DNA from: Escherichia coli
GTDB lineage: Bacteria; Pseudomonadota; Gammaproteobacteria; Enterobacterales; Enterobacteriaceae
Length of the DNA stretch: 64,000 bases
Direction: 5' to 3' (one strand)
Assembly: GCF_050920415.1 (NCBI RefSeq)
Contig: NZ_CP169309.1
Below are positions 1 through 64,000 of the stretch, piece after piece (positions within the stretch are counted from its first letter, which is position 1; each line of letters opens with the position of its first letter). The notes under the pieces are model-generated. The model did not search any database. It worked only from the letters and a program-made list of their open reading frames with translations, and was not told the origin of the DNA. The position numbers and the translations under genes were made by a program.

Positions 1-1081
1 TTAACCCTCTACAGAATAACAACAACTTCAAAGGGCGTAATGTTATTGTAATCTTTGCTGAGGGATTTTCATCGGAGATTATTGGTAATTCAAAAATGGC
101 GCATTTTCCAATTACGCCTAATTTAGATAAGTTATCTACTGAAGCACTAAGTTTTAAAAATTATTATAACCATACAGCAGTAACCTTTCGAGGTTTAAGA
201 GGCCAGTTAACTTCTGGCTATCAATTTCGTGATGGGTTAACTGATGCTGGTACTGGTATTGCACAATTATCTAACGTAGAAATTAATAATATTTATCTTC
301 ATCGTCAAACATCTTTGCCGAATATATTGAAAGAGTATGGCTATAAAAGTTATTTTATAGCGTCTACAGAAAAAATAGCCCACTCAACACTATGTTGAAA
401 ACGCTTAATTTTGATAAAGTTCTTGGTATGGGAGATTTTATTGGTTATCAACGCGACAGAATGACTGATAAGCAAACATTTAATGCACTGCAATATTTTT
501 TACGTTCTCAAGAAAATAAAAACGAACGCTTTTTTATTGGTGTGTACCCATCTGGTACTCATCATGGTCAAGATAGTCCAAATGAAAAATATTTTGATGG
601 TAGCAATCCTCTCTACAATAAATTCTATAACTATGATTTTCAGTTGGGGAAGTTTGTTGATTTTTTTCGGCGCAGTTCATTTTATGGCAATACGTTGTTG
701 ATAATTACATCGGATCATTCTACATTTCCTTCGACAGAATATAAGAAATCATTTAACAGCGATTCTCGTTATTTTGTGGACAAAATACCATTTCTGATCA
801 TTGGGAAAAATATTACGCCTGAAGTTTTAGATGCAGGAGGTGAAAATTCTTTAAGTTTCGCGCCAACAATATTGCACATGTTAGGGATTCAGTATTCAAT
901 GAATTATTTTTTGGGGTGTTCTCTTTTTGATAAGACGTGCACATCACCATTCTCACATCTTTCTGCTATTGGTAGTGATTATTTCAATACAGGCAAAGAA
1001 AATCATGTTGAACTAATTCAAAATAATAGTGGTAATGAATTAATAAAATTAGCCGAACGTTTTTATAACATTAGTGGCTAA
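1..1081 (+). pseudogene. Sulfatase/alkaline-phosphatase-superfamily protein, 5'-partial at the window edge and apparently frameshifted near 392-398. It is the last gene of an O-antigen cluster and is LTA-synthase/phosphoglycerol-transferase-like.
   Basis: The frame is open from nt 3 and reads NVIVIFAEGFSSEIIG, a sulfatase N-terminal motif. A second ORF at 392-1081 in another frame carries ITSDHSTFP. The region is very AT-rich (about 30% GC) and lies immediately upstream of gnd. Confidence 0.5.
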
Positions 1082-1215
1082 ATATAAAAATGTACAAGTT
1101 ACAAGCAATTTCCTAATTAGGAAATATATGACTGTAAAAGAAGATATAAATTAAGCTATTCTTTATCTTCAATAAGCCGCAACCCCGCGGTGATCACCCC
1201 TGACAGGAGTAAACA

Positions 1216-2622
1216 ATGTCAAAGCAACAGATTGGCGTAGTCGGTATGGCAGTGATGGGGCGCAACCTTGCGCTCAACATCGAAAGCCGTGGTTATACCG
1301 TCTCTATTTTCAACCGTTCCCGTGAGAAGACGGAAGAAGTGATTGCCGAAAATCCAGGCAAAAAACTGGTTCCTTACTATACGGTGAAAGAGTTTGTTGA
1401 ATCTCTGGAAACGCCTCGTCGCATCCTGTTAATGGTGAAAGCAGGTGCAGGCACGGATGCTGCTATTGATTCCCTCAAGCCATACCTCGATAAAGGTGAC
1501 ATCATCATTGATGGTGGTAATACCTTCTTCCAGGACACCATTCGTCGTAACCGTGAGCTTTCTGCCGAAGGCTTTAACTTTATCGGTACCGGTGTCTCCG
1601 GTGGTGAAGAAGGTGCGCTGAAAGGTCCTTCCATTATGCCTGGTGGCCAGAAAGAAGCCTATGAACTGGTTGCACCGATCCTGACCAAAATCGCCGCCGT
1701 TGCTGAAGACGGCGAGCCATGCGTTACCTATATTGGTGCCGATGGTGCTGGCCACTATGTGAAGATGGTTCATAACGGTATTGAATACGGCGATATGCAG
1801 CTGATTGCTGAAGCCTATTCACTGCTTAAAGGTGGCCTGAGCCTCACCAACGAAGAACTGGCTCAGACCTTTACCGAGTGGAATAACGGTGAACTAAGCA
1901 GCTACCTGATCGACATCACCAAAGATATCTTCACCAAAAAAGATGAAGACGGTAACTACCTGGTTGATGTGATTTTGGATGAAGCAGCAAACAAAGGTAC
2001 AGGCAAATGGACCAGCCAGAGTGCGCTAGATCTCGGCGAACCGCTGTCGCTGATTACCGAGTCTGTGTTTGCACGTTATATCTCTTCTCTGAAAGATCAG
2101 CGTGTTGCCGCATCTAAAGTTCTCTCTGGCCCGCAAGGACAGCCAGCAGGCGACAAGGCTGAGTTCATCGAAAAAGTTCGCCGTGCGCTGTATCTTGGCA
2201 AAATCGTTTCTTACGCTCAGGGCTTCTCTCAGCTGCGTGCTGCGTCTGAAGAGTACAACTGGGATCTGAACTACGGCGAAATCGCGAAGATTTTCCGTGC
2301 TGGCTGCATCATTCGTGCGCAGTTCCTGCAGAAAATCACCGATGCTTATGCCGAAAATCCGCAGATCGCTAACCTGTTGCTGGCTCCTTACTTCAAGCAA
2401 ATTGCCGATGACTACCAGCAGGCGCTGCGTGATGTCGTTGCTTATGCAGTACAAAATGGTATCCCGGTTCCGACCTTCGCTGCTGCGGTTGCCTATTATG
2501 ATAGCTACCGTGCCGCTGTTTTGCCTGCGAACCTGATCCAGGCACAGCGTGACTATTTCGGTGCGCATACTTATAAGCGCATTGATAAAGAAGGTGTGTT
2601 CCATACCGAATGGCTGGATTAA
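1216..2622 (+). CDS. gnd: 6-phosphogluconate dehydrogenase (decarboxylating).
   Basis: The 468-aa product starts [27 protein letters not shown], ends TEWLD, and is full length. Confidence 0.97.
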
Positions 2623-2647
2623 TCTGATTTAACCAACAATAAATTGA

Positions 2648-2678
2648 AGCCCGGCGTGTATTGCGCCGGTTTTTTTTT
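2648..2678 (+). terminator. gnd rho-independent terminator.
   Basis: The GC hairpin gcccggcg...cgccggt is followed by T9. Confidence 0.6.
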
Positions 2679-2859
2679 GCCGATTATCTTATAGACTAAA
2701 TTTCACTGCTTAATATTAACTTAATAAATATCAGCTATTCTTATAAAGAAAATCTGAATTGTTTTTTGTTGCGTTGACCATCTGACAACGTAGCGTTAAA
2801 ACTTTTAGCTCTTATCAGGATGCTAAAAACATCATGATTCACAGTTAAGTTAATTCTGA

Positions 2860-4035
<1,176 letters not shown>

Positions 4036-4178
4036 CATCCTGTTATCAGGGCGATTTTCGCCCTGATTCTCTCATGTTCCCTTTGTAATAATTCATTATT
4101 TTTATCATTTATCCTATAGCATTCATGGCGATTATCGCTAAACTATGGCGACTTAAAATTATTTCGTCCGTTAGGGTA

Positions 4179-5159
4179 ATGATGAGAGTAGAAAATAATA
4201 ATGTTTCTGGGCAAAACCATGACCCGGAACAGATTGATTTGATTGATTTACTGGTCCAACTATGGCGTGGCAAGATGACAATCATCATTTCTGTCATTGT
4301 GGCTATAGCTCTGGCTATTGGATATTTGGCAGTAGCGAAGGAGAAATGGACGTCAACAGCAATTATCACTCAGCCCGATGTGGGGCAAATTGCTGGCTAT
4401 AACAATGCCATGAATGTTATCTATGGTCAGGCTGCACCGAAAGTATCGGATTTGCAGGAGACGTTAATTGGTCGCTTCAGTTCTGCCTTCTCTGCATTAG
4501 CAGAAACGCTGGATAATCAGGAAGAACCAGAAAAACTTACCATCGAACCTTCTGTTAAGAACCAGCAATTACCATTGACTGTTTCTTATGTTGGGCAAAC
4601 TGCAGAGGGCGCACAAATGAAGTTGGCCCAATACATTCAGCAAGTTGACGATAAAGTGAATCAAGAGCTAGAAAAGGATCTCAAGGACAACATTGCTCTG
4701 GGACGGAAAAACTTGCAGGACTCTTTAAGAACACAGGAAGTGGTTGCGCAGGAACAGAAAGATCTGCGTATCCGTCAGATTCAGGAAGCGTTGCAGTATG
4801 CGAATCAGGCGCAGGTGACAAAGCCACAAGTTCAGCAGACTGAAGATGTGACACAAGATACGTTGTTCCTTTTGGGGAGCGAAGCGCTGGAGTCGATGAT
4901 TAAGCACGAGGCGACCCGTCCGTTGGTGTTCTCGCCAAACTACTATCAGACTCGTCAAAACCTGCTGGATATCGAAAACTTAAAGGTTGATGATCTTGAT
5001 ATTCATGCTTACCGTTATGTGATGAAACCGACGTTACCTATTCGTCGCGATAGCCCGAAAAAGGCAATTACCTTGATTCTGGCGGTGCTGCTGGGCGGCA
5101 TGGTTGGCGCGGGGATTGTGCTGGGGCGTAACGCGCTGCGTAATTACAACGCGAAATAA
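4179..5159 (+). CDS. wzzB: O-antigen chain-length determinant (polysaccharide co-polymerase 1).
   Basis: The sequence MMRVENNNVSGQNHDPEQIDLIDLLVQLWRGK... has two transmembrane segments with a coiled-coil periplasmic domain. The upstream M in the ORF track is judged to be an extension. Confidence 0.9.
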   Translation: MMRVENNNVSGQNHDPEQIDLIDLLVQLWRGKMTIIISVIVAIALAIGYLAVAKEKWTSTAIITQPDVGQIAGYNNAMNVIYGQAAPKVSDLQETLIGRFSSAFSALAETLDNQEEPEKLTIEPSVKNQQLPLTVSYVGQTAEGAQMKLAQYIQQVDDKVNQELEKDLKDNIALGRKNLQDSLRTQEVVAQEQKDLRIRQIQEALQYANQAQVTKPQVQQTEDVTQDTLFLLGSEALESMIKHEATRPLVFSPNYYQTRQNLLDIENLKVDDLDIHAYRYVMKPTLPIRRDSPKKAITLILAVLLGGMVGAGIVLGRNALRNYNAK

Positions 5160-5180
5160 TATTATTGTGCATTTAAGAGA

Positions 5181-5215
5181 AACGGGCAGGGTGGTGACAC
5201 CATGCCCGTTTTTTT
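5181..5215 (+). terminator. wzzB terminator.
   Basis: The hairpin aacgggcagggtggtgacaccatgcccgtt is followed by T8. Confidence 0.6.
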
Positions 5216-5216
5216 T

Positions 5217-5253
5217 GCCGGATGCGATGCTGGCGCATCTTATCCGGCCTACG
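5217..5253. repeat. REP (repetitive extragenic palindrome) element.
   Basis: The sequence gccggatgcgatgctggcgcatcttatccggcctacg matches the REP consensus. Confidence 0.5.
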
Positions 5254-5344
5254 TGTGTTGAGATAATGTGTAGGCACGATAAGCTTGCGCATCGGGCAAT
5301 GGCTCCGGGTGTGACAACAACATCACACCTGCTCAGCCCGCAAC

Positions 5345-5949
5345 TCACTGATGCCGTTTACGCAGGTTCTCAATTACCGTCGTTAAATCCAGATCCTGAT
5401 CCTGCAACAGCACCAGCAGGTGATACATCAAATCAGACGCCTCGTTGGTCAGCTCAAAGCGGTCATGTACCGTTGCTGCCAGTGCGGTTTCCACGCCTTC
5501 TTCGCCCACTTTCTGCGCAATGCGTTTAGTGCCGCTGGCATACAGTTTGGCGGTGTAAGAGGTTTCCGGGTCGGCAGATTTCCGTTCGGCGAGCAGTTGT
5601 TCCAGTTGATACAGGAACAGCCACTGGTGAGCGGTGTTGCCGAAGCAGCTGTTGGTGCCTTTGTGGCAGGTCGGGCCGATGGGATTCGCCAGCACCAGCA
5701 ATGTGTCGTTGTCGCAGTCCGGCGCAATGCTCACTACGTCGAGGAAATTGCCGGACGTTTCACCTTTGGTCCACAGTCGCTGTTTAGTGCGCGAGAAGAA
5801 GGTGACTTTGCCGCTTTCGATGGTTTTGTCCAGAGCTTCCGGATTCATATAGCCCAGCATTAGCACTTCGCCGGATACCGCGTGTTGAACAATTACCGGC
5901 ATCAATCCGTCGGTTTTTTCCCAGTCCAGTTCGCGACGTTGTTGTTCTG

Positions 5950-5956
<7 letters not shown>
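5345..5956 (-). CDS. hisI: Bifunctional phosphoribosyl-AMP cyclohydrolase / phosphoribosyl-ATP pyrophosphatase.
   Basis: The 203-aa product starts [25 protein letters not shown]. Confidence 0.95.
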
Positions 5957-8034
<2,078 letters not shown>

Positions 8035-8035
<1 letters not shown>

Positions 8036-9101
8036 TACAGCACTCCTTTAGACGAGGGCAGGGTATCGCCTTCCACGCGGATGGCCTGGCGCAGGGTGCG
8101 ACCAAAAGCTTTGAACAGGCTCTCTACACGGTGGTGATCATTTTTACCTTTGGTTTTCAGGTGCAGGGTCACGCCCATGGTGTATGAGAGCGAACGGAAG
8201 AAGTGCTCGATCATTTCGGTGCTGAGATCGCCTACACGCTGGTAGGTAAACTCGGCTTTATATTCCAGGTGCGGGCGACCAGAGATATCCAGCGCGCAGC
8301 GGGCAAGACATTCGTCCATCGGCAGCACAAAACCGAAGCGGCAAATACCGCGTTTGTCGCCAAGAGCTATTTTTAACGCTTCGCCCAGCGCCAGACCGGT
8401 ATCTTCGACAGTGTGGTGATCGTCGATATAGAGGTCGCCTTTAACGTTGATTTCCATCCGGAAGCCGCCGTGGGTAGCAATCTGATCCAGCATGTGATCA
8501 AAGAAGCCAACGCCGGTGTTAATCTTGCTGCCGCCTTCGCGATCCAGCCACACCTGAACGTCAATCTGCGTCTCTTTGGTATTACGCACTACGTGAGCGT
8601 AACGATCGCGTTTAGTGAGCTGTTCGCCAATCATTGGCCAGTTCAGGGTTTCGCGGTCGTAGCGTAAACCATTAATGCCCATGTTTTCCGCCAGTTGAAT
8701 ATCGGTCGCGCGATCGCCAATTACATAACTGTTAGCGCGATCCATCGCTTGCTCAGCCAGGTAACGTTCCACCAGTTTTACTTTCGGCTTACGGCAGTCG
8801 CACTCATCGGCGGGCAAGTGCGGGCAAATCAGCACTTCATCAAACTGCACGCCTTGCGAGGTGAAGATCTGCATCATCAGATTGTGCGGGCCATCGAAAT
8901 CCGCCTGCGGGAAACTTTGTGTTCCCAGACCATCCTGATTAGTGATCATCACCAGCTTGTAGCCCGCTTTTTGCAGCCTCAGCAGTTCCGGGATCACGCC
9001 CGGTTCAAAGGCGAGTTTGTCAAAACGGTCCACCTGAAAATCACTCGGCGGTTCGCTAATCAGGGTTCCATCGCGATCAATAAAAAGATACTTCTGACTC
9101 A

Positions 9102-9102
<1 letters not shown>
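8035..9102 (-). CDS. hisB: Histidinol-phosphatase / imidazoleglycerol-phosphate dehydratase.
   Basis: The product starts [19 protein letters not shown] and is about 355 aa. Confidence 0.93.
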
Positions 9103-11473
<2,371 letters not shown>

Positions 11474-11478
11474 GGCGA

Positions 11479-12378
11479 TCACTCCATCATCTTCTCAATC
11501 GGCAGGACCAGGATTGAACTGGCACCCAGCGCTTTCAGTTTTTCCATCGTTTCCCAGAACAGGGTTTCGCTGCTGACCATGTGCATCGCTACGCGCTGTT
11601 GATCACCCGCCAGCGGTAGAATGGTTGGGCGTTCGGCACCTGGCAGCAGGGCGATGACTTCATCCAGTCGGTCGGTTGGTGCGTGCATCATGATGTATTT
11701 TGATTCGCGCGCCTGGATCACGCCCTGAATACGCGTCAGCAGTTTGTCGATCAGTTGCTGTTTGGATTCTTCCATTTCGCCATCGCGTTGGATCAGGCAG
11801 GCTTTCGAGCGGTAGATAACTTCGACTTCGCGCAGGCCGTTAGCTTCCAGCGTGGCACCGGTGGAAACCAGATCGCAAATCGCATCCGCCAGTCCGGCGC
11901 GCGGCGCAACTTCGACAGAACCGTTCAGTAAGCAGGATTTAAAAGAGATGCCTTTCTGATCGAGATAACGCTTGAGCAGGTGAGGATAAGAGGTGGCGAT
12001 ACGTTTACCGTTTAAGGAGAGCGGGCCGTCCCAGGCTTCATCAACCGGCGTTGCCAGCGAAAGGCGGCAGCCGCCGAAATCCAGACGACGCAGGGTAAAG
12101 TAGCGAGGATCTTCACCCTGGGCGCGGCGGTTAAGCAGCTCTTCTTCCAGCACGTTTTCGCCGATAATCCCAAGGTCAACCACGCCGTCCATTACCAGAC
12201 CGGGAATGTCGTCGTCACGCACGCGCAGAATATCAATCGGCATGTTTTCTGCCATCGCGATCAGGCGCTGGGTGTGAAGATTAATTTTAATGCCGCAGCG
12301 CGCCAGTAATTCGCGTGAGTCATCACTTAAACGGCCGGATTTCTGCATAGCTATGCGTAAACGAGTGTTGTCTGTCAT
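11479..12378 (-). CDS. hisG: ATP phosphoribosyltransferase.
   Basis: The product starts [25 protein letters not shown] and is 299 aa. The upstream ORF extension is rejected. Confidence 0.93.
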
Positions 12379-12423
12379 TTTCTTATTCCTCTTTAAACCT
12401 GTCTGAACCGTTATCAACCGCGC

Positions 12424-12460
12424 AATAAAAAAGCCCCCGGAAGGTGATCTTCCGGGGGCT
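12424..12460 (-). terminator. his attenuator terminator hairpin.
   Basis: On the minus strand the hairpin agcccccggaag(gatcac)cttccgggggct is followed by a U-run, between hisL and hisG. Confidence 0.7.
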
Positions 12461-12523
12461 TTCTCATACGTTCATGCACCACTGGAAGATCTGAATGTCT
12501 TCCAGCACACATCGCCTGAAAGA

Positions 12524-12574
12524 CTAGTCAGGATGATGGTGATGATGGTGGTGTTTAAATTGAACGCGTGTCAT
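12524..12574 (-). CDS. hisL: his operon leader peptide, MTRVQFKHHHHHHHPD.
   Basis: Read from the minus strand, it is ATG then seven consecutive His codons, then Pro-Asp-stop. The plus strand shows gatgatggtgatgatggtggtg. Confidence 0.85.
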   Translation of the reverse strand: MTRVQFKHHHHHHHPD

Positions 12575-12797
12575 AAAAGTCTCTGTGAATGTTTATTCAA
12601 CTGATGTCTTTTAACCTAAACCACTTTCACGTTAGAAAGCAAGGGCTTTTTTATATATTTTATGGCGATGGATTTGTTTAATGAATGAGCGGGGAAAGGA
12701 GAGGGCCAGGAGTGGCTACGTTAAAAAAGTAATCGTGAAAATATGTCTTTAAAACCCTCAAGAACATTGTGTTCTGTAACTAAAGTGGGCTTGGTTC

Positions 12798-12838
12798 CTG
12801 CCGGATGCGGCGTGAATGCCTTATCTGGTCTACAAATG
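12798..12838. repeat. REP element.
   Basis: The sequence ctgccggatgcggcgtgaatgccttatctggtctac matches the REP consensus. Confidence 0.45.
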
Positions 12839-13000
12839 TTGCCTAAATTCAATATATTGATGTTTTTGTAGGACTGATAAGCGGAGCGCATCAGGCAATT
12901 GTATATTTGCTAACAGTTTCGATTTCATTCATAGAATGAATTGTCAGTTTTGATACGCTAGCGTAGCCTTATAGATCTAAGGTGTATCAGGAGATAACGG

Positions 13001-13825
13001 ATGAAAAAGGTCGCAATTGTCGGGTTAGGGTGGTTAGGTATGCCGCTAGCGATGTCACTTTCAGCGCGAGGCTGGCAAGTCACCGGGAGTAAAACCACAC
13101 AAGATGGCGTCGAAGCGGCCCGAATGAGTGGCATTGATAGTTATCTGCTTCGCATGGAACCTGAGTTAGTTTGCGATTCTGACGATCTGGATGCCCTGAT
13201 GGATGCTGATGCGCTGGTCATCACGCTTCCGGCACGTCGTAGCGGCCCCGGCGATGAGTTCTATTTACAAGCGGTACAAGAGTTAGTGGATAGTGCGCTG
13301 GCTCATCATATTCCCCGCATTATTTTTACCAGCTCAACGTCTGTCTATGGCGACGCACAAGGCACCGTTAAAGAAACGACCCCGCGTAATCCGGTGACCA
13401 ACAGTGGACGAGTATTAAAAGAACTTGAAGACTGGCTGCACAATTTACCCGGTACTTCAGTCGATATTCTGCGTCTTGCGGGCCTGGTCGGGCCGGAACG
13501 TCATCCTGGTCGCTTTTTTGCCGGAAAAACCGCGCCTGATGGTGAACATGGTGTCAATTTAGTCCATTTAGAAGATGTTATTGGCGCTATCACCCTGTTG
13601 TTACAGGCACCTAAAGGCGGACACATCTATAATATATGTGCGCCAGCTCACCCTGCGCGTAATGTTTTCTATCCGCAGATGGCCCGTTTACTGGGACTGG
13701 AACCTCCGCAGTTCAGAAATAGTCTGGACAGCGGCAAAGGTAAGATTATTGATGGCAGTCGGATTTGTAATGAACTGGGATTTGAATACCAGTATCCCGA
13801 TCCGCTGGTAATGCCGCTGGAGTAA
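13001..13825 (+). CDS. yeeZ: NAD-dependent epimerase/dehydratase family protein.
   Basis: The 274-aa product starts MKKVAIVGLGWLGMPLAMSL (Rossmann fold). Confidence 0.85.
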   Translation: MKKVAIVGLGWLGMPLAMSLSARGWQVTGSKTTQDGVEAARMSGIDSYLLRMEPELVCDSDDLDALMDADALVITLPARRSGPGDEFYLQAVQELVDSALAHHIPRIIFTSSTSVYGDAQGTVKETTPRNPVTNSGRVLKELEDWLHNLPGTSVDILRLAGLVGPERHPGRFFAGKTAPDGEHGVNLVHLEDVIGAITLLLQAPKGGHIYNICAPAHPARNVFYPQMARLLGLEPPQFRNSLDSGKGKIIDGSRICNELGFEYQYPDPLVMPLE

Positions 13826-13870
13826 ACGATCACGCCAGCAGGACGCCGCATGCACTGCAAGGGGGCGTGT

Positions 13871-14800
13871 ATGAAACCACTGCTGGATGTGTTGATGATC
13901 CTCGATGCCTTAGAAAAAGAAGGCAGTTTTGCGGCGGCGTCGGCCAAACTCTATAAGACGCCGTCTGCTCTGAGTTACACCGTTCACAAGCTGGAAAGCG
14001 ACCTTAATATTCAATTGCTTGATCGTAGCGGTCACCGCGCAAAATTCACCCGCACCGGAAAAATGTTATTAGAGAAGGGGCGGGAAGTTCTGCATACCGT
14101 GCGAGAACTGGAAAAACAGGCGATAAAACTGCATGAAGGCTGGGAAAACGAGCTGGTGATTGGCGTGGACGACACGTTTCCTTTTTCTCTGCTTGCGCCA
14201 CTCATTGAAGCTTTTTATCAACATCATAGCGTGACGCGCCTGAAGTTTATCAATGGCGTACTCGGTGGTTCATGGGATGCCCTGACTCAGGGGCGAGCGG
14301 ATATTATTGTTGGCGCGATGCATGAGCCACCATCTTCCAGTGAGTTTGGTTTCTCACGGTTGGGCGATCTTGAACAAGTCTTTGCGGTCGCGCCCCATCA
14401 TCCGTTAGCCCAGGAAGAAGAACCGTTAAACCGTCGTATCATTAAGCGATATAGGGCGATTGTGGTAGGGGATACTGCGCAGGCAGGCGCTTCTACGGCC
14501 TCGCAACTTCTCGACGAACAAGAAGCCATTACCGTTTTCGATTTTAAAACCAAGCTGGAGCTGCAAATTAGCGGCCTCGGCTGCGGCTATTTACCCCGTT
14601 ATCTGGCACAACGTTTTCTCGATAGTGGCGCGTTAATCGAGAAGAAAGTGGTCGCCCAAACTCTCTTTGAACCTGTCTGGATTGGCTGGAACGAACAGAC
14701 CGCAGGACTTGCCAGCGCCTGGTGGCGAGACGAGATTTTAGCAAATAGTGCGATCGCCGGTGTTTATGCAAAATCTGATGACGGAAAATCAGCCATTTAA
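13871..14800 (+). CDS. yeeY: LysR-family transcriptional regulator.
   Basis: The product starts MKPLLDVLMILDALEKEGSFAAASAKLYKTPSALSYTV, a LysR helix-turn-helix. Confidence 0.85.
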   Translation: MKPLLDVLMILDALEKEGSFAAASAKLYKTPSALSYTVHKLESDLNIQLLDRSGHRAKFTRTGKMLLEKGREVLHTVRELEKQAIKLHEGWENELVIGVDDTFPFSLLAPLIEAFYQHHSVTRLKFINGVLGGSWDALTQGRADIIVGAMHEPPSSSEFGFSRLGDLEQVFAVAPHHPLAQEEEPLNRRIIKRYRAIVVGDTAQAGASTASQLLDEQEAITVFDFKTKLELQISGLGCGYLPRYLAQRFLDSGALIEKKVVAQTLFEPVWIGWNEQTAGLASAWWRDEILANSAIAGVYAKSDDGKSAI

Positions 14801-15066
14801 AGAAAAATTATTATGACAAGCCTCTCATTCTCTTGTCATTTCCCCCCCATTTAGGCACAATGCGCCGCTGTCAAAAAATGACTAAAAACCGACGTTTAAT
14901 TAGCGTCGGTTATTTTTTGCTTCAAACCAATCATTCATACCAAGAGGCCGGGCTTCGTACCGGATAGATATTTACTAAAAATCGACAGTTGTTGTCGCTG
15001 AGGAATCCAAAAAAATGGGGCAATTTTTTGCTTACGCGACGGTTATTACCGTAAAGGAGAATGACC

Positions 15067-16425
15067 ATGTCGCATAACGTTACTCCAAACACCTCTCGCG
15101 TGGAATTGCGTAAAACGCTTACGTTAGTTCCGGTTGTAATGATGGGTCTTGCCTATATGCAGCCGATGACGCTGTTTGATACATTTGGTATCGTTTCAGG
15201 CCTCACGGATGGTCATGTGCCGACAGCCTATGCGTTCGCATTGATTGCGATCCTGTTTACGGCTCTGAGCTACGGGAAGCTGGTTCGCCGCTATCCTTCT
15301 GCTGGCTCTGCATACACTTACGCCCAGAAATCCATTAGCCCGACCGTCGGCTTTATGGTGGGTTGGTCTTCTCTGCTCGACTATCTGTTCGCGCCGATGA
15401 TCAACATTCTGCTGGCGAAAATCTATTTTGAAGCTCTGGTGCCTTCCATCCCATCGTGGATGTTTGTGGTGGCGCTGGTGGCCTTTATGACCGCCTTTAA
15501 CCTGCGTAGTCTGAAATCCGTAGCGAACTTCAACACCGTCATCGTGGTGTTGCAGGTAGTGCTGATCGCGGTGATTCTGGGCATGGTTGTTTATGGCGTA
15601 TTTGAAGGTGAAGGCGCTGGTACGCTGGCGAGCACTCGTCCGTTCTGGTCTGGCGATGCGCATGTTATTCCGATGATTACCGGGGCGACAATCCTGTGCT
15701 TCTCCTTTACCGGCTTTGACGGCATCAGCAACCTGTCGGAAGAAACCAAAGATGCAGAGCGCGTGATCCCGCGTGCGATTTTCCTGACCGCGCTGATCGG
15801 CGGCATGATCTTCATCTTTGCAACTTACTTCCTGCAACTGTATTTCCCGGATATCTCTCGCTTTAAAGATCCGGATGCGTCACAGCCTGAAATCATGCTG
15901 TACGTTGCGGGTAAAGCGTTCCAGGTTGGCGCGCTGATCTTCTCCACCATTACCGTACTGGCGTCCGGTATGGCGGCGCACGCAGGCGTGGCGCGTCTGA
16001 TGTACGTAATGGGTCGTGACGGCGTATTCCCGAAAAGCTTCTTCGGTTATGTGCACCCGAAATGGCGTACTCCGGCAATGAACATCATCCTGGTTGGCGC
16101 GATTGCTCTGCTGGCAATCAACTTCGACCTGGTAATGGCTACGGCGCTGATTAACTTTGGTGCGCTGGTGGCGTTCACCTTCGTTAACCTGTCGGTTATC
16201 TCGCAGTTCTGGATCCGTGAGAAGCGTAACAAGACGCTGAAAGATCACTTCCAGTATCTGTTCCTGCCGATGTGTGGTGCGCTGACTGTAGGTGCGCTGT
16301 GGGTTAACCTGGAAGAAAGCTCAATGGTTCTGGGGCTGATCTGGGCGGCAATCGGTCTGATTTACCTGGCTTGCGTCACCAAGAGCTTCCGTAACCCGGT
16401 TCCGCAGTACGAAGACGTTGCATAA
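15067..16425 (+). CDS. plaP: Putrescine importer (APC-superfamily amino-acid permease).
   Basis: The product starts [18 protein letters not shown], is about 452 aa and has 12 transmembrane segments. Confidence 0.9.
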
Positions 16426-16463
16426 TCTTACAAGCCGGATGACATAATCATCCGGTAAATCTC

Positions 16464-16496
16464 AAAAAGCCGGAGTTTGTCGCTCCGGCTTTTTTG
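16464..16496. terminator. Bidirectional terminator between the convergent genes plaP and sbcB.
   Basis: The hairpin aaaaagccggag...ctccggctttttt has A and T runs on both sides. Confidence 0.55.
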
Positions 16497-16498
16497 TT

Positions 16499-17926
16499 TC
16501 AGACGATCTCTTCCGCGTACTGCCAAAGCGCTTTTAACAGCGCCACTTTCTCTTTGTCATCGGCATATTGTTGTGCCAGCATCTGCAATTCATCTGCATA
16601 GCCCTGCAAAAACTCTGGCGTGAAGACCTGGCGGCGGTGCTCCAGCCAGCGTTGCTGCTCGGCATAATCCAGCGTCCCCGGGAAGTTGCGTGCTCGATAA
16701 TTGAACAACAGCTTTTCAATCCGTTTATCAACAAAAGTGATATCCAGTGCCGGTAAATTACGCGGCTCGGTTTCAAGCACAATTTTCATTGCTGCACGAT
16801 CGGCGTCACTGAAAAAGCCATTATAAAGCTGTGCATCCACGTTATCTGAAGGCGTAAACGGTTCGGCTTCGGCGAATATCGCCACCACTTTTTCACGCAC
16901 TTGCGGATTTTCACGCAGAATTTTCAGGTTATCGAGGCAATGCTGACGATTAATTCCCAGTCGGTCGGCATCTTCCGGGCGTAGCGTATTCGCCTGGGCC
17001 AGCACCGGACATTTATTGATATGCACCAGTTTAACCGGAACGGCGGCGTTATCGCCAAGATCGGCTTTTGCGGTATATAAACGCTCGCGCAATGTGTCGC
17101 TATCCAGCTCCAGTAATGGCGAAATGTCTCCTGCCAAATCCACCATAATTACGGCATTGCGATTTTCAGGATGCCACGCCAGCGGTGCTACCCAGCTGGT
17201 ATTGCCGCGCCATGCCCCAAACATTCCGGAAACGTGAACCAGGGGTTTCATCTGCGGAACATCAATCAACGCCATCAGTTTGTGTTTATTGCGATGGGTA
17301 AAGAGATAATCAAATAGGCGTGGCTGACGCATTTTTACCAGCTTTGCCATCGCAATAGTGGCGTACACATCAGCCATCGCATCGTGGGCGTTGCTATGTT
17401 CAATACCATTCGCTTTGGTTAAATGCTCAAGGCGAAAGCTCGGTAGACCGTCATCATTTTCAGGCCAGTTTATTCCTTCCGGGCGCAGGGCATAACAGGC
17501 ACGCATAACATCCAGTAAATCCCAGCGCGAGTTATCATGCTGCCAGCTCCAGGCGTAAGGATCGTAGAAATTACGATAAAAAACGTTGCGTGTGACTTCG
17601 TCGTCGAAACGCACATTGTTGTAGCCCAGAATACAGGTCTTCGGTACGGTAAAAAGCGAGTGAATACGGGCGGCAAACGCGGCTTCGTTTTCTCCTTTCG
17701 CCCGTGCTTCCTGCGGGGTAATACCGGTAATTAATACTGCTCCAGGCTGCGGTAAATAGTCATCCGCGGGCTTGCAGTAAAAAACTTCGGGTTCGCCGAT
17801 GACGTTGAATTCGTTATCAGTGCGAATGGCTGCGAACTGTGCAGGGCGATCTAACGCGGGGTGCGTTCCAAAGGTTTCGTAATCGTGAAACAAAAAGGTA
17901 GATTGTTGCTTACCGTCATTCATCAT
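16499..17926 (-). CDS. sbcB: Exodeoxyribonuclease I.
   Basis: The product starts MMNDGKQQSTFLFHDYETFGTHP and is about 475 aa. Confidence 0.92.
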   Translation of the reverse strand: MMNDGKQQSTFLFHDYETFGTHPALDRPAQFAAIRTDNEFNVIGEPEVFYCKPADDYLPQPGAVLITGITPQEARAKGENEAAFAARIHSLFTVPKTCILGYNNVRFDDEVTRNVFYRNFYDPYAWSWQHDNSRWDLLDVMRACYALRPEGINWPENDDGLPSFRLEHLTKANGIEHSNAHDAMADVYATIAMAKLVKMRQPRLFDYLFTHRNKHKLMALIDVPQMKPLVHVSGMFGAWRGNTSWVAPLAWHPENRNAVIMVDLAGDISPLLELDSDTLRERLYTAKADLGDNAAVPVKLVHINKCPVLAQANTLRPEDADRLGINRQHCLDNLKILRENPQVREKVVAIFAEAEPFTPSDNVDAQLYNGFFSDADRAAMKIVLETEPRNLPALDITFVDKRIEKLLFNYRARNFPGTLDYAEQQRWLEHRRQVFTPEFLQGYADELQMLAQQYADDKEKVALLKALWQYAEEIV

Positions 17927-18134
17927 TAGGTTAAATCCGTTATTTCTGCTGTCTGCCAGAGTATCAAATATCACCGTGCTAATCAGCTTTAGCGCGACAA
18001 TTTGGCAGCGAGTGGCAACAGATCATGTCAGATAAAAATGAGATAGTAGTCACATTTTCTTGCACTTTATTCCAGCCAGTTCATAAGTATTTCCGTAAAA
18101 AGAACAGCTATTTGAAACACCTGAGGGTTTGCTG

Positions 18135-19301
18135 TTGAAACGCCGTCTTATTATTGCTGCTTCTTTGTTCGTTTTTAACTTATCGTCTGGTTTTGCGGCG
18201 GAAAACATTCCTTTTTCACCTCAGCCTCCAGAGATTCATGCCGGGTCCTGGGTACTGATGGATTACACCACCGGTCAGATTCTCACCGCGGGTAATGAGC
18301 ATCAACAGCGCAATCCCGCCAGCCTGACAAAGCTGATGACGGGCTATGTTGTGGATCGCGCTATCGATAGTCATCGCATTACGCCAGATGATATTGTCAC
18401 CGTGGGGCGCGATGCGTGGGCGAAAGATAATCCGGTGTTTGTCGGTTCTTCACTGATGTTTCTGAAAGAGGGCGATCGCGTATCGGTACGTGATTTAAGC
18501 CGTGGTTTAATTGTGGATTCCGGAAATGACGCTTGTGTTGCACTGGCTGACTATATTGCCGGTGGGCAACGGCAGTTTGTTGAAATGATGAACAACTATG
18601 CCGAGAAGCTGCATCTCAAGGATACGCATTTTGAAACAGTGCATGGTCTGGATGCACCTGGCCAGCATAGCTCGGCTTATGATTTAGCTGTGCTTTCTCG
18701 CGCTATCATCCACGGCGAGCCCGAGTTTTATCATATGTACAGTGAGAAAAGCCTCACCTGGAACGGTATTACCCAGCAAAACCGTAACGGGTTATTGTGG
18801 GATAAAACCATGAATGTTGACGGCCTGAAAACGGGTCATACTTCTGGTGCCGGGTTTAATCTCATTGCTTCGGCTGTGGATGGGCAGCGTCGTCTCATTG
18901 CAGTGGTAATGGGGGCTGACAGTGCAAAAGGTCGTGAGGAAGAGGCAAGAAAATTACTGCGTTGGGGGCAACAAAACTTTACTACAGTGAAAATTTTGCA
19001 CCGTGGGAAAAAGGTCGGGACGGAACGTATCTGGTATGGCGATAAAGAAACTATCGCCCTGGGAACGGAACAAGAGTTCTGGATGGTGCTACCTAAAGCC
19101 GAAATTCCACATATCAAAGCCAAATATACCCTTGATGGTAAAGAACTCACTGCGCCAATTAGCGCCCATCAGCGGGTAGGGGAAATTGAACTTTACGACC
19201 GTGATAAACAGGTGGCGCACTGGCCGCTGGTTACCCTGGAATCTGTCGGGGAAGGCAGCATGTTTTCCCGCCTGAGTGATTATTTCCACCATAAGGCCTG
19301 A
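18135..19301 (+). CDS. dacD: D-alanyl-D-alanine carboxypeptidase PBP6b.
   Basis: A TTG start gives (M)KRRLIIAASLFVFNLSSGFA. It has the SxxK, SGN and KTG motifs. Confidence 0.9.
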   Translation: MKRRLIIAASLFVFNLSSGFAAENIPFSPQPPEIHAGSWVLMDYTTGQILTAGNEHQQRNPASLTKLMTGYVVDRAIDSHRITPDDIVTVGRDAWAKDNPVFVGSSLMFLKEGDRVSVRDLSRGLIVDSGNDACVALADYIAGGQRQFVEMMNNYAEKLHLKDTHFETVHGLDAPGQHSSAYDLAVLSRAIIHGEPEFYHMYSEKSLTWNGITQQNRNGLLWDKTMNVDGLKTGHTSGAGFNLIASAVDGQRRLIAVVMGADSAKGREEEARKLLRWGQQNFTTVKILHRGKKVGTERIWYGDKETIALGTEQEFWMVLPKAEIPHIKAKYTLDGKELTAPISAHQRVGEIELYDRDKQVAHWPLVTLESVGEGSMFSRLSDYFHHKA

Positions 19302-19419
19302 CCTTTCTTTTGCAGCAGACTGGCAGGAGTGCGAGTCTGCTCGCATAATCAACACTCATTCCTTGTGGTTTTAATATTGCAACTATGCTGTATATAAAAA
19401 CAGTATTAATGGAGGCGTC

Positions 19420-19893
19420 ATGAACTACGAGATTAAGCAGGAAGATAAACGTACCGTTGCAGGTTTCCATCTTGTTGGCCCGTGGGAGCAGACGGTAAAG
19501 AAAGGTTTTGAGCAGTTGATGATGTGGATAGATAGCAAAAATATTGTGCCGAAGGAGTGGGTTGCTGTCTATTACGACAATCCAGATGAAACACCCGCCG
19601 AAAAATTACGCTGCGACACCGTCGTGACGGTGCCGAATAACTTTACGCTCCCTGAAAACAGTGAGGGCATCATTCTGACAGAAATTTCAGGTGGTCAGTA
19701 TGCGGTGGCGGTGGCTCGTGTAGTCGGTGATGATTTTGCTAAACCCTGGTATCAGTTCTTTAATAGCCTCTTGCAGGACAGTGCTTATGAAATGTTACCA
19801 AAGCCCTGCTTTGAGGTTTATTTGAACAATGGCGCGGAAGAGGGGTACTGGGATATCGAAATGTATGTTGCGGTGCAGCCAAAACATCACTAA
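19420..19893 (+). CDS. sbmC: DNA gyrase inhibitor.
   Basis: The 157-aa product starts [26 protein letters not shown]. Confidence 0.92.
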
Positions 19894-20091
19894 TTCATCT
19901 CAGGGCGGTGTGTTAACGCGATGACCACTCTTTTTTTGAAAGCGAAAAGAGTAAGATGCGCCTTTCAAATTTTTCGCTCCTGCCGGGAAATTACACTGTT
20001 CCCGGTATGTCCGTCGGATAATTCAGAGGCGCGCCTTCTGGCCGACAGATGTGTTATGAGCGCTTTTAATCTTCATTAACGGAGTTTCTGC

Positions 20092-21150
20092 GTGCGTGCC
20101 GATAAGTCATTAAGCCCGTTTGAAATCCGGGTATACCGCCATTACCGCATTGTGCATGGTACTCGGGTCGCGCTGGCATTCCTGCTCACTTTTCTCATTA
20201 TCCGCCTGTTTACTATCCCGGAAAGCACCTGGCCGCTGGTCACCATGGTGGTGATTATGGGGCCAATCTCGTTCTGGGGTAACGTTGTCCCTCGCGCATT
20301 CGAACGTATTGGCGGTACGGTGTTGGGGTCGATTTTAGGTCTTATCGCTCTGCAACTGGAGTTAATCTCGTTACCGCTGATGTTAGTCTGGTGCGCGGCG
20401 GCTATGTTTCTTTGCGGTTGGCTGGCGCTGGGCAAGAAACCGTATCAAGGTTTATTGATTGGGGTGACGCTGGCAATTGTTGTTGGTTCCCCGACAGGTG
20501 AAATTGATACGGCGTTATGGCGAAGCGGCGATGTGATCCTCGGCTCTTTACTGGCAATGTTGTTTACCGGTATCTGGCCACAACGGGCGTTCATCCACTG
20601 GCGCATTCAACTGGCGAAAAGTCTGACCGAGTATAATCGGGTCTATCAATCTGCATTCTCACCGAACTTACTCGAACGCCCACGTCTGGAAAGCCATCTA
20701 CAAAAACTCCTGACCGATGCCGTGAAAATGCGTGGGCTGATTGCGCCCGCCAGCAAAGAAACCCGTATTCCCAAATCGATATATGAAGGTATCCAGACCA
20801 TTAATCGCAATCTGGTTTGTATGCTGGAGTTGCAAATCAATGCATACTGGGCCACGCGCCCCAGCCATTTCGTGTTATTGAACGCGCAAAAACTTCGTGA
20901 TACCCAGCACATGATGCAGCAAATACTGCTGAGCCTTGTTCATGCGCTGTACGAAGGTAATCCGCAGCCGGTTTTTGCCAATACGGAAAAATTGAACGAT
21001 GCTGTGGAAGAGCTGCGTCAGTTGCTCGATAACCACCATGACCTGAAGGTCGTGGAAACACCAATCTATGGCTATGTGTGGCTGAACATGGAAACGGCAC
21101 ATCAGCTTGAGTTGCTATCGAATCTGATTTGCCGGGCCTTGCGCAAATAA
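20092..21150 (+). CDS. yeeA: Inner-membrane protein of the FUSC/ArAE-like family.
   Basis: The 352-aa product is multi-transmembrane. Confidence 0.85.
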   Translation: MRADKSLSPFEIRVYRHYRIVHGTRVALAFLLTFLIIRLFTIPESTWPLVTMVVIMGPISFWGNVVPRAFERIGGTVLGSILGLIALQLELISLPLMLVWCAAAMFLCGWLALGKKPYQGLLIGVTLAIVVGSPTGEIDTALWRSGDVILGSLLAMLFTGIWPQRAFIHWRIQLAKSLTEYNRVYQSAFSPNLLERPRLESHLQKLLTDAVKMRGLIAPASKETRIPKSIYEGIQTINRNLVCMLELQINAYWATRPSHFVLLNAQKLRDTQHMMQQILLSLVHALYEGNPQPVFANTEKLNDAVEELRQLLDNHHDLKVVETPIYGYVWLNMETAHQLELLSNLICRALRK

Positions 21151-21321
21151 TTCCTGAACTTCAGAATCATCTTGCTGCTGCTTCGATTCAGCAAGGATAA
21201 AGGGTATGATAGTGAAAAGGGATAAAAGCATTGTCATCTGCGGCAGCTATGAGTAATGTTGGCCCTAACGAATAGCGGTTGCTTAAACGAATCCGACTCT
21301 CACATTATCAGGGGTATAAAA

Positions 21322-21651
21322 ATGGAAACTACCAAGCCTTCATTCCAGGATGTACTGGAATTTGTTCGTCTGTTCCGTCGTAAGAACAAACTGCAACGTG
21401 AAATTCAGGACGTTGAGAAAAAGATCCGTGACAACCAGAAGCGCGTCCTGCTGCTGGACAACCTGAGTGATTACATCAAGCCGGGGATGAGCGTTGAAGC
21501 AATCCAGGGCATCATCGCCAGCATGAAAGGTGACTATGAAGATCGCGTTGACGATTACATCATCAAAAATGCCGAGCTCTCCAAAGAACGCCGCGATATC
21601 TCCAAAAAGCTGAAAGCTATGGGCGAAATGAAAAACGGCGAAGCGAAGTAA
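21322..21651 (+). CDS. yeeX: UPF0265/DUF496 protein.
   Basis: The product starts [41 protein letters not shown] and is about 109 aa. Confidence 0.85.
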
Positions 21652-21751
21652 TTCCTGTTTTATTCAATGAGGGTTGCCCGGTAACCCTCATTGCTCATTG
21701 TTTCTTTTCTGTGTATCACCGTCATCATTCCCATCTGATAACCTATTGAAA

Positions 21752-22195
21752 TTAGCGATAGCCTTCTTCTGTATGCAGCAAGGCAAAAAGTTCTGCAACT
21801 CCATTGTTATTAACCGCACTGGTTACTAACACATTGTGCGCTCCAGCTTCCCGTAACCAACTTTTCACCAAAGATATTTGTTCCATACTGGCTAAATCTG
21901 CTTTGGTGACTACTCCAATGACCGGGCGATTCATTGACGAGGTAAAGCCTGGCGAAAAAGGTGACCACGGTGCGTCCGCATTAAGTACCAGCGCGATAAT
22001 GTCTGCTTCGCAGGCACTGACTAACAGAGCACTGTAGAGGCTGCGGTTTTATCGGTGAGGACTGGCAGCAAGATTTCCAGCCTTTTGACGGTGGGCCTGT
22101 GCAATCGTTATCAGATTCGTATAGCGATTATTCAGTGCTGCTATTGATAGCAGCTGAAAGCGAGATATCCGTACCAGAATAGCTCCCTCATTCTG
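21752..22195 (-). pseudogene. eutP/pduV-like (Ras-like GTPase) pseudogene remnant, yoeF-like.
   Basis: The minus-strand translation ...[50 protein letters not shown]... aligns to the EutP/PduV C-terminal half. The N-terminal P-loop is degenerate and there is an in-frame stop. Confidence 0.5.
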
Positions 22196-22519
22196 AGGGA
22201 ACGACGGTAATTTTGATTGCAGAACACAATGCCCGTTTGCTGAATGGTCCGGCTGGTGGGGCTGTAGCATTAATCCATTATTTGAATGAAATCAGTCATG
22301 CCAGAGAAACCGCTGTCAATGACGCATTTTGTCGGACGTTAACACGAGGAAGTCTGGCTATTCCGCAATGCCATCTTCTTTCGTAATGGATTGAGAATGC
22401 TGGATTTTTAATTATATTACGCGCAGTATTAATCGCGTAAATGTTTTGCGGTCAGCAACAGTGGGGGAACCATTGTTCTGTTCAATGAATACCATCATAC
22501 AATTGAATCAGGAGTCGGT

Positions 22520-23065
22520 ATGATGATTTTGGTGACAGGTGGAGCACGGAGCGGGAAGAGTCGCCACGCAGAGGCGCTTATTGGGGACTCTTCACAGGTT
22601 CTGTATATCGCCACCTCGCAAATCCTTGATGATGAGATGGCTGCACGGATAGAACATCATCGGCAAGGCCGCCCGGCTCACTGGCGCACAGTGGAGCGCT
22701 GGCAACATCTTGATGAATTAATTCATGCAGACATTAACCCGAATGAGGCTGTGTTGCTGGAATGCGTTACCACAATGGTGACTAATCTGTTGTTTGATTA
22801 TGGCGGCGATAAAGACCCTGATGAATGGGATTATCAGGCGATGGAACAGGCGATTAATGCTGAGATTCAGTCGTTGATTGCTGCCTGCCAACGTTGCCCC
22901 GCAAAGGTTGTATTAGTGACTAACGAAGTGGGAATGGGGATTGTGCCGGAGAGTCGTCTGGCACGACATTTTCGTGATATTGCCGGGCGGGTAAATCAGC
23001 AGTTGGCCGCTGCGGCAAATGAAGTATGGCTGGTGGTTTCGGGTATTGGAGTAAAAATCAAATGA
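22520..23065 (+). CDS. cobU: Adenosylcobinamide kinase / adenosylcobinamide-phosphate guanylyltransferase.
   Basis: The 181-aa product starts [22 protein letters not shown]. Confidence 0.93.
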
Positions 23066-23805
23066 GTAAATTATTTTGGGCGATGCTCTCATTTATTACG
23101 CGTCTGCCTGTACCGCGTCGCTGGTCCCAGGGACTGGATTTCGAGCATTATTCTCGCGGTATTATTGCTTTTCCTTTAATTGGATTATTGCTTGGCGCGA
23201 TTAGCGGGCTGGTCTTCATGGTGCTGCAGGCATGGTGTGGCGTACCACTGGCGGCATTGTTTAGCGTACTTGTGCTGGCGCTGATGACCGGGGGATTCCA
23301 CCTGGACGGCCTCGCTGATACCTGTGATGGCGTATTTTCTGCACGTAGCCGCGATCGCATGTTGGAAATCATGCGTGATAGCCGTTTAGGCACCCACGGC
23401 GGTCTGGCATTGATTTTTGTTGTACTGGCAAAGATTCTGGTGTTAAGCGAGCTGGCTTTGCGTGGCGAACCGATCCTTGCATCGCTGGCGGCAGCATGCG
23501 CGGTCAGCCGCGGGACTGCCGCATTATTGATGTATCGTCATCGTTATGCCCGAGAAGAAGGGCTTGGCAATGTGTTCATTGGCAAAATTGATGGGCGACA
23601 AACCTGCGTCACACTCGGTTTAGCCGCTATTTTTGCTGCCGTATTATTGCCTGGTATGCATGGCGTGGCTGCTATGTTGGTGACGATGGTGGCGATCTTC
23701 ATCCTCGGTCAGCTTCTCAAACGGACTCTGGGCGGGCAAACCGGCGATACGCTGGGAGCAGCCATAGAGCTTGGTGAACTGGTCTTCCTGCTGGCACTGC
23801 TATAA
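23062..23805 (+). CDS. cobS: Cobalamin 5'-phosphate synthase.
   Basis: The product starts [18 protein letters not shown], is about 247 aa and is multi-transmembrane. Confidence 0.9.
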
Positions 23806-23816
23806 AGAGACGTGAC

Positions 23817-24896
23817 ATGCAAACACTTGCCAATTTACTGAATACGATCCCTGCCATCGATCCTGCCGCTATGTCGCGTGCACAACGGCATATTGACGGG
23901 TTGCTCAAACCTGTTGGTAGCCTGGGAAGGCTGGAGGCGCTTGGCGTACAACTGGCGGGAATGCCGGGGTTGAATGGCATACCGCATGTGGGCAAAAAAG
24001 CGGTACTGGTTATGTGTGCCGATCACGGCGTCTGGGAGGAAGGGGTCGCTATTTCCCCAAAAGAAGTGACAGCCATTCAGGCTGAAAATATGACCCGCGG
24101 AACAACCGGCGTGTGTGTGCTGGCAGCACAAGCGGGCGCTTACGTCCACGTAATTGATGTTGGTATTGATACTGCTGAGCCTATCCCCGGGCTTATCAAC
24201 ATGCGTGTCGCACGAGGTAGCGGCAATATTGCTTCAGCTCCGGCAATGAGTCGCCGTCAGGCTGAAACGTTGCTTTTGGACGTCATATGCTATACGCGGG
24301 AGCTGGCAAAAAACGGTGTCACGCTGTTTGGTGTAGGTGAACTGGGGATGGCAAACACGACACCGGCAGCGGCGATAGTGAGCACAATCACTGGCCGGGA
24401 TCCTGAAGAAGTGGTTGGGATTGGCGCAAACCTGCCGACAGATAAACTGGCTAATAAAATTGATGTTGTGCGACGGGCGATTACGTTGAATCAACCAAAT
24501 CCGCAGGATGGCGTTGATGTCCTGGCAAAAGTGGGTGGATTTGATTTGGTCGGAATGGCTGCCGTGATGTTAGGCGCTGCGTCCTGCGGTTTACCGGTGT
24601 TGCTGGATGGATTTCTTTCTTATGCTGCCGCGCTCGCAGCCTGCCAGATGTCTCCTGCAATCAAACCGTATCTCATTCCTTCTCACCTGTCGGCAGAAAA
24701 AGGGGCGCGTATAGCGTTGTCGCATTTGGGGCTGGAGCCTTATCTCAATATGGATATGCGTTTAGGTGAGGGAAGTGGCGCAGCTCTGGCGATGCCCATC
24801 ATCGAAGCTGCCTGTGCGATATACAACAGCATGGGCGAACTTGCTGCCAGTAATATTGTTCTACCGGGGAATACGACTTCTGATTTGAACAGTTAA
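23817..24896 (+). CDS. cobT: Nicotinate-nucleotide--dimethylbenzimidazole phosphoribosyltransferase.
   Basis: The product is 359 aa and starts [21 protein letters not shown]. Confidence 0.93.
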
Positions 24897-25694
24897 AAAC
24901 GAAAAGTCTGATAAAAGCTATACTTATCGGATAGTATTCGCGACTTAGGAAAGGGACATGATGCGTCGTGTAAATATTTTTTGCTCATTTGCTCTACTTT
25001 TTGCCAGCCATAATAGCCTGGCGGTAACTTATCCATTACCTCCAGAGGGTAGCCGTTTAGTGGGACAGTCGCTTACTGTAACTGTTCCTGATCACAATAC
25101 CCAGCCGCTGGAGACTTTTGCCGCACAATACGGGCAAGGGTTAAGTAACATGCTGGAAGCGAATCCGGGGGCTGATGTCTTCTTACCGAAGTCTGGCTCG
25201 CAACTCACCATTCCGCAGCAACTGATTTTGCCCGCCACTGTTCGTAAAGGGATTGTGATTAACGTCGCTGAGATGCGTCTTTATTACTACCCGCCAGACA
25301 GTAATACTGTGGAAGTCTTTCCTATTGGTATCGGCCAGGCTGGGCGAGAAACCCCGCGTAACTGGGTGACTACCGTTGAACGTAAACAAGAAGCACCAAC
25401 CTGGACGCCAACGCCGAACACCCGGCGCGAATATGCGAAACGAGGGGAGAGTTTGCCCGCATTTGTTCCTGCGGGGCCTGATAATCCCATGGGGCTGTAC
25501 GCGATTTATATTGGCAGGCTATATGCCATCCACGGTACCAATGCCAATTTTGGTATTGGGCTCCGGGTAAGTCAGGGCTGTATTCGTCTGCGCAATGACG
25601 ATATCAAATATCTGTTTGATAATGTTCCTGTAGGTACTCGTGAACCGCCCCGGAAATCCTGGAGACTAAACTTCCTGAGAAAGAGGTAAACAGG

Positions 25695-26021
25695 ATGACT
25701 AAAAATACTCGTTTTTCCCCCGAAGTCCGTCAACGCGCAGTTCGTATGGTTCTGGAAAGTCAGGGCGAATATGACTCACAATGGGCGGCAATTTGTTCCA
25801 TTGCTCCAAAGATTGGCTGTACGCCAGAGACTCTGCGTGTCTGGGTTCGCCAGCATGAGAGGGATACCGGGAGCGGTGATGGTGGGCTCACCACCGCTGA
25901 ACGTCAGCGTCTGAAAGAGCTGGAACGTGAAAATCGTGAACTGCGCCGCAGTAACGATATCCTTCGCCAGGCTTCCGCTTATTTTGCGAAGGCGGAGTTC
26001 GACCGCCTCTGGAAAAAATAA
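25695..26021 (+). CDS. IS629 OrfA, the transposase helix-turn-helix subunit.
   Basis: The 108-aa product ends in the leucine zipper [36 protein letters not shown]. Confidence 0.9.
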
Positions 26022-26908
26022 TGCCACTGCTGGATAAGCTGCGTGAGCAGTACGGGGTCGGACCGGTATGCAGTGAACTGCATATTGCCCCGTCAACGTA
26101 TTACCATTGTCAGCAGCAGCGGCATCATCCTGATAAACGCAGTGCCCGTGCGCAGCGCGATGACTGGCTGAAGAGAGAGATACAGCGCGTATACGATGAA
26201 AATCATCAGGTGTACGGTGTGCGTAAAGTCTGGCGTCAGTTGTTACGGGAAGGAATCAGGGTGGCCAGATGTACAGTGGCGCGCCTCATGGCGGTTATGG
26301 GACTTGCCGGTGTTCTCCGGGGTAAAAAGGTCCGCACTACCGTCAGCCGGAAAACCGTTGCCACAGGTGACCGCGTAAACCGTCAGTTCGTGGCAGAACG
26401 TCCTGACCAGCTGTGGGTGGCTGATTTTACTTACGTCAGCACATGGCAGGGCTTCGTCTATGTGGCGTTCATCATTGATGTGTTTGCCGGATACATCGTG
26501 GGGTGGCGGGTCTCATCGTCTATGGAAACGACATTCGTGCTGGATGCGCTGGAGCAGGCGTTGTGGGCCCGTCGTCCGTCTGGCACCATCCATCACAGCG
26601 ATAAAGGCTCTCAGTATGTGTCACTGGCCTATACGGAGCGACTAAAAGAAGCAAAACTGCTGGCATCAACAGGGAGTACAGGCGACTCGTATGACAACGC
26701 GATGGCTGAGAGCATCAATGGTCTTTACAAAGCGGAGGTAATACACCGTAAGAGCTGGAAAAACCGTGCAGAAGTGGAACTGGCCACACTCACGTGGGTG
26801 GACTGGTATAACAATCGACGATTGCTGGGAAGGCTGGGCCATACTCCTCCGGCAGAAGCAGAAAAAGCTTATTATGCTTCCATCGGAAACAATGATCTGG
26901 CAGCCTGA
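26021..26908 (+). CDS. IS629 OrfB, DDE transposase with integrase core.
   Basis: The 295-aa product has DQLWVADFTYV, HSDKGSQY and YDNAMAESINGLYKAE (DDE). Confidence 0.9.
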   Translation: MPLLDKLREQYGVGPVCSELHIAPSTYYHCQQQRHHPDKRSARAQRDDWLKREIQRVYDENHQVYGVRKVWRQLLREGIRVARCTVARLMAVMGLAGVLRGKKVRTTVSRKTVATGDRVNRQFVAERPDQLWVADFTYVSTWQGFVYVAFIIDVFAGYIVGWRVSSSMETTFVLDALEQALWARRPSGTIHHSDKGSQYVSLAYTERLKEAKLLASTGSTGDSYDNAMAESINGLYKAEVIHRKSWKNRAEVELATLTWVDWYNNRRLLGRLGHTPPAEAEKAYYASIGNNDLAA

Positions 26909-27230
26909 GTTCACAGATAAAACACTCTCCAGGAAACCCGGGGCGGTTCAACTCGTGTACAAATTATTGATCAGCCAGTGAAATACACAACGGAACCGGA
27001 TGGATCAAAGTGGCTGGAAGTTCATGAGCCACTGTCGCGCAACCGTGCGGAATATGAGTCAGACCGAAAAGTGCCTTTGCCAGTAACGCCATCTTTGCGG
27101 ACGTTCATTAACGGGCAAGAAGTTGATGTGAATCGCGCAAATGCTGCATTGCAGCGCCGATCAGGAATGCCTGTGCAAATTAGTTCTGGTTCAAGACAGA
27201 TGTTTTAAGAGCGTTGTTAATTAGAAAGCA

Positions 27231-27259
27231 AAAAGCCTGCTCGAAAGCAGGCTTTTTTG
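27231..27259. terminator. Hairpin terminator between ldtA and asnV.
   Basis: The hairpin aaaaagcctgctcgaaagcaggctttttt. Confidence 0.5.
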
Positions 27260-27263
27260 AATT

Positions 27264-27339
27264 TGGCTCCTCTGACTGGACTCGAACCAGTGACATACGG
27301 ATTAACAGTCCGCCGTTCTACCGACTGAACTACAGAGGA
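27264..27339 (-). tRNA. asnV: tRNA-Asn (GUU).
   Basis: The 76-nt reverse complement reads UCCUCUGUAGUUCAGUCGGUAGAACGGCGGACUGUUAAUCCGUAUGUCACUGGUUCGAGUCCAGUCAGAGGAGCCA. Confidence 0.93.
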
Positions 27340-27663
27340 ATCGTGTGAACGGGGCGCATATTAATGGCAGTGCATGGTGATGTCAAAGGGTGAAATGCAT
27401 TTTTTTGTTTGTTTGCTGCCAATTTCGACAAAATGGTGAGCTTTCAATCTTTTTGGTAATGAACCATCGTGGTGCATACCTTTCTGTCTTGGGGCAGAGA
27501 ACGCGAGTTCTAATAAAAAGATCGAGTGACAAAACTATCATAATCTCTTATTTGACCGTTGGTTAGCTTGCATATCAACACAAAATTAAAACTGGCAAGT
27601 ATCTTGCAATCTGGTTGTAAGTAATGGCGGCACTTGGGCCGATTCTTATAAACCGGAGGCAAC

Positions 27664-28581
27664 ATGAACTTCAGACGCCTGAAATACTTCGTAAAAATTG
27701 TAGATATTGGTAGCCTGACCCAGGCTGCTGAAGTGTTGCATATCGCGCAACCCGCGCTCAGCCAGCAGGTTGCCACGCTGGAAGGTGAGTTGAATCAACA
27801 ACTTTTGATTCGCACAAAACGGGGCGTTACGCCAACAGACGCCGGAAAAATTCTCTATACCCATGCGCGGGCCATTTTACGTCAGTGTGAGCAGGCCCAA
27901 CTGGCGGTGCATAACGTTGGTCAGGCATTATCGGGGCAAGTCTCGATTGGCTTTGCACCAGGAACAGCGGCCTCATCTATCACCATGCCTTTATTGCAGG
28001 CGGTTCGCGCTGAATTCCCGGAAATTGTTATTTATCTCCATGAAAATAGCGGTGCTGTGCTCAACGAAAAACTGATAAGCCACCAACTCGATATGGCAGT
28101 AATTTATGAGCATTCTCCTGTGGCTGGTGTTTCCAGTCAGGCTTTGCTGAAAGAAGATCTTTTCCTGGTAGGAACGCAAGATTGCCCGGGGCAAAGCGTT
28201 GATGTTAATGCTATTGCGCAAATGAACCTCTTTCTCCCCAGCGATTACAGTGCCGTTAGACTTCGTGTTGATGAGGCTTTTTCCCTACGGCGACTCACGG
28301 CAAAAGTCATTGGTGAAATTGAGTCTATTGCCACGCTTACCGCAGCAATTGCCAGCGGCATGGGCGTTGCAGTATTACCCGAATCGGCCGCGCGTTCGTT
28401 ATGTGGCGCAGTAAACGGATGGATGTCACGCATTACCACACCTTCAATGAGTCTCTCTTTGTCATTAAATTTACCCGCCAGAGCGAACTTATCACCACAG
28501 GCGCAAGCAGTGAAAGAGTTGTTAATGTCAGTGATGAGTTCTCCAGTGATGGAAAAAAGGCAGTGGCAATTGGTGAGCTAA
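27664..28581 (+). CDS. nac: Nitrogen assimilation control LysR regulator.
   Basis: The 305-aa product starts MNFRRLKYFVKIVDIGSLTQAAEVLHIAQPALSQQVATLE. Confidence 0.93.
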   Translation: MNFRRLKYFVKIVDIGSLTQAAEVLHIAQPALSQQVATLEGELNQQLLIRTKRGVTPTDAGKILYTHARAILRQCEQAQLAVHNVGQALSGQVSIGFAPGTAASSITMPLLQAVRAEFPEIVIYLHENSGAVLNEKLISHQLDMAVIYEHSPVAGVSSQALLKEDLFLVGTQDCPGQSVDVNAIAQMNLFLPSDYSAVRLRVDEAFSLRRLTAKVIGEIESIATLTAAIASGMGVAVLPESAARSLCGAVNGWMSRITTPSMSLSLSLNLPARANLSPQAQAVKELLMSVMSSPVMEKRQWQLVS

Positions 28582-28682
28582 GCGTTATATCGGGATGGAA
28601 TAAGATGCGGGTTTTTATTATTTGTTATGCCGGGCATTAAACTTTAACAATAACGTGATATCTGAACTGCCCGGAGTTTACC

Positions 28683-29633
28683 GTGAATTTCCAACAACTA
28701 AAGATAATCCGCGAGGCTGCACGTCAGGATTACAACCTGACAGAGGTTGCGAATATGCTTTTTACCTCACAGTCAGGCGTCAGCCGTCACATTCGGGAAC
28801 TGGAGGATGAACTTGGCATCGAAATATTTGTTCGACGAGGTAAGCGACTGCTGGGCATGACTGAACCGGGCAAAGCATTACTGGTCATTGCAGAACGTAT
28901 TCTGAATGAAGCCAGTAATGTTCGTCGGCTTGCAGACCTGTTTACCAACGATACGTCTGGCGTTCTCACTATTGCAACGACGCATACTCAGGCACGTTAT
29001 AGCTTGCCTGAGGTCATTAAAGCTTTTCGCGAACTTTTCCCGGAGGTTCGGCTGGAGCTAATCCAGGGTACACCACAGGAAATTGCGACGTTGTTGCAAA
29101 ATGGCGAAGCTGATATTGGTATCGCCAGCGAGCGTTTAAGTAATGACCCGCAGCTCGTCGCCTTCCCGTGGTTTCGTTGGCACCATAGTTTGCTTGTTCC
29201 ACTCGATCATCCCTTGACGCAAATTATACCGTTGACGCTGGAATCAATAGCGAAGTGGCCGTTAATCACTTACCGACAGGGGATTACGGGGCGCTCACGT
29301 ATTGATGACGCATTTGTCCGCAAAGGTTTGCTGGCAGATATTGTATTAAGTGCGCAGGATTCTGATGTCATTAAAACCTATGTTGCACTCGGGCTGGGGA
29401 TTGGATTAGTTGCCGAACAATCCAGCGGTGAACAAGAGGAAAAGAATTTAATCCGTCTGGATACGCGGCATCTTTTCGATGCTAATACTGTCTGGTTGGG
29501 ACTCAAGCGAGGACAACTTCAGCGTAACTATGTCTGGCGCTTTCTGGAACTTTGTAATGCAGGACTGTCAGTTGAGGATATCAAGCGCCAGGTGATGGAG
29601 AACAGTGAAGAGGAAATTGATTATCAGATATAG
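28683..29633 (+). CDS. cbl: LysR regulator of sulfonate-sulfur utilisation.
   Basis: The 316-aa product starts MNFQQLKIIREAARQDYNLTEVANMLFTSQSGVSRHIRELE. Confidence 0.93.
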   Translation: MNFQQLKIIREAARQDYNLTEVANMLFTSQSGVSRHIRELEDELGIEIFVRRGKRLLGMTEPGKALLVIAERILNEASNVRRLADLFTNDTSGVLTIATTHTQARYSLPEVIKAFRELFPEVRLELIQGTPQEIATLLQNGEADIGIASERLSNDPQLVAFPWFRWHHSLLVPLDHPLTQIIPLTLESIAKWPLITYRQGITGRSRIDDAFVRKGLLADIVLSAQDSDVIKTYVALGLGIGLVAEQSSGEQEEKNLIRLDTRHLFDANTVWLGLKRGQLQRNYVWRFLELCNAGLSVEDIKRQVMENSEEEIDYQI

Positions 29634-29635
29634 CA

Positions 29636-29664
29636 AAAAGCCCGCTATAAAAGCGGGCTTTTCA
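29636..29664. terminator. cbl terminator.
   Basis: The hairpin aaaaagcccgctataaaagcgggctttt. Confidence 0.55.
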
Positions 29665-29670
29665 GAAATT

Positions 29671-29746
29671 TGGCTCCTCTGACTGGACTCGAACCAGTGA
29701 CATACGGATTAACAGTCCGCCGTTCTACCGACTGAACTACAGAGGA
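29671..29746 (-). tRNA. asnU: tRNA-Asn (GUU).
   Basis: The 76-nt sequence is identical to the other Asn tRNA copies. Confidence 0.93.
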
Positions 29747-29906
29747 ATCGCTGTTGAGGCACATCTTAACGGCGAAAAATCTTTTGTCAAACCCGATTTT
29801 TAAATTTCCCAACTGTTTGCCGTTTCTATCAACAGTTTGTTGCATTTGCAGACAATTTGTTGGCGAAAATCTTTGCAGCTTTGCTGATTCTCCCTCATCA
29901 TTTGAA

Positions 29907-31394
29907 ATGTGGTTTCACTTTTTGCAATTAAGGTCGGCTTTGAATATCTCCTCTGCTTTACGCCAGGTTGTTCACGGCACTCGCTGGCACGCCAAACGCA
30001 AGAGCTACAAGGTGTTGTTCTGGCGCGAGATAACCCCGCTTGCTGTTCCTATCTTCATGGAGAATGCCTGTGTCCTGTTGATGGGTGTTTTGAGTACTTT
30101 TCTGGTCAGCTGGCTGGGAAAAGATGCGATGGCCGGCGTGGGATTGGCGGACAGCTTCAATATGGTCATTATGGCTTTTTTTGCAGCTATCGATCTTGGT
30201 ACTACTGTCGTTGTGGCATTTAGTCTCGGTAAGCGGGATCGACGACGAGCGAGGGTGGCGACGCGGCAGTCATTGGTGATCATGACGTTGTTTGCCGTAC
30301 TGTTGGCAACGCTTATTCATCATTTTGGCGAACAAATTATTGATTTCGTCGCAGGTGATGCCACGACAGAAGTTAAAGCACTGGCGTTGACTTATCTGGA
30401 GCTGACGGTACTCAGTTATCCAGCAGCTGCCATCACTTTGATTGGTAGCGGGGCACTTCGTGGTGCAGGGAATACGAAAATACCGCTACTGATTAACGGT
30501 AGCCTGAATATTCTTAATATTATTATTAGCGGCATATTGATTTACGGCCTTTTCTCCTGGCCGGGACTGGGATTTATCGGGGCTGGGTTGGGGTTAACCA
30601 TTTCTCGTTATATTGGCGCAGTGGCAATTTTGTGGGTGCTGGCGATTGGTTTTAATCCTGCGCTAAGGATTTCGTTAAAGAGCTATTTTAAACCGCTGAA
30701 TTTTAGCATTATCTGGGAAGTCATGGGGATTGGCATTCCTGCGAGTGTCGAATCAGTATTATTTACCAGTGGTCGGTTATTAACCCAAATGTTCGTTGCC
30801 GGGATGGGGACCAGTGTTATTGCCGGGAATTTTATCGCGTTTTCAATTGCGGCTCTTATCAACTTACCCGGAAGTGCGCTCGGCTCTGCTTCTACAATCA
30901 TTACAGGCCGAAGGTTGGGGGTAGGGCAGATAGCGCAAGCAGAGATTCAGTTGCGGCATGTGTTCTGGCTGTCCACTCTTGGATTAACGGCCATCGCCTG
31001 GCTAACGGCTCCCTTTGCTGGGGTTATGGCATCGTTTTACACCCAGGATCCACAGGTTAAACATGTCGTTGTGATTCTGATTTGGCTAAATGCTTTATTT
31101 ATGCCTATTTGGTCTGCCTCATGGGTGCTACCCGCTGGATTTAAGGGGGCTCGCGATGCCCGTTACGCCATGTGGGTTTCTATGTTGAGCATGTGGGGTT
31201 GCCGGGTTGTAGTCGGTTATGTGCTGGGAATCATGCTTGGCTGGGGTGTGGTTGGTGTCTGGATGGGAATGTTTGCCGACTGGGCTGTGCGGGCCGTGCT
31301 GTTTTACTGGCGCATGGTTACTGGACGTTGGCTGTGGAAATACCCTAGACCTGAGCCGCAAAAGTGTGAAAAAAAGCCAGTTGTGTCGGAATAA
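29907..31394 (+). CDS. yeeO: MATE-family efflux transporter.
   Basis: The product starts MWFHFLQLRS...HAKRKSYKVLFWREITPLAVPIFMEN, is about 495 aa and has 12 transmembrane segments. The ORF-track start at 29754 overlaps asnU and is rejected. Confidence 0.85.
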   Translation: MWFHFLQLRSALNISSALRQVVHGTRWHAKRKSYKVLFWREITPLAVPIFMENACVLLMGVLSTFLVSWLGKDAMAGVGLADSFNMVIMAFFAAIDLGTTVVVAFSLGKRDRRRARVATRQSLVIMTLFAVLLATLIHHFGEQIIDFVAGDATTEVKALALTYLELTVLSYPAAAITLIGSGALRGAGNTKIPLLINGSLNILNIIISGILIYGLFSWPGLGFIGAGLGLTISRYIGAVAILWVLAIGFNPALRISLKSYFKPLNFSIIWEVMGIGIPASVESVLFTSGRLLTQMFVAGMGTSVIAGNFIAFSIAALINLPGSALGSASTIITGRRLGVGQIAQAEIQLRHVFWLSTLGLTAIAWLTAPFAGVMASFYTQDPQVKHVVVILIWLNALFMPIWSASWVLPAGFKGARDARYAMWVSMLSMWGCRVVVGYVLGIMLGWGVVGVWMGMFADWAVRAVLFYWRMVTGRWLWKYPRPEPQKCEKKPVVSE

Positions 31395-31494
31395 ACGACA
31401 AAGTGCAGATTATTTCAGCAAACGATTTCAAATTTAAAAAACAGGCTTTGACATTAAGGATGGGCATCGCTAATATTCGCCTCGTTCTCACGAT

Positions 31495-31570
31495 TCCTCT
31501 GTAGTTCAGTCGGTAGAACGGCGGACTGTTAATCCGTATGTCACTGGTTCGAGTCCAGTCAGAGGAGCCA
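31495..31570 (+). tRNA. asnW: tRNA-Asn (GUU), in the opposite orientation to the other three copies.
   Basis: It reads tcctctgtagttcagtcggtagaacggcggactgttaatccgtatgtcactggttcgagtccagtcagaggagcca. Confidence 0.93.
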
Positions 31571-31632
31571 AATTTTAGTTTTGAGACATCTCTATAAGTC
31601 TCAAAACAGTTAAAAAATAAAAATTATTTTTA

Positions 31633-31668
31633 CCCGGTTACTTTGTAAAAAAGTGACCGGGTTTTTTG
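31633..31668 (+). terminator. Rho-independent terminator downstream of asnW.
   Basis: The hairpin cccggttac...gtgaccggg is followed by T6. A second hairpin lies at 31579-31608. Confidence 0.55.
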
Positions 31669-32023
31669 ATTTCTGTGTTTCGTGCGCTTAATCGAGTCTC
31701 ACGCTTCAGTGAGCAAATTGCCCCTCCCCAACAGACATCACGATTCGCAAGGTCAAAAACTCTGTTCCATGAAGTACCGTACAAAGATAAAGAGAAAAAT
31801 GCCTTATGCGGGATGTCGCTATCGCGTCTTTATCGGGAAACTATGCGTAATTGCCACTTTGCCTTCTGTAATCAGAAAAAGAAGAACTGGAATTTTAATA
31901 AATATTATTTCTCTGGGACCGGTATTTTTATAATCAATATGACGAGTTGAATATTATGTTTATTATAAGATTTATATGAAATTAAAGAAATCTGCCATAA
32001 AGACAGATTTCTTTAAAATATAA

Positions 32024-32740
32024 TTAGAGATTTGCGACGTTATGATAAACTTTTTGAACATCGTCGTCATCTTCAAGGGCATCAACAAGCCCTTCAAAGA
32101 TTTCTAAATCTTCTGGGGAAAGCTCAACTTCAGATTGAGCAATCATTTCTAATTCTGTTGTTGAGAACTCAGTGATTCCAGCTGCTTTTAGAGCCGCGAT
32201 TCCTTTATGAAGGTCAGTTGGTTCAGTATAAATAACAATGTTACCTTCTTCTTCGGTCACATCGCGAACATCAACTTCAGCTTCAAGCAAAATTTCAAAA
32301 ATATGGTCCGGGTCTGTCCCTTTAAATACAATCACACCCGTATTGTCAAACATATAGCTGACAGAACCTGCCGCTCCGATATTGCCACCTTTTTTATTGA
32401 AAATTGTGCGAACGTTAGCAATTGTACGGTTAACATTGGAAGTCAATGTCTCGGCGATAATCATTGAGCCATTTGGACCAAAGCCTTCATAACGTCCCTG
32501 CACGAACGTTTCATCTCCGCCGCCTTTGGCTTTATCAATTGCTTTATCAATAACGTGCTTTGGAACTTGTGCCTGCTTCGCACGTTCAATAACGAATTTT
32601 AAAGATGTGTTTAATTCTGGATCGGGTTCACCTTGTTTGGCAGCAGCATAGATTTCTACACCGAATTTTGCATAAATTTTAGACGTTGCACCGTCTTTAG
32701 CCGTTTTTTTAGCAACAATATTGGCCCATTTACGTCCCAC
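32024..32740 (-). CDS. yeeN: YebC/PmpR-family transcriptional regulator.
   Basis: The 238-aa product starts [27 protein letters not shown]. Confidence 0.9.
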
Positions 32741-33081
32741 TGGAATGATCTCCTCGAAAATTTATTTACATTACTGGTAAATCGTTAACATGCGTTAATT
32801 CGACATATTATATCATAACAGGAAAAATCTCGTCTATTAGAAATAAAAATATTCTAAATCCATAATCTTATATTTAATCTCATAAAAACTAATGTTGTTG
32901 GCGGATTTTTTTATAATTGTGTTTTGAAAGCATACTTGCTTTTAATATATGGAAATCATTAAGGCTATAATAAAACTTGTATCCGCCCCAGGAAGCAAAC
33001 AGCCTGCTTTATTGCAGGCTATTTGCTGGATGACTTACTAAATCCTTCACATCTATTCCTGATAAAAAGGAACAGAACTTA

Positions 33082-34536
33082 TTACCGGAACGGCGGTTCA
33101 TTAAAGGTTCGTAATTTACGTGAATGCAGTCGGTCGCCTTCTGCGCGCAGCAAATCGATCGCACGAATGCCAATTTGCAGGTGTTCGGAAATAGCGCCTT
33201 CATAAAAACGGTTAGCCTGACCGGGAAGTTTAATCTCACCATGCAACGGTTTATCTGAAACACACAGTAGTGTCCCGTATGGCACGCGGAAACGATATCC
33301 TTGCGCGGCAATAGTTGCACTTTCCATATCAATTGCTACGGCCCGGCTTAAGTTAAAACGAAGTGCAGAAGCTGAGTAACGTAATTCCCAGTTCCTGTCA
33401 TCTGTGGTTACCACAGTGCCAGTACGTAGCCGCTGTTTAACTTCCTCTCCGGGCCTGCCGCTGACTAACTTGGTAGCGTCATAAAGCGCACGTTGCACTT
33501 CAGCAATGCTCGGAATAGGAATATCGGGCGGCAGTACCGCATCAAGAACGTGGTCATCGCGTAAATAAGCGTGTGCAAGTACATAATCTCCAATGGCCTG
33601 GCTTTCACGTAAGCCACCACAGTGACCAATCATCAACCAGACATCCGGGCGCAGCACCGCCAGATGATCGCAGATGGTTTTAGCATTTGACGGTCCCACG
33701 CCAATATTCACCAGAGTAATACCCTGACCATCGGCGGTAATTAAATGCCATGCTGGCATCTGGTGTTTTTTCCATGCAAGGTCGGAAATGGCTTCTTCTG
33801 GCGCTTCGGTTTCGGCGGTGATCCAGTTCCCGCCAGCACAAGAAAGGGCAATGTAGGGACTATCAGGGTCGAGGATCTGGCTGCATCCCCAACGAACGAA
33901 TTCATCCACATAACGTGTGTAGTTGGTAAACAAGACGAACGGCTGAAAATGTTCAACTGGCGTACCGGTATAATGGCGCAACCGCGCGAGGGAGAAATCG
34001 ACGCGGCGCGCATCAAAATGCGATAGCGGGGAGAATTCAGTTGGATGATAAATGCCGTCTGCAGTTTCATCGCCAATTTGCGCCAGTTCTGTTGTCGGGA
34101 AGTAGCGAGTTAACCCAGCGCTCATTGAGCGATCAAGTGTCAATTCAGAGCCATCGATGACATAAGGATAAGGGATTTCATGCTGCGAGGGTTGCACCGA
34201 GATATGCGCACCATAATCCTGATACAGCAACGTAAGTTGTTCATTCAGATACGAACGAAAGAGAGTAGGGCGAGTAATCGTGGTGGTGTAGCTGCCTGCG
34301 TGAGTAAAACGACCAAATGCGCGCGTTTTGGGGGGATTTGTTGTGCTACCGTCCCAGGTTACGGTCAGTGATGGATAGACAAAAAGACCTTCTTTACGGG
34401 CATTTTCATCAGGTAATTCGCCACTTTTAATATAGTTGCCAATGGCATTGCGTAAAGCGACTACAGATTGCTCATACAGCGCGTCGAGTTTTTCCAGTGC
34501 CTGAGCTGGGGTCAGACCGGAGCCCTTATTATTCAT
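33082..34536 (-). CDS. amn: AMP nucleosidase.
   Basis: The product starts MNNKGSGLTPAQALEKLDALYEQSVVALRNAIGNY and is about 484 aa. The ORF-track N-terminal extension is rejected. Confidence 0.92.
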   Translation of the reverse strand: MNNKGSGLTPAQALEKLDALYEQSVVALRNAIGNYIKSGELPDENARKEGLFVYPSLTVTWDGSTTNPPKTRAFGRFTHAGSYTTTITRPTLFRSYLNEQLTLLYQDYGAHISVQPSQHEIPYPYVIDGSELTLDRSMSAGLTRYFPTTELAQIGDETADGIYHPTEFSPLSHFDARRVDFSLARLRHYTGTPVEHFQPFVLFTNYTRYVDEFVRWGCSQILDPDSPYIALSCAGGNWITAETEAPEEAISDLAWKKHQMPAWHLITADGQGITLVNIGVGPSNAKTICDHLAVLRPDVWLMIGHCGGLRESQAIGDYVLAHAYLRDDHVLDAVLPPDIPIPSIAEVQRALYDATKLVSGRPGEEVKQRLRTGTVVTTDDRNWELRYSASALRFNLSRAVAIDMESATIAAQGYRFRVPYGTLLCVSDKPLHGEIKLPGQANRFYEGAISEHLQIGIRAIDLLRAEGDRLHSRKLRTFNEPPFR

Positions 34537-34637
34537 GTGTGTCTCCTGTTCCATACAATTACCGCACTTCCGATAGTATGTCACAGGAATGTGAAACAAA
34601 AGTGTAAGGCGAAGATCGGATGATCTTCGCCTGACTA

Positions 34638-35954
34638 TCAAGCGTGTTGATTGTCTTTCATCAACAAAGCGGTCATTGCGGAAATCAGGCATCCAGCCAG
34701 TAAATAAATGGCGACGCTATGCCAGTTCCCGGCAAAGTAAGTGATAAGTGCAGCGGCAATGAAAGGTGTAAATCCACCGCCAACCACACTGGCAACCTGA
34801 TATCCGACTCCAGCGCCACTATAGCGATAACTGGCACCAAACATTTCGGTAAACATCGGTTGTTGCACGCACACCACCATGTCATGCGCAATGTTTGCCA
34901 GCATTATGGAGAAGAAAACTATCCAGAAAATAGATTGTGCTTCAAGCGCCATAAAGAAAGGAAATGCGCTCAACGTTCCGATTAACGCACCTGTGATATA
35001 AACTCTGCGGCGACCAAAACGATCGGCAAGCCAGGCAAAACAGGGAATTGTCAGACAGCTTAGTCCACCTACCAGCAAACCGATATTAAGGAAAAGTTCG
35101 CGCGGTAACCCCATATTTTGGGTTGAATAGTTAAGCGCAAAGGCGGTAACGATGTACATCGTCAGCAACTCGCACAGTCGTAGCGCAATAATCTTCAGAA
35201 AAGCACCGGGATGTCGTAACAGTGCTTCGATAACCGGGATGCGTTTTTGCGCTGCCGCTTGATTATGTTGCTGTTGTTCAAATTCCGCGGACTCCTCCAT
35301 GCCATTACGCACCCACAATGCTCCCAGCACCAGTACGATGCTAAACAGGAAAGGAATACGCCAGCCCCAGCTTAGAAACTGTTCGTCAGTCGTCATCATA
35401 CTGATCAGTGAAACCAGTCCGGTCGAAAGCAGTAAACCTACTCCGTAGCCAACTTGTACACCGCTACTGTAAAAGGCTTTTTTATTTTTCGGTGCACTTT
35501 CAACGGAAAGTAACGCCGCGCCTCCCCATTCGCCGCCGACGGCAAATCCCTGAATGGCACGCAGTGTCACCAGTAAAATGGGGGCCCACCAACCTATGGT
35601 CGAGAAGGAAGGAAGAATGCCAATCAAGGCTGTCGCGATGCCCATCATCCAGACGGTCAGCATTAACATGCGCTTACGTCCCAGTCGGTCGCCAAAGTGA
35701 CCGAAAATGACACCGCCGAGCGGACGGAACAGGAATCCGACACCAAAGGTGGCAAATGCGGCGAGCGTTCCCATAGCCGGGCTTACTTGCGGGAAAAACT
35801 CGCGATTAAACACCAGTGCGGCGGTAATGCCATAGAGTAAAAAATCATACCAGTCGACGACGGCACCAGCGAAACTGCCTAACGCAGCTCGTCGGGCGCG
35901 ACTTAACGAAAGCGTCCCTTCATCGGGACGAGTGGAGATGAGCGTGGAGTCCAT
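34638..35954 (-). CDS. shiA: Shikimate:H+ symporter (MFS).
   Basis: The 438-aa product starts MDSTLISTRPDEGTLSLSRARRAALGSFAGAVVDWYDF. Confidence 0.92.
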   Translation of the reverse strand: MDSTLISTRPDEGTLSLSRARRAALGSFAGAVVDWYDFLLYGITAALVFNREFFPQVSPAMGTLAAFATFGVGFLFRPLGGVIFGHFGDRLGRKRMLMLTVWMMGIATALIGILPSFSTIGWWAPILLVTLRAIQGFAVGGEWGGAALLSVESAPKNKKAFYSSGVQVGYGVGLLLSTGLVSLISMMTTDEQFLSWGWRIPFLFSIVLVLGALWVRNGMEESAEFEQQQHNQAAAQKRIPVIEALLRHPGAFLKIIALRLCELLTMYIVTAFALNYSTQNMGLPRELFLNIGLLVGGLSCLTIPCFAWLADRFGRRRVYITGALIGTLSAFPFFMALEAQSIFWIVFFSIMLANIAHDMVVCVQQPMFTEMFGASYRYSGAGVGYQVASVVGGGFTPFIAAALITYFAGNWHSVAIYLLAGCLISAMTALLMKDNQHA

Positions 35955-36259
35955 AATGATCCTGTTTGTACTGTCTTTTTATAATTAGTATGGAAAAGGT
36001 AACTCACATTGCCGTCGATCTATAAACGAACCTTATGAGACTACCTCGACAGAGCGCATCTGCAAATGATTTTATGGCTGATTAACGGCAACATGAAAAA
36101 TTCGATGGAAGATGAAATCGCAGGAGTTGCATAAGGATTGAGCAGAGCACCTACAGTTTTGAGATATGAAACATAAAAGTCCGCATATGCACAAAATTGC
36201 ACCCTGATGATTCTGATAGACTGCATTGCATTTTAACCAGTAGGGAGGCGAGGTTAGGT

Positions 36260-37330
36260 ATGTTTTTAGCATCATTGTTGAGACGTATTGCATTTAGTTA
36301 CTACGATTATAAAGCTAATAATTTCAATATTGAAAAAACAGAGTTTGTTGTCATCCATATTCCCGATCAGATTGGCGATGCTATGGCTATCTTTCCAGTG
36401 ATTCGGGCGCTTGAATTGCATAAAATCAAGCATCTTTTAATTGTTACTTCGACAATTAATTTAGAAGTCTTTAATGCGCTCAAACTTGAACATACTAAAT
36501 TAACATTAGTCACAATGACTATGCAGGATCACGCAACATTAAAAGAAATAAAAGATTTAGCGAAGAACATAACACAGCGATACGGTACGCCGGATCTTTG
36601 TATAGAGGCGATGCGTAAAAAGAACCTGAAAACGATGTTATTTATCAGTCAGTTGAAAGCAAAAACGAATTTTCAGGTTGTCGGTTTAACCATGAAGTGC
36701 TATTCCCCTTTGTGTAAGAACGCCTCCCGGATGGATCAACATCTCCGGGCTCCCGTACCCATGACATGGGCGTTTATGATGCGTGAAGCGGGTTTTCCTG
36801 CAGTCAGGCCAATATATGAATTACCATTAAGCGAGCAGGTAATAAATGAAGTACGTGAGGAATTGTGCACTTTAGGATCTTACATTGCGCTTAATTTAGA
36901 TGGCAGCGTGCAGGAACGCACATTTTCGTTATCAGTAGCTGAGAAACTCATCGCCAAAATTCAAAGTGATAATGATATGCCAATAGTCATTGTTCATGGA
37001 CCAAAAGGGGAAGATAAAGCCCGGAAATTAGCGGGTTGTTATAATAATGTCTACCGGCTATCCTTATCACCCTCGATTAAACGTTCAGCAGCAATCATAA
37101 AAGATGCTTATATCGCAATAACCCCTGATACCTCAATATTACATATGGCAAGTGCCTATAATACCCCCGTCGTTGCAATTTATGCTGATTACAAAACGCG
37201 GTGGCCTGCGATGGCAGATATCTCGGAGTCAGTGGTCGTTGGGCAAAAAATTGATCATATAAGTTTGGATGAATTCGGAAAGGCGCTAAAAAGTGCTTTG
37301 GAGAGAGTATGTGTCAGTACTTACGTATAG
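36260..37330 (+). CDS. yeeL: Glycosyltransferase family 9 (heptosyltransferase-like) protein, apparently intact.
   Basis: A GGAGG ribosome-binding site precedes the ATG at 36260. The product starts [18 protein letters not shown], has ITPDTSILHMASAYNTPVVAIY (GT9 C-terminal motif) and is about 356 aa. Confidence 0.75.
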   Translation: MFLASLLRRIAFSYYDYKANNFNIEKTEFVVIHIPDQIGDAMAIFPVIRALELHKIKHLLIVTSTINLEVFNALKLEHTKLTLVTMTMQDHATLKEIKDLAKNITQRYGTPDLCIEAMRKKNLKTMLFISQLKAKTNFQVVGLTMKCYSPLCKNASRMDQHLRAPVPMTWAFMMREAGFPAVRPIYELPLSEQVINEVREELCTLGSYIALNLDGSVQERTFSLSVAEKLIAKIQSDNDMPIVIVHGPKGEDKARKLAGCYNNVYRLSLSPSIKRSAAIIKDAYIAITPDTSILHMASAYNTPVVAIYADYKTRWPAMADISESVVVGQKIDHISLDEFGKALKSALERVCVSTYV

Positions 37331-37706
37331 AGGGTAATGCCGATCTATGCTGAACAGGGGACATTAATACCCTGAGGTTGGTCAATCACCACAAAAAAAG
37401 CCTTTGAATCAAAGCAATACTCACCGAATAATAAGGCAACCTGAACTTAAATCCCCGTTAACTGCCATACATTATTATGACTTGCACTGATGTAATTAGC
37501 TAAACATTATCGTGATTTGACTAAATAGCAAAAATGATAGCTATTAAAAATAGCTCATATACTTTGTTTCCCGCTGCCGTAGAATAGATGGTCCTTCCAT
37601 GTTCAAGCATTTATTCAAAAAAAGGGGGCTCGACTGTCTTCAGATAAACAGAGAGGGATTGTAAAGTCGAGTGCCCCTAATGGAGCACTCTATAAAAAAT
37701 CAACAA

Positions 37707-45695
<7,989 letters not shown>

Positions 45696-46107
45696 GCTTA
45701 CCTTCCCTGAACGAGCTAACATAAATGCGCCCTTTCTAGCACAGCGAAAAAATATAAATCCTGATAGCAATATGATTGAAAATTAATAACTTTTCGTTAA
45801 GCAGTTTTGGGTGTGAGTTGCAAGAGGGGAGACTACTGAATAACTCAGTTTAATAATTGAGGGGGCAATGGTGACGAATATAGGGACGGAGTAGAGAAGA
45901 TAGTGCTGAACTCTTTGCCAGCAGAAGGTTATGTGGCACAAAAATAACCGTAACTTCTCACTCTCGACAGGAAAGCTGTAGACGGCGTCCATAACAAAAC
46001 GCCCCCAACCATAAGGTCGAGGGCGCTTAAGATGACAAACCCGCTCTTCGTTAAAGAATCAATGCTTAATGTAGATGAGTTGCATTGCACGATAAAAGCG
46101 AATTTTT

Positions 46108-46128
46108 AGAATTTGGCTCCTCTGACTG
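46108..46128. repeat. Direct repeat of the tRNA-Asn 3' end, an attR-like island boundary.
   Basis: The sequence gaatttggctcctctgactgg is identical to 54382-54402. It covers 16 nt of the tRNA-Asn 3' end plus 5 flanking nt and then diverges. Confidence 0.7.
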
Positions 46129-46462
46129 GGATCGCCGTAGCCATTAACAGGCTGATTGGTAAAGCTAAAAAAATTTGAGTTTGTCAAGACCACCAGAATG
46201 ACCACCATTTTAAAGTAACATTTGAAGTTTACTCAGTAGCACCTTTAGCTTCACTTACAATCAATTAACCTGTGAAGATAGCTGTACCTACAATCGCAAT
46301 AACTTATTACAGATCCGACGACAAACATCACCTGTTATCCACTCTGGCACTACCGTGCATGATAATCAATAAGTCGGGTGCTGGCTTGCAAGGCAATTGC
46401 GTTGTAATGTACCAAATCCCAGTTCGCCTTCACTCTAAAATGCCCCGACGTTTCGAACGCGT

Positions 46463-47341
46463 TTACGGTAAATAATGCGTGACAATCTGCAGGAACTCAT
46501 CCCGCATCTGGTTGTCGATTTTCGGATTCCATGCCACACCAATGTTCCATATGATCTGCTTTCCCCACAGAGTAATCAGCTTGACTCCTACAGGTAAAAA
46601 ATTCTCGACGCTGGCGGGTAGCAGCGCGAGACCATTCCCTCCGGCTATCAATGCTAGCAGGGAATGAATATCATTCGTCGCAGAGATTGGCTCAATGATG
46701 AGTTCATTATCCCGCAGGAACGCAGTCGTTTGCTCCGCCAGACAAGGGCTGACCGCTGGATCCATGCATAAAATCGGATAGATTGCCAGCGTACGCTGGA
46801 GATCGGTGGGATCAATATCGACGGCTACCGGGACAGCCAACACCAGATTTTCTTTATTTATTAAGCGAGAGGCCAATAATTCTGTTACCGGCATACGAAC
46901 AAAACCAGCATGCAGTTCACCTTCCATCAACATCCTAGCTTGTACGCTGGAGGCAATTTGGCTGATAACAACGTCGCAGTCGGGAAATTTCTGGCGAAAA
47001 GTGTTAATCCAAACTGGTGTGCTTTTAAACGAAGATATACCAAATCCGAGCACCAGTTTACCCGTACTCCCCTTTTGGATTTCTCTGGCGTAGGTTAAAA
47101 AATCGTGGTGGGATTTCAGCAACTCATAAGCTTTAGCAAACAACTGCCTGCCAACCATCGTCAACACTGCCCCGTGGCGACCACGCAGGAAAAGCTGCCC
47201 TCCGGTCTTCTGTTCGAGCATCTTGATCTGCTTTGAAAGCGCAGGTTGTGTCAGAAATAAAGCTTCTGCAGCTTTATTGTAGTTTCCCTTTTCCGCCAGT
47301 GTCACAAATGCACGCAGCAGCCTTATATCTATTCCTGACAT
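46463..47341 (-). CDS. LysR-family transcriptional regulator, divergent from the islet operon.
   Basis: The 292-aa product starts MSGIDIRLLRAFVTLAEKGNYNKAAEALFLTQPALSKQIKMLE. Confidence 0.85.
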   Translation of the reverse strand: MSGIDIRLLRAFVTLAEKGNYNKAAEALFLTQPALSKQIKMLEQKTGGQLFLRGRHGAVLTMVGRQLFAKAYELLKSHHDFLTYAREIQKGSTGKLVLGFGISSFKSTPVWINTFRQKFPDCDVVISQIASSVQARMLMEGELHAGFVRMPVTELLASRLINKENLVLAVPVAVDIDPTDLQRTLAIYPILCMDPAVSPCLAEQTTAFLRDNELIIEPISATNDIHSLLALIAGGNGLALLPASVENFLPVGVKLITLWGKQIIWNIGVAWNPKIDNQMRDEFLQIVTHYLP

Positions 47342-47567
47342 TTATTGAATCCTGAAAAATTGGAATTATACAAATACTCGCAACAGATGACATGATGCGT
47401 AAAATGATTTACGCCGAGATCCCCTTGGTTTGTCAAACTCAGAAACGCCATACCTGCTGCTCTTGGTTCTATTTAACACTCACTAATGCGCAGGTTATTT
47501 ATAAAAATTGACCTCATAAATCATTCAAAAACATTAATTATATAAATACAATAAGGATTAAATATTT

Positions 47568-48167
47568 ATGCCAAATATTGCCGTTCTCACTAATGACCTG
47601 CAGTATGAGTTTACCTACAAAATAACACGCTCTCCAGAAATTCTGGCGCAAAAACTCGTCCAGTTTAATCAGTTTCTCGATGGCATTCGCGCTCTGGATC
47701 AATCCATTATCCACCTGCAACTTATCAACGATCCTAATGACCCGGCGGTACAAAAGCGCTATCGCAACCGCGAAGCGGGCATTCCTGCACTAGCTGGTCG
47801 CCCGGAAAACCAGATTATCGATAAAGTATACCGCCCCACAGATCTGGTTGTAGTCAAGGGCAGAGACAGCGGTTTTTTTAATAACGATCTCGACGAAATC
47901 CTCCAGCAACTCGGGGTAAAAACCGTAATCGTTACCGGGTTGCAAACTCATGTTTGCGTGCAGACCACTGCAGCGGATGCCTTCTTTCGCGGCTATAACG
48001 TCTGGGTACCGGGCGACTGCGTGTTCGCTCCTTCGTCCGAAGATACAGAGCGTGCACTCGAGTGGCTTGCCAGCTATTGCGCAACTGTAGCACCTTCTGC
48101 GGAAATTTTATCAATATTGCAAAAACAGAACGATCTGCCTGAGCGCGGCGAAAGGGAAGCATCATGA
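47568..48167 (+). CDS. Cysteine-hydrolase (isochorismatase/YcaC/N-carbamoylsarcosine-amidase family) protein.
   Basis: The product is 199 aa with a D-K-C triad pattern: D in TNDLQ, K in VVVKGRDSGFF and C in LQTHVCVQTT. It overlaps the next gene as ATGA. Confidence 0.75.
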   Translation: MPNIAVLTNDLQYEFTYKITRSPEILAQKLVQFNQFLDGIRALDQSIIHLQLINDPNDPAVQKRYRNREAGIPALAGRPENQIIDKVYRPTDLVVVKGRDSGFFNNDLDEILQQLGVKTVIVTGLQTHVCVQTTAADAFFRGYNVWVPGDCVFAPSSEDTERALEWLASYCATVAPSAEILSILQKQNDLPERGEREAS

Positions 48168-49195
48168 GCTTAACCCAGACGCTAAATCATGAAGAGGTCG
48201 TTGTACTGGATCATGGCACCGGGGCGAAATTAAGCCGCGAGTTGGTTGAAAAAATTGCTAGCATTCTCGGTGACACCTATCTGGGCGTGATGGAAGATAG
48301 CGCGGTGCTGGGGTTATCCACCAGGCGAATTGCCTTCACCACCGACTCCTTTGTTGCCACGCCGCTGATTTTCGGCAACGGTGATATTGGCAAAATCGCC
48401 GTATGCGGCACCGTTAACGATCTCGCTGTCAGTGGGGCTCGTCCCCTTTACATCACACTCAGTCTTATTATTGAGGAAGGTATGCCGATGGCTGATCTGG
48501 TCAGAATCATCGAGTCCGTACGTGAAACGGCTCGTGAGGCAGAGGTCAAGATTGTCGCTGGTGATACCAAGGTCGTAGGTAAAGGTGAAGCAGATCGGCT
48601 GTTTATCAATACTGCTGGCATCGGCGTGTTTGAACATCCGCCAGTCTCAGTTAAGAACGTGCGTCCGGGGCAGAAAATAATCCTGAGCGGATATATCGGC
48701 AATCACTCGATTCACCTGCTGTCGATGCGGGAAGGATTGGGGTTCGAGCGAAATATTCTTAGTGATTGCGCACCGCTGAACCACATTATTGACAAACTTA
48801 TCAGCAACATCCCTGAAGGCAAAATAGCGTCAATGCGAGACGTTACGCGCGGTGGGCTGTCCGCTGTTTTACACGAACATGCGCGCGCAACAAATTATCA
48901 GATTCATTTCGACCAGCCATCTTTGCCCATACAGCCGGAAACCGCCATGGCAGCTAATATGCTGGGTGTTGACGTCATTAATCTCGCTAATGAAGGTTGT
49001 TTGTGCCTGTTTGTTGAACCTGAGTATGCTCAGAAGGTACTACATTTGCTGCAGGAGCATCCTGTCGGCAAGCACGCGACAATTATCGGCGAGATCACCG
49101 CTGTCTCGGGTACTGAAGTCTATATGATTGAAGCTGATGGAACACACACAGAAGTCGAGGAATTATATGGCGCAGAATTACCCAGACTCTGTTGA
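48164..49195 (+). CDS. HypE paralogue (PurM-superfamily carbamoyl dehydratase) with the C-terminal PRLC cysteine.
   Basis: The product is 343 aa. IAFTTDSFVATPLIFGNGDIGKIAVCGTVNDLAVSGARPLY and DTKVVGKGEADRLFINTAGIG match HypE. It ends ...GAELPRLC. Confidence 0.82.
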   Translation: MSLTQTLNHEEVVVLDHGTGAKLSRELVEKIASILGDTYLGVMEDSAVLGLSTRRIAFTTDSFVATPLIFGNGDIGKIAVCGTVNDLAVSGARPLYITLSLIIEEGMPMADLVRIIESVRETAREAEVKIVAGDTKVVGKGEADRLFINTAGIGVFEHPPVSVKNVRPGQKIILSGYIGNHSIHLLSMREGLGFERNILSDCAPLNHIIDKLISNIPEGKIASMRDVTRGGLSAVLHEHARATNYQIHFDQPSLPIQPETAMAANMLGVDVINLANEGCLCLFVEPEYAQKVLHLLQEHPVGKHATIIGEITAVSGTEVYMIEADGTHTEVEELYGAELPRLC

Positions 49196-51545
49196 GCTTC
49201 ACGAGACGCCGGAAACCCGGCGTTACCGCATCTGTGGGGTCGTTCAGGGCGTTGGATTTCGTCCCTTTGTTCACCGACTGGCCCGCACCTATGGTGCCAC
49301 CGGCTGGGTGTTAAACGATTCAGAAGGCGTGTTGCTTGAGCTGCAGGCATCCGGCACGGTTATTGCCAGAATCATGGACAAACTGGTGACCGAGGCACCA
49401 CCACTGGCAAAAATCATCAGTACGCAGGAAGTTAGCCCAACGGATACCAGAGCGCACTATGAAACGTTCAGCATCCGTAAAAGCCGCGATCATACCAGCA
49501 TGGACACGATTATCCCGCCAGATACCAACGTCTGCAGCGATTGCCTGCGCGAGATAAGCGATCCTGATAATCATCGTTATCGTTACGCTTTCACCAATTG
49601 CACCAATTGTGGGCCGCGCTATTCCATTATTCTTGGTATGCCTTACGATCGTGCCCAGAGCACTATGCGTAAATTCCCTTTATGTCCAACCTGTGAGCGT
49701 GAATACAACGATATTGAGGATCGACGCTATCATGCCCAGCCCAATGCCTGCCCAGTTTGCGGCCCACAGTTGCAACTTACCGATCGACAGGGCACATCCG
49801 TTCACACAGATGATATTGTCAAATTTGCCATTACGAAACTAAAAGAAGGCGGAATTCTTGCAATAAAGAGCCTTGGTGGCTTTCATCTCGTGGCCGATGC
49901 TTGCAATGAGAATGCTGTCAATGAACTTCGGCAACGCAAGCGAAGAGACGCCAAACCTTTTGCAGTGATGGTCGCGGATGTGGAAAGCGCGTCGCGTATT
50001 GCTTTCATCCCCCCCTGTAATCACAAATTGCTGGAAAGCCCGCAGCGTCCCATTGTCTTGTTGTATAAGCGCAACGTCCTGCTGGCGAGTACCGTTGCGC
50101 CACATAATCCGAACATCGGTGTAATGCTGCCTTCAACGCCGCTTCAGCATTTATTGCTGGAAGACCCGTCTCTGCCGATCCTGATTATGACCAGCGGTAA
50201 TATTTCCGGTCATCCGATCGTCTTTGACAACGACATGGCAATTAAGCAACTCGGGAAAATCGCGGATTACTTCATTCTGAATAATCGCGATATTCATACG
50301 CGTGTTGACGATTCGGTGGTCCGCACGGTGTTTCTCAACGACGCCATTACCTCGCAGCTATCGTTTTTGCGCCGCTCCCGCGGTTACGCGCCATACCCTA
50401 TTCATCTACCTTACGCAGTGGATTCCGTTATCGCGCTCGGGGCGGAGCTAAAAAACACGATCAGCATCGGCAAAGGAAAACAGGTTTTTCTGAGCCAGCA
50501 TATTGGCGATCTTAAGAATAACGTGACTTTTAAATCACATATCGAATGTATTGATCATCTTCAAAACCTGCTGAACGTGAAGGCAAATGTCGTGGCCTGC
50601 GATTTGCATCCCTCTTTCCGCTCTACCCGGCATGCGCTGGAGAATTTAGAGCATCAGGTTGTTCAGGTTCAACACCATCACGCGCATATGGCATCCTGCA
50701 TGGCGGAAAATGGCCTGTCAGGTACTACTCTAGGCGTAATTTTTGACGGTACAGGATATGGCACCGACGGCACCATTTGGGGCGGTGAGTTTCTCGTTGG
50801 TGATTTCGAAAAATTCGAGCGTGCAGGATGCTTGCGTTCAATGACCCTGCCCGGAGGCGATCGGGCAGTTAAAGAGCCGCTGCGCGTCGGCATCTCCTTA
50901 CTGGTGGAAACCTTCGGCGAAGATATCAGTACGCTCGCAGTACCAGGCTTGCAGGCGCTCCAGCCTCAGCAGCGCGATATATTCAGTAAAATGGCGACCA
51001 GAAAAATCAACACCACCACGACCAGCAGCATGGGCAGACTATTTGACGGCATCGCCGCGCTGATGGGCGTTTGCACTCAGGTGGAGTACGAAGCCCAGGC
51101 GGCCATTGAACTGGAAGCGCTGCTGCAGTGTAAACTTCATATGACGGCTCCGTTCAGCTACATCATTGCCGATGTCGAGAATAAGCTCGAGGTGGATTAT
51201 CGCCCGATGATAAGGGAACTGGTGCAATGCTTCAGCCAGCCCGGTTTTGATATGGCCGAACTAAGTCGGCGCTTTCACTCTACCATCGTCGACATGATTT
51301 GCGAGGTCTGTAAACGTCTGGTGGCACGCTCAGGCACGCAACAAATTGTCCTGAGCGGCGGCGTGTTCTGCAATGAATTCATCCTCGTTAATTCTCTTAA
51401 CAGTCTGGAGTCTTGTGGATTCCGGCCTTACAGCCATCAGTTAGTTCCGACTAACGATGGTGGTATTTCATTGGGGCAAGTGGTTATTGCTACCGCATAC
51501 ACTCGCGCAACGCGCAATAAAAATCTGGAGAGAGAAAATGCATAG
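49167..51545 (+). CDS. HypF paralogue (carbamoyltransferase) with acylphosphatase, two Zn-finger, YrdC and Kae1-like domains.
   Basis: The product is about 792 aa. The motifs are VQGVGFRPFV, CSDC...CTNCGPRY, CPTCERE...CPVCGP, LGGFHLVADA and VQHHHAHMASC. GAGG precedes the ATG at 49167, which lies inside the hypE-like 3' end. Confidence 0.85.
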   Translation: MAQNYPDSVELHETPETRRYRICGVVQGVGFRPFVHRLARTYGATGWVLNDSEGVLLELQASGTVIARIMDKLVTEAPPLAKIISTQEVSPTDTRAHYETFSIRKSRDHTSMDTIIPPDTNVCSDCLREISDPDNHRYRYAFTNCTNCGPRYSIILGMPYDRAQSTMRKFPLCPTCEREYNDIEDRRYHAQPNACPVCGPQLQLTDRQGTSVHTDDIVKFAITKLKEGGILAIKSLGGFHLVADACNENAVNELRQRKRRDAKPFAVMVADVESASRIAFIPPCNHKLLESPQRPIVLLYKRNVLLASTVAPHNPNIGVMLPSTPLQHLLLEDPSLPILIMTSGNISGHPIVFDNDMAIKQLGKIADYFILNNRDIHTRVDDSVVRTVFLNDAITSQLSFLRRSRGYAPYPIHLPYAVDSVIALGAELKNTISIGKGKQVFLSQHIGDLKNNVTFKSHIECIDHLQNLLNVKANVVACDLHPSFRSTRHALENLEHQVVQVQHHHAHMASCMAENGLSGTTLGVIFDGTGYGTDGTIWGGEFLVGDFEKFERAGCLRSMTLPGGDRAVKEPLRVGISLLVETFGEDISTLAVPGLQALQPQQRDIFSKMATRKINTTTTSSMGRLFDGIAALMGVCTQVEYEAQAAIELEALLQCKLHMTAPFSYIIADVENKLEVDYRPMIRELVQCFSQPGFDMAELSRRFHSTIVDMICEVCKRLVARSGTQQIVLSGGVFCNEFILVNSLNSLESCGFRPYSHQLVPTNDGGISLGQVVIATAYTRATRNKNLERENA

Positions 51546-52278
51546 TTCTGCGAACCGTATTGCCGCTGTTTTATTCGATATGGATGGTGTCCTTATTGAT
51601 TCCAATGCGGTGATTGAGCGCGGCTGGGCTGAAGGCGCACAGATGTTTGGCAAGACGCTAACGGAAGAGGATATCGTCAGGCATATTCACGGACAGCCCG
51701 GCCCGCATACCATTCGCGCCCTGTTCAGCGACCTTTCCCTGGAAGATCAAAAGAAGGTCCAGTCACATATCATCCACGTTGAAAATACCGCTGATTACGA
51801 CCCGATCCCTGGAGTTAGCGAACTTATCCAGGCGTTGCATAAGGCTGGCATCAGTGTGGGGATTGTCACTAGCGGCTGGCGGTCGAAAATCGATCGTATT
51901 ATGGAGATGCTGCAAATCACGCCCTGTATTTCAGTGATTGTCGAACGTGATGATGTCGTGCGCGGCAAGCCTTATCCCGATCCTTATCTGCTTGCCGCAG
52001 AGCGGTTTCATCTTGCACCGTCCAGAACACTGGTCTTTGAGGATTCAAGAAGCGGCGTAACATCTGCTGTTACAGCAGGCGCAATTTGTGTTGGCATCGG
52101 TACAGACAGTCTGAAAGAGTGCGGTGCCGTGCTTGCAATTACAGATTTTCGTAATGTGAAAATCACCTCACAGACAGGCGAAAAAGTAGTGATTGCCTTT
52201 ACTCCAGAGCACCAGATGGAGATGGAAACTCAGAGCTCTCGTAAGAAAACATCCTGTACCACAAGAGAAGAGTGCTAA
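51538..52278 (+). CDS. HAD-superfamily hydrolase (beta-phosphoglucomutase/phosphatase-like).
   Basis: The product starts MHSSANRIAAVLFDMDGVLIDSN (DxDG motif I). Motif IV is in the VFEDSRSGVTSA region. It overlaps the hypF-like stop by 8 nt. Confidence 0.75.
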   Translation: MHSSANRIAAVLFDMDGVLIDSNAVIERGWAEGAQMFGKTLTEEDIVRHIHGQPGPHTIRALFSDLSLEDQKKVQSHIIHVENTADYDPIPGVSELIQALHKAGISVGIVTSGWRSKIDRIMEMLQITPCISVIVERDDVVRGKPYPDPYLLAAERFHLAPSRTLVFEDSRSGVTSAVTAGAICVGIGTDSLKECGAVLAITDFRNVKITSQTGEKVVIAFTPEHQMEMETQSSRKKTSCTTREEC

Positions 52279-53471
52279 TGAATATCACACAGAAGGGACG
52301 CTGGGCTGTCACTATGCTATTTTTTATCAATGGCTTCGTCACCGGAGGTTGGGCTGTGCAAATTGCACAGCTTGTACCACGCTTTGGCGTGACCGACAAA
52401 GTGATCGGCCATTTAATTCTGATCTTCGGATTCGGTGCACTAACCATGATGCCCATATCAGGCATTCTGATGGAAAAGATGGGGACACAAATCGTAACGC
52501 GTATTTTTGCCCTTGCAGCCTCCCTGGCATTAATTCCGGTTGGTTTAGCCACCACCCCATTAGTGTTGATGCCAGCGTTATTTGTTCTTGGTGCGATGAT
52601 TGGTGCCATGAATGTAGCGATGAACTCGAATGCCGTGGCGGTGGAGAGATCACTCTCACAAGCGATTTTATCCTCCTGCCATTGCTTCTGGAGTATCGGC
52701 CTATTTGCGGCGGGCTCGATAGGCGGCCATCTTGTTGAACAATTTGGCTTTTTGACGCATATCTTTTTGATTAGTGCCGTGGCCTTAATACTGACGCTGA
52801 TTATCGCTCCGGCCATTTTTAAAGACATACAGACGGTTAAATCCACCAGCAGACAGACCACCCGGTTGCCTCGTTCTCCGGCGATTTATCTGATTGGATT
52901 GATGGCTTTTCTGGCCATGATCCCTGAATGCGCTGTTGTTGACTGGTCGTCACGCTATTTGATTAAAAATCTCAATGCAAAAACAGAAATCGCCAGCCTT
53001 GCCTTCGCCTGCTTTGCTGTAGCAATGGCCTTGTTTCGCTTTATGGGTGACGTGATCCGCAACCGCTTCGGCGCAATATTAATTATACGAATCTCCAGCT
53101 TACTGGCAGGCGCTAGCCTATTGTTGAGCGCACTGGCACACAATCCCTGGCAGGCGATCTGCGCATTTACCTTAGCGGGAATCGGCATCGCCAACCTTGT
53201 GCCCATTGTCTTTTCCGCAGCGGGAAATCAGCCCAATATTTCCACCAACACAGGAATGAGCATTGCCACAACCATTGGGTATTTAGGCACGCTAATGGCC
53301 CCTGCGCCTATTGGCTATATTGCGGAAATAACCGGTTTTCCAGTGGTTTATTGCGGACTAGCTTTCATGTCGGGAATTATCTTTTTGCTGGCACCACTGG
53401 TTCGGGGGGCAGAAATCTCTGTACAGCGGCAGCGAGCCTCAAACAAACACCAGAATACCGGAGCGTTGTAA
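52278..53471 (+). CDS. MFS transporter.
   Basis: The product is about 397 aa with 12 predicted transmembrane segments. Its ATG overlaps the TAA of the HAD gene as TAATG. Confidence 0.8.
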   Translation: MNITQKGRWAVTMLFFINGFVTGGWAVQIAQLVPRFGVTDKVIGHLILIFGFGALTMMPISGILMEKMGTQIVTRIFALAASLALIPVGLATTPLVLMPALFVLGAMIGAMNVAMNSNAVAVERSLSQAILSSCHCFWSIGLFAAGSIGGHLVEQFGFLTHIFLISAVALILTLIIAPAIFKDIQTVKSTSRQTTRLPRSPAIYLIGLMAFLAMIPECAVVDWSSRYLIKNLNAKTEIASLAFACFAVAMALFRFMGDVIRNRFGAILIIRISSLLAGASLLLSALAHNPWQAICAFTLAGIGIANLVPIVFSAAGNQPNISTNTGMSIATTIGYLGTLMAPAPIGYIAEITGFPVVYCGLAFMSGIIFLLAPLVRGAEISVQRQRASNKHQNTGAL

Positions 53472-54027
53472 TTTCTGCCTGGCAAATACTGTGAAACGCT
53501 GACGCAAATTTTACTTTCCTGCGTATTGTCATCACAGGCCGTACAGACAGTGCGCGGTCTGTTGGCGGATCTGCCTGGTATTTTGCCGATGAACTGAGGG
53601 CGTCCTGCGGGATACGTATCGCCAGGGGCGTGAAACTAATTGATGAGGTGGCGGCATGATGCCGGCGGACTAGCATATCTGCCTTTCGCCGCCTGACATG
53701 TCCTTTGGGGCCGCTGTCAGTTCAGAGTAAAGGAGAAAAAGATCGATACCGAGGGGGGGCACGACGCCCCGGAGACACCCCTGTTTCGTCAGACAGTCTG
53801 TACCGCGTACAGCCTGAAACTCCCTAAACCTCAACAAACTGCCACTTCGACGTGAAGGTATCGTTCTGGCGCAGCCAAAAAGCACATGCCGGAGACTGTT
53901 TTTTTGGTTGTAGAGGGTAGTCATGAGCAAATTAAGTAGTGAAATGAAGGCCCTGACGAAGAAAGCAGGCGGCAGCTTCAAAACGGTAAATGACCGTATC
54001 CATATTACAAAACGGTTCAGTGAGCAT

Positions 54028-54225
54028 TTACGCGAACTGAACATCCAGATCCGGCGGGTATGCGCCAAGACTGACTCTGGATTCTTTTCCGTTGAAACGA
54101 TATTTGAGATACCAGATGCGTGAACCGCCCGGATTGACGAGCAGATACAGACCGTGAGAGTCGGAGAGTTTTACCGGACGGGAAGAGGTTTTTAACTTGC
54201 GGATTTTAGAATCGTTTAAAGACAT
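54028..54225 (-). pseudogene. P4-type tyrosine integrase N-terminal fragment (DUF4102 arm-binding domain), truncated.
   Basis: MSLNDSKIRKLKTSSRPVKLSDSHGLYLLVNPGGSRIWYLKYRFNGKESRVSLGAYP aligns to the IntB/P4 integrase N-terminus. The frame is lost after about 65 aa. It lies 160 bp from asnT and reads away from it. Confidence 0.65.
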
Positions 54226-54386
54226 TTGGGGGTCACTCCAGAATCGAACCAAACTGACCCCAGATCTGACCACCAAATTATCCCGATGCGGAGAGAAAAC
54301 CAGATACGCACCGGGGAGGATTTTCACGCTAACTTACTGAACCGTAAACAAATAGAGATGTACAGATAAGCATGAAAACTTGAATT

Positions 54387-54462
54387 TGGCTCCTCTGACT
54401 GGACTCGAACCAGTGACATACGGATTAACAGTCCGCCGTTCTACCGACTGAACTACAGAGGA
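54387..54462 (-). tRNA. asnT: tRNA-Asn (GUU).
   Basis: The 76 nt are identical to the other three copies. It sits at the islet boundary next to mtfA. Confidence 0.9.
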
Positions 54463-54562
54463 ATCGTGTGAACAGGGCGCATGTTACTTAGCGGTACCTT
54501 GTCTGTCAACACTAAATTTCATAAGTCATTTCAATTGGTTAATTAATCTGCAAAGTTGTTAA

Positions 54563-55360
54563 TTAATGAACATTCGTCGCCGAAAACGAGTCTGTATCAT
54601 TAGCGTGATGCAGTCTCTGCAAAGGATCTTGTTGATAAAATTGGCAGAAACGTTGCCACAATGAAGGGAAACGAGGAGCAAAAAGCTCAGGGGCGCTAAA
54701 GAAATATTCAGAAAGTACGGCAAAACACTCAGCAGGATCACTGGCAGCATAAGCATCGATGCTCGCCGCATTCTCACCGACTAATTCGATCTCTTCCTGA
54801 ATGTTGTTCATTGCGGCATGAAGATCGTGTTCCCAGCCAGCAACCTCACGCAACGGAATAAAGGGAACTCCGCTGGCGCGATCGCCGTTACGGGTGTCCA
54901 GCTTATGAGCGACTTCATGAATAATCAGGTTAAAACCAGAAGCATCAAACGAATCTTGTATATCCAACCAGTTCAAAACGATTGGCCCTTGCTGCCAGCT
55001 CTGACCTGACTGAACAATACGTTGGTTATGCACTAAACCGATATCGTCTTCCCACTCATCATCGACTACAAATGGCGCAGGGTAAATTAAGACTTCATGA
55101 AAACCATCCAGCCATTCTAGCCCTAACTCCAGAACGGGCAGGCAAAATAGAAGGGCTATCCGGCAGCTTCTTAATGAATCCAGCTCAAAGCCCTGTAAGG
55201 GAACAAGCCGTTTTTGCTGTAAAAAACGTTCGGCAAGAGTGACTAATTTGCTTTGTTCCTGTTCTGTCAGGCACGTTAAAAGGGGAATCGATAGTGCTTC
55301 CTGCCAGGGAAGGGCAGTTTGATGTGCTGATTCTTGTACTTTCCAGGGCCACTTAATCAT
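54563..55360 (-). CDS. mtfA: Mlc titration factor A (zinc peptidase).
   Basis: The product starts [23 protein letters not shown], has the HEVAH motif and is about 265 aa. Confidence 0.92.
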
Positions 55361-55453
55361 CGTTTTGCTCGCAAACTCGTCACTTGAACAAAATTGCACG
55401 GACAGGGACTGTTAAAATGCCAAATTTCCTGGCATCATGGCAACCATCTGAAC

Positions 55454-55543
55454 GGAGAGATGCCGGAGCGGCTGAACGGACCGGTCTCGAAAACCGGAGT
55501 AGGGGCAACTCTACCGGGGGTTCAAATCCCCCTCTCTCCGCCA
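55454..55543 (+). tRNA. serU: tRNA-Ser (CGA).
   Basis: The sequence runs ggagagatgccggagcggctgaacggaccggtctcgaaaaccggagtaggggcaactctaccgggggttcaaatccccctctctccgcca. It has a long variable arm and the anticodon CGA. Confidence 0.9.
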
Positions 55544-56126
55544 CTTTATCAATGACTTATCTCCCGACTTCCCGCCTTGCTTTTCCTAAACAGAACAATC
55601 GTAGAATATTCTTGAAGGGTTAGATCGTCACTGTTTTCTGTTCGATACTGTGACATTCAGCACTTGATTCGCTATGGATCAGACAGGAAGGTTTCGAGCG
55701 AAAATCTACTGTTATTCAGTCGTTTTCTTATCGGTCACCATTATTCTTCTCATCTTATGCTTTAGATATTGATCCTATGAAACCGATGTTACGTTAGTGG
55801 GCGGGAACTGAAGTTACGGAGTAAAAGGGTTAATAATTGAGCCAAAAAAGGAACGCGGCCGTCAGATTAAAGCCGCGGGACAAAGTCCATAATTTCCAAG
55901 AGTTGTTGAATTTCCCAGCTTTTTTGAAAGCCTTTGTATCATACTAACAAGTAAAAAAGGTTTAAATACCAAAATTAACCTGTATTTTTGATAAGTCTTA
56001 CCATTGTACGATTTACACAGTTTCTGCTCCTCCTTGTTGATAGTGGAAAGAGTGCGGTATGCACTTGCGTAAACATTTATGATGCGTTGATGTCCAGGGT
56101 TCACATTTCCTTGTCAGGGGATCGAC

Positions 56127-56657
56127 TTATTTGTGGCGAGGCATCATTCGTAACAGAGTATTATCTTTCTGAATGTAATGATGAAAGAGCGCTGCGCCAG
56201 CGTGGGCTGCGATTAAAAAGTAACCTATGTTCGCCCAGGTTTCGTGAATATTTTTTATCAATGCTTTAATTTCACTGTTTGGGGTAACAAAAGGCGGCAC
56301 ATTGAAACCAAGGAAACTCCACGATTTTCCACTATAAGCCATTAAAGCAATCCCCAACAGTGGAAGCGCAAGGAAGGTTATATAAAGCATGATGTGCATT
56401 AGCGAAGCCGCTTTCATTTGCCAGGCAGGTGGCGGTGGCACAATAGAGGGATCACTATAACGGTGTTTTATTATAAGGCGTGAAAACATTAACACCCAAA
56501 CGAAGATACCCGCATTGTAATGTGTTTCACGCATCAACAGATAAGTATTACTACCTTTGGGAAACCAGCCACGGAGTTCCATTGCGGCATAAGTGATTGC
56601 AATGAAAAGCAGCGTTATCCAGTGTAAATAAATTTGAGTTTTTGAGAATCGATTCAT
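56127..56657 (-). CDS. yodB: Cytochrome b561 family protein.
   Basis: The product starts MNRFSKTQIYLHWITLLFIAITYAAMELRGWFP, ends NTLLRMMPRHK and is about 176 aa. Confidence 0.85.
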   Translation of the reverse strand: MNRFSKTQIYLHWITLLFIAITYAAMELRGWFPKGSNTYLLMRETHYNAGIFVWVLMFSRLIIKHRYSDPSIVPPPPAWQMKAASLMHIMLYITFLALPLLGIALMAYSGKSWSFLGFNVPPFVTPNSEIKALIKNIHETWANIGYFLIAAHAGAALFHHYIQKDNTLLRMMPRHK

Positions 56658-57001
56658 TTTTATAGCTCCTGTAATTTTCACAGTCAAGCTATCCCACGAA
56701 CCTTAAAAATACCTTATACAGATGTGGTTTTAAGAATTTGTTATTTAAAAAATTGAAAAGGGTAAATTGTGAACAGTCAATATAAGCAATTGCCTGCGCC
56801 CAGTTATCTTACGCTGTTGGCAGTATTGTATATGGAGTCCGTTATTGATTAACCCTATGAGGGCTTGCTTATTAAGATGCAGACACGTCATAGCGATGAG
56901 CGTGTCTGCAGCTACCTTGCATTCAGTGGCGTTTGTGGATGGACCTGTGGCTGCTATGATAACTTAATAAAAACGGCATCGAGACGCTATTCATGGAAGA
57001 C

Positions 57002-57652
57002 TCAATGAGACATCATCTCCTCGACCACTTCTTCGCTACTCAACTGATAGGGATAATACGTTGGCCAGTTTTCCATTTCATTCAATAAAGATTGCTGTGA
57101 ATCATTACCCATAAAAATGTGAAAATGAGATGATTTTCGTGGTGCAATTATATGATCGCTAAATTGTATATATTTAGGGGCTTTGCTTTCAGGATCTTTA
57201 CATTCGAATAAGTAACGAACGCCTTTCTTGCCTGATTTATAGGTGAGTATTTTGTAGCCATCGTAATCATATTTACAGGATGTAGTTTCGTTATTTATAT
57301 GGAATTCAATAATGCCGTCCTCAATACCAATCATTTCGATATCTGTCGAGTAGCCTTTCTGATAATAATCTTTAACTTCTGCGAATGTTTTGGTTTTATC
57401 TGCATTCGCTTTCTTTCGAAAGACGGGGTCAAGCTTGCCATTTTGCAGTAAGGGATAAACGGATTGCCAGACTCCATCCCAGTCACTGAGCGTTCGGTTT
57501 TGTACATTGGCATCATCAAAAACACCGTTAGCCGCTTTTTGTTCGACCTCTGTTAAGGGTTTGCCGTGTGAGTGATGACCATGCGAAAAGGCAGGAGCGC
57601 TAACAATAAAGACACCTAAAGCAATAGCCAGTTTATTAAGACGAATCGCCAA
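57002..57652 (-). CDS. zinT: Periplasmic zinc/cadmium-binding protein ZinT.
   Basis: The 216-aa product has an N-terminal His-rich HGHHSHG motif. Confidence 0.92.
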
Positions 57653-57685
57653 AACAGTTTCCTCCAGAGTTATTGTACATGACGT

Positions 57686-57706
57686 GTTATGTTATATTGT
57701 AACATA
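57686..57706 (-). promoter_or_regulatory. Candidate Zur box in the zinT promoter.
   Basis: The palindrome TGTTATATTGTAACA (arms ATGTTA / TAACAT) lies about 35-55 bp upstream of the zinT ATG. It resembles the Zur consensus TGTTATA-N-TATAACA. Confidence 0.5.
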
Positions 57707-57843
57707 TGACGAAATGCAATAACTCTTAGGAAACAAGAGCATAGTTTTCTCAGGTGTATTTACCTATCTTATTGAAATGAAATAAATTATGTCGATGATT
57801 TGAGGTTGATGACAAACGAAACATAACTTGATGCGATCTGTGT

Positions 57844-57877
57844 GGGCCGGATAAGGCGCTCACACCGCATCCGGCAG
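57844..57877. repeat. REP element.
   Basis: The sequence gggccggataaggcgctcacaccgcatccggcag. Confidence 0.45.
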
Positions 57878-57908
57878 GGATAACGCGTACTTTGTCGGCA
57901 ATATGAAG

Positions 57909-58544
57909 TTATAGAGATGATTTGTTGTGAACCTGCTTGCGTAATCGGTTGAAAAGGGAAAGTAGCTTTTTATACCGTAAGGCTAAAAGCAGTACAGCCA
58001 GCCCAGCGTAGATGAGTGGCTGCGGTGAAATAATCTTCACTGACCACAGATAATGTATTGGAGCCAGGATCGCGACAAGATAGACGAAGTTATGCAACTG
58101 TTGCCAGTGTTTGCCGAGTTTTCGCTGCATCGCCTGGGTTGAAGTGAACGCTAAAGCAAGCAAAATTACCCAACTAATAATACCTAACGTTAAATAAGGT
58201 CGGGTGATTAACTCCTTGCCTAATAACGCCAGATTATTCACGCCCAGCTCCAGTAATGCGTAACTGGTTAAATGCAGTGTCGCCCAGGCAAAGCACCATA
58301 AGCCTAACAGGCGTCGAGTCCGCATCAATAACGGCTGTTTTGCGTAACGTGCCAGAGGTGTAATTAACAAGGTCGCCAGCAAAAATTTCAGTGCAGTGCG
58401 TCCGGTAAAATGCTGAATATCTTTCACCGGATCGGCTCCTAGTCCACCGTGATTGATCGCCCAGGCAAGCCAGAGCAACGGCAACAATCCGGCAAGATGC
58501 AGGCAAAGTTTTAGCCATGTCACCTGTTTTGCTGTCAGACGCAT
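57909..58544 (-). CDS. msrQ: Methionine-sulfoxide reductase haem-binding membrane subunit.
   Basis: The 211-aa product starts [31 protein letters not shown]. Confidence 0.92.
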
Positions 58545-59555
<1,011 letters not shown>

Positions 59556-59651
59556 TCACACTGTTTTGTCGTTAACCAGTAAGAGATTGTTAATCTGTCA
59601 GGGAGTCTCCTCCCTAACAGTAGCAGAGATCTGCTTTTACATATTTACGCA

Positions 59652-60065
59652 TTAACTGCCACGATAGGTTGAATACCCATATTGGCTAAGTAACAAAGGT
59701 ACATGATAATGCTCGTTCACTTTATTAATTTGAAACTCAACAGGGATCTCAGGGAAGAAACTTTCAAGATTTTGTTTCTTAAAATATTCTCCAGTTTTAA
59801 ATACAACACGGTAATCGCCCGTGGTTGCAGTTTGCTCGGGCCACAGTGCCTTGATTCGTCCATCCTTATCTGTTTTGGCGGTATTAAGTTGTAACCAGCC
59901 GTTATCCGCTTTCTTTTCCAGAGTGACTGTCACGTCGGCAGCGGGTTTTCCTGTTTGCTGGTTCAAAATGTGCACGCTAAGAATGTTTTGTTGTGCGGCA
60001 TAAACCAAAGAAGGTAATGAAAATGCAGCCGTTGCAACCGAGAGTAGTAAATAACGCTTTAACAT
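59652..60065 (-). CDS. hiuH: 5-hydroxyisourate hydrolase (transthyretin-like).
   Basis: The product is 137 aa and ends YRGS. Confidence 0.9.
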
Positions 60066-60197
60066 GTTTATATCCTTGTCATGTGAATGAGTTTTGAGGA
60101 TAGCGAAAAAACGTCTGTGATAACCTTACAGAAGCATTACAATTTTGTAATGAACCAGGCTGTTTCTATAACATATGATTTATGGCATATTATTTTC

Positions 60198-60869
60198 ATG
60201 AAGATTCTACTTATTGAAGATAATCAAAGGACCCAGGAATGGGTAACGCAGGGGCTTTCAGAAGCAGGTTATGTCATTGATGCGGTTTCTGATGGCAGAG
60301 ATGGGCTTTATCTTGCGCTGAAGGATGATTATGCATTGATCATTCTGGATATTATGCTTCCGGGTATGGATGGCTGGCAGATCTTACAAACGTTACGAAC
60401 GGCAAAGCAAACCCCCGTTATTTGCCTTACAGCAAGGGATTCTGTCGATGACAGAGTCAGAGGGCTGGACAGTGGGGCAAATGATTATCTGGTAAAACCT
60501 TTTTCATTTTCTGAGTTGCTGGCGAGGGTTCGGGCACAATTAAGGCAACATCATGCGCTGAATTCAACATTAGAAATCAGCGGATTAAGAATGGACTCTG
60601 TCAGCCAAAGTGTGAGCAGGGACAATATCAGTATTACACTGACGCGCAAGGAGTTTCAGTTACTTTGGCTACTGGCCTCCAGAGCTGGCGAAATTATACC
60701 CAGAACGGTTATTGCGAGTGAAATTTGGGGAATCAATTTCGATAGTGATACTAATACGGTGGATGTCGCTATTCGCAGGCTCCGCGCAAAAGTTGATGAT
60801 CCTTTTCCTGAAAAGCTAATCGCTACAATCCGGGGAATGGGGTATTCATTTGTAGCGGTAAAAAAATAA
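60198..60869 (+). CDS. hprR: OmpR-family response regulator.
   Basis: The product starts MKILLIEDNQRTQEWVTQGLSEAGY and is about 223 aa. The upstream ORF extension is rejected. Confidence 0.9.
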   Translation: MKILLIEDNQRTQEWVTQGLSEAGYVIDAVSDGRDGLYLALKDDYALIILDIMLPGMDGWQILQTLRTAKQTPVICLTARDSVDDRVRGLDSGANDYLVKPFSFSELLARVRAQLRQHHALNSTLEISGLRMDSVSQSVSRDNISITLTRKEFQLLWLLASRAGEIIPRTVIASEIWGINFDSDTNTVDVAIRRLRAKVDDPFPEKLIATIRGMGYSFVAVKK

Positions 60870-62227
60870 TGAAAAGATTATCTATAACCGTCCGTTTAAC
60901 CTTGCTTTTTATATTGCTACTGTCTGTCACTGGCGCTGGAATTGTCTGGACTCTCTATAATGGCCTGGCAAGTGAGTTGAAATGGCGCGATGATACAACA
61001 CTCATTAACCGGACAGCGCAGATCAAGCAGTTGTTAATTGATGGGGTAAATCCAGATACGTTACCTGTGTACTTTAACCGGATGATGGATGTTAGTCAGG
61101 ATATCTTGATCATTCATGGTGATGGCATCAATAAAATTGTTAACCGGACGAATGTCAGTGATGATATGTTAAATAACATACCTACGACTGAGGCAATCAG
61201 TGCAGCTGGCATTTACAGAAGCATTATTAATGACACAGAGATAGATGCTTTACGAATTAACATTGATGAAATTTCGCCATCATTAACGGTTACTGTGGCT
61301 AAATTGGCTTCAGCCAGACATAACATGCTTGAACAGTATAAAATTAATAGCATTATAATTTGCATCGTCGCCATTATACTGTGCTCAGTATTAAGTCCGC
61401 TGTTAATCAGAACGGGATTACGAGAGATCAAAAAGTTGAGTGGGGTAACGGAAGCATTAAATTATAACGACACCCGAGAGCCTGTTGAGGTTATCGCACT
61501 ACCGAGTGAATTAAAACCTCTTGGTCAGGCGTTGAATAAAATGCACCATGCTTTAGTAAAAGATTTTGAGCGCCTTAGCCAATTTGCTGACGATCTCGCT
61601 CATGAACTTAGAACGCCAATTAATGCATTACTGGGTCAGAATCAGGTGACGCTCAGTCAAACCCGAAGTATCGCTGAGTATCAAAAAACAATTGCCGGAA
61701 ACATTGAAGAGCTGGAAAATATTTCGCGGTTAACAGAGAATATACTGTTTCTTGCCAGAGCAGATAAAAGCAATGTTTTGGTGAAACTGGATTCGCTCTC
61801 TCTTAACAAGGAAATTGGGAATTTGTTAGACTATCTGGAATACCTTTCAGAAGAGAAAGAGATTCGTTTTCAGGTCGAGTGCAATCAGCAAATCTTTGCG
61901 GATGAAATTTTACTTCAACGAATGTTATCGAATCTTATTGTTAACGCCATTCGATATTCACCAGAAAAATCGTGCATTCATATAACCAGTTTTCTTGATG
62001 CCAACGGCTCTCTTAATATTGATATCGCCAGCCCTGGATCGAAAATTAATGAGCCGGAAAAACTCTTCCGTAGATTTTGGCGGGGAGATAATTCGCGTCA
62101 TTCTGCAGGTCAGGGGCTTGGCCTTTCTTTAGTCAAAGCAATTGCCGAATTGCATGGGGGAAGTGCTACGTATCACTATTTAAATCAACATAATGTGTTC
62201 CGTATTACGTTACCGCAAAGAAATTAA
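60869..62227 (+). CDS. hprS: Sensor histidine kinase.
   Basis: The product is 452 aa with the H-box HELRTPINAL and an HATPase_c domain. Confidence 0.9.
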   Translation: MKRLSITVRLTLLFILLLSVTGAGIVWTLYNGLASELKWRDDTTLINRTAQIKQLLIDGVNPDTLPVYFNRMMDVSQDILIIHGDGINKIVNRTNVSDDMLNNIPTTEAISAAGIYRSIINDTEIDALRINIDEISPSLTVTVAKLASARHNMLEQYKINSIIICIVAIILCSVLSPLLIRTGLREIKKLSGVTEALNYNDTREPVEVIALPSELKPLGQALNKMHHALVKDFERLSQFADDLAHELRTPINALLGQNQVTLSQTRSIAEYQKTIAGNIEELENISRLTENILFLARADKSNVLVKLDSLSLNKEIGNLLDYLEYLSEEKEIRFQVECNQQIFADEILLQRMLSNLIVNAIRYSPEKSCIHITSFLDANGSLNIDIASPGSKINEPEKLFRRFWRGDNSRHSAGQGLGLSLVKAIAELHGGSATYHYLNQHNVFRITLPQRN

Positions 62228-62334
62228 CCTATGGCTTCAGTACGCCACAGGTTAACCGTGAAAAAACGCAGCCACGCCGTGAGTACTCACGTGGCTGCGA
62301 TTGATTATGCGCTTACATTACAATGTAACAGGGA

Positions 62335-63186
62335 TTAACCCACGTAAGCTGCCAGCATTTCCTGTGCTGCCAGTTTACCCAACGCATTCGCTGCGAAAGG
62401 ACTGTCGCCGGTGAGAACTTTACGGTCCTTATGTACTCGCCCGGTGATGTCGTCATTAATGATGTTCATGCCCATTTTCTTCAGCTCTTCGCCGAAGTAC
62501 CAGGTGAGATGACCCGGCATATAGCCAATATCTGGCGTTTGTTTGTCTGCGGCGTCTGGGAATGCGCAAATGGAATAACCGTTCAGTGGGTTATCGCCGT
62601 GGCGAAGCGCCAGAAATGCCGCCGGGCCGTGGCAAAGGGAGATAACAAAACGGTTATTTTTGATTGCCCACTGCAAAGCGTTAGCCACGTCCTGGCTTTC
62701 AGGTAAACCAATAAGTGCGCCATGACCACCAGGAACAAAGATTGCTGCATATTCGCTGTCAGCATTGAGGCTGGCGACAATATCCGCGAGTTTCTTCGGA
62801 TTGCGGAACAACGATTTATGCTGCTCAAAGAACGGCATTACCTTTTCATCTTTGTGTGGCATAGCCCAGTATTCAAACTTGGTCATCAGGCCGGAAATGG
62901 TCGCCACTTCGAATTCGAAACCTGCCGCATGGAGATGATACAACGGCAGCAACGTTTCAATCGGATGATTACCGGTTGAGAACAATTTGCCATTGTCGGT
63001 CGGCAAATAACGTTCGTCCGCGGCGATCACCAGAATTTTGTGTTTACCGCGATACGGTTTTGGATAGTCCACGCCATCAAGATCAGAGACAGGACTGGTA
63101 TATTGGCTAAGCGAATATTCTGAAGGGAAGAATGCATTATCTTCAGCAGTATCGACCTGCGGATCTTTACTTTTTTGAACAGTCAT
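62335..63186 (-). CDS. hchA: Hsp31 chaperone / glyoxalase III (DJ-1/PfpI family).
   Basis: The 283-aa product starts MTVQKSKDPQVDTAEDNAFFPSEYSLSQYTSP. Confidence 0.92.
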   Translation of the reverse strand: MTVQKSKDPQVDTAEDNAFFPSEYSLSQYTSPVSDLDGVDYPKPYRGKHKILVIAADERYLPTDNGKLFSTGNHPIETLLPLYHLHAAGFEFEVATISGLMTKFEYWAMPHKDEKVMPFFEQHKSLFRNPKKLADIVASLNADSEYAAIFVPGGHGALIGLPESQDVANALQWAIKNNRFVISLCHGPAAFLALRHGDNPLNGYSICAFPDAADKQTPDIGYMPGHLTWYFGEELKKMGMNIINDDITGRVHKDRKVLTGDSPFAANALGKLAAQEMLAAYVG

Positions 63187-63688
63187 AGTGTATTCCTTGT
63201 TGTTGCTTAGTTAGGTTAGTCACTATATTTGCGACTGAGCTGGTCGCTATTTTTAACCAGGCTGGAAAATTGAGTCAATATATCGAAAGCGGTAGGCGAC
63301 GAGGGAAAATATGTAATGATGATGCTGCACTGATGTTGAATGTTTCTCACGCCAAATTTTCCTTTTTGAGTCATGTGGTCACAAGTGACTTCAATGATTT
63401 TAGACCATTATTAGAGGTCTGGGACGACGATGAGAGATTTAGTGCTATGGAATATTGTTATTCTGTTGAATATTTATATCCCGGACTGCTATAGAAAAGG
63501 CTTTTTTTATGCACTATTTTTGCAAATATTTTTATATGGGAGGCGGTTTTGTTGCGGATTAATTCATAAAGAAATGCATTTGGGGTGGCTGGAAGAGTCG
63601 CTGGTAGATGTTATTGTGCCAGGAGGGGCAGGGTAAGGTGCTGTATCGATATGTTTGGCAATTGCGTGTGCCGTAGATGGAGATGAAA

Positions 63689-64000
63689 TGATCTTACCCA
63701 GTAATAGTGGACACTCGGATAAGTGAGTAAACTCTCAGTCAGAGGTGACTCACATGACAAAATCTGTATCAACCAGCAAAAAAGCACGTAAACAACATTC
63801 GCCTGAATTTCGCAGTGAAGCCCTGAAACTTGCTGAACGCATCGGTGTGCTGCCGCAGCCCGTGAACTCAGCCTGTATGAATCACAGCTCTACAACTGGC
63901 GCAGTAAACAGCAACATCAGCAGACTTCTTATGAACGTGAGCTGGAGATGCCCACCGGGGTTGCACGTCTCAAACGCCAGCTGGCAGAGCGGGATGAAGA
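63689..64000 (+). mobile_element. IS3-like element (IS3 family), 5' end only, truncated by the window edge.
   Basis: The left inverted repeat is TGATCTTACCCAGTAATAGTGGACAC. orfA starts at 63754 and reads MTKSVSTSKKARKQHSPEFRSEALKLAERIGV. Confidence 0.8.
63754..64000 (+). pseudogene. IS3-like orfA with an apparent -1 nt frameshift after about codon 33.
   Basis: Frame 1 gives ...AERIGV and then nonsense up to a TGA. The +1-shifted frame continues as a typical InsE: AAARELSLYESQLYNWRSKQQHQQTSYERELEMPTGVARLKRQLAERDEE. Confidence 0.5.

Follow-up and report, generated by a model that had tools for sequence, protein, structure and literature searches.

Layout of the asnT locus

The segment described here lies beside the tRNA-Asn gene asnT in a 64,000-nucleotide stretch of an E. 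coli contig (NZ_CP169309.1), which we refer to as the window. Its features are collected in Table 1. The tRNA gene is complete, the ARAGORN call agreeing with the position and minus strand given in an earlier, sequence-only reading of this DNA, and it is identical to asnT of K-12 (76/76). Remnants of two convergent recombinase genes follow on its 3' side, that of the integrase starting 161 bp from the tRNA 3' end (at 54225), and beyond them lie one LysR gene and five co-oriented genes, the cargo that the same reading had predicted. A promoter and terminator scan of this cargo gave nothing above chance.

Table 1. Features of the asnT segment (positions in the window).
Feature	Position	Strand	Basis or remark
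Distal direct repeat, attR-like core	46109-46129		Exact match; K-12 alignment ends at 46129
Conserved island terminus, candidate P' arm	46130-46215		Starts GATCGCCGTAGCCATTAAC
LysR-family regulator	46463-47341	minus	Pfam HTH_1 and LysR_substrate; WP_000014150.1; divergent from operon
Isochorismatase-fold cysteine hydrolase, 199 aa	47568-48167	plus	Pfam Isochorismatase, E 3.2e-32
HypE paralog, 343 aa	48164-49195	plus	TIGR02124, 415 bits (cut-off 251.6)
HypF paralog, 792 aa	49167-51545	plus	TIGR00143, 788 bits (cut-off 466)
HAD-IA phosphatase, sugar-phosphatase / beta-phosphoglucomutase type	51538-52278	plus	Pfam HAD_2, E 2.9e-32
MFS transporter, 397 aa	52278-53471	plus	Pfam MFS_1, E 5.6e-28
Non-coding island-backbone remnant	53472-53922		Alignment to NY1601 long form and its annotation
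Second recombinase, first 46 codons	53923-54060	plus	Phage_int_SAM_2 / Integrase_1 family; Pfam E 3.8e-18
2.9-kb deletion junction	54051-54059		9-bp microhomology CC(A/G)GCGGGT; junction sequences compared
P4-type integrase, first 57 codons	54055-54225	minus	Pfam Arm-DNA-bind_3, E 1.7e-13; RefSeq partial pseudogene
Island-derived tRNA-proximal arm	54226-54386		GACCCCA/GACCACC at 54256 and 54268, 12 bp apart
Proximal direct repeat, attL-like core	54382-54402		Overlaps tRNA 3' end; exact 21-mer
tRNA-Asn(GTT), asnT	54387-54462	minus	ARAGORN; intact

Boundaries and distribution of the segment

The 21-mer GAATTTGGCTCCTCTGACTGG occurs in exact copies at the tRNA gene and at the far end of the segment, a repeat that the earlier reading had recognised, although it placed the distal copy one base off (46108-46128). 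No match of this length is expected by chance (0.00 in dinucleotide-preserving shuffles). At the tRNA gene the 21-mer consists of 5 nt of downstream flank and 16 nt of the tRNA 3' end; the distal copy combines a 16-nt copy of the tRNA-Asn 3' end (46114-46129) with the native downstream flank of asnT (GAATT, 46109-46113). The remaining matches in the window all fall on paralogous asn tRNA genes (asnV at 27259, exact; asnU and asnW, one mismatch each), so the copy at 46109 is the only one without an attached tRNA gene. The twenty-first base matches because the native flanks of asnT and asnV both happen to have G, and what would serve as the functional core is the tRNA end of 16 nt (20 nt counting the shared AATT).

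In K-12, asnT lies 370 bp from yeeJ. The K-12 alignment to the window runs to 46129 and resumes at 54382, the tRNA and the distal repeat bracketing 8,252 bp, and the boundary between presence and absence therefore coincides exactly with the repeat. As the sequence-only reading had stated for K-12, the segment is indeed missing from the asnT-yeeJ junction, where the K-12 sequence closes exactly at the repeat. Nor is the segment core: the cargo is found in 15 of 5,426 complete E. coli genomes (0.3%), with one further truncated copy, and is absent from K-12. The islet of the window belongs to a rare E. coli lineage. Thirteen of the carriers have the cargo at asnT, and two, strains NY1601 and Z1323HEC0462, at asnV, a second site at which the repeat again marks the boundary and the same tRNA-end copy bounds the cargo. 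Both asnV copies are of an 11.9-kb long form, in which the P4-type integrase is full-length but frameshifted.

If the segment were instead ancestral to E. coli, K-12 and most other strains must have lost it by recombination between the 21-bp repeats. Such a deletion would give exactly the junction of K-12, and GC and GC3 of the segment do not differ from those of the flanking genes, so that composition, which gives no signal, would also fit. However, carriers account for just 0.3% of the complete genomes, the distal repeat duplicates the tRNA end and leads into a terminus that islands with unrelated cargo also have, integrase remnants adjoin the tRNA, and the hypEF cargo unit also sits at asnV. 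We therefore consider ancestral presence followed by loss to be extremely unlikely.

Sibling islands and loss of the integrase module

The same integrase module occurs with other cargo in about 500 of the 5,426 genomes, as against 15 for the hypEF islet, at asnT, asnU, asnV or asnW. In the long form and the siblings the conserved module comprises Int, the second recombinase, a 153-aa protein without a Pfam match and an HTH_35 protein, and an 'empty' element of 3.9 kb at asnT consists of the recombinase module only. In the sibling islets of E. coli ATCC 8739, A29, W13-16, N47 and EC6563 the integrase is ~92-97% identical in nucleotide sequence to the remnants in the window, and the convergent second recombinase, the tRNA-side island flank, the distal terminus and the 16-bp core are shared. 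In contrast, their contents are RHS/PAAR toxin modules, NACHT/HEPN defence-like genes or no cargo at all.

The far border of every sibling island inspected is the 16-bp tRNA end followed by the conserved island terminus, and in all asnT, asnU, asnV and asnW islands examined the distal repeat is preceded by the native flank of the tRNA concerned and followed by GATCGCCGTAGCCA. This terminus is common to islands with hypEF, RHS, PAAR or no cargo, and to a copy in Raoultella; a Raoultella terrigena contig matches with 88% nucleotide identity, beginning exactly at the repeat. On the other side, the flank atgaaaacttgaatt is identical beside the occupied tRNA in asnT, asnV, asnU and asnW islands, one base differing in a single locus (L020), and in all islands examined the island flank atgaaaacttgaat(t/c) precedes the occupied tRNA. 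In the distal terminus the heptamer GACCACC is repeated in tandem (46188 and 46200, a spacing of 12 bp), and the proximal heptamer pair has the same orientation; we infer that the GACCACC repeats are candidate arm-type binding sites.

Only a portion of the arm-DNA-binding domain is left of the integrase in the window, with 55 of 57 residues matching the intact 420-aa Int of strain A29. Intact members of the family have Arm-DNA-bind_3, Phage_int_M and Phage_integrase domains, and with 57 codons and no catalytic domain the gene is dead, as had been supposed. Of the about 65 codons originally read as integrase, the last 8 are read-through past a deletion junction. The remnant of the second recombinase is 43/46 identical to the A29 protein, which has 294 aa when intact. 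Decay of the integrase by frameshift, suggested earlier from the collapse of its frame, was rejected: a 2.9-kb deletion was mapped instead, which also cut the convergent second recombinase, and two BLAST segments of the window against the NY1601 long form overlap there (54047-54059). An HTH pseudogene was lost, together with part of a hypothetical gene, in a 731-bp deletion that has its junction at 53683/53684, between the segments aligned to 2974-10556 and 11288-11663 of the long form (L002).

We conclude that the segment is very probably an immobilised 8.3-kb remnant of an integrative element at asnT. Its boundaries and repeats, the presence/absence polymorphism, the second insertion site, the deletions and the family relationship are directly shown by the sequence comparisons. 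By homology to P4-type systems, the P4-type tyrosine integrase of the parent family would use an attP core identical in sequence to the terminal 16-20 nt of tRNA-Asn, and each of the four identical asn tRNA genes of E. coli would be a partner for recombination; insertion at asnT would have rebuilt the tRNA and placed a copy of its 3' end on the distal side. The ancestor presumably measured ~11.9 kb, the tRNA being followed by the integrase, the second recombinase and the small HTH gene, then by the cargo, the conserved terminus and the repeat. Two later deletions, one of 2.9 kb through the 9-bp microhomology and one of 0.73 kb, stripped it of the HTH gene and of most of both recombinases (86% in the case of the integrase gene), and the element is no longer self-mobile, though the two cores and the candidate arm sites survive undamaged.

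The earlier label 'P4-type' suits the family, whose intact integrase has the domain architecture of phage P4 Int and is 49.8% identical to it over 98% of its length. Further likenesses are the tRNA-gene 3' end as integration site and the candidate arm repeats either side of the core, whereas P4 targets leuX, the islet family uses asn tRNA genes, and P4 replication or helper-exploitation genes are absent. This integrase, the tRNA-gene integration typical of P4-like elements and the small HTH gene accompanying the module might suggest that the segment is a P4-like satellite prophage in decay and not a genomic islet. We regard this as very unlikely, since annotation and Pfam searches of the long form and siblings gave no primase, capsid-size, Psu/Sid/Delta or other phage-type gene.

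Among known islands, the Yersinia HPI inserts at asn tRNA genes via a P4-type integrase and can use any of them in Y. pseudotuberculosis (PMC8209727). Its E. coli location is asnT, in agreement with the sequence-only reading; there it is fixed, immobile, decayed and devoid of its right repeat (PMC8209727). The genomic islet of the window resembles it in its asn tRNA site, its P4-type integrase and its immobile, decayed state at asnT. However, it retains both direct repeats and has its integrase deleted, and it lacks ybt, irp and fyuA, its cargo being a six-gene LysR/hypEF operon. The pks (colibactin) island has a P4-like integrase, and its insertion sites are asnW, asnU and asnV, tRNA genes of identical sequence (PMC8209727). 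It shares this use of several asn sites with the islet's integrase family, but spans 54 kb with clb genes, compared with 8.3 kb (11.9 kb in the long form) and unrelated cargo.

The cargo operon and its predicted chemistry

The insertion itself is ordinary, and the cargo is the interesting part: an uncharacterised operon around an extra HypE and HypF without adjacent hydrogenase genes. The HypE paralog is 39% identical to K-12 HypE and 61-79% identical to paralogs in other phyla; its best PDB match is 3VTI chain C, and its C-terminal ELPRLC is present in 8/8 paralogs compared. The HypF paralog, also 39% identical to its K-12 counterpart, matches all five Pfam domains (acylphosphatase, two Zn-finger, YrdC-like and Kae1-like). 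In the hydrolase, a D10/K97/C130 triad is invariant across the family alignment, and the closest solved structure, an N-carbamoylsarcosine-amidase-related protein, scores only 57 bits. The best NCBIfam match of the HAD phosphatase is a sugar phosphatase, under cut-off, and the LysR regulator has no NCBIfam equivalog at or above cut-off.

Among 80 species loci drawn from Enterobacterales, Burkholderiales, Myxococcota and Actinomycetota, the hydrolase, HypE and HypF genes are contiguous and in the same order in 75-77, with varying neighbours; this trio is the conserved core of the LysR-controlled operon. No intact integrase lies beside the cargo in the window, in the 6 of 15 E. coli carriers with annotation examined or at the 80 other-species loci. 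The operon lacks a neighbouring integrase in Citrobacter, Pseudescherichia, Atlantibacter and Salmonella, and scans of loci from the first two genera showed no distal repeat. Since the operon occurs without an integrase in these four genera, the association of the cargo with the element may be secondary. For the locus as a whole, island and cargo together, an element remnant bearing this operon is the best explanation and likely the right one.

Both paralogs score as full-length NCBIfam equivalogs of HypE and HypF, with all HypF domains and a HypE ending in PR(I/L)C, as in the pair that synthesises the cyanide ligand during [NiFe]-hydrogenase maturation. Together with the retained C-terminal cysteine, this might be taken to mean that they are spare maturation factors, serving for example under other conditions, and that their neighbours are unrelated passengers. 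We think this improbable, since the paralogs are 50-80% identical to those in Streptomyces, Sorangium and Burkholderia, as against 39% to the resident E. coli proteins, and form a distinct, highly conserved group. Moreover, unlike the canonical pair, they are obligately linked, in fixed order, to a specific isochorismatase-fold cysteine hydrolase, no HypA, HypB, HypC or HypD family shows up among the Pfam-annotated neighbours at the loci with listed gene calls, and in other phyla NRPS, ATP-grasp ligases or aminotransferases adjoin the trio. Indeed, such orphan hyp genes have been concluded to have another function (PMC7794033).

A role outside hydrogenase maturation can be sketched only tentatively. 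The HypF paralog would activate carbamoyl phosphate and carbamoylate the C-terminal cysteine of the HypE paralog, which would dehydrate the carbamoyl group to a protein-bound thiocyanate. The cysteine hydrolase would then deliver the C1-N unit, as cyano or carbamoyl, to a phosphorylated small metabolite, and not to HypCD, the iron scaffold; dephosphorylation of the product by the HAD phosphatase and its export by the MFS pump would follow. We view this scheme as possible though somewhat doubtful; the hydrolase could equally act at a step before HypF, where it would release carbamate from a ureido compound for HypF to use, or be a true hydrolase. In Burkholderia, the operon additionally contains a GlmS-isomerase-like SIS gene, an amidohydrolase and a nitrilase-superfamily gene.

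Borders of the islet and its carriers

In a base-by-base alignment to one empty-site genome, that of K-12, the match runs up to 46129 of the window and resumes from 54382. The 8,252 bp between the two repeat copies, referred to here as the islet, are therefore an insertion whose ends lie at the repeat; in K-12 the distance between asnT and yeeJ is 370 bp. The repeat is the 21-mer GAATTTGGCTCCTCTGACTGG, present exactly at the asnT 3' end (16 nt of the tRNA plus 5 nt downstream) and at the distal border. Matches expected in shuffled sequence number 0.00, and all remaining matches fall on paralogous asn tRNA genes. A first reading, made from the sequence alone, had described this pair of direct repeats and placed the distal copy at 46108-46128; the repeat itself stands, but its position is one base off. 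The complete tRNA-Asn named in the same reading was recovered by ARAGORN, and its identity to K-12 asnT over all 76 nucleotides means that the gene was regenerated intact.

The segment had also been predicted to be absent from K-12 and to lie outside the core genome. The K-12 breakpoints bear out the first point and a census the second: the cargo (46130-53500) occurs in 15 of 5,426 complete E. coli genomes, with one further, truncated copy in WL297; MFDS1022581 and 2013C-4282 are among the carriers. In 13 of the 15 carriers the cargo lies between yeeJ and asnT; twelve of these align unbroken across both junctions and the other, 2020CK-00188, aligns in two pieces. The remaining two carriers, NY1601 and Z1323HEC0462, have it at asnV, beside nac and cbl, where the far border reads GAATCTGGCTCCTCTGACTGG and passes at once into the island sequence of the window.

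Features of the window in and around the islet
Feature	Position	Strand	Identification
Sulfatase-like hydrolase/transferase ORFs (two)	1-1083		
pdu/cbi stubs	21754-22388		partial EutP/PduV gene and cobalamin-biosynthesis pseudogene
ldtA (erfK)	24960-27208		interrupted
IS3-family transposase gene	25697-26908		frameshifted
asnV	27264-27339	minus	
asnU	29671-29746	minus	
asnW	31495-31570	plus	
Glycosyltransferase family 9 gene	36260-37330		intact
yeeJ	37707-45695		annotated intact, 2,662-aa allele
Stretch without K-12 counterpart	45875-45980		~106 bp, yeeJ-asnT intergenic
Distal repeat	46109-46129		exact 21-mer
LysR regulator	46463-47341	minus	
Isochorismatase-fold cysteine hydrolase	47568-48167		Pfam PF00857, E 3.2e-32
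HypE paralog	48164-49195		TIGR02124, 415 bits (cut-off 251.6)
HypF paralog	49167-51545		TIGR00143, 788 bits (cut-off 466)
HAD phosphatase	51538-52278		
MFS transporter	52278-53471		
Recombinase deletion junction	54051-54059		9-bp microhomology
Proximal repeat	54382-54402		exact 21-mer
asnT	54387-54462	minus	ARAGORN; 76/76 identical to K-12 asnT

The element family and the loss of its integrase

In about 500 genomes the match is confined to the final ~700 bp of the islet and falls into two pieces separated by 3.6-3.9 kb. These are sibling islets, in which a 420-aa integrase and, convergent to it, a second recombinase of 294 aa accompany other cargo: RHS/TPR cargo in A29 (at asnU) and W13-16 (at asnW), RHS cargo in ATCC 8739 (at asnT), and, in N47 (at asnU; locus L029, 1-9172), NACHT- and HEPN-domain genes with a RelE/ParE toxin-antitoxin pair beside an intact integrase. 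The N47 content suggests that the family also carries defence-type cargo. Weaker integrase matches of about 86% nucleotide identity were considered as the HPI and rejected, these being the sibling islet with the NACHT/HEPN cargo. The element of EC6563 (at asnT; locus L020, 1908-6121) has no cargo at all; the roughly 4.1 kb between its repeats hold an integrase gene interrupted by an internal stop, the second recombinase and the conserved termini, and nothing else, which shows the minimal backbone of the family. The hypEF islet is found at asnT (13 genomes) and asnV (2), and sibling islands also at asnU and asnW. These elements document a compact family whose recombinase module is fixed and whose termini are conserved; it can occupy all four asn tRNA genes and exchange its cargo between RHS toxins, defence-like genes and the hypEF operon.

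A scan of the sibling and hypEF loci for the 16-nt tRNA end showed one arrangement throughout the islands. In front of the distal copy stands the downstream flank native to the occupied tRNA, a flank that differs between asnT, asnV, asnU and asnW, and GATCGCC(G/T)TAGCC comes after the copy; in front of the occupied tRNA there is always a flank derived from the island, atgaaaacttgaatt, which has a single different base in EC6563. A native flank at the distal copy combined with an island flank at the occupied tRNA marks site-specific recombination inside the tRNA end. The core common to all islands is 16 nt, or 20 nt if AATT is included, and the 21st base matches at asnT and asnV only. Whatever the cargo, the ~80 bp beyond the distal repeat are conserved and contain two GACCACC heptamers 12 bp apart, and the tRNA-proximal arm holds a GACCCCA/GACCACC pair in the same spacing and orientation. 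Of eight GACCACC copies in the 64-kb window, three lie within the two arms, and we infer that these repeats are candidate arm-type integrase sites.

The intact family integrase has the domains Arm-DNA-bind_3, Phage_int_M and Phage_integrase and shares 49.8% identity with phage P4 Int across 98% of its length, so the label "P4-type" given to it earlier is justified. In the window the enzyme is dead, as had been proposed: codons 1-57 of 420 survive, 55 of which agree with the intact protein of A29 (WP_000055676.1), and the catalytic domain has been lost. The convergent second recombinase is reduced to codons 1-46. In alignment to the long form at asnV of NY1601 (L002), the window lacks L002 10557-11287 (731 bp) and 11664-14570 (2.9 kb), and 8,252 + 2,907 + 731 bp add up to the 11.9-kb length of that form. 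The fragments of the two recombinase genes are joined at the 9-bp microhomology CC(A/G)GCGGGT. The approximately 65 integrase codons counted in the sequence-only reading are therefore 57 codons of integrase and 8 of read-through, and what had been seen as a collapse of the frame is a deletion rather than point decay. The same junction is present in those asnT carriers whose alignment is unbroken, which points to a single ancestral integration-and-deletion event.

In the long forms at asnV (NY1601 and Z1323HEC0462) the integrase is frameshifted. In none of the six E. coli carriers whose annotation was examined does the cargo stand beside an intact integrase (four asnT copies deleted, the two asnV copies frameshifted), and the other asnT carriers align unbroken across the deletion junction, save 2020CK-00188 with its two pieces. 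In the window asnV, asnU and asnW each keep their native flanks and none is occupied; therefore no sibling integrase is encoded at this hotspot.

HPI and pks are known asn-tRNA islands with P4-type integrases (PMC8209727). The islet is a new but ordinary island of this kind, and a remnant rather than an active member. In our analysis its mechanism appears to follow established P4-type integrase biology, and this view is well supported. HPI carries the yersiniabactin genes (ybt, irp, fyuA), whereas the islet is without them and its six cargo genes are all otherwise identified. Once coordinates, codon count and the mode of integrase loss are corrected, the sequence-only reading holds in both observation and interpretation. 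As an island the segment is of minor importance, one more small dead passenger at a well-known E. coli asn-tRNA hotspot.

Cargo genes and the hydrolase-HypE-HypF trio

The cargo consists, as first described, of a LysR regulator and a five-gene operon, and all six genes have been identified (see table). Outside E. coli, Raoultella terrigena NBRC 14941 holds a truncated distal end of the islet (locus L032, 8553-10922) with 88% nucleotide identity to 46110-48489 of the window. This copy starts exactly at the repeat, with a 16-nt remnant of the tRNA end and no tRNA gene, continues through the LysR and hydrolase genes and ends inside the HypE paralog gene; an unrelated ORF of 733 aa, lying on the opposite strand, cuts it short. 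The operon of Citrobacter and Pseudescherichia lies against the 3' end of a tRNA-Asn and has no integrase beside it. An extra copy of the 16-mer was not found in Citrobacter loci L011-L013 at up to two mismatches, nor an exact one in L033-L035, the loci of the Citrobacter/Pseudescherichia distal-repeat search. Atlantibacter and Salmonella diarizonae have the operon at other places. Given this varied presence and location, the operon is patchy in Enterobacterales and repeatedly tied to the asn-tRNA hotspot.

No recent donor was identified among the closest relatives searched outside Escherichia. The closest hydrolase is that of Raoultella (95% amino-acid and 88% nucleotide identity), and those of Citrobacter, Pseudescherichia and Atlantibacter have about 80% amino-acid identity. 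Atypical base composition is common in islands of this type, though not obligatory. The GC content is 0.491 in the islet against 0.477 in the rest of the window, with GC3 inside the range of the neighbours; neither the islet nor any single cargo gene is skewed in GC or GC3 relative to neighbouring core genes. The compositional check proposed in the sequence-only reading thus gave no foreign signal and is uninformative. A promoter and terminator scan of 46000-54500 gave counts not above shuffled expectation, and the gap between the LysR and hydrolase genes has only ordinary candidate divergent promoters.

Along their full length the HypE and HypF paralogs score above the NCBIfam equivalog cut-offs, and among solved structures canonical HypE and HypF are their best relatives. 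Identity to the K-12 HypE and HypF is only 39%; relative to paralogs of Citrobacter, Burkholderia, Sorangium and Streptomyces it is 61-79% for HypE and 49-69% for HypF. All eight HypE paralogs compared end in ELPRLC, the K-12 HypE in PLPRIC. The islet shares HypE/HypF sequence membership with the [NiFe]-hydrogenase Hyp system but lacks HypC/HypD and HypA/B; no HypA/B/C/D family and no hydrogenase structural gene occurs in the islet or, for other taxa, among the Pfam neighbours of the loci read. The canonical hypE of K-12, by contrast, belongs to hypABCDE, adjoining the hyc operon.

For the third member of the trio, the hydrolase, there is no close relative with a solved structure or a name (best PDB match 57 bits); its weak NCBIfam matches are RutB and biuret amidohydrolase. 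Its identity across phyla is 47-95%, and D10, K97 and C130 are invariant in 24 sequences from four phyla. We take these residues, by position and from knowledge of the family rather than from structure, to be the Asp-Lys-Cys catalytic triad.

A scan of species-representative genomes returned 183 hydrolase relatives, and the best 80 loci were examined. Directly downstream of the hydrolase there is a HypE paralog in 77 and a HypF paralog in 75 of these best 80 of 183, such that trio order is kept in 75-77 loci across Enterobacterales, Burkholderiales, Myxococcota and Actinomycetota. Among the same 80 there is no universal neighbour beyond the trio, and none has an integrase within 10 kb. The trio is often inside clusters of biosynthetic appearance. 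Its neighbours are LysR, HAD and MFS genes in Enterobacterales; also a GlmS-isomerase-like SIS protein, an amidohydrolase and a nitrilase-superfamily protein in Burkholderia; a 4,160-aa NRPS, an ABC exporter and a GST in Sorangium; and an aminotransferase, an M20 peptidase and ATP-grasp-like ligases in Streptomyces. A wider conserved actinomycete cluster was considered and rejected, its aminotransferase, M20 peptidase, MFS and ATP-grasp-like genes being present in a subset only.

HypE and HypF make the cyanide ligands of [NiFe]-hydrogenases, and relatives of the hydrolase (N-carbamoylsarcosine and biuret amidases) form S-carbamoyl-cysteine intermediates. We tentatively propose that the trio may be a hydrogenase-independent cassette, leading from carbamoyl phosphate through protein-bound thiocyanate to the transfer of a cyano (or carbamoyl) group to small molecules, and serving as a plug-in module in unrelated clusters. 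HypF would carbamoylate Cys343 of the HypE paralog, which would dehydrate the carbamoylated residue to thiocyanate. The cysteine hydrolase would stand in for HypCD as acceptor/transferase and hand the cyano or carbamoyl unit on to a small phosphorylated molecule, which would then be dephosphorylated by the HAD enzyme and exported by the MFS pump. The HAD and GlmS-like partners point to amino-sugar phosphates such as glucosamine-6-phosphate as candidate acceptors. PMC12130793 and PMC4506123 deal with the established HypEF chemistry. Such a module would work within operons of amino-sugar type (Enterobacterales and Burkholderia), an NRPS cluster (Sorangium) and ATP-grasp/aminotransferase clusters (Streptomyces); in E. 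coli the trio is carried by the tRNA-Asn integrative element. That the trio amounts to an enzymatic cyanation route not yet described is a possibility to which we give rather low odds.

For orphan hypE/hypF beside an ATP-grasp gene in Streptomyces it has been remarked in passing that they 'have adopted a novel function' (PMC7794033). This was the only published statement of function found for the trio or for orphan hypEF in natural-product clusters, in a search that most subscription journals lay outside. If the trio does move a cyano or carbamoyl unit to metabolites, this would be new enzymology, and the rare E. coli carriers would be a genetically easy host for its study. The cargo, with its uncharacterised trio, is the part worth following.

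Surroundings of the islet

The window covers the E. coli asn-tRNA region in reversed orientation relative to K-12, in the order asnV, nac, cbl, asnU, yeeO, asnW, yeeN, amn, shiA, a glycosyltransferase gene, yeeJ, the islet, asnT, mtfA and serU. Each of the four tRNA-Asn genes has exactly the sequence of K-12 asnT. The stretch 45600-54700 is 100% identical to E. coli strain MFDS1022581.

Several minor features were noted along the region. Between yeeJ and asnT, the 150 bp that separate the stretch without K-12 counterpart from the repeat have 84% identity to K-12, against 97% and 95.5% in the flanks. yeeJ itself is annotated as intact here and is a pseudogene in several of the compared strains, and the intact glycosyltransferase gene between shiA and yeeJ occupies the place where K-12 presumably has the yeeL pseudogene. 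Next to asnV, ldtA is interrupted by the transposase gene, a call taken from the RefSeq annotation of MFDS1022581, for which 100% identity is established for 45600-54700 only and the tRNA coordinates match exactly. At the position of the pdu/cbi stubs NY1601 has a complete pdu operon. Finally, the two neighbouring sulfatase-like ORFs, at the end of the O-antigen region beside gnd, ugd and wzzB, look like one gene broken in two.

Follow-up and report, generated by a model that had tools for sequence, protein, structure and literature searches.

To our knowledge, the only role known for HypF and HypE is to supply [NiFe]-hydrogenases with their cyanide ligands. Isochorismatase-like cysteine amidohydrolases attack amide or ureido carbonyls via S-acyl or S-carbamoyl enzyme intermediates, catabolic operons are a common target of LysR regulators, and the Yersinia high-pathogenicity and pks islands are among the tRNA-Asn islands of E. 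coli. In this work, we describe a tRNA-Asn locus of E. coli where paralogs of HypE and HypF are encoded together with a cysteine hydrolase of the isochorismatase family, next to a LysR gene.

The window, that is, the whole stretch of 64,000 nucleotides that we analysed, comes from contig NZ_CP169309.1 of the E. coli assembly GCF_050920415.1. The region considered here lies at the regulatory end of an islet of 8.3 kb, a self-contained module acquired by horizontal transfer and composed of a LysR gene and a divergent operon of five genes (table 1). Such a regulatory layout is a textbook and ordinary one, and the interest lies in the content of the operon. Taken as a whole, the data are best explained by a horizontally acquired, LysR-switched islet carrying a HypF/HypE pathway that would act on small molecules independently of hydrogenases, a reading to which we assign a probability of roughly 0.6.

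Table 1. Features of the islet and of its regulatory spacer (positions in the window)
Feature	Position	Strand	Details
Left islet boundary, 21-nt direct repeat GAATTTGGCTCCTCTGACTGG	46109-46129	.	copy of tRNA-Asn 3' end; exact repeat of 54382-54402
LysR-type regulator	46463-47341	-	292 aa; ORF list and RefSeq/PGAP call agree
Divergent AT-rich spacer	47342-47567	.	226 bp, between lysR and the cysteine hydrolase gene
Predicted lysR promoter	47362-47393	-	-35 ATGTCA (47393-47388), 17-nt spacer, -10 TATAAT (47370-47365); 10/12 consensus match
Candidate operator, palindrome GCGTAAA-ATGA-TTTACGC	47397-47414	.	putative; directly upstream of the lysR -35 box
Blocks conserved in E. coli, Raoultella and Kluyvera	47428-47505	+	three-species alignment
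Sole consensus-like plus-strand promoter in the spacer, TTCAAA-17-TACAAT	47524-47552	+	9/12 match; doubtful
Isochorismatase-family cysteine hydrolase	47568-48167	+	199 aa
HypE-type carbamoyl dehydratase paralog	48164-49195	+	343 aa
HypF-type carbamoyltransferase paralog	49167-51545	+	792 aa
HAD-IA hydrolase	51538-52278	+	246 aa
MFS transporter	52278-53471	+	397 aa
EFASI RNA motif, integrase-proximal part of the islet	53738-53867	+	RF02957, 90 bits (gathering score 51)
Two integrase gene remnants	53923-54327	.	partial pseudogenes in the identical RefSeq record
tRNA-Asn (54387-54462) with right repeat copy (54382-54402)	54382-54462	-	ARAGORN, Rfam tRNA, repeat

The islet and its operon

The open reading frame list gave six genes, the same as those annotated by RefSeq/PGAP on an E. 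coli chromosome of identical sequence. A preliminary description of the locus, made from the sequence, had placed the LysR gene, the AT-rich spacer and four gene junctions exactly where we find them, to the base, and the gene calls bear out the divergent orientation of regulator and operon that it reported. In most other E. coli the site is empty, the region upstream of yeeJ joining tRNA-Asn directly at the left boundary. Among 5426 complete E. coli genomes, only 15 (0.3%) had the islet at full length, in copies 99.2-100% identical. Strains 2013C-4282 and MFDS1022581 bear the islet. Related islet copies were also observed at tRNA-Asn in Kluyvera. A plasmid origin of the hydrolase-HypE-HypF trio was rejected, as its DNA had no plasmid match, and so was an anti-phage defence system, none of the six proteins having a PADLOC match.

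The five genes of the operon follow one another without gaps. The hydrolase and hypE genes share the ATGA at 48164-48167 (-4), hypE ends (TGA, 49193-49195) 29 nt inside hypF, whose ATG is at 49167, hypF ends (TAG, 51543-51545) 8 nt inside the HAD gene (ATG at 51538), and the HAD and MFS genes meet at the TAATG of 52276-52280 (-1). Shine-Dalgarno-like purine runs (GGGA, GAGGA, GGAG and AAGAG) lie within the preceding gene, 5-7 nt 5' of each downstream start. These junctions are more than a chance arrangement because they are kept in orthologous loci: the -29 overlap of hypE and hypF is also found in Enterobacterales, Burkholderia, Trinickia, Alteromonadaceae and Sorangium, while several lineages share the -4 overlap and a number of enterobacterial loci the -8 overlap. 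The overlapping stop and start codons indicate one operon with possible translational coupling; judging from their geometry, the five genes would lie on one mRNA on which ribosomes may move from gene to gene. The operon had been described as a co-translated stoichiometric unit rather than a mosaic of unrelated genes. It is indeed no random mosaic, given the conserved hydrolase-HypE-HypF order, and the overlaps fit a single operon, but they do not indicate a fixed stoichiometry. HypF acts catalytically on HypE, and equimolar amounts are not required of a transporter.

As the cassette decays in several relatives and its integrase is degenerate, the islet may be silent. Under this explanation the genes would be the decaying cargo of a dead integrative element, intact owing to their recent arrival, with the AT-rich spacer silenced (e.g., by H-NS) and no expression. 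The islet holds no functional integrase, only the two partial pseudogenes, and it is rare in E. coli. Moreover, relatives carry deletions of hypE/hypF (Kluyvera, Buttiauxella and Gilliamella), a truncation (Raoultella) and apparent frameshifts (Lonsdalea, Acerihabitans and Hafnia), and the hypF gene of one E. coli lineage shows six nonsynonymous and no synonymous changes. On the other hand, none of the six reading frames is broken in the islet copies whose annotation was inspected, the 15 E. coli copies are nearly identical, the copy in the window keeps its catalytic residues, the overall pN/pS within E. coli is 0.22, which denotes purifying selection, and the lysR promoter motif is kept across genera. 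We therefore regard silent cargo as an unlikely explanation.

The LysR regulator and the divergent spacer

The regulator is a complete LysR protein, its HTH_1 (PF00126, 1e-18) and LysR_substrate (PF03466, 8e-15) domains covering residues 6-274, and it reached the cut-off of no specific NCBIfam equivalog or characterised LTTR subfamily. Its gene and the operon share one mobile islet. In each of the 14 further enterobacterial loci recovered, and in one Burkholderia, the operon has a divergent LysR gene beside it, and this pairing is good comparative evidence for a regulator and its target. Other regulators were found elsewhere, TetR in Trinickia and AraC/GlxA-like in Hafnia and Photobacterium.

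The GC content of the spacer is 31.4%, against 47.9% in the window and 50.3% in the operon; only 1.1% of all 226-nt windows are equally AT-rich, and the orthologous spacers range from 23 to 39%. On the lysR side, the predicted -10 box is part of an 11-nt motif, GGAATTATACA (plus strand, 47362-47372), which is found exactly or with one base changed in 13 of the 14 aligned enterobacterial spacers. In 12 of them it lies 20-26 nt from the lysR start, in loci whose LysR proteins are only about 50% identical, and the same lysR promoter is predicted in Raoultella. The palindrome that may serve as operator has 7-nt arms, which were equalled in 12 of 500 shuffles, and a T-N10-A spacing, and it is poorly conserved. 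Several orthologs have dyads of other sequence at similar offsets, each of them individually weak.

On the operon side, a search for sigma-70 boxes on both strands revealed no conserved promoter, even in the closest relatives (Raoultella and a Pseudescherichia-like locus), as is expected for an activator-dependent promoter. The only consensus-like candidate of the plus strand was discarded: it is not conserved in Raoultella, and transcription from it would start at or after the Shine-Dalgarno sequence AAGGA (47553-47557), cutting off the ribosome binding site. The activator-dependent promoter is likely to be located in the blocks conserved among three species, which include GTTT-N11-AAAC (47428-47446), a box that on its own was not significant in a shuffle test, and TATAAA (47500-47505).

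Two further candidates in the spacer were rejected. No Rfam family came at or near its gathering score and the fold z was -1.0, which spoke against a riboswitch or structured leader, and the 39-codon frame at 47391-47510 (plus strand) is not the gene of a leader peptide, its Raoultella version stopping after six codons. The spacer also contains a 9-nt inverted pair, AATGATTTA/TAAATCATT, 105 nt apart and only partly conserved in relatives.

The layout had been read beforehand as typical of LysR control. That the LysR is complete and its divergent pairing conserved agrees with this view, but there is no conserved operon promoter, and T-N11-A motifs occur at chance frequency (4250 in the window, 4333 expected; the best dyad-flanked box of the spacer was equalled in 1508 of 2000 shuffles) and so have no evidential value here. 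With T-N11-A at chance and the candidate dyads weak, no LysR binding site is demonstrable in the spacer. The inducers suggested with that reading, cyanate, thiocyanate and nitriles among them, are guesses. Control of the operon by LysR is plausible. The spacer would combine the lysR promoter, probably an operator and a weak, activator-dependent operon promoter, and LysR would most likely repress its own gene and activate the operon when a small molecule related to the pathway is present. The conserved regulator and spacer may then offer a way to switch the pathway on.

The hydrolase-HypE-HypF trio

The first enzyme of the operon belongs to PF00857 (3e-32). The D...K...C pattern noticed in it by the preliminary description proved to be the triad D10, K97 and C130. 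These residues coincide in alignments with the catalytic ones of isochorismatase-like hydrolases of solved structure, and each is at least 97% conserved among 115 family members. Its AF2 model (pLDDT 91) has TM scores of 0.7-0.8 to solved family members. The characterised enzymes among its nearest solved folds are maleamate amidase, N-carbamoylsarcosine amidase, triuret and biuret hydrolases and RutB, all of them amide or ureido C-N hydrolases with a cysteine nucleophile, and they are only 20-28% identical to it. The hydrolase does not fall in a characterised subfamily (RutB, BiuH, YcaC or PncA), its scores against the NCBIfam equivalogs being far below the cut-offs (e.g., 54 vs 378 for RutB). 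Its own subfamily is narrow, with seven representatives at E<=1e-30 among 1.84e9 proteins.

The two following proteins, in turn, exceed the cut-offs of curated models. The HypE paralog scores 415 bits with TIGR02124 (cut-off 251.6), matches both AIRS domains (N-terminal PF00586 and C-terminal PF02769) and can be aligned with solved HypE structures over its whole length, C-terminal cysteine included. Its C-terminus, LPRLC, is aligned to the PRIC of solved HypE, with the modifiable cysteine as last residue, and is unchanged in every intact trio-linked HypE. The HypF paralog (TIGR00143, 788 bits, cut-off 466) keeps the whole four-domain architecture, that is, acylphosphatase, two HypF zinc fingers, YrdC and Kae1-like, and aligns over its full length to the solved HypF 3VTH and 4G9I.

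With such features, both proteins might simply be spare maturation factors, giving cyanide ligands to the HypCD and [NiFe]-hydrogenases of the host in special conditions, while the other genes of the islet would be bystanders. Every catalytic feature is kept, and in Paraburkholderia phymatum the trio adjoins a hydrogenase cluster and is co-regulated by NifA, so that a link to hydrogenases is possible in that species. Nevertheless, no hypC, hypD, hypA, hypB or hydrogenase genes were found in or near the islet, and no partnership with hypC, hypD or hydrogenases was seen at the loci of Streptomyces, Sorangium, Burkholderia, Trinickia, Alteromonadaceae and Cystobacter. The host has its canonical hyp operon elsewhere, E. 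coli's own HypE and HypF being carried by 5423 of 5426 genomes. The islet proteins are each 39% identical to these host proteins, as against 55-80% (HypE) and 48-70% (HypF) to the trio-linked copies of other phyla (Burkholderia, Sorangium and about 40 actinomycetes). The fixed linkage to a cysteine hydrolase, which has no role in hydrogenase maturation, and the secondary-metabolism contexts described below also speak against this explanation, which we consider very improbable.

In fact, the order hydrolase-HypE-HypF is kept across phyla, from E. coli and Burkholderia to myxobacteria and actinomycetes. In 56 of the 60 loci found via the hydrolase, matches to HypE and HypF came directly after it in the same order. 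In Proteobacteria the trio is followed by the HAD and MFS genes, the former directly after hypF in all proteobacterial loci of the HAD type, and outside this phylum the genes after the trio are swapped; the unit is modular. Its neighbours elsewhere include NRPS, ATP-grasp, diaminopropionate, diaminobutyrate or GlmS-like genes. In Cystobacter it lies beside SbnA and SbnB (diaminopropionate synthesis) and an NRPS; in Streptomyces, Hafnia and Photobacterium, with a diaminobutyrate transaminase and a DdaF-like ATP-grasp ligase; and in Alteromonadaceae, Burkholderia and Trinickia, with GlmS or a GlmS-isomerase-like protein and a nitrilase-superfamily gene. Such neighbours point to amine substrates and to secondary metabolism, as far as gene contexts can tell.

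In the full-text literature, mostly outside subscription journals, we found no characterisation of the trio. One remark holds that a new function must be assumed for hypE/hypF homologs that lie beside an ATP-grasp gene where the other hyp genes are lacking (Kloosterman et al. 2020, PMC7794033), and a table of the P. phymatum NifA regulon includes the trio without comment (PMC8305402).

The last two proteins of the operon are less specific. The HAD protein (HAD_2, 3e-32) resembles sugar phosphatases and beta-phosphoglucomutase, its best NCBIfam match being the sugar phosphatase PRK11587, below its cut-off, and the MFS protein (MFS_1, 6e-28) did not reach the cut-off of a specific family. The E. 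coli islet itself carries no amine-supplying gene.

A catabolic or detoxifying operon would have the MFS protein import a carbamoyl, ureido, cyanate-like or nitrile compound, the hydrolase cleave it and LysR sense the substrate. The nearest characterised relatives of the hydrolase are indeed catabolic, as are many operons under LysR control, and the Burkholderia and Trinickia versions add a nitrilase-superfamily gene. However, HypF and HypE spend ATP on building a C-N unit and we know of no degradative role for them; the myxobacterial and actinomycete trios are placed within NRPS, ATP-grasp and precursor-supply clusters; and the hydrolase belongs to a subfamily set apart from the catabolic enzymes, with which it shares about 25% identity. 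Degradation thus appears to us an improbable function of the operon.

A proposed pathway and its nearest relatives

From the gene content and the contexts of the trio, we infer a small-molecule pathway of cyano or carbamoyl transfer. By homology, HypF would transfer a carbamoyl group from carbamoyl phosphate, with the use of ATP, to the cysteine that ends HypE, and HypE would dehydrate this group in an ATP-dependent reaction to a protein-bound thiocyanate. The cysteine hydrolase may then take or process the C-N unit and pass it to the primary amine of a small metabolite, giving a cyanamide, a nitrile or a ureido compound. In E. coli the acceptor would probably be a phosphorylated metabolite, possibly an amino-sugar phosphate, the product of which the HAD phosphatase would dephosphorylate and the MFS protein export. 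The chemistry after the HypE thiocyanate, the nature of the acceptor and export by the MFS protein are guesses that we draw from the gene neighbourhood; the hydrolase might instead supply HypF with carbamate, or do no more than set cyanate or cyanide free.

A more daring version, which we put forward tentatively and would not bet on, is that the trio represents a portable cyanating module and the first HypF/HypE thiocyanate chemistry outside metal-centre assembly. It would place cyano (cyanamide) or, after hydration, ureido groups on the primary amines of small metabolites, leading to glutamine-like or amino-sugar antimetabolites, and the E. coli islet would be a minimal, LysR-switched version with which such a compound is produced and exported in the gut. 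If the trio does transfer cyano or carbamoyl groups to small molecules, it would be a new enzymatic route to nitrile, cyanamide and ureido metabolites, and also a handle for genome mining. The islet is the simplest version. It has only six genes, one of them for its own regulator, in a host that is amenable to genetics, which makes these ideas directly testable.

The Yersinia high-pathogenicity and pks islands share with the islet the insertion at the 3' end of tRNA-Asn, where the end of the tRNA is directly repeated and an integrase gene lies beside the tRNA. The islet differs from them in its length of only 8.3 kb, its degenerate integrase and a cargo of one regulator and one operon.

The regulatory arrangement, in turn, is like that of CynR-cynTSX, BenM/CatM-ben/cat and IlvY-ilvC: a complete LTTR and its presumed target are transcribed away from each other on the two sides of a short AT-rich spacer, with the predicted promoter of the regulator inside. 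Unlike such pairs, the islet has no demonstrable T-N11-A dyad in its spacer, its LysR is below the cut-offs of all characterised LTTR subfamilies, and its target operon looks biosynthetic rather than catabolic.

The hydrolase has the fold and the Asp-Lys-Cys triad of N-carbamoylsarcosine amidase, RutB, BiuH, TrtA and the maleamate amidase NicF/Ami. Its subfamily departs from these enzymes by additional conserved residues, among them a second cysteine, C171, W146, W166 and a C-terminal L190-P191, and by being genetically tied to HypE and HypF.

Clusters of the dapdiamide type, in which an ATP-grasp ligase (DdaF) serves to make dipeptide antimetabolites, resemble the sister trios of Hafnia and Photobacterium, which come with a DdaF-like ligase, a gene for diamino-acid supply and an exporter. 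In these sister clusters, however, the DdaF match is far below the cut-off (215 vs 840 bits), and the E. coli islet lacks a ligase. We use this comparison as a lead on what the trio may modify in the sister clusters, making no claim of membership.

Close relatives are also the HypF and HypE of E. coli [NiFe]-hydrogenase maturation (hypF and hypABCDE), which are the same enzymes by curated models, by domains, by the PurM-like fold of HypE and by the C-terminal PRxC. The first two steps, S-carbamoylation and ATP-dependent dehydration to S-cyano, are expected to be the same in the islet. There are differences as well: the islet locus has neither a HypC/HypD acceptor nor a hydrogenase, its HypE ends in LPRLC instead of LPRIC, and the trio copies invariably come after a cysteine hydrolase gene and before genes of small-molecule metabolism.

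A probably hydrogenase-independent HypF/HypE/cysteine-hydrolase cassette

What the islet operon encodes is the simplest and most tractable form of a HypF/HypE/cysteine-hydrolase cassette that recurs across phyla and is probably independent of hydrogenase. With the hydrolase as query, we recovered 60 loci in other species, hosted by Enterobacterales, Sorangium, about 40 actinomycetes, Photobacterium, Hafnia and Kalamiella, and in 56 of them matches to HypE (55-80% identical to the islet copy) and HypF (48-70%) directly follow the hydrolase in the same order. Further look-ups revealed this trio in Burkholderia, Trinickia, one Alteromonadaceae genome and Cystobacter. The hydrolase subfamily is narrow: of 1.84 billion proteins, seven representatives reach E<=1e-30.

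All sequence criteria mark the islet proteins as a true HypE and a true HypF: both lie above curated equivalog cut-offs with all domains present, and their alignments to solved structures run the full length, covering the C-terminal cysteine of HypE. Their identity to the canonical E. coli pair is just 39% (canonical hypE is found in 5423 of 5426 genomes), and neither the ORF listing nor the RefSeq annotation has hypC, hypD or a hydrogenase gene near the islet. Every intact trio-linked HypE, across phyla (homologous loci L003-L071), ends in LPRLC, encoded here at 49178-49192, the canonical E. coli C-terminus being LPRIC; LPRLC may be a sequence signature of a hydrogenase-independent HypE subfamily.

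The gene positions, spacer and four junctions of the preliminary description were all recovered by ORF listing, RefSeq annotation (E. coli chromosome, 100% identity across 46000-54000) and direct reading of the sequence (see table). A Shine-Dalgarno-like run precedes every downstream start codon, within the upstream gene. The -29 overlap of hypE and hypF is present throughout Enterobacterales, Burkholderia, Trinickia, Alteromonadaceae and Sorangium, the -4 hydrolase/hypE junction is kept in several enterobacterial and Streptomyces loci, and the -8 hypF/HAD junction in several enterobacterial loci. Such conservation supports a single compact operon, in which the suggested translational coupling could occur. 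The overlaps do not show the "stoichiometric unit" also proposed: HypE is the substrate of the enzyme HypF, and equimolar amounts would not be expected of a transporter.

Features of the islet and its surroundings
Feature	Position	Strand	Remark
tRNA-Asn	27264-27339	-	
tRNA-Asn	29671-29746	-	
tRNA-Asn	31495-31570	+	
Ig-like repeat adhesin	37707-45770	-	2687 aa
Left repeat	46109-46129		GAATTTGGCTCCTCTGACTGG
LysR regulator	46463-47341	-	ORF listing, RefSeq
Spacer	47342-47567		226 bp
Predicted lysR promoter	47393-47365	-	ATGTCA-17-TATAAT, 10/12 consensus match
Cysteine hydrolase	47568-48167	+	ORF listing, RefSeq
Hydrolase/hypE junction	48164-48167		ATGA
hypE-like	48164-49195	+	ORF listing, RefSeq
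hypE/hypF junction	49167-49195		29-nt overlap
hypF-like	49167-51545	+	ORF listing, RefSeq
hypF/HAD junction	51538-51545		8-nt overlap
HAD hydrolase	51538-52278	+	ORF listing, RefSeq
HAD/MFS junction	52276-52280		TAATG
MFS transporter	52278-53471	+	ORF listing, RefSeq
EFASI RNA motif	53738-53867	+	Rfam RF02957, 90 bits vs gathering score 51
Right repeat	54382-54402		GAATTTGGCTCCTCTGACTGG, tRNA-Asn 3' end
tRNA-Asn, right end of islet	54387-54462	-	

The LysR regulator and its control region

The LysR protein is complete by domain search, and curated family models placed it in no characterised subfamily. Its pairing with the operon is best supported by comparative synteny: a divergent ortholog (49-89% identity) stands ahead of the hydrolase gene in each of the 14 further enterobacterial loci that were recovered, and a divergent LysR of 34% identity does so in one Burkholderia. 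The layout, rightly described as typical of LysR control, is thus conserved in relatives, and we infer from it that LysR controls the operon.

The spacer is indeed AT-rich, with a GC content of 31.4% (window 47.9%, operon 50.3%) equalled by just 1.1% of 226-nt windows. Of 14 aligned spacers, 13 carry the motif GGAATTATACA exactly or with one mismatch, and in 12 its distance from the start codon of lysR is 20-26 nt, despite LysR divergence to about 50%; the motif's minus-strand TATAAT is the -10 of the predicted lysR promoter, which is predicted in Raoultella as well. The search for sigma70 boxes was productive on the lysR strand but not on that of the operon, where promoter prediction on this and the relatives' spacers located no promoter. 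The sole consensus-like candidate there, 47524-47552, was rejected, as it is unconserved and would remove the ribosome-binding site. Blocks at 47428-47505 common to the E. coli, Raoultella and Kluyvera spacers may hold a weak, activator-dependent operon promoter.

T-N11-A matches, proposed as a sign of LysR binding, occur at chance level (4250 in the window vs 4333 expected), and GTTT-N11-AAAC (47428-47446), the best box with a flanking dyad, was equalled in 1508 of 2000 shuffles. A palindrome with 7-nt arms (GCGTAAA-N4-TTTACGC, 47397-47414), lying a short way upstream of the lysR -35, is unusual (12 of 500 shuffles as good) yet poorly conserved; orthologous spacers have dyads at similar offsets, each weak. 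By these counts, shuffles, dyads and the ortholog alignment, no LysR binding site could be demonstrated in the spacer, and Rfam search and folding found no riboswitch or stable leader. The spacer also holds a perfect 9-nt inverted pair, AATGATTTA (47403-47411) and TAAATCATT (47517-47525), whose arms are 105 nt apart (114 nt from one start to the other); in Raoultella and Kluyvera the pair is conserved only in part.

Transfer and decay of the islet

Regulator and operon occupy an 8.3-kb islet of the E. coli chromosome between perfect 21-nt direct repeats, with two integrase fragments adjoining its tRNA-Asn. In most E. coli this site is empty, the yeeJ upstream region joining the tRNA directly at the repeat; the full islet was found in 15 of 5426 complete E. 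coli genomes and, in a PLSDB search, on no plasmid. Since both lie within one repeat-bounded islet, the regulator was co-transferred with its presumed target. Raoultella and Kluyvera have truncated or internally deleted copies of the element, the latter likewise at tRNA-Asn. The occupied gene, between mtfA and yeeJ, is presumably asnT of the K-12 map. In other E. coli, asnT is the site of the Yersinia high-pathogenicity island. The window holds four tRNA-Asn genes. The EFASI RNA motif is placed after the MFS stop codon and before the integrase remnants. Directly left of the islet lies the adhesin, which bears the annotation inverse autotransporter YeeJ in relatives; the nearest RefSeq annotation starts slightly further downstream (7989-nt CDS).

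The six genes differ from those of a second E. coli copy, 99.3% identical and carried by goat E. coli R32_14_1F, by 20 synonymous and 14 nonsynonymous changes (pN/pS 0.22), and the window copy has the conserved residues at the differing positions. In hypF (L074:3669-6047 in the goat strain) six of these changes are nonsynonymous and none synonymous, against 8 and 20 in the other five genes (Fisher p = 0.002), and the goat strain HypF changes M158K and G228D fall at positions conserved across phyla, which suggests relaxed hypF constraint in that lineage. Decay is repeated among relatives, as deletions, one truncation and apparent frameshifts: the Kluyvera copy (L060) lacks the equivalent of 47743-51489 (hydrolase 3' end, hypE and hypF) and keeps LysR and HAD, that of Raoultella (L002) stops within hypE, a Buttiauxella MAG (L059) and Gilliamella (L008) lack hypE and hypF, and either gene is disrupted in Lonsdalea (L009), Acerihabitans (L025) and Hafnia (L037). 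Both this decay and the hypF pattern of one E. coli lineage keep alive the explanation that the islet is silent cargo.

Partners, proposed chemistry and known systems

The genes around the trio vary by lineage with a common theme, the recurring partners being suppliers or ligases of primary amines. Proteobacteria have a HAD phosphatase and MFS transporter beside it, some versions adding a GlmS copy, a GlmS-isomerase-like protein, a glycosyltransferase, an amidohydrolase or a nitrilase-superfamily enzyme; myxobacteria have an NRPS, a glutathione transferase and an ABC exporter. The Cystobacter locus encodes SbnA and SbnB, both above cut-offs, a pair expected to synthesise 2,3-diaminopropionate. 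Loci of Streptomyces, Hafnia and Photobacterium share three genes, for an enzyme of the diaminobutyrate transaminase family, an ATP-grasp ligase (tested in Hafnia, where it is DdaF-like) and an exporter, and the P. phymatum locus has diaminobutyrate transaminases too.

A new function was proposed for hypE/hypF homologs beside an ATP-grasp gene by Kloosterman et al. 2020 (PMC7794033). The same trio is Paraburkholderia phymatum Bphy_7270-7272, NifA-dependent in a transcriptome table without comment by the authors; Bphy_7266-7273, comprising the trio with GNAT and diaminobutyrate transaminase genes, adjoins the symbiotic-plasmid hydrogenase cluster and belongs to the genes whose expression in bean nodules depends most strongly on NifA (PMC8305402). 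The searchable literature, which leaves out most subscription journals, has no further description of the trio's combination or context, and a published characterisation may exist.

The established chemistry of HypF and HypE is the making of HypE-S-CN in hydrogenase maturation. We propose that they would do the same here, and that the hydrolase cysteine would then relay or process the CN unit onto an amine, the product probably being a cyanamide, nitrile or ureido metabolite. Because the E. coli islet includes a HAD phosphatase and an MFS transporter, a phosphorylated acceptor and export are suggested for this version. The hydrolase does have the D...K...C catalytic triad first noticed (D10/K97/C130), and those of its nearest solved folds that belong to characterised enzymes are cysteine amidohydrolases acting on C-N bonds of the amide and ureido type; alternatively, it could supply HypF with carbamate, or liberate cyanate or cyanide.

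The preliminary description was accurate, if ordinary, its mechanistic inferences being only partly supported. The HypF/HypE/cysteine-hydrolase cassette under presumed LysR control is worth experimental follow-up. Its enzymes are members of known families, and its regulatory arrangement is the same as that of a standard LysR divergent pair.
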